Positions 1 to 24,389 of a stretch of 24,389 nucleotides of DNA are shown one piece after another (the first letter of the stretch is position 1; each line of letters starts with the position of its first letter). The position numbers and the translations under genes were made by a program. Origin of the DNA: a virus (Duplodnaviria > Caudoviricetes). Below the pieces are notes generated by a model. It was not told the origin of the DNA and ran no database searches. It was given only the letters and a program-made list of their open reading frames with translations. The stretch is from positions 1 through 24,389 of the IMG/VR virus record IMGVR_UViG_3300017978_000188. One strand, 5' to 3'.

Positions 1-2
1 GT

Positions 3-620
3 GCTTATGTTAGCCCATCGGGCAAACACTATTGCCAAAAGTTTCAACGCGATATACGTTATCATCCTTTTAAGGGAGAAAATGCACAGTGGACTGATGC
101 ACTCTTAGAAGACAGATTTCGTAAAGAATTAAAATTCCATGCTAGGGCAAAAGAATCAATGCCTGTGTTAGAAATGGTAGATGTAGATGAAGCATCGAGA
201 ACTATAGTTTATCGTTGGCCTGGTGATGACTTTCTTATGCAAGGAATACATGCAGGCAGTTACGAAGCAGTATTACCTAATTGGAAAGAACAGTGGATAG
301 CACGTATTAAAGAAATGCGTCTAGCAAACATTGTTAAATTAAGTTTGCATCCAAACAGTTGGACAGTAAGCAACGGATCACTAGTACCATTGAATTGGTT
401 TTATTGTTACGATGCTGACGTAGGGTACGATAGTTTTGCCAATATGAACATACAAATTAGCAGTGGACGTAGAGAAAATTTGTATCCTATATTAGAAAAA
501 TATAACATAGATTTTAATACAGATTACCCTGCTACACAGTTACAAATAATTGCTTTTAATAGTTTTCGTAAAAATTATCCAAACGACCTAATAGATAGGA
601 TCTTAGAAGAAACAAAATGA
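3..620 (+). CDS. 5'-truncated protein with possible degenerate protein-kinase-like fold
   Basis: Frame of the 159..620 ORF is open back to base 3 (AYVSPSGKHYCQKFQRDIRYHPF...ELKFHARAKESMPVLE), so the gene starts before the window. KLSLHPNS and LVPLNWF sit where HxDLHxxN and LIDFG lie in kinase-like folds (weak). Confidence 0.5.
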   Translation, partial: AYVSPSGKHYCQKFQRDIRYHPFKGENAQWTDALLEDRFRKELKFHARAKESMPVLEMVDVDEASRTIVYRWPGDDFLMQGIHAGSYEAVLPNWKEQWIARIKEMRLANIVKLSLHPNSWTVSNGSLVPLNWFYCYDADVGYDSFANMNIQISSGRRENLYPILEKYNIDFNTDYPATQLQIIAFNSFRKNYPNDLIDRILEETK

Positions 621-1330
621 CTATAGCATGTATGCCCATTGACATTGATGTATCGTTGCCTAATGAACAGAATATTTTAGACTACGTTCAGGAATATCAA
701 TTTCCGTCGATGTTGCATTTACCAAGTCCACGATTTGACCCGTGGACCGTATCTCCTATTCTAGGGCGCATGCCTAGTAAAGATTGGAATGATCCTATTA
801 AGATTCGTAATTTGATCTTCAATAGACAAAATCCTAATTACGGAGGTAAAGTTGAATACGCCAACGGCTTTGATATATTATTTCCTGAAGTTGTTGATAT
901 GATTAAACAAATACCTATTCTTAATCCTATTTGTATCTTCATGAAACAGAATGCACTATCAACTTCTCACGTAGACACACATGGAGAAAATGACGTTAAA
1001 AGTATTCCTAACTTATGGGGACTAAACACTGAACCTAGACGATATAATATTCAAATGACAAAGTTTGATTATCAAAGTTTTTTTGTTAGTAAGACTAGAG
1101 AAAGCGAACGTATTCCTTATACACATATTAGTAAAGAATTGCCTGCTTATCTGTTTTGTGAAGATCATTATTTTCATGGAGCAGAATTCTGTGGAGAAGA
1201 TAAAGTAAGTTTATGTTTCTTAGGAACACCCGATTGGCCTAGGCATAATGCACTAATTAAAAAATCGTTAGAAAAGCATAGAGACAAAGCAATTATATTT
1301 GAGGATGACAATGGCTTTTTACACAACTGA
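617..1330 (+). CDS. putative 2OG-Fe(II)/cupin-fold oxygenase
   Basis: HVD (HxD) motif, distal FHGA His, then a basic residue (DKVSL); ATGA overlap with the upstream stop. Confidence 0.55.
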   Translation: MTIACMPIDIDVSLPNEQNILDYVQEYQFPSMLHLPSPRFDPWTVSPILGRMPSKDWNDPIKIRNLIFNRQNPNYGGKVEYANGFDILFPEVVDMIKQIPILNPICIFMKQNALSTSHVDTHGENDVKSIPNLWGLNTEPRRYNIQMTKFDYQSFFVSKTRESERIPYTHISKELPAYLFCEDHYFHGAEFCGEDKVSLCFLGTPDWPRHNALIKKSLEKHRDKAIIFEDDNGFLHN

Positions 1331-2384
1331 TTTGATCGAAATTCAAATTGAAAACAGTAGCATATGTAATGCTGCCTGTCCTCAATGTATTAGGGAGTTC
1401 AAAGAACCGACCAAAGACTGGATAAACGAAACATATCTAGACGTATCGTTTTTTGAAAACATCCCAGATGAAGTTTATCAAAAATTAAAAATATTTTATT
1501 TTACTGGCAATATCGGAGATCCGTGTACTGCTCCTAATTTTTTAGAAGTATGTAAATTTGTTAGGGAAAAGAATCCTGACATGTATATTAAAATTAGTAC
1601 TAACGGAGGAATGAAGAGTCCTGATTTCTGGTCTCAGTTAGGCACTATACTTGGCCCAAAGTCTGAAGTAGTATTTGCTATTGACGGCCTAGAAGATACT
1701 AATCACATATACAGAGTTAATGTAAAGTGGGACAAAGTAATGGCCAATGCTAAGGCATTTATTGCCGCAGGCGGACAAGCATTTTGGCAGTTTATTGCTT
1801 TCAAACATAATCAACATCAAGTAGAGCAAGCAAGAACACTAGCAACTGAAATGGGGTTTTCCAAGTTCATGATGAAACCTAGTCATAGATTTGCTCTAGA
1901 CGCAGTGCTTGGTGCAGAACGATTTAATAGATCTGATACAAAGATCGAACCTCCAGATGATGCGGCATTAACACATATAGTAGTAATTGACAGAACTGCT
2001 AAAAATCTTAAAGAGTTGAGAGAACAATCAAACACATCTTGTATCGATTGCCATGTAAAAAACACTTATCAAAGTGTATATATTGACCATCAAGGTAGAT
2101 TATGGCCGTGTTGTTATCTTGCCGCTGGATTATATGTAACTGACGGATTACCAACACACGACGGGTGGTTAAATTTGTGGCGTACATATGGTGACGATAA
2201 AATTAATCTTAAAAATCACAAGTGGTCCGACATCCTGAGCGGAGGCTTTTTTAGTGCTATAGAAGATAGTTGGTCAAAAGATTACAGCAGTGGTCGTATT
2301 ATTACTTGTGCAATTACTTGTTCAAAGTTTCAAAGTCGTGTGAATATTCCTGCTGAAATGAATAGAATTATTGAGAACGCATAG
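1311..2384 (+). CDS. radical SAM protein with C-terminal SPASM/twitch-type Cys region
   Basis: CNAACPQC (CX3CX2C), GNIGDP, STNGG, FAIDG, C-terminal C...IDHQGRLWPCC...CAITC. Start placed at ATG 1311 because GAGGA lies at 1301-1305. Confidence 0.9.
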   Translation: MAFYTTDLIEIQIENSSICNAACPQCIREFKEPTKDWINETYLDVSFFENIPDEVYQKLKIFYFTGNIGDPCTAPNFLEVCKFVREKNPDMYIKISTNGGMKSPDFWSQLGTILGPKSEVVFAIDGLEDTNHIYRVNVKWDKVMANAKAFIAAGGQAFWQFIAFKHNQHQVEQARTLATEMGFSKFMMKPSHRFALDAVLGAERFNRSDTKIEPPDDAALTHIVVIDRTAKNLKELREQSNTSCIDCHVKNTYQSVYIDHQGRLWPCCYLAAGLYVTDGLPTHDGWLNLWRTYGDDKINLKNHKWSDILSGGFFSAIEDSWSKDYSSGRIITCAITCSKFQSRVNIPAEMNRIIENA

Positions 2385-3706
2385 TGTATAACGATGATTA
2401 TAGTCCAACAGCATACGACAACTTTGTCTTATATGAAAAGATATTTGACAAACCGTGTGTTACACTAGTGGACGGTACACAAATATTTGATGAAGACAGT
2501 GCTTACTATTTTCATTTTTATCGTTGGGCTATATTGCCTACATGGGTTGGCACTGAAACTACCCCGCACATGATATTTGGTTCTAAGGGTTATATACCTC
2601 AACTAGAAAATAAAATTTACGATGCAGATACTGTAGAATATCTAAACCATCACGGACTTAATATCTACTTGTATGAAACACTAACATTTACAACACAGTT
2701 AGTAGACAGACCTAATTTTAAAATTAAAAAGACTAGTAATCTAATAGATACGATTATATCAGCATATGGTAATTCTATGACATTTGAGTGCCATCAAGAC
2801 AACAATAACTTGTTGTTATGCTACGAATTAGAATCTATTAATCAATTTGCCAAGCAGAATAATCTTAAAAATGTTAAGGTGCATACTTGTCATTACAATA
2901 TAAGTTTTATCAATAGTAAGTATCCTAACATACAATTATTGTGCAAAGATTTACATTTAGCCTCTATGGTAAATTACCCGCAGGAGGAAGTATATCCTTT
3001 TCAACTAATAGAGCCAACTGATTTAATAGAAACTAAGTTTATCTCTCCTAATTGGCGTTATCATAGTACTAGACATATACTAATGACTTATCTAATAGAC
3101 AAGCCTGGGATATATTCTTGGTATTATAACGGATCACTAGATAAGTTAAAAAGTAACTTATGGTTTGATTTATCCAAATCAAAATTAGAATCTGTAGTTG
3201 CACACGGACTGCCATTATTAAACCAGTCTACACCTTTAGAAATAAACCGCTGTCAAGGAATTAATACAATTGATGGTCAGATAGATTATCTAAAATATCC
3301 AGGCGGCACACAAGGTAGCCCTAGCGATTATAGAATGGATGACGCATACTTAAAAAGTTTTTGTGCAGTAATAACTGAAAGTTTCTTTGCTATGCCTACT
3401 GGTATAGTTAGTGAAAAAGTTCTTAATGCTATTAAATTAGGAAGACCATTTGTATTAGTTGCTCCTCCTAACACATTAGAGTATATGCACAAACTAGGGT
3501 TTCAAACATTTGAGAGATATTGGGACGAATCTTATGACGCTGAGCCTAATCATGAACTTAGGCTATTGAAAATTTTTGAAGTATTAGATTATATTAACTC
3601 TATGAGTATAGATGAACTTAAAGTATGGTATGCTAATATGAAAGATACTTTAGAACATAATGCAGAAGTAATTAAAAATCTAACTGCATCGGGTAATATA
3701 TTATGA
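2384..3706 (+). CDS. putative glycosyltransferase-like protein (GT10-like C-terminal motif), paralog 1
   Basis: C-terminal SFCAVITES...SEKVLNAIKLGRPFVLV...LGFQTFERYWDESYD resembles the GT10 fucosyltransferase E..TEK..A...P motif; GTG start overlaps the upstream TAG. Confidence 0.5.
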   Translation: MYNDDYSPTAYDNFVLYEKIFDKPCVTLVDGTQIFDEDSAYYFHFYRWAILPTWVGTETTPHMIFGSKGYIPQLENKIYDADTVEYLNHHGLNIYLYETLTFTTQLVDRPNFKIKKTSNLIDTIISAYGNSMTFECHQDNNNLLLCYELESINQFAKQNNLKNVKVHTCHYNISFINSKYPNIQLLCKDLHLASMVNYPQEEVYPFQLIEPTDLIETKFISPNWRYHSTRHILMTYLIDKPGIYSWYYNGSLDKLKSNLWFDLSKSKLESVVAHGLPLLNQSTPLEINRCQGINTIDGQIDYLKYPGGTQGSPSDYRMDDAYLKSFCAVITESFFAMPTGIVSEKVLNAIKLGRPFVLVAPPNTLEYMHKLGFQTFERYWDESYDAEPNHELRLLKIFEVLDYINSMSIDELKVWYANMKDTLEHNAEVIKNLTASGNIL

Positions 3707-4782
3707 CAATGTGTCCTTTTCCTTTTAGAGGCGTAATGGTTAAAACTGATGGACAGTTAGTTACCTGTTGCTACGGGGAAAGTATACAAGGACTAAACAG
3801 ATCTACACATACTATTGAACAAGCATTTAACAGTCCAGAGTTTCAACAAATAAGATTCAATCTTATTAACGGAGTAAAAGATAATCATTGTAAGAAATGT
3901 TGGGAATTAGAAGAACAGGGTGTGGAAAGTCTCAGACAACAAGAACTAAGAACAGAAGAATTTGATGCGGATGTATATGTTAATCCTAGGTTAGAATATC
4001 TCTTTCTAAGTCTCAGCAATCAATGTAATTTAAAATGTAGAACTTGCAGTCCTAGTGATAGTAGTTTTTGGATTAAAGAGTTTGAACAGCGTACCGGCAT
4101 TAAAAAAACAGTGTACTTAGAACCCGACGATAGTATATTCTTTTCTAGTTTTAAACAAGACACCCTACCGCATTTAAAAGAAATCGCATTTACTGGCGGC
4201 GAACCTTTAATGATGAAAAGTGTACATCGCATTTTAGAAACACTTGATTCTAATGTTAGCCTAACTTTTTACACCAACGGTACATTTTATAATCCCACTA
4301 TATTAGAAAAGTTTAAAGACGTTGACATCGCAGTAAGCATTGACGGAATAGATCAGCGATTTGAATATATGCGTCATCCTGCAAAATGGTATGAAGTTGT
4401 CAATAACCTTAAATTAATGAGCAGTAATTTAAAAGCCATTACCTGTACAGTTAGTGCTTATAATGTGTGGTATATAGACGAAGTTGCAGACTTTGCCGCT
4501 AGTCTCGGCGTAGACTTTATGGCACATATTTTATTTGAGCCAAATAATTTATCAGTGTTGTCCCTGCCGTATGAAATAAGATTAGAAGTTGCGGATAAAT
4601 TATCTAAACACAAAAACAGTCAGATTCAAAAAATTGTAGAATATTTAAAAACTGAAGCCGATGATAATTGGGAAAGTTTTGTAAAAGATGTTCAGCAAGG
4701 TGATAATATTAGAAATGAAAGTTACAAAGAAGTATTTTCAGAATTTTATAATATATTAGAACGCTATGGAAAAGCAATTTAA
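3703..4782 (+). CDS. radical SAM protein with N-terminal SPASM/twitch domain
   Basis: N-terminal CPFPF...DGQLVTCC...CKKCW, then CNLKCRTC, FTGGEPL, YTNGT, VSIDG. Confidence 0.9.
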   Translation: MTMCPFPFRGVMVKTDGQLVTCCYGESIQGLNRSTHTIEQAFNSPEFQQIRFNLINGVKDNHCKKCWELEEQGVESLRQQELRTEEFDADVYVNPRLEYLFLSLSNQCNLKCRTCSPSDSSFWIKEFEQRTGIKKTVYLEPDDSIFFSSFKQDTLPHLKEIAFTGGEPLMMKSVHRILETLDSNVSLTFYTNGTFYNPTILEKFKDVDIAVSIDGIDQRFEYMRHPAKWYEVVNNLKLMSSNLKAITCTVSAYNVWYIDEVADFAASLGVDFMAHILFEPNNLSVLSLPYEIRLEVADKLSKHKNSQIQKIVEYLKTEADDNWESFVKDVQQGDNIRNESYKEVFSEFYNILERYGKAI

Positions 4783-6088
4783 AGAACGCGACGACTACTA
4801 CTTTGCAGTAGTTTATGAAAATTTATTTCCTACAAGAGTGGGCAGTAAAAAGTTATTGTTAGAAAACGGCACAACTTTTAATGAAACCGATTTTAGTAAT
4901 TCTTATACATTCTTTGATTACTATAATGATTATTATCTAGACACCAGTTTAGACAACGATAAAACTCCGCACCTTTTATACACAGGTATGGGATCTATTC
5001 TACAATTAGAAACTTTAACTTATGAAGAAGATATAATAGAATATCTAAACATTCATGGATTGAACATTTATCTATACGAAACAACAGTAGTTGATTTAAA
5101 ACCAACGAAAAAGTTCTATGTAACACGTAATCAAGAATACAGTGCTGACTATATTAATTTTAGATTTGAAACAAACCAAGACTTTTATGTTTTTGAATTT
5201 GAAAGTATTGAGGAGTTTGTTAGAAGAAATTCCCTAACCAATGTTACTGTGTTTACCTGCGAAGGCAATACTAGTCGAGTATCTAAGCAGTACAGTTTTA
5301 AAATTAAAAGTAAAGAAGTATTCTTGGTGTCGTTGTTAAAAGAAACCAGCGAAGAAATTAATGGCTACGAAATAAGTAAGGATCTTGTAAGTAGATTTGA
5401 TCCTAGCACAATTACACACAAGTTCTGGTCGGGCAATTGGAGATATGATGTACACAGACATGTTATTTGTTCTTATCTAGTCAACAAGTCGAGTAAACTG
5501 TCTTGGTACTATAATTCTTCTTTAGAAGAAGTTCAACAGTTCTTTTGGTTTGACATTAGCAAGTGGAACAACGACGTTGTCCTAAAAGGCGATAAAACGC
5601 TTTGCAAAAATGCTCCTTACGTCCTAGACATTACTGCACCTGCAACTAAAGTAAATTTACAACAGTTGTGGACTATACCCACAGAAGAATTTTTCTGTCC
5701 AGGTAGTTCAACAACACCGTTAGAAAGTTATTTGACCTCATTCTGTGCAGTAGTGACTGAAAGCAACTTTGCACATCCGTTTCCTATGTTCAGTGAAAAG
5801 ACAATAAATGCTATCAAAGCAGGACGTCCTTTTATTGTTGCTAGTAGTGCAGGTACATTAGAATATCTACGGCAACACGGCTTTAAAACGTTCAGCGAAT
5901 TCTGGGATGAAAGTTATGACTTGGAAGAAAACCACGAACGCAGACTACAAATGATTTTACAAGTAATTGACTACATCGACGGTATGACTGTAGAACAACT
6001 CCAAGAATTTTACTCAAAAATAAAACCGACGATTGAGTATAATTTTCGCCGGCTTATGGAAATTAAAAACGAAGATTTAAGTTTTTAA
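4766..6088 (+). CDS. putative glycosyltransferase-like protein (GT10-like C-terminal motif), paralog 2
   Basis: Shares [15 protein letters not shown], NWRY, SWYYN, SFCAVxTES, SEKxxNAIKxGRPF and WDESYDxExNHExRL with 2384..3706; both are 440 aa. Confidence 0.5.
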
Positions 6089-6912
6089 ACCGCCATCTCT
6101 GCTTTGATTGCAGGATGCGGATCATATCTTTCTAGTATAAAATCTTCCAACATATATTCATTCCATTTCTTGTTTACAGTCATAAACAATGTAGGAAGTA
6201 CTCGTTCTTCTCTTGATAGTTGTTCTTTAACAGCATCAACGTGATTAGTGTATATATGACAGTCCCCGCCAGTCCAAACAAAGTCTCCTACCTTTAATCC
6301 GCACTCGCGAGCGATAATGTGTGTAAGCAATGAATAACTAGCAATGTTAAAAGGTACTCCTAAAAACATATCGCAACTACGCTGATATAGTTGACAACTT
6401 AGGTAGCCATCTGTAACATCAAATTGACTTAGAACATGACATGGTGGCAATGCCATTTGATCAAGTTCTGCAGGATTCCATGCACTTAGGATGTGTCTAC
6501 GTCCGCTAGGATCTTTCTTTATACCGTCGATTAACTGTTGTAGTTGATCTACGCCGCCAAAATCTCTCCACTGCACTCCATATACACGACCTAAGTCACC
6601 TTGATATTTTGCCTTAGATTTCCAGTAGTCTGCTTCTGCGTTAGCAGTCCAAATAGTTTTCTTTTCAGAGTCTCTAGTGCCATGTAGAATTTCCGCAAGT
6701 CTGCGTTCGTCTCCACTTCCTTCTAGAAACCACAGTAGTTCCGATACTACAGACTTCCATGCTAATCGCTTAGTAGTGATAGCAGGAAAGCCTGTACGGA
6801 GATCGAAGCGCATTTGATGACCAAATACGCTTATAGTGCCTACACCAGTTCGATCAGTCTTCTGTTTTCCGTTTTCTAGTATGTGTTCTAGTGCTTGATG
6901 ATATTGTTTCAT
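6085..6912 (-). CDS. thyA: thymidylate synthase
   Basis: [27 protein letters not shown]-like [39 protein letters not shown]-terminal MAV. Confidence 0.98.
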
Positions 6913-7387
6913 TATTATATTCTTCTACAATACACGAACCAAGATTTATAGTGTTTACTAAAGTCATGCCTTGTAAAAACTCGTCTATATTGATATATGT
7001 GTCGTGAATAAATTCGCCTTTAATTCTTGTAACAAACACTTTTTCTAAAACAGGTTTGCTTTGTAGTAGTAAATTTGGACCACCAATAACAAATATTTTT
7101 TTCTTTTTATGATGATGTTTTAAAGCCTTGAGTGCTTCGCATACATCTCCTCTTACTTGTTCTACAGTTTCAGAGTCAAAAAAATTGTTAGTGAATATTA
7201 CATTGAATCTTCCAGGCAACGGTTTTGGCATATCAGGACTATCCCAAGTTTTACGTCCCATAACTACAATTTCATTTTGTGTCTGGGTCTTAAACCATGT
7301 CATATCATCTTTATTATGAGGCCAAGATAACTGTCCCTTGAACCCCATTCCGCCGATATCGTCTACTGCAAACAATGCTGTTATCAT
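6854..7387 (-). CDS. folA: dihydrofolate reductase
   Basis: [38 protein letters not shown]; directly upstream of thyA with a 59-bp overlap. Confidence 0.95.
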
Positions 7388-7713
7388 TCGTTTTTCTTAG
7401 GTCGTTTTTTTTTAAGAAAGCGAGTTGTTTCTTTAATAACATCCTTCTTAACCTTTTCAACGTCTAATCGGAAATCGATGTGTTCAATTTCGTCTTCGTA
7501 GTTTGATAAGAGTTCTCTCAAATGTTCTTCAAGATTATCTACGCCATGTGCTCGTGCTTGTCCAGCAATATTAACATCCCATATTTTTCCACCCTTAAAG
7601 ATGATTCTTAATGAATGTAAATATGCTAACGGCACTGCCTCAACATTAATTTCTCCAAAGATCTCAGGCCATTGGTCTATGACATCTTTGGGAAAAGGTT
7701 TTCCTTTACTCAC
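7384..7713 (-). CDS. hypothetical protein
   Basis: 109-aa ORF with 4-bp overlaps to both neighbours; basic C-terminus. Confidence 0.75.
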   Translation of the reverse strand: MSKGKPFPKDVIDQWPEIFGEINVEAVPLAYLHSLRIIFKGGKIWDVNIAGQARAHGVDNLEEHLRELLSNYEDEIEHIDFRLDVEKVKKDVIKETTRFLKKKRPKKNE

Positions 7714-8327
7714 TCTTCTTTAACAGTTGCCTTCTTTTTAGAAGGTGCAAGTTCTTCTGCTTGAGCACGTAATTTAGAGGCTTCTTTATACATAGCATCT
7801 GCTTGACTACGAAGTTGTCTTGCAATGTCTGCATCGCTAAGAGGTTCCTTTGATTCGGCCACAGGCGCTTTAACTTCGAAAGGCTCTGCTTTACTAGCAG
7901 GAACTTCATTAACAGTTCCAATAGTTTTACTTTCAAAACCATTACCTAGTGCAAGGTCGTTTACACTGATTCCTTTTTGCTCTGCAATGATCTGGTTAAG
8001 TTGCGCCAAATCGATCGATGCTTGAATGTTAGGAATCATTTCAACTTCTGAAGTTTTAACCTTTGTTAATTTGCCAGTGAAGTGCAAATGGTTAAGCATG
8101 ACTCTGCCATCTGGAAAATGTGATCTTCCTAGCACTTCTGCAAATTCATAGGCGCTTTGTCCTGCATTTCCTTCGACTAATTTAATTAGTGAATCGTGTT
8201 GTTCAGGAGTTAAACTTTCTGTAAAAATTACAAGTGCAGAATCGCTTTCTCCAGGCAGTGTTCTATATGCAACTACTACCTTTCTACCGGTAGATTTCAT
8301 TCTACCAATATGCTTAATATCAGCCAT
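7710..8327 (-). CDS. hypothetical protein with C-terminal helical/coiled-coil segment
   Basis: 205-aa ORF; GGGAG RBS upstream; C-terminal IARQLRSQADAMYKEASKLRAQAEEL. Confidence 0.8.
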   Translation of the reverse strand: MADIKHIGRMKSTGRKVVVAYRTLPGESDSALVIFTESLTPEQHDSLIKLVEGNAGQSAYEFAEVLGRSHFPDGRVMLNHLHFTGKLTKVKTSEVEMIPNIQASIDLAQLNQIIAEQKGISVNDLALGNGFESKTIGTVNEVPASKAEPFEVKAPVAESKEPLSDADIARQLRSQADAMYKEASKLRAQAEELAPSKKKATVKEE

Positions 8328-8562
8328 TTGTCTTACTCCCTTGTTTACTTACAGCATCTAAAAATCCTGCAAGTTTGTTATATACTGTACCAACTGCCTG
8401 CATTTCGTTAGGCTTGAACGCACCACGTTGTGCTGAAACATCGATGATGTTTTTAATAGCACTTAGATCCTGTACAGTTAGATCATAATTTTGTTCAGTT
8501 GCTTGTGCTTCTTGAGCGGGTGCGTCTGTTGCTGGTGTTTCTAATTTTTGTTCTTCGGCCAT
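8320..8562 (-). CDS. hypothetical protein
   Basis: Start moved to ATG 8562, which follows AGAAGGAG; gives 80 aa. Confidence 0.8.
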   Translation of the reverse strand: MAEEQKLETPATDAPAQEAQATEQNYDLTVQDLSAIKNIIDVSAQRGAFKPNEMQAVGTVYNKLAGFLDAVSKQGSKTNG

Positions 8563-8575
8563 GATATTACTCCTT

Positions 8576-8603
8576 CTGATGTATAGGCACAACTATATAT
8601 CAG
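8576..8603. promoter_or_regulatory. intergenic inverted repeat abutting an RBS
   Basis: CTGATGTATAG (8576-8586) / CTATATATCAG (8593-8603), one mismatch, 6-nt loop; fills most of the intergenic gap. Confidence 0.5.
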
Positions 8604-8604
8604 A

Positions 8605-8889
8605 CTAAACCGAAGAATATTTTAAATGTGGACAAGCAATTAAGAAGAAACTGGCTTCTTTGGGTTCTTCGAAGCCAATTCTGAGTTTAGTAACAAATTG
8701 ATTGTTTTCTAAAACTAAACTTTCGCCTATATAAAATCTATTTTTAAGATTCAAGTTAATCCACTCGTGTATATTTTTCTGAGTATTGAATTTCAAATCC
8801 ATATACAGATAATGAAAGTGCAACGGAGGATCTCGCAGTTCCCTGCAATCCAGAACATTGAGTGGATTAACTTTATCTACTAAACTCAT
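8605..8889 (-). CDS. hypothetical protein
   Basis: 94-aa ORF, ATGA-coupled to the vWA gene stop. Confidence 0.75.
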   Translation of the reverse strand: MSLVDKVNPLNVLDCRELRDPPLHFHYLYMDLKFNTQKNIHEWINLNLKNRFYIGESLVLENNQFVTKLRIGFEEPKEASFFLIACPHLKYSSV

Positions 8890-10061
8890 TTTTGGCTTGG
8901 AGGTTCGTAGTAAGCATGAGTTCCAAACGGAGGAACAATGGTATCGTTACCGTGGATGATAAAGATAGTATCGCAGTAGTCTTCATCACCCCACGAGTCC
9001 CAAGGATAACCGTCTGTAAACATGATAAACTTCTTAGGGTTAATATCGTGTTCTTTCATGTAATCCCAGTTACAGGTAAAGTCAGTACCACCACCGCCCA
9101 TGATTTCGTACTCAGCGATTTCTTCTGCGGTGTAACTGTTAAAATCTTGTTCGTTATAGACCCGAGTATCGAAACACCAAATTTTAATGTTGAACTCTTT
9201 GAACTCTTCCATAATACCTTTAACTTCGCCGAGGAAGTCTGAACCCATTGCATCAGTGATAGATCCTGACATGTCTAAAGATACACAGATATCAATGCTA
9301 GTATCAAAGTTACAACCAGGCAAAATTGCACCAGACATTTGACCTTTGCGACTAGGACGTGAGAATGAGAAGTCATTTTTAACAGTGCTTTGAATTTGCT
9401 GACGCAACAGTTCGCGCCAGTTCATCTTAGGCTCTGTCATTTCTTTGATCATACGAGCAATCTCACCAGGCACATTACCTGCACCTGCGGCCTGTGCGGC
9501 TTGGATCATTGCTTCTTTGATCTCATCACGAATTTTTTTCAATTCTTCTTGACTATGCTTCGGCTGTCCGTCTTTGCCGTCACCTTCGCCATCCAAATGC
9601 TGATCCAGCATCTCGCCTAACTGCTTGAGTTGTTCTTCGTCGTACTTGTTGTAGATTTCGTCGTAGACTTGTTCAGCACTCCATCCATCATACTTACGGT
9701 CATGGAAGAATTTAACAGGAGGGTCATCGCCGATACGTTCACGTTTCAATAATCCGTTAACACAATAGTCAGCGGCAATATTCCAAATTTGACGGTCACG
9801 ACCTTCCACACGCATCATGTGATCAAACACACAATGCAAAATTTCGTGAGCAACCACGAACTCTACTTGTCGAGGAGTCATCTTTTCAAAGAACTCTCGA
9901 TTGTAATAAAAATTACGGAAGTCAGTTGCGGCAGTGGGCAACCAATCGCTGGCATCGACAAGTTTCATACGAGTTGCCATATTACCAAAAAATGGATGAC
10001 GCAACAATAAGCCAACTCGGGCTACTACAATTTTATCGACAATGGGATCTAGATAACTCAT
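8886..10061 (-). CDS. metallopeptidase-like plus vWA domain protein (DUF2201-like), MoxR partner
   Basis: PTAATD, HEILH (HExxH), WNIAADYCVN, MIDAS DMSGS, GGGGTDF, FTDGY. Confidence 0.9.
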   Translation of the reverse strand: MSYLDPIVDKIVVARVGLLLRHPFFGNMATRMKLVDASDWLPTAATDFRNFYYNREFFEKMTPRQVEFVVAHEILHCVFDHMMRVEGRDRQIWNIAADYCVNGLLKRERIGDDPPVKFFHDRKYDGWSAEQVYDEIYNKYDEEQLKQLGEMLDQHLDGEGDGKDGQPKHSQEELKKIRDEIKEAMIQAAQAAGAGNVPGEIARMIKEMTEPKMNWRELLRQQIQSTVKNDFSFSRPSRKGQMSGAILPGCNFDTSIDICVSLDMSGSITDAMGSDFLGEVKGIMEEFKEFNIKIWCFDTRVYNEQDFNSYTAEEIAEYEIMGGGGTDFTCNWDYMKEHDINPKKFIMFTDGYPWDSWGDEDYCDTIFIIHGNDTIVPPFGTHAYYEPPSQK

Positions 10062-10086
10062 AAATGCTCCTGTTTACAATGTATAT

Positions 10087-10115
10087 ATTATACTGTCTTT
10101 TGACTACTTAGTCAA
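10087..10115 (-). promoter_or_regulatory. sigma70-type promoter
   Basis: TTGACT (10115-10110), 17-nt spacer, TATAAT (10092-10087), then ACAGGAG RBS. Confidence 0.85.
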
Positions 10116-10140
10116 GAAAAAAGGTGCATTTCTGCACCCT
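10114..10140 (-). terminator. intrinsic terminator after the AAA ATPase gene
   Basis: GGTGCA-GAAA-TGCACC stem with GNRA loop followed by TTTTTTCTT on the minus strand. Confidence 0.85.
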
Positions 10141-10152
10141 TTCTCTTTTGGA

Positions 10153-11253
10153 TTAACGGCCTTTGTCTTGTGCCGCCGCAATGTACTTGCCATACTTGTC
10201 GTGGAACTCGTCGAAGCAGTCGATCTCATCCGGATCCAACGGCAGTTGATATTGGGTAAGAGCAACCTTAGTACCCATAACCACCAACTCAGTTTCAAAA
10301 TTATCCATCATGAAACGGAAGAAATGGTTGACCATATCGTTGAACTTTTTATCGTTCTTATCAGCCGCATCTTTCAATTCATAGCACAAAGATACAGTCA
10401 AAGAATACATAGCCGAAATTTCTTTCGAATCCATTTTCTTAACCTTACCTGCCAAAATGTCTTCGGGCTTAGGCATCTTACTTGCAATCTTGCGATGAGC
10501 CATAAACTTAATAGCCAAACCTTCGCCAACAGCACCACTGACAAGATCCATCATTGTAGTGTCATCAGTGTCGTCTTCTTCCAACAACTCGCTGACAAAA
10601 CTCCATGAACGAGGAGTAGCAAAACTACGGCTTGCTGACTTTGGATCAAAGTCGTACAAGTCTTTCTTGGCAAAAGTGCAGTAACCAACTACGTCTTTAT
10701 GAATACGGTTGTTAGTAGCCCACTGACTCCAGTCATCGAAGTCTACACGCATTTCCAAATGTAGGAAACGGTTTGCCAACGGAGCAGGCATACGATAAGT
10801 AACACCCTTGTCTGCTTCACGGTTACCAGCGGCAACGATAAGAACGTTGTCTGGAAGTTTGTACTGTCCAACACGACGATTCAAAATCAACTGATAGGCC
10901 GCGGCCTGTACGCTAGGAGCCGCAGAGTTCATTTCGTCAAGGAACAAAATTACATGCGGATGTTTGCTAGCCAATTCTTGGTCAGGAAGTTCGCTCGGAC
11001 TACCCCAAACCATTTTGTTCTGATTAGGATCAAAATAAGGAATACCTTTAATATCTGTAGGTTCCCAAAGACTCAAACGAATATCGATTACATGGGCAGA
11101 CATCTCGCCACCGATCTGGTGAATGATATCAGACTTACCAATACCTGGGGGACCCCACAGGAAGATTGGACGCTTCTTTTTAAACGCTTTTCGAATTGCG
11201 TTCTTAGCGCCGTTTGGGCTAACTTGCCGATTAATAATTTCTACTTTTGCCAT
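10153..11253 (-). CDS. MoxR-like/dynein-related AAA+ ATPase
   Basis: Walker A GPPGIGKS, Walker B LFLDEMN, AAGN sensor, PLANRF arginine finger, TPRSW; adjacent to the vWA gene. Confidence 0.93.
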   Translation of the reverse strand: MAKVEIINRQVSPNGAKNAIRKAFKKKRPIFLWGPPGIGKSDIIHQIGGEMSAHVIDIRLSLWEPTDIKGIPYFDPNQNKMVWGSPSELPDQELASKHPHVILFLDEMNSAAPSVQAAAYQLILNRRVGQYKLPDNVLIVAAGNREADKGVTYRMPAPLANRFLHLEMRVDFDDWSQWATNNRIHKDVVGYCTFAKKDLYDFDPKSASRSFATPRSWSFVSELLEEDDTDDTTMMDLVSGAVGEGLAIKFMAHRKIASKMPKPEDILAGKVKKMDSKEISAMYSLTVSLCYELKDAADKNDKKFNDMVNHFFRFMMDNFETELVVMGTKVALTQYQLPLDPDEIDCFDEFHDKYGKYIAAAQDKGR

Positions 11254-11297
11254 TGAATGCTCCTGTTAGGGTGTTAAAACTGTTTCGCAGTACCACT

Positions 11298-11326
11298 ATT
11301 ATATGGCAAAACGGCGTCAATGTCAA
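11298..11326 (-). promoter_or_regulatory. perfect-consensus sigma70 promoter
   Basis: TTGACA (11326-11321), 17-nt spacer, TATAAT (11303-11298). Confidence 0.9.
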
Positions 11327-11332
11327 CTGTTT

Positions 11333-11725
11333 TTAGGAGATTTGGGCAGACTTTTTTCGTGTCATGGCTTTGTTTAAGCCGTATTGGCGAACATCGCCCG
11401 AAAATAGATGTAGTTCAAATGCTTTTCGCTCTGCCAAAACTGTAATAGTTTCGGGAGTAAGGAAGTATGGACAGTCAATAAACTTGTCCAAAAAAAGAAT
11501 AACTTGAGGTTTCAAATCCAAACTTGCAGGAAATGGTACTTCGTAAACTTTAAGATCCAAATTTGTCTTTAGAAAATCAAAACCATCTTCTGTTAATCGT
11601 AAACCGCCCTCTTCTTTTTTACGATTATTCATAAACCATTTTCTAGAATACGTTAAGATATTTTCTTCAGTCAATGCTAGATTGCCTGCTTTCAAAAAAA
11701 TCTTAGTATAGGTTTCCTGATTCAT
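11333..11725 (-). CDS. hypothetical protein
   Basis: 130-aa ORF, TAATG-coupled to the upstream gene. Confidence 0.8.
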   Translation of the reverse strand: MNQETYTKIFLKAGNLALTEENILTYSRKWFMNNRKKEEGGLRLTEDGFDFLKTNLDLKVYEVPFPASLDLKPQVILFLDKFIDCPYFLTPETITVLAERKAFELHLFSGDVRQYGLNKAMTRKKSAQIS

Positions 11726-12006
11726 TAAATTTCTTCGCCATGCGTTAACTTAACAACTTTAAATTCTGTTGAATCAAATAATGAGTTTAGTTTTTTGGCC
11801 AAATTAAGTGCGTGACCAGGGTTTGAAAAACTAACTTTTTTATACTTGCTACCAGCATAGCCGCCTAGGCTATCTTGACTTTTCAAGTTAAAAGGCTGTC
11901 CTTTATAAAAGACAGCCCAAATGGCCTCGGCTTCGAGGATTTGATTACTTTTAAAAGTGTTTTTGTTTATGTTTTCTAAAATTATTTTAGGTCTAGGTCT
12001 GCTCAT
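11725..12006 (-). CDS. hypothetical basic protein
   Basis: Start moved to ATG 12006 (MSRPRPKII), which avoids overlap with the upstream gene and follows a structured leader. Confidence 0.75.
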   Translation of the reverse strand: MSRPRPKIILENINKNTFKSNQILEAEAIWAVFYKGQPFNLKSQDSLGGYAGSKYKKVSFSNPGHALNLAKKLNSLFDSTEFKVVKLTHGEEI

Positions 12007-12008
12007 AG

Positions 12009-12042
12009 TATGCGTATCCAAATTATGTACGCATATATTTAT
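12009..12042 (-). promoter_or_regulatory. T4-late-promoter-like ATAAATA followed by a hairpin covering the translation initiation region
   Basis: ATAAATA at 12042-12036; TATGCGTA (12035-12028) / TACGCATA (12016-12009) perfect 8-bp stem ending 2 nt before the ATG. Confidence 0.6.
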
Positions 12043-12284
12043 TACTTTTCGTCCCAATTTCCCCCGTCCATTTTTACTTGGACTTCTGGCTCTACACGTT
12101 GCACAGACTGTATTAGACCTTCGTAATTGCCTGCTAACCTAGTCATAACTAGGGATAATGTATGACTAAGTGTCTTTGCAGTGGCTATATCTAAACGTAT
12201 TTCTTTTTGATTGCCAAGATCTGCTCCTCGAACTTGATTGATAAAAGTTTGTAATGCTATGGTGTTTATATTATCTTTTTGCAT
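12042..12284 (-). CDS. hypothetical protein
   Basis: 80-aa ORF tiling with its neighbours. Confidence 0.7.
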   Translation of the reverse strand: MQKDNINTIALQTFINQVRGADLGNQKEIRLDIATAKTLSHTLSLVMTRLAGNYEGLIQSVQRVEPEVQVKMDGGNWDEK

Positions 12285-12744
12285 TAGACAGCCTTTGTTT
12301 CATCTCAATGTCTGTTTTGAAAGGACCTTCATAAGGATATCTTTCGATGGTAATTAGTTTAGGACAAAAACTTTTAACCCACCCTTTTTCAAATTTAATA
12401 ATGTAATAGCCGGCGCAATATACGCTTTTACTTTTTTCACTTTTAGTAAACAGTGGCAAATTCTTCCTTACATCGAACATTGGATTATGCGGAGTTGAAC
12501 TTGTAGAGTATCCATGTACTTCTGTGTCGACGTCTTTGTCTGCTGAAAAAGATCTTGAGATAAAAAAATCTTTGCCGAACGTTTCAAACAATTTCTTTTT
12601 ATTATCAAAAGTTGCAACTTTGTCTTTGCTACTGAACACATATTTCTTTTGTTCAGTAACTTTTAAAATGCCAACTTTATTTCCTTGGTCTTCTACGATC
12701 CAAAACTTTCCGTCTATCACGGGTTTAGCATGTAATTCAGTCAT
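12271..12744 (-). CDS. hypothetical protein
   Basis: 157-aa ORF, GAGG RBS, ATGA-coupled to RNase H. Confidence 0.8.
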   Translation of the reverse strand: MTELHAKPVIDGKFWIVEDQGNKVGILKVTEQKKYVFSSKDKVATFDNKKKLFETFGKDFFISRSFSADKDVDTEVHGYSTSSTPHNPMFDVRKNLPLFTKSEKSKSVYCAGYYIIKFEKGWVKSFCPKLITIERYPYEGPFKTDIEMKQRLSNAKR

Positions 12745-13709
12745 TGATGATACCTCGCATTAAGTGGTTCTGCATATTGCTGTGCTTGATCTGAAATCTT
12801 TTTCAAATCGTATAATTGACAAAATTTTAAAAGTCTGATTCCAACTTGGCTGACATTCTTTTCTTTGTCAATATTGTCTTTAATAGTACTAACAATTTTT
12901 TCTTTAATATCGTCTGGCTGTTCAGACAAATCAATTAGTCGACGATTACGTTCATAATCTTCTAAAACGCGATGTTCTTCACCATTGTGGTCAACCCAAC
13001 GCTGAAGCATGAGATTGTTCCAAGCGAATCCGCGATTGTCTTTATCTTTAAATGCATCTTCTAATTTGTTCTTACGAACCTTAGGATATGCACTAAAGAC
13101 GTTATCTGAACTATCACCGCGAATACATTTCTCGAATAGCAACCATTTAGGATCAGGAATAGCCTTAGGTTCTTTAGTTTTATTGTCTATAACAATTTTA
13201 CCCTTTTTATCAAACACGCCTTCGTGCGTGATATGATGTTCCTGTACACCGTTATACTGACTTACGTTTGGCGCAATTAACTGATAAAAGTCGCTGTCTG
13301 TTGATATAATCACATGTTTATCTGTAGGATGATTTTGAATCCAACCTGCTATCAAATCATCTGCTTCTAATTCTTGATGTTGTAATACTGTACAGTTTGT
13401 TTTTTCTACAATAAACTCTTTGAACTTATCAAAACTTTCCCAAAACAACTGATCTTCTTCTTGCTCTTTTACAGTAAGTGCGGCACGAGCATCGCTACGA
13501 TTTCGTTTGTACGGAGCATAGTAGTCCTTGCGCCACGAGCGACCTTCGAGACAGAACACTACATGACTACCACCAAAGTCTTGCCATGCTTTTTTGATAC
13601 TGTTAAGTGTAATATGAAATGCCATGCCCAACTTAATGTCAGCATCGCCCTTAATAACGTGTCTAGCACGAAAGAATGTGTTAGCAGTATCAACTATAAT
13701 ATATGTCAT
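12741..13709 (-). CDS. rnh: T4-like RNase H / 5'-3' exonuclease (FEN/PIN fold)
   Basis: IIVDTAN, SWRKDYYAPYKRNR, LEADDLIA, IISTDSDFYQL, RGDSSDNV, YERNRRLIDL. Confidence 0.92.
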   Translation of the reverse strand: MTYIIVDTANTFFRARHVIKGDADIKLGMAFHITLNSIKKAWQDFGGSHVVFCLEGRSWRKDYYAPYKRNRSDARAALTVKEQEEDQLFWESFDKFKEFIVEKTNCTVLQHQELEADDLIAGWIQNHPTDKHVIISTDSDFYQLIAPNVSQYNGVQEHHITHEGVFDKKGKIVIDNKTKEPKAIPDPKWLLFEKCIRGDSSDNVFSAYPKVRKNKLEDAFKDKDNRGFAWNNLMLQRWVDHNGEEHRVLEDYERNRRLIDLSEQPDDIKEKIVSTIKDNIDKEKNVSQVGIRLLKFCQLYDLKKISDQAQQYAEPLNARYHQ

Positions 13710-14137
13710 GAGACTTCCGATTTACCTTCAGCGATTTTCTTAACGTTGATATAACCAGCGCCACGCTCAGTCATATCAACACCTTCTTCCCCGGCGATGT
13801 CCCTGCATAATGTTCTGAACCAACGATCTACAATCTCTTCGTCCGGATCACCATCAAAGCCATATCCTTGTTGTTTCAATTGTAACACAAAGACATCGTT
13901 CCAGTCAAGTTCAAGAAAACCGTTACGTAAGTTTTCTTTATTGATATGTGTATCCAAAACAGCAATATATGGCTCACCAAGAGCGTTTGCACGTTCTTTT
14001 GGTGTTAGTTTTGCTAACTCTTCTTCCTTTTTGGCTGCTTCTGCTCTTGCCTTAGCCAAAGCCGCTTCGATGTTGAGTTTTTCTTTTTCTTCTTCCAGAC
14101 GTTTAATGCCTGTGACTTTCTTTAACCATTCTTTCAT
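13706..14137 (-). CDS. hypothetical protein
   Basis: Start moved to ATG 14137 (TAATG coupling with the queE stop); N-terminal charged helix. Confidence 0.75.
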   Translation of the reverse strand: MKEWLKKVTGIKRLEEEKEKLNIEAALAKARAEAAKKEEELAKLTPKERANALGEPYIAVLDTHINKENLRNGFLELDWNDVFVLQLKQQGYGFDGDPDEEIVDRWFRTLCRDIAGEEGVDMTERGAGYINVKKIAEGKSEVS

Positions 14138-14991
14138 TATGTCCCCCACTCATTTTTAAACAGCGGAACTTGTAGTCTATCACTGTAGCGTAAGCCATTC
14201 TTCATCGCTAGTTCCGCAACACGACGATTATTAAGAGCATAGACACTTTCTACACCACCTACGGGCATTAGATAAACATGCCCTTTAAATCCTGCTGAAC
14301 GGTATGCGGCAATAGCACATTCGGCATCTGCATAATCTTGCTCAGTGGCAATAACAAACTTCAAATATGCTGTACCAACATCTTCGTATCTGCAAACGAT
14401 CTCTGGCTTAATGGCATCTTCCCACTTTTCACCGCTACATGGAAGTTTGGCACTTACGCTGAATGTAATTTCTCTGTCGAAATCGACATTAGGCATTTGC
14501 CATTGAACTAGATACTCTATAAATTCTTCACTTAGTTCTTGAGTCCCGTTAGTTTCAAAGGTAATTTCTTTCAAGCCTGCCATCTTAGGATGACTCAGCA
14601 AATCTGGATAAGCACGTTGCCATCCTAGCAAAGGTTCACCACCTGTAATAACTAGATGTTCATCTTTCCAAGTTTTGTGAGGCAGTATATCACAAATAGC
14701 GTCAGCCACCGCAGAGGTATCAAGCATAGGACTAAGATGTTTAAAACGAGGATCCCAACTAGCGTATGAATCACATCCAGTAGATACAAGTGGAAGTTCT
14801 TCATACGTTTTAAAATCTGCAATACGTTCTGCAATAACTTCAACTTCATTGCTTAATTCTCCCCTCGGCATGCCAAAGCCTTGACATTTAAAATTACAGC
14901 CAAAGGTACGTAAGAAAATAGAAGGAACGCCCATGTAGCGTCCTTCACCTTGGATACTGTAAAATAGTTCTGCGACTTTTAATTTACTCAT
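14137..14991 (-). CDS. queE: 7-carboxy-7-deazaguanine synthase (QueE-like radical SAM)
   Basis: ELFYSIQGEG, FLRTFGCNFKC...GCDS, VITGGEPLL, FETNGT, SVSAKL, LKFVI, YLMP, YSDRLQ; folE is 0.6 kb upstream. Confidence 0.88.
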   Translation of the reverse strand: MSKLKVAELFYSIQGEGRYMGVPSIFLRTFGCNFKCQGFGMPRGELSNEVEVIAERIADFKTYEELPLVSTGCDSYASWDPRFKHLSPMLDTSAVADAICDILPHKTWKDEHLVITGGEPLLGWQRAYPDLLSHPKMAGLKEITFETNGTQELSEEFIEYLVQWQMPNVDFDREITFSVSAKLPCSGEKWEDAIKPEIVCRYEDVGTAYLKFVIATEQDYADAECAIAAYRSAGFKGHVYLMPVGGVESVYALNNRRVAELAMKNGLRYSDRLQVPLFKNEWGT

Positions 14992-15311
14992 TGTTTAAAT
15001 AATTCCAGGTTAATAATTTTGGCAACACGTTCGCCTACATCTTCACCACTTGGAATGACATAAGTTTGACTGTCGTGTCTGTCTTTACGTTCATCGTAGT
15101 GGCGTACATTAAGTATTCTGCCACCAACTGCTGTACTCAATTCAAATGTAATACGTCCTTCGCCTTCGGGACGACCACGTTCTATCATTGTTTGTGCGCC
15201 TACCATTTTTAATCCTCTTGATTCTTGATAATCTTTTTCTGCTTCGTACTTGTGGCGGTTATCCCACATGTCGCGGACTTTACCATAAAGCCACTTATCG
15301 AGAAATTTCAT
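14988..15311 (-). CDS. hypothetical protein
   Basis: 107-aa ORF with ATGA overlaps on both sides. Confidence 0.75.
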   Translation of the reverse strand: MKFLDKWLYGKVRDMWDNRHKYEAEKDYQESRGLKMVGAQTMIERGRPEGEGRITFELSTAVGGRILNVRHYDERKDRHDSQTYVIPSGEDVGERVAKIINLELFKQ

Positions 15312-15574
15312 ACAGGATCACCTTTAGTGTCTGTTTGATTAGTCATGTACTTTTCGAGAGCGTCTTTAAACTGTTCTTCTGTGAGACCATGCCAGCCAAT
15401 GCACTTGCCAGTTGGACTGCGACCGCAACCACACTTACCGATCTCGTCTGCGTTCTCTTTTACTCTTACTTGCATTTCTTTATCCTTCTTAAAAATATTG
15501 TCCCAATTAGAATCAAATGTTTTTTGATCTACACTATAAGGTCTTGGGCGACTTCCTTTTCCACCGTCACCCAT
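15308..15574 (-). CDS. small protein with CDGSH-like 3Cys-1His motif
   Basis: CGCGRSPTGKCIGWH compared with the CDGSH consensus CxCxxSx5CDGxH. Confidence 0.6.
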   Translation of the reverse strand: MGDGGKGSRPRPYSVDQKTFDSNWDNIFKKDKEMQVRVKENADEIGKCGCGRSPTGKCIGWHGLTEEQFKDALEKYMTNQTDTKGDPV

Positions 15575-15576
15575 AA

Positions 15577-16386
15577 TTACCTCGGAGCAAATTCTTGCTG
15601 TAGTTTGATGTTGTCAAAAAACTCTTTCTTTGTGTTGCCGTCGTCTTTGAAAGCACCTTTAAGAACAGTTGTTTGAGTTAGGCTAGAGTGTGCCATAATA
15701 CCGCGATTCTCACAGCAACCGTGTACTGCTTGAATATAAACACCTAGGTCTTTTGCACCTGTGGCTTTTTCAATTTCTCTAGCGATATCGTTAGCAAGTT
15801 CTTCTTGTAGTGTGCCACGACGAGCACACCACTGAGCAATGCGAGTATACTTGCTAAGGCCAATGAGTTTTTGAGCGGCAATAATCCCGATATAAGCAAC
15901 GCCACTGACAGGTTGGTGGTGATGACTACACATACTACGTAACTCACTACGCACCACAAGCATTCCTTCATATCGATCTTGCGAGTCATTTGGGAAAGCG
16001 GTTGCGTCTGGTGCTGGTTCATATCTTCCTGCCATAATTTCGTTAAAGTACATCTTAGCAAGACGCTTTGCTGTGCCTTGACTATTAGGATCTGTTTCTC
16101 TGTCAATTAACAAAGTGTCTAGAACTTGTTCAAAGGCATTAGTTGCTTCTTTGATTAGTTGTTCTTTATCTTCTTCGCTGATGTAATCGCTGATATTATC
16201 ACCGGCCCAGAAACGTTTCTTGTTTGCTCGCATCTTTTCGCGAATTGCTTGTGCAAGATTTTTTTCTTGTGGTGCTGGGGGTGCTTTTACATATACAGGA
16301 GTTTCTACCTGTACATATTCGTCTTGTTTAAAATCTTTATTAACGTCTGCGTTAATAACGGGGTCGAGTGTAAATTCTTTTGTCAA
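15577..16386 (-). CDS. folE: GTP cyclohydrolase I
   Basis: TAKRLAKMY, SMCSHH, IGLSKYTRI, RRGTLQEEL, HGCCENRG, EFF; TTG start after GGAGA. Confidence 0.96.
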   Translation of the reverse strand: MTKEFTLDPVINADVNKDFKQDEYVQVETPVYVKAPPAPQEKNLAQAIREKMRANKKRFWAGDNISDYISEEDKEQLIKEATNAFEQVLDTLLIDRETDPNSQGTAKRLAKMYFNEIMAGRYEPAPDATAFPNDSQDRYEGMLVVRSELRSMCSHHHQPVSGVAYIGIIAAQKLIGLSKYTRIAQWCARRGTLQEELANDIAREIEKATGAKDLGVYIQAVHGCCENRGIMAHSSLTQTTVLKGAFKDDGNTKKEFFDNIKLQQEFAPR

Positions 16387-16426
16387 TTATAATTCTCCGA
16401 GTTATAGACGGGGATGTCTATGTGTT

Positions 16427-16456
16427 ATTATATAGATTTATTTAGGTTTTTGTCAA
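16427..16456 (-). promoter_or_regulatory. sigma70-type promoter for folE with nested CTAAATA
   Basis: TTGACA (16456-16451), 18-nt spacer, TATAAT (16432-16427); CTAAATA at 16445-16439. Confidence 0.8.
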
Positions 16457-16457
16457 A

Positions 16458-16751
16458 TTAATGATTACCGTTTTCTTCAGTGTAAAACATCCAACGGCCT
16501 TCTTCATAATTCCAATGACGGTTGTCATAGAAATTAAAATGCATACAATAACCAAACAACCCAATTTCAAAGTCTAATCCTGCATGACTTTGACGTATGG
16601 TCCAATTTAAATTGAACGATATTATGCTAGAATCTTTGTAAAACTCTAGTTCAATAAACTTATTCTTAAACGGTGTTTCGCGAGCATGACACCATAAATT
16701 CTTAAACTCTTTGCTCCAGGGATTGCGTAGATTAAAGTTAAATGATATCAT
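16458..16751 (-). CDS. hypothetical aromatic-rich protein
   Basis: 97-aa ORF, ATGA-coupled. Confidence 0.7.
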   Translation of the reverse strand: MISFNFNLRNPWSKEFKNLWCHARETPFKNKFIELEFYKDSSIISFNLNWTIRQSHAGLDFEIGLFGYCMHFNFYDNRHWNYEEGRWMFYTEENGNH

Positions 16752-16972
16752 GTTCTTATAGTCTTTCTTTCATGTTCTTCTTCCTGCTTACGCTTCCATT
16801 CTTGGTAGAATAGTTCTGCACATTGCCGTTTGACTTCTATAGGTACGTCAGGCATCCAATGTGCATCTCTGCAATCATAGTATCGTCCATTCGCACCAAA
16901 GTCGCTGTTCACAAGAACAGCGACACATATGAATAGTGCTAGTACAATTAAGAAATTACGCCAAACGCCCAT
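16748..16972 (-). CDS. small protein with N-terminal hydrophobic anchor
   Basis: Start moved to ATG 16972; FLIVLALFICVAVLV hydrophobic segment then YYDC...QC. Confidence 0.6.
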   Translation of the reverse strand: MGVWRNFLIVLALFICVAVLVNSDFGANGRYYDCRDAHWMPDVPIEVKRQCAELFYQEWKRKQEEEHERKTIRT

Positions 16973-17316
16973 GCAGTGAGTCCGATATAAGTTATGTAAT
17001 GAAGATATTGATCTAAGCCCAGCAACCACCAAAACTGTTCGTGTGTGTTTGCTCCCCAACCTAAACGACTATTTAGATTCATTTTAGCCCAGTCAATATG
17101 ATAGTGAACAACAGCATCGACAAATGCCATCCAAACGGCAATAGGAGTAAATGCAAATAGACACAGATATGTGCCTAGACCATGCAAGCCGGCATGTAGT
17201 ATGCCTCCAGGATGTCCGTAGGTGCCTTTGTTACTATATTGAAACCTTGTTTGCAGAGGAAAATCTACAATACAGTGTTTTGTTACCAGCAAGGTTAGAA
17301 CAATTAAAATTTCCAT
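16948..17316 (-). CDS. DUF3307-like membrane protein
   Basis: KHCIVDFPLQ, HAGLH, HYHIDWAK, GLDQYLH motifs with hydrophobic helices. Confidence 0.8.
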   Translation of the reverse strand: MEILIVLTLLVTKHCIVDFPLQTRFQYSNKGTYGHPGGILHAGLHGLGTYLCLFAFTPIAVWMAFVDAVVHYHIDWAKMNLNSRLGWGANTHEQFWWLLGLDQYLHYITYIGLTAWAFGVIS

Positions 17317-17549
17317 TATAATCTTTCACTTAGTAAGATACGGCAAAGTTTTTCATCTTTTTCTGTGGCAAATTTAAAAACCATACAGTCTTCACGTGGA
17401 GTATATACAAATCTGTCACCTGGCAGTCCAAACACTTCTAGTACCATAGCACAAGTTTCATTCCACCATAAGTTTCCTTGACTGTGCCATTCTACTAGAA
17501 CGTGATGGTCAAACTGCTTTTCGGTAGTTTCCTTTTTCAGGAATGACAT
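17316..17549 (-). CDS. hypothetical protein
   Basis: Start moved to ATG 17549 after GGGGAG; TAATG-coupled to the next gene. Confidence 0.65.
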   Translation of the reverse strand: MSFLKKETTEKQFDHHVLVEWHSQGNLWWNETCAMVLEVFGLPGDRFVYTPREDCMVFKFATEKDEKLCRILLSERL

Positions 17550-17883
17550 GCCGTACTCCCCCACGTGGATCTTCCATATCGCCTTTGCGTCTTGGAATCA
17601 TATGTATATGCGGATACATTACAGTTTGTCCAGCACTTTCTCCAAAGTTTTGTCCAACGTTGAATCCATCCCATTGTTCGGCAATGACACCTTCCATGCC
17701 CATACTGTATGCGGCTTCGTAGCATTTCATAACACAGGCATAGTTTTCGTATGCTGGTACAAACAACAAATGTCCTTCTGTTACAGGATACTTGTCATAA
17801 AATACCCATACGCTGTCTGTTTTGTGTGCAAGGTCGGTCCATACTGCACGACCTTCATTGAGTGCTTGTTCAAGATCAGTCAT
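17509..17883 (-). CDS. HIT family nucleotide hydrolase
   Basis: DKYPVTEGHLLFVP, DGFNVGQNFGESAGQTVMYPHIHMIPRR; start moved to ATG 17883. Confidence 0.9.
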   Translation of the reverse strand: MTDLEQALNEGRAVWTDLAHKTDSVWVFYDKYPVTEGHLLFVPAYENYACVMKCYEAAYSMGMEGVIAEQWDGFNVGQNFGESAGQTVMYPHIHMIPRRKGDMEDPRGGVRHVIPEKGNYRKAV

Positions 17884-18403
17884 AGTGTTGTTCTTCTGGA
17901 TTCCATTTACGCCACCATTCTTCCCAAGGAAAAACAATCCATTGCGGGTCATTAAATTTATTAATGACTTCGGCGGCATAGTCAATTTTTAAAGTACTTG
18001 TGCTAACTTCGTTATCGTAGAGTACGGCAACACGAACATTGTTATTCCAAATGTCTTGCCATTTACTATCGTTAGGATAACATCCACTAGGCCAGTCCTC
18101 TTTAATCCAACTTAGTGTAGCACCGCTATCATTAATGTCATCTACGATAAGAATCTTCTTACCGTTAAATGAATCTTCAGCCATCCACAGATTGGACTCA
18201 GGAGCAGAAGTTTCGTCACGCAGACTGACCTTCAATGCTTCCATGGGACGTCCAAGGTATTGACTAATAAGGTTGGCTGGCGTAAGCCCGCCTCTAGTAA
18301 TACCTACTACGTAGTCGGGAGTCCAGCCATCAATCCACATTTGGCGAATTAACTCTTGGACTTGACGCTGTACATCATTCCAACTTACGTAGACCTTCTT
18401 CAT
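17876..18403 (-). CDS. purine phosphoribosyltransferase (Gpt/type I PRTase-like)
   Basis: VVGITRGGL, PRPP-binding ILIVDDINDSGAT, C-terminal WIVFPWE. Confidence 0.92.
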   Translation of the reverse strand: MKKVYVSWNDVQRQVQELIRQMWIDGWTPDYVVGITRGGLTPANLISQYLGRPMEALKVSLRDETSAPESNLWMAEDSFNGKKILIVDDINDSGATLSWIKEDWPSGCYPNDSKWQDIWNNNVRVAVLYDNEVSTSTLKIDYAAEVINKFNDPQWIVFPWEEWWRKWNPEEQHYD

Positions 18404-18633
18404 GCTGTCAATCCGTGTGCTAATGCTTGCAATTCTTCTTTAGTCATGAAGAAGTTGTAGACACTAGTTTGATTAACTGTGCCATCTTCTTTAAGACCTT
18501 CGTTGATTAGGTCGACACTAAACAACCCCTTAGGACTAATGACTTCGTGCTTAACTAAGCGAAGACGAAAGCCACTGCTTTCTTTAATAGTCATTTCTTT
18601 GCGTGTGTGCGCCACTGATTCATGAAGTTCCAT
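18400..18633 (-). CDS. hypothetical protein
   Basis: 77-aa ORF, AAGGAG RBS. Confidence 0.75.
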   Translation of the reverse strand: MELHESVAHTRKEMTIKESSGFRLRLVKHEVISPKGLFSVDLINEGLKEDGTVNQTSVYNFFMTKEELQALAHGLTA

Positions 18634-19024
18634 TACTATCTCCTTTTATTGCTTCAAATGTTCTATACTTGGCCAATGCGTTTACGTATTCATCGTACTT
18701 TTTCTTTAGCGATGGATACTTAGCCTCCATTGTAGCATCTCTTTCAGGAATCATCAAGACTTTTTCAATGGTCTTTAACCGTTCTTCTAAATCAATGCCA
18801 TTAATAACAACTTTACCCTTGACTTCTAATGCCGCATCTTTTTCCAAAATAACTTTATTCTCACCGTACGGCATAGTCATTACGGCTTTGCCATTTGAAT
18901 TAGTAAAGTTTGTACTCGAACTGGTCCAACTAGCACCGGAAGTAATAGTGCCGTTTGACGCAAGTGTAGCACCAGTTCCCCCTAATACAGTTGGGTAATT
19001 TACTTTATAATTAAAGTTACTCAA
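18620..19024 (-). CDS. hypothetical protein, Ser/Thr/Gly-rich N-terminus and helical C-terminus
   Basis: 134-aa ORF, GGAG RBS, TTG start. Confidence 0.7.
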   Translation of the reverse strand: MSNFNYKVNYPTVLGGTGATLASNGTITSGASWTSSSTNFTNSNGKAVMTMPYGENKVILEKDAALEVKGKVVINGIDLEERLKTIEKVLMIPERDATMEAKYPSLKKKYDEYVNALAKYRTFEAIKGDSNGTS

Positions 19025-20075
19025 AATAACTCTCCAAAGTGCCTTTACGCTTAACGTCTAGTGTTTGGCAATGGAAGCCACCACTCATTGTACGTGCTTG
19101 ACGCTGTGGCAAGCCAATAGTTTCAATACCGTGCTTGTCTAACACTCTGCGTATGACATCTTGATCTTTGTCAATGATAACAAGATTAGGATTAACACTC
19201 AGCATGTTCATACCAATCCAAGGACTGCAAGGAGGAATACCTCCGGGTAATTCTGTAGGCGCAGTATACATCATATCTGGAGTAATCCAAATCTTATCCC
19301 AGTCTTTAAAGATTTGTGGGTAATGGTCTTCACGCAATCGTGCGCCATTAAACATAACAAGTCCTGGACGCAACGGAATAACTGTTGAATCAAAGTGTGC
19401 AAAGAAGTAAAAGCCTTCTGCTAGGTGTAGTTTGTAACCACGCTTTTCGACAATGTTCTTCATCCACTGATAACCTTTAAGTGTTCCAGTATTAGAAACT
19501 TGATACAACAAGTCCTTGCCTAAGCGCACAACGTTAGGTGCTTCCCAGATAATTTCGTGATTGTTAACTGTAGGCTTGCTTAGGTCTTCTACTTGATACA
19601 AGTCATCTAGCAAAATAGGCTTAGGAGCACTAATCCACTCAACCCCTTCTTCTACTTGCTGTGTTAGATAGTCATAGTAAGCACGGCTTTCGTATTGACG
19701 GCAACGTCCAGGACTTGCGGCTTCTAATACTAGGTTATCTAATGGCAACAATAAATCACGTGGACAGAATGTATACCAGCCAGTTGTAGTCCAGTCGGGA
19801 CTACTAAATTCTTTACTGTGATCGACACTTTTAGGTCTGTGTACCTTAACACCTAAGCCACGAAGTGTATCTGCTAGAATTTCTAAGTCTTCATTTGCTT
19901 CATCACGAATGCGTTGGTCATGAGGACCTTGTAGTACTTGTAATTCTTCTAGTGTGTATTCTGCGTAACTAAACGCTTGTACTGCTTTACTCATTGTTGG
20001 CAACATTGAGTGGTCTGCGGTACCTACGATGATCTCCTCTAATGGATCCCAATCGTTATGTGAGCAAATTGCCAT
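19017..20075 (-). CDS. amidinotransferase (StrB1/glycine amidinotransferase family)
   Basis: SHNDWDPLEEIIVG, FCPRD, WISAPKP, HFDSTVIPLRPGLV, WIGMN, RTMSGGFHCQTLDVKRKG; collinear, from memory, with inosamine-phosphate amidinotransferase. Confidence 0.93.
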   Translation of the reverse strand: MAICSHNDWDPLEEIIVGTADHSMLPTMSKAVQAFSYAEYTLEELQVLQGPHDQRIRDEANEDLEILADTLRGLGVKVHRPKSVDHSKEFSSPDWTTTGWYTFCPRDLLLPLDNLVLEAASPGRCRQYESRAYYDYLTQQVEEGVEWISAPKPILLDDLYQVEDLSKPTVNNHEIIWEAPNVVRLGKDLLYQVSNTGTLKGYQWMKNIVEKRGYKLHLAEGFYFFAHFDSTVIPLRPGLVMFNGARLREDHYPQIFKDWDKIWITPDMMYTAPTELPGGIPPCSPWIGMNMLSVNPNLVIIDKDQDVIRRVLDKHGIETIGLPQRQARTMSGGFHCQTLDVKRKGTLESYFE

Positions 20076-20994
20076 ATTCTTCCTTTATTATTTTTATGAA
20101 TTCATCTTTGTCTAGATGTAGATACTTGTGGAAACTTAACCTGTTTGTCAATCCTCCACGATTGTATTCTTGCCACCTACTGTCTCCTAGGGCAAACATA
20201 ACAGTATTGGAAGGTTCTACGCCTAGTAAGCCGGCAAACTCTAACTGTTTGTGTTTATAGTTGACTGTAATGTAGTCTGGTGAAAACTGTTGTAAAAAGT
20301 AACTGCCTAATTTTGCACCGTACTTGTTATTATAACTTCTATACTGGTAAACAAACAATGGGTCGTCATCATTTATTCTTGTCAAACGCATGCCTACTCT
20401 TGCGTGTGCAATAGGAAAGTATTTGCTGACACTAAATGCAATATCTGTAATACAAGGATAGGTAAAGTCGTAGACCATGTGCGAACTAATGCCATAGTAA
20501 GCACAGTCTATGAGAACAGGAATTTTTAATTCCGTGCATTTATTCATCAGCCATTCATATGACTCGTGTTTGTTACCAGTATCTGCAAATGGGAAACTAA
20601 TGACTACAGCGTCGTTGATGTCTAATAAGTCATCTTCTAGATATTTCCAGTTAGGCCAACTATTACGCCATGCTAATTGGTGATACATATATTCGCCTTT
20701 GAAGCAACGGAATCTACGTGTGTGATTCTTCATGTAGAACTTGTCAAAGGCTTCTGTAGTACCTGCACTGAATACAGGATGCTTGAAATCTTCTAAGCCA
20801 ACAAATCTACTTAGACTTGTGCTGTTAATCCATGCTAGATATTGTTCACAGAATTCGTCAGTGGTATACTTACCAAAGAACGTGTGTTCATTATAAGCAT
20901 CGTAGGAGACCAGCGAATTTATAAAGTTAGGATCTTCTATGGCGAATGCGCCACCTAGAAGTTTGTCTCTATGGTCATAGGTAATCTTAGTCAT
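20056..20994 (-). CDS. PLP-dependent fold-type-I enzyme (aminotransferase/decarboxylase-like)
   Basis: GTTEAF, PFADTGN, VLIDCAY (DxAY), FSVSKYF (Schiff-base Lys), ARVG. Confidence 0.8.
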   Translation of the reverse strand: MTKITYDHRDKLLGGAFAIEDPNFINSLVSYDAYNEHTFFGKYTTDEFCEQYLAWINSTSLSRFVGLEDFKHPVFSAGTTEAFDKFYMKNHTRRFRCFKGEYMYHQLAWRNSWPNWKYLEDDLLDINDAVVISFPFADTGNKHESYEWLMNKCTELKIPVLIDCAYYGISSHMVYDFTYPCITDIAFSVSKYFPIAHARVGMRLTRINDDDPLFVYQYRSYNNKYGAKLGSYFLQQFSPDYITVNYKHKQLEFAGLLGVEPSNTVMFALGDSRWQEYNRGGLTNRLSFHKYLHLDKDEFIKIIKEEYGNLLT

Positions 20995-21592
20995 TTAAAT
21001 GAGTTACCTGCATGACTGTGAAATCTTGAATACCAAAGTTTGCGGCACCGTGCCAAGTGTCGCCGTACCAAGTATAGACATCACCGGCGTTCCATTCACT
21101 GATAACATTGCGACCAATTTGTAATACTTGACCAAAACACCAGTCACTTAGCATCACTGCTGAACGACCTATTTTCTTTTGATGCTCAGGCCCTAAGTTA
21201 TGTTCCTTGATAAATGTAGCATAACTGTCAAAATGCCAAAAACTTAAATATCCGGGAGTAATTTTTAAAAAGTTGTAGTGTTTCTTACCATAGTCAAATT
21301 TATCATAGGCGTGTTGCAAGCCTTTAGATAAGTCAGGACTAAGACACATATAATGCAGTGTGGGTTCTTTAGGAACTTGCCACTCTGCATATAAATCTTC
21401 TAATTGAAGTTTAAGATCTGTGGCATGAGTGTTCCACTTGTCTTCTTTTGGGACTTCGTGTGTTTGATAAGTTTCCAACCATTTAAAGTTAGAAAGGTCT
21501 GCGGGCGACCAAGTCACCGGCAGACTGCTTTTAATTGCTCCAGTTTTAAACCAATTCTTAAACCCTAGAGATTCCAGCAAGGGATTCTTCAT
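20987..21592 (-). CDS. putative 2OG-Fe(II)/cupin-fold oxygenase
   Basis: PG...WHFD (HxD), W.AGDVYTW, WHGAANFG distal His, MQVT. Confidence 0.65.
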   Translation of the reverse strand: MKNPLLESLGFKNWFKTGAIKSSLPVTWSPADLSNFKWLETYQTHEVPKEDKWNTHATDLKLQLEDLYAEWQVPKEPTLHYMCLSPDLSKGLQHAYDKFDYGKKHYNFLKITPGYLSFWHFDSYATFIKEHNLGPEHQKKIGRSAVMLSDWCFGQVLQIGRNVISEWNAGDVYTWYGDTWHGAANFGIQDFTVMQVTHLND

Positions 21593-22052
21593 TTTTATTC
21601 TTCCTGCTTTCTAAATATTGTTCATTGTGTATCCAACGATTATTTACTAGGAATCCCCATTCCCTACGTTGAGGTCCAGGCATAAACATTGTCCAACATT
21701 CTACAGTTGGATCTAATTCAATACGATGATAACTGTTAGCCTTACAAACACGGAAGTGGCCTGGTTTACGCCAGTGTGCAACTTCTCCAAACTTTCGACC
21801 TTCTTTATCGAACTGCGGAATCCATTCCCAGTAACCGCCTTTAAGAATTAAAGTAGCGTAAGGCCATGGATGATCATGCACATCATCGGGGTCTGATTTA
21901 AGAAACTTATGTATGAACACATTAAATGGAAATCTTGTTCTGTCTTTAAGAAAAACATAATACCTTTCGAGATAGGGTTCGTTGGATTCACGATCCATGA
22001 TAATTCGTTTCCGACCAATTTTGTCAAGTAGTTTTAAAAAAGCCTTAATCAT
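21558..22052 (-). CDS. cupin-fold protein
   Basis: HDHPW...GGYWE...HRIEL metal-binding cupin pattern. Confidence 0.7.
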   Translation of the reverse strand: MIKAFLKLLDKIGRKRIIMDRESNEPYLERYYVFLKDRTRFPFNVFIHKFLKSDPDDVHDHPWPYATLILKGGYWEWIPQFDKEGRKFGEVAHWRKPGHFRVCKANSYHRIELDPTVECWTMFMPGPQRREWGFLVNNRWIHNEQYLESRKNKNEESLAGISRV

Positions 22053-23002
22053 TCTGTGCCTTTCTTTATATGCTTTGAAATATAATCCTTGTTGGGTATA
22101 TTTGTCTGTTCAAGTATTGCCTGAAGTTCAGTTTTATCTTCCGGCGATAGGTTTATTATATCTAATTTTTCAGGATAAGTCAAGACATTAGTTGTCCAAG
22201 GTAGTTTCATTCTTTCCACAAACTTTGACAAGTCTATAAGCCCAAACCAGTTGTTGCAATGTATAGTGGTATGAATAGAAATGTCAAAATCTAAATCATC
22301 AACCTGATCGATAAACTTGATAATATCAGCCCATTTACTACCAGAACGCACCCTTTCATTAAGTGCTCCAAAACCGTCTATACTGACAATGAAATTTACA
22401 TTTTTGAATTCATCTAACAATTCTATTGTTTCGCTGTCGAGATCAAATGTTCCGTTAGTATTATAGGTTACTGTAACCAAATGTTTGTTCTTAATCTTTT
22501 TAAGAAACTTTTTATGACGATTAGTCATTAAAGGTTCGCCGCCTAGGAACAATATCTTTTTTATAGTTCTTGGAACAGATGTTATTTCTTTAGTCTTGGT
22601 AATCAGTAATTTTTTGGCAGTGTTAGGATTGTTCTTTTCTGCCCACGCTGAACTAAATTCATCAAAACACCCATCGCAGGTCAAATTACAGATGTTGTCA
22701 AACCCAACTTCAAAGTATTCTAATTTAATTGAGTCTCTATTATACTCTTTATTAAATTGTTGACGTAGACTTTCTTTGCCTAGACTTTCTTCATGATAAC
22801 ATTTTTCACATCCTGCAATGGGAATGCCGGCAGTACTTTGTTCCCTCAATGTTTTATATTCGTCTGAAGAAAGTATTTTGATCAATGAGCCCGTGAAAAT
22901 ACCTGCCGGCGTTTTAAAACGACAGCAGGGAAAAATCCTGTCATCACCTCTTAGATTAGCGTGTCGCCAGAATGCAGAACATATAACTCCATTATCTTTC
23001 AT
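22049..23002 (-). CDS. radical SAM protein with N-terminal SPASM/twitch domain
   Basis: CSAFW...PCC...CEKC, CNLTCDGC, LGGEPL, NTNGT, VSIDG; same architecture as 3703..4782. Confidence 0.9.
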   Translation of the reverse strand: MKDNGVICSAFWRHANLRGDDRIFPCCRFKTPAGIFTGSLIKILSSDEYKTLREQSTAGIPIAGCEKCYHEESLGKESLRQQFNKEYNRDSIKLEYFEVGFDNICNLTCDGCFDEFSSAWAEKNNPNTAKKLLITKTKEITSVPRTIKKILFLGGEPLMTNRHKKFLKKIKNKHLVTVTYNTNGTFDLDSETIELLDEFKNVNFIVSIDGFGALNERVRSGSKWADIIKFIDQVDDLDFDISIHTTIHCNNWFGLIDLSKFVERMKLPWTTNVLTYPEKLDIINLSPEDKTELQAILEQTNIPNKDYISKHIKKGTE

Positions 23003-23399
23003 TATCCTTTTTCTTCGATTCCCAATCGTCTTTACACATATTGTAATATGCTTTCATATGTTCGTAGACTTTTTCTAAACCAGGATACTCTTTACACATC
23101 TTATTAAATTCTTCCCATTCAGGAAATGCATTAACAAATGGTTCTGGTGGTCTCCATAATCCGCTAGGATGACCAAACGGGATATCTGCTGAACCTGTAA
23201 TAGTTATAGTGTCACTTGCAGTAAGTGAAGAGTAAGTGTACATAGACTGACCTGCACCATAATTACTCAAATCAATAGTAATTGATCCTATATCTAAGTC
23301 TATAGGATTACTTGAGATTGTTATAGAGCCCGTTGGCTGAGAAGAAGTTATCTCCAAGGTCTCTGGTTTGTTTTCTGAGTTGTGGTAAAAACTTGTCAT
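22992..23399 (-). CDS. hypothetical protein, Ser/Thr-rich N-terminus and helical C-terminus
   Basis: 135-aa ORF; start uncertain because of a 92-bp overlap with the glycosyltransferase. Confidence 0.65.
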   Translation of the reverse strand: MTSFYHNSENKPETLEITSSQPTGSITISSNPIDLDIGSITIDLSNYGAGQSMYTYSSLTASDTITITGSADIPFGHPSGLWRPPEPFVNAFPEWEEFNKMCKEYPGLEKVYEHMKAYYNMCKDDWESKKKDNER

Positions 23400-24375
23400 A
23401 ATTATCCATGTATTGTATTATTTTTTGACAAATGTGTGGACGATATTCTTGATACTTTTTCCAACTTTCAGTCCACTCACTAGGATACTTAAATGTGTCA
23501 TAGGCCATTTCGCTGTAACTTAAACGATCCGGAACCATAGGAATAGCATCAACTACTGCACCTTCGTACCAACTAATCCCCAGTGTCTCTTGTAAGTTTG
23601 CTGAGAACACTAACTTCGCTTCGCCTAACAAGTTATGATATTCATTCTTTGTTAGTTGTTGATCCTGACAGACTACGAACTCGTACTGTGGCAAGTGTTC
23701 TTTTAGATCTCTAAAAATTTCAACTTGCTTCTCGGGTGCGATGCGATGTGGGAATAAGATTAGGTCACGCTTCTTCATGCCTTTGTACGGAGTAAGTGTA
23801 TCTTCCATATACTCCATAGGCCAGCCTGTGCGTACAACTTTGCCTGTTACGTTGGCGTTAGGGTCGTATCCGCCTTTGCCTAACAAGTTTTTGCCAAACA
23901 TTTCAATATGAAACGTTGTGGCAAAGTAGTTATGGTCGAATGCGTGATAGAAACTCTGCTCTGCATGACGTACCCAAGGTTTATCACCGACTAATCGTCC
24001 AAGAAAGTCTTGAGGGTCGTAACTACCCGCATGCCATAACCCATGTATAGTTACTGGAATACCTAGCAACTCACTCATATACTTTAAGTTGATGACACCA
24101 GGATGCCAAGCATCTGTAAAGATAAAATGGTCACCAGCAAGTATTTTGCCCCCAGTGAAGAGTCTACCCATTTCTTCAACTTGTGCAGCCTTATAGATAT
24201 TGGTGCCGCCAAAATTAAGAAAAGCACCAGGAGTAGTAGCACTTGGGATATTAGTAGGACCTGATATAATGTGTACATTATGTCCTGCCTTTCGCAAGAT
24301 AGCAGGTAGGTGAGTTTTCCACTCGCCTGTATAACGAGTGGAAACTGCTTCGAGATCTACTAAGTAGATGGTCAC
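23308..24375 (-). CDS. GT-B fold (GT4-like) glycosyltransferase
   Basis: ILFPHRIAPEKQ, QETLGISWYEG (Ex7E), PMVPDRLSYSE; GTG start overlapping the TGA of an upstream gene cut by the window edge. Confidence 0.8.
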   Translation of the reverse strand: MTIYLVDLEAVSTRYTGEWKTHLPAILRKAGHNVHIISGPTNIPSATTPGAFLNFGGTNIYKAAQVEEMGRLFTGGKILAGDHFIFTDAWHPGVINLKYMSELLGIPVTIHGLWHAGSYDPQDFLGRLVGDKPWVRHAEQSFYHAFDHNYFATTFHIEMFGKNLLGKGGYDPNANVTGKVVRTGWPMEYMEDTLTPYKGMKKRDLILFPHRIAPEKQVEIFRDLKEHLPQYEFVVCQDQQLTKNEYHNLLGEAKLVFSANLQETLGISWYEGAVVDAIPMVPDRLSYSEMAYDTFKYPSEWTESWKKYQEYRPHICQKIIQYMDNYDKFLPQLRKQTRDLGDNFFSANGLYNNLK

Positions 24376-24389
24376 TGACGACCATTCCT

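Follow-up and report, generated by a model that had tools for sequence, protein, structure and literature searches.

A mobile amidinotransferase cassette within a jumbo-phage 7-deazaguanine locus

Gene content of the locus and its two units

Seven minus-strand open reading frames were observed at 19017-24375 of the window, which is the whole 24,389-nucleotide stretch of DNA analysed here. Each shares 4-92 nt with the next, so the seven co-directional overlapping genes of the initial annotation are real, and the oxygenase, PLP enzyme and amidinotransferase genes are directly consecutive. Tight overlap is nothing special here, as most of the arm at 6085-24389 is equally packed; no tRNAs were found in the window. 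The seven genes are two units: a backbone, which contains the glycosyltransferase, a 135-aa ORF and the cupin, and a cassette, which contains the radical SAM, oxygenase, PLP enzyme and amidinotransferase genes.

23308..24375, minus strand: GT-B/GT4-like glycosyltransferase, backbone, in the dpdL/folE/queE locus (clusters, homologues)
22992..23399, minus strand: ORF of 135 aa, no named family, backbone (synteny)
22049..23002, minus strand: N-terminal-twitch radical SAM protein, 317 aa, CxxxCxxC at 105-112, cassette (NF033640)
21558..22052, minus strand: cupin (phrog_4786, E 5.8e-39), backbone, outside the cassette
20987..21592, minus strand: small HxD...H iron-oxygenase-like protein, 201 aa, cassette (alignment, weak profile match)
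20056..20994, minus strand: PLP enzyme, fold type I, class I/II (HisC/CobD-like), 312 aa, cassette (model, alignment, profiles)
19017..20075, minus strand: StrB1-like amidinotransferase, 352 aa, cassette (PDB match, alignment, dN/dS)
15577..16386, minus strand: folE (GTP cyclohydrolase I), backbone partner of the glycosyltransferase (profile, synteny)
14137..14991, minus strand: queE-like radical SAM, backbone partner of the glycosyltransferase (profile, synteny)

Profile and structure searches matched the families initially assigned to the amidinotransferase, PLP enzyme, radical SAM protein and cupin. The assignment of the glycosyltransferase, which had no Pfam match, came from ESM-atlas GT1-like clusters, a weak GT4 match (E 0.01) and annotated phage homologues, and that of the oxygenase from its HxD...H triad and a weak profile match.

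The backbone unit is of the PA5oct/Paride-like jumbo phage type and adjoins 7-deazaguanine genes, and homologues of its glycosyltransferase were found in PA5oct, Paride, Phosso and ACP17. The glycosyltransferase had dpdL-like and DpdA-like neighbours in 34/34 cases. The motif LxxxHRHxF, FolE and QueE mark the locus as a DpdL-type deazaguanine locus, with dpdL itself lying outside the window and seen in relatives. In a pairwise comparison the DpdA-like gene matched ACP17 gp123 weakly (E 0.008); it had no match in the PDB or PHROG, and carries what we take to be TGT-like motifs. A Gfo/Idh gene upstream of the glycosyltransferase was present in 3/69 amidinotransferase loci, but also in 18/80 glycosyltransferase loci. 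The backbone resembles the DpdL/DpdA locus of ACP17 and phiST (bioRxiv 10.1101/2023.04.13.536721), in that FolE, QueE, an LxxxHRHxF T-fold gene and the glycosyltransferase share the same locus as in ACP17; the main text of that paper contains no mention of glycosyltransferase, and the likeness concerns the backbone, not the cassette. Independently of the cassette, the backbone glycosyltransferase is a candidate for attaching a sugar to deazaguanine in the cultured phages Paride, PA5oct and ACP17.

The initial annotation had treated all seven genes as one cluster, with this glycosyltransferase as the attaching enzyme. A single seven-gene pathway was ruled out by synteny: 76 of the 80 glycosyltransferase loci lacked the amidinotransferase, and the glycosyltransferase and cupin were found there without the cassette. 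The cupin, present in 74/80 glycosyltransferase loci and 6/69 amidinotransferase loci, was rejected as a pathway member, being found in 2/46 PLP clusters. The attaching role was not upheld either, as this glycosyltransferase family was near the cassette in 12/46 clusters, whereas other GT-B-like genes lay within 5 kb of it in 35/46 and were missing in 11/46, the window's cluster among them. The co-occurrence of the PLP enzyme and amidinotransferase held, with linkage in 61/69 amidinotransferase loci and 69/80 PLP loci, these locus counts not being independent because the loci are related.

The cassette is a mobile unit under purifying selection and is usually found in a large tailoring island, which carries GT-B-fold genes itself. 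It entered the glycosyltransferase/deazaguanine locus at least two times (AU p 1e-20 against one clade, from quick trees of the amidinotransferase), and its radical SAM gene was inserted separately, upstream of the cupin. The cassette is common in uncultured jumbo phages, with 259 matches to its PLP enzyme in IMG/VR, and absent from cultured ones, the cultured-phage collection giving no match to this PLP family.

The cassette enzymes

The best PDB match of the amidinotransferase was StrB1 (1bwd; E 1.7e-85, residues 3-350), its best structural relative by more than 30 orders of E-value, and StrB1-type motifs are common to both. Full-length homology, the Cys and His of the triad and the guanidino-binding Asp residues place it in the pentein amidinotransferases (StrB1/AGAT), and overall it is far nearer StrB1 than AGAT. 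Cys336, His227, Asp229 and Arg246 are invariant, with C336, H227 and D229 found in 121/121 homologues and D107 in 120/121. The catalytic Asp site (AGAT Asp254) is occupied by Glu178 in the window, and by Asp in 102 and Glu in 19 of the 121 homologues, where Glu co-varies with S224F. Glu is also found at this site in ADI and DDAH, so the Glu178 clade might be a deiminase-like hydrolase or have lost transfer activity; this is very improbable, considering that dN/dS is 0.014-0.030, that the partners are the same as those of the Asp forms and that every other site residue is kept.

The structure model of the PLP enzyme has fold type I (pLDDT 91.9), and this fold, the Schiff-base Lys and the Asp and Arg motifs, with D163, K191, R199 and R285 invariant, assign it to class I/II. 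PF00155 was detected in 28/41 members and the DegT family (PF01041) in 0/41, which ruled out a DegT-family sugar aminotransferase. StsC of the streptidine pathway is presumably a DegT/DnrJ/StrS-family aminotransferase. Since the PLP enzyme is class I/II and not DegT, the cassette suggests streptidine-like logic and not the streptidine pathway. Fold matches to transaminases, decarboxylases, lyases and arginine oxidases were tied, with RohP, MppP and GntC among the tied rows; DegT enzymes were absent among the 50 fold matches listed, a listing that excludes nothing, and a sequence search of the PLP protein alone against the PDB gave no useful match.

These tied matches, the invariant C-terminal Arg of the class I/II fold and the flap residues F224/A226 of the amidinotransferase, which resemble F245/S247 of glycine-specific CyrA, could also point to an acceptor that is simply an amino acid or an amine (glycine, lysine or serine-derived), giving guanidinoacetate-like or cyclic guanidine amino acids. 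We consider such an acceptor quite improbable, because the amidinotransferase is so much nearer StrB1 and because the glycan-enzyme neighbourhood persists.

In three records from marine bacteria (L155, L156, L159), cellular homologues of the PLP enzyme lay amid genes for surface glycans; cellular homologues were also seen beside Kdo-hydroxylase-like genes. Two SAR11-type genomes and a Methylocystis genome contain amidinotransferases in unrelated contexts, distant from the PLP gene, so the oxygenase-PLP pair stands alone there. In loci L214, L233, L234 and L243, PLP genes without an amidinotransferase directly follow the backbone glycosyltransferase and an epimerase.

The cassette radical SAM protein scored 215.6 bits against NF033640 (cut-off 170), with CxxxCxxC present, and belongs to that family. 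The oxygenase triad H120-x-D122...H181, the HxD...H of Fe(II)/2OG oxygenases, is invariant in 21 aligned rows; the profile search gave only a weak C-terminal match to 2OG dioxygenase (E 1.5e-4).

Tailoring islands and a candidate late promoter

Part of a tailoring island lies at the left end of the window, and a candidate promoter hexamer lies within the cupin gene.

3..1330, plus strand: two more island genes, no named family (the island continues past the window's left end)
1299..2384, plus strand: radical SAM, island (profile matches)
2384..3706, plus strand: second u440 paralogue, 36% identical to the first (pairwise identity)
3703..4782, plus strand: N-twitch radical SAM, island (NF033640, 276.9 bits)
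4766..6088, plus strand: u440, divergent GT-B fold, island; candidate transferase for the cassette product (model pLDDT 95.3)
21641..21646, minus strand: TAAATA hexamer inside the cupin gene, candidate late promoter, 54 nt before the oxygenase start

The top fold match of u440 was T4 DNA beta-glucosyltransferase (Z 11.6, rmsd 5.1, 267 aligned; next Z 9.9), and its sequence gave no useful match in the PDB. A gene with the tail-fibre-like Mtd_N domain was located within 10 kb in 24/46 clusters; in five contigs of the window's lineage the search for it gave no match, with the control equally blank. The island of genome G083 spans thyA to baseplate/tail genes, and a relative's counterpart of the window's left-end island reaches tail genes and holds a sugar-phosphate cyclase. 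Only 2/5 large contigs had the cassette at a distance of about 45 kb or less from the tail block. The closest relatives' island contains the cyclase, an APH-like kinase and a nucleotidyltransferase, and island oxygenases resemble LpxO/OlsC. The cyclase was ruled out as a universal partner, with 3/50 cassette contigs and 0/27 glycosyltransferase contigs, all but one of these contigs being fragments less than 90% complete. No exporter was noticed on non-systematic inspection of the islands mapped.

TAAATA was present in 5/5 distinct cassette-bearing cupins vs 2/43 other cupins, and before the oxygenase it is kept across the window's lineage, including two relatives with a cupin dS of about 2. 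The motif WTAARTA, defined after the sequences had been viewed, precedes 24/28 island units, 6/12 baseplate/tail gene starts and 1/503 backbone starts; a first, stricter motif test gave 14/41 vs 70/623. By a looser test, the hexamer precedes 8/23 Paride replication-arm genes. The consulted passages of the PA5oct paper report only sigma-70-like motifs, and a sigma-70 promoter and terminator scan of our own was at chance level (28 vs 26.7). Judging from these motifs, the cassette is likely to be expressed late in infection.

Proposed product and comparison with known systems

Because the StrB1-like, conserved amidinotransferase travels with the PLP enzyme, the guanidino-installing pathway proposed initially is plausible, though not as one cluster with the backbone glycosyltransferase. 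We tentatively favour, at somewhat below an even chance, a cassette that would make a guanidino-bearing building block late, based on a sugar, a cyclitol or an amino alcohol and destined for virion glycans. The substrate would be a sugar, a cyclitol or a small phosphorylated alcohol, on which the radical SAM protein or oxygenase would oxidise a hydroxyl to a carbonyl; the PLP enzyme would provide an amine via transamination or decarboxylation, and Cys336 of the amidinotransferase would move the amidino group from arginine to that amine. Tail-fibre, baseplate or capsid proteins may then receive the unit from an island GT-B-fold enzyme of the u440 or f50 type, with two copies lying at 2384-6088.

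This reading is based on the StrB1 kinship, PLP linkage, GT-B and Mtd_N neighbours, u440 fold, the motif common to tail genes, the TAAATA kept before the oxygenase, the G083 island reaching tail genes and the cellular PLP homologues in surface-glycan loci. Detection of glycine amidinotransferase in an S-SCSM2R virion preparation was also counted for it, its authors allowing for carry-over (PMC12801897). Counted against it were a PLP enzyme outside the sugar aminotransferase family, tied fold matches, the post hoc motif with its weaker first test, the hexamer before Paride replication-arm genes, the sigma-70-like motifs of the PA5oct paper, the relatedness of the loci, the 2/5 tail-block proximity, the blank Mtd_N search, the two entries into the glycosyltransferase/deazaguanine locus, the T4 match of u440 and the 11/46 clusters with no GT-B-like neighbour. 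A narrower version, in which the island cyclase and cassette together yield a guanidino-aminocyclitol (a streptidine-like carba-sugar) that the virion would display as a cationic glycan on its tail fibres or capsid, is unlikely; if true, aminoglycoside-type chemistry would serve virus particle decoration.

Alternatively, the cassette might tailor a sugar that the backbone glycosyltransferase places on phage DNA at the 7-deazaguanine locus, as suggested by the two independent entries, the amidinotransferase-less PLP genes right after this glycosyltransferase and an epimerase, the constant dpdL-like and DpdA-like neighbours and the top match of u440. We regard this as unlikely: the cassette is absent from 76/80 glycosyltransferase loci, most cassettes lie elsewhere under a motif in common with structural genes, and CP220, with its amidinotransferase/radical SAM/glycosyltransferase block, has the reported DNA modification ADG, beside which others may exist. 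The product could instead modify the host surface (LPS or lipid) or act on host defence or competitors as a small molecule in free form, for example an aminocyclitol. The cellular surface-glycan and Kdo-hydroxylase-like contexts, the LpxO/OlsC-like oxygenases and the cyclase, kinase and nucleotidyltransferase of the closest relatives fit this unlikely alternative, whereas the low cyclase count among fragmentary contigs and the islands mapped without an exporter argue against it, and late timing would better suit particle assembly. A guanidinylated virion glycan or DNA sugar, if true, would be a chemistry new to viruses. It would have a bearing on how phages bind hosts and evade defences, and would be a source of new enzymes of the amidinating and radical SAM types. 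Dividing the cluster into two units points to the right genes for testing.

The streptidine branch of streptomycin synthesis (StrB1, 1bwd; route PMC13707489) provides the closest solved amidinotransferase and a possible oxidise-aminate-amidinate logic. It differs in its DegT-type partner and in the catalytic Asp, replaced by Glu in the window; no StrH, resistance or export genes were seen, and no NAD-dependent inositol dehydrogenase or kinase was found in the cassette. In 2-deoxystreptamine synthesis (PMC13707489, PMC10337720), the twitch radical SAM dehydrogenase BtrN is followed by transamination by BtrS, an order of steps that the cassette may share, with the twitch domain N-terminal in the window protein.

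From 2010 onward, amidinotransferase/radical SAM modules have been listed in phages with no function assigned. The initial annotation knew of no characterised phage pathway with such a composition, and none came up in the literature searched, chiefly main texts of open-access papers. In Campylobacter phages CP220/CPt10 (PMC2853527), an interchangeable module combines radical SAM, amidinotransferase and glycosyltransferase-like genes; their amidinotransferase differs (26% identity), and the window's PLP family had no match in the cultured-phage collection. In ORF301-310 of Synechococcus phage S-SCSM2R (PMC12801897), an inosamine amidinotransferase, 35% identical, is located amid glycosyltransferases, radical SAM and 2OG oxygenases. 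This phage differs in being a T4-like cyanophage and in having as partner a DegT-like fragment, not the window's PLP family, and the fragment is 57% identical to a gene in the relatives' island.

Two units at one locus

The interval 19017-24375 is taken up by seven overlapping minus-strand ORFs, for which the family names given in the initial annotation stand, the oxygenase and the glycosyltransferase (GT) being the weakest assignments:

23308-24375 (-), GT, backbone
22992-23399 (-), 135-aa ORF, backbone
22049-23002 (-), radical SAM enzyme, cassette
21558-22052 (-), cupin, backbone
20987-21592 (-), oxygenase, cassette
20056-20994 (-), PLP enzyme, cassette
19017-20075 (-), amidinotransferase, cassette

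These genes had been read tentatively as one pathway that may build a guanidinylated moiety and attach it via the GT. In the best 80 of 599 GT loci, cupin, folE and queE were found in 74, 71 and 66, and the amidinotransferase, PLP enzyme and oxygenase in 4; clustering at 90% left 34 GT clusters with sufficient flank, containing cupin (34), folE (33) and amidinotransferase (2). Amidinotransferase loci (n = 69) carried the PLP gene (61), homologues of the oxygenase (46) and radical SAM (40), cupin (6) and GT (5, or 17 if distant GTs are included), and the amidinotransferase was present in 69 of the best 80 of 259 PLP loci. For the 46 PLP clusters that had 5 kb of flank (8 with less were left out), the neighbours were amidinotransferase (41, inflated by amidinotransferase-anchored loci in the pool), GT-B-like genes (35), twitch radical SAM (28), oxygenase (24), a gene with the tail-fibre-like Mtd_N domain (24) and the backbone GT (12). 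The backbone of homologue locus L075, 69-82% identical to the window in DNA, is without 22049-23002 and 19017-21592, showing two insertions, one either side of the cupin. Quick trees placed the window's amidinotransferase inside island-type copies and the second GT-locus group in a separate clade (AU p 1e-20, 36 chosen rows), with groups assigned by context though labelled once the first tree was known. The dN/dS of cassette genes was 0.014-0.12 for unsaturated pairs, indicating purifying selection. The cassette is real, mobile and conserved.

The insertion sites are flanked by small backbone ORFs of one family with low-complexity N-termini (18620-19024 and 22992-23399). In the cassette of L002, identities to the window were 99% for amidinotransferase, 64% for PLP enzyme, 54% for oxygenase and 70% for radical SAM, a mosaic pointing to recent exchange at the gene level.

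The source record is a virus fragment of 24,389 bases. Its nearest relatives, contigs of 44-85 kb, have estimated completeness of 12-23%, which implies a genome of ~350-370 kb. The backbone, comprising polymerase, clamp, GT, T-fold gene, queE and exonuclease, shares synteny with that of Pseudomonas phage Paride (Arenbergviridae). A perfect sigma-70 consensus (12/12) lies at 16427-16456 (-), upstream of folE.

Enzymes of the cassette

The closest match of the amidinotransferase was StrB1 (E 1.7e-85; AGAT ~1e-52), and Cys336, His227, Asp229 and Arg246 were invariant across 121 rows. Position 178, aligned with the catalytic Asp using the AGAT triad (excerpt of PMC3684758), is Glu in the window enzyme and in 19/121 rows, and Glu178 is coupled to Phe224 in one 10-row clade. 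That the enzyme is a hydrolase ranks below virion decoration and is very improbable. Its specificity flap resembles both StrB1 and the glycine-using CyrA (excerpt of PMC4887976), so the sequence does not tell the acceptor; an amino-acid product, also ranked below decoration, seems quite unlikely. A viral glycine amidinotransferase appears in a table in the accessible part of PMC8226683.

The PLP enzyme has a confident predicted fold, with tied matches to HisC, CobD, C-S lyases and arginine oxidases (Z 20-22, rmsd ~4, ~290 aligned), and family members matched class I/II profiles (28/41) and never DegT (0/41). HisC and CobD substrates are phosphorylated. The StrB1 substrate is as well (excerpt of PMC13707489), and since all three share this property, a phosphorylated intermediate in the cassette pathway may reasonably be inferred by analogy. 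BtrN provides a precedent for a twitch radical SAM enzyme acting as an alcohol dehydrogenase (excerpts of PMC13707489 and PMC10337720). The cassette resembles streptidine amidination in its working, yet lies outside the streptidine pathway. The consulted parts of the related literature (PMC12801897, PMC2853527, PMC8226683, PMC11360552, PMC12619734, 10.1101/2023.04.13.536721, and the other papers cited in this text) characterise no pathway of this composition.

Tailoring island and the cassette product

A tailoring island ends within the window, taking up its first 6 kb; in the three nearest contigs, whose amidinotransferase is 98-99% identical, the island extends at least 25 kb further. There it includes more radical SAMs, two or three copies of u440 (in the window at 2384-3706 and 4766-6088, +), a second PLP paralogue, a second amidinotransferase adjoining a DegT-like fragment, a third pentein, and genes for an epimerase, SDR, sugar-phosphate cyclase, APH-like kinase, RuBisCO-like protein and nucleotidyltransferase. 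The predicted structure of u440 is a divergent GT-B fold, whose C-terminal domain is common to the GT-B-like family f50 (probability 98.3). The best PDB match of the cyclase was 4p53 (ValA/EEVS; E 6e-77); one of these contigs, G006, stops inside this gene. In the related contig G083 the island, ~47 kb long, begins at thyA and reaches the baseplate and tail-fibre genes; this contig stops short of the cassette, and its cyclase shares 97% identity with that of G007.

We favour virion decoration as the best reading of the cassette product, at somewhat short of even probability. Action on the host surface, or as a free molecule, ranks below it and is unlikely. Modification of DNA, ranked below decoration too, is also improbable, if marginally more so. 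New elements are the test for two origins, the clade with Glu/Phe in its active site, the u440 fold, the map of the island and the late-type motif inside the cupin gene.

WTAARTA stood just ahead of an in-frame ATG in 24/28 island units and 1/10 GT-locus units, each tested at up to five gene starts, and before 6/12 structural and 1/503 backbone starts; it was chosen after the result of a first test with strict TAAATA (14/41 vs 70/623). The T4 late promoter is TATAAATA, to which WTAARTA is similar. In the window, TAAATA without the leading W lies within cupin codons, 54 nt ahead of the oxygenase, and it occurs in 5/5 cassette-bearing cupins, related to one another, and 2/43 others. Points against a late-promoter role are the relatedness of these five, 11 occurrences of the hexamer on the window's 18-kb arm, its presence ahead of 8/23 Paride replication-arm genes and its absence from the vicinity of the cassette in the second GT-locus lineage (0/8); for PA5oct, the accessible part of PMC7318152 gives sigma-70-like motifs only.

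Associated and variant loci

In the closest relatives' island, the cyclase, APH-like kinase, phage-borne RuBisCO-like gene, cupin and nucleotidyltransferase form a block (L255:14519-18889 in G007, L256, L262), a candidate viral cyclitol pathway. A distant pentein of 404 aa is encoded at L252:17623-18837. Around the cassette, some islands (L186, L189, L193, L050-L053) additionally carry genes for an adenylate-forming ligase and B12 radical SAMs, together with SGNH-like and PP-loop genes.

The backbone GT (23308-24375; L150, L151, L152) accompanies dpdL-like, DpdA-like, folE and queE genes in ACP17 and Paride, and Phosso has GT, T-fold gene, folE and queE; the locus is a candidate for producing glycosylated deazaguanine in cultured phages. 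An endonuclease targeting modified genomes restricts PA5oct-like phages (excerpt of 10.1101/2025.03.31.646159).

The PLP gene was also found in ten cellular genome loci, three amid GT, epimerase and DegT genes and four adjoining an oxygenase homologue. Among the ten, four Bdellovibrionota loci have twitch radical SAMs and a distant amidinotransferase as neighbours of the PLP gene, and distant penteins lie beside the PLP gene in L160-L164 of this group. SAR11-type single cells and Methylocystis (L155, L156, L158, L157) carry the oxygenase-PLP pair with no amidinotransferase next to it, and in L156 the pair adjoins rRNA and glycan genes. In a third lineage (L214, L233, L234, L243), without amidinotransferase, the PLP gene follows GT and epimerase, and a 2OG oxygenase and a hexapeptide acyltransferase are present.
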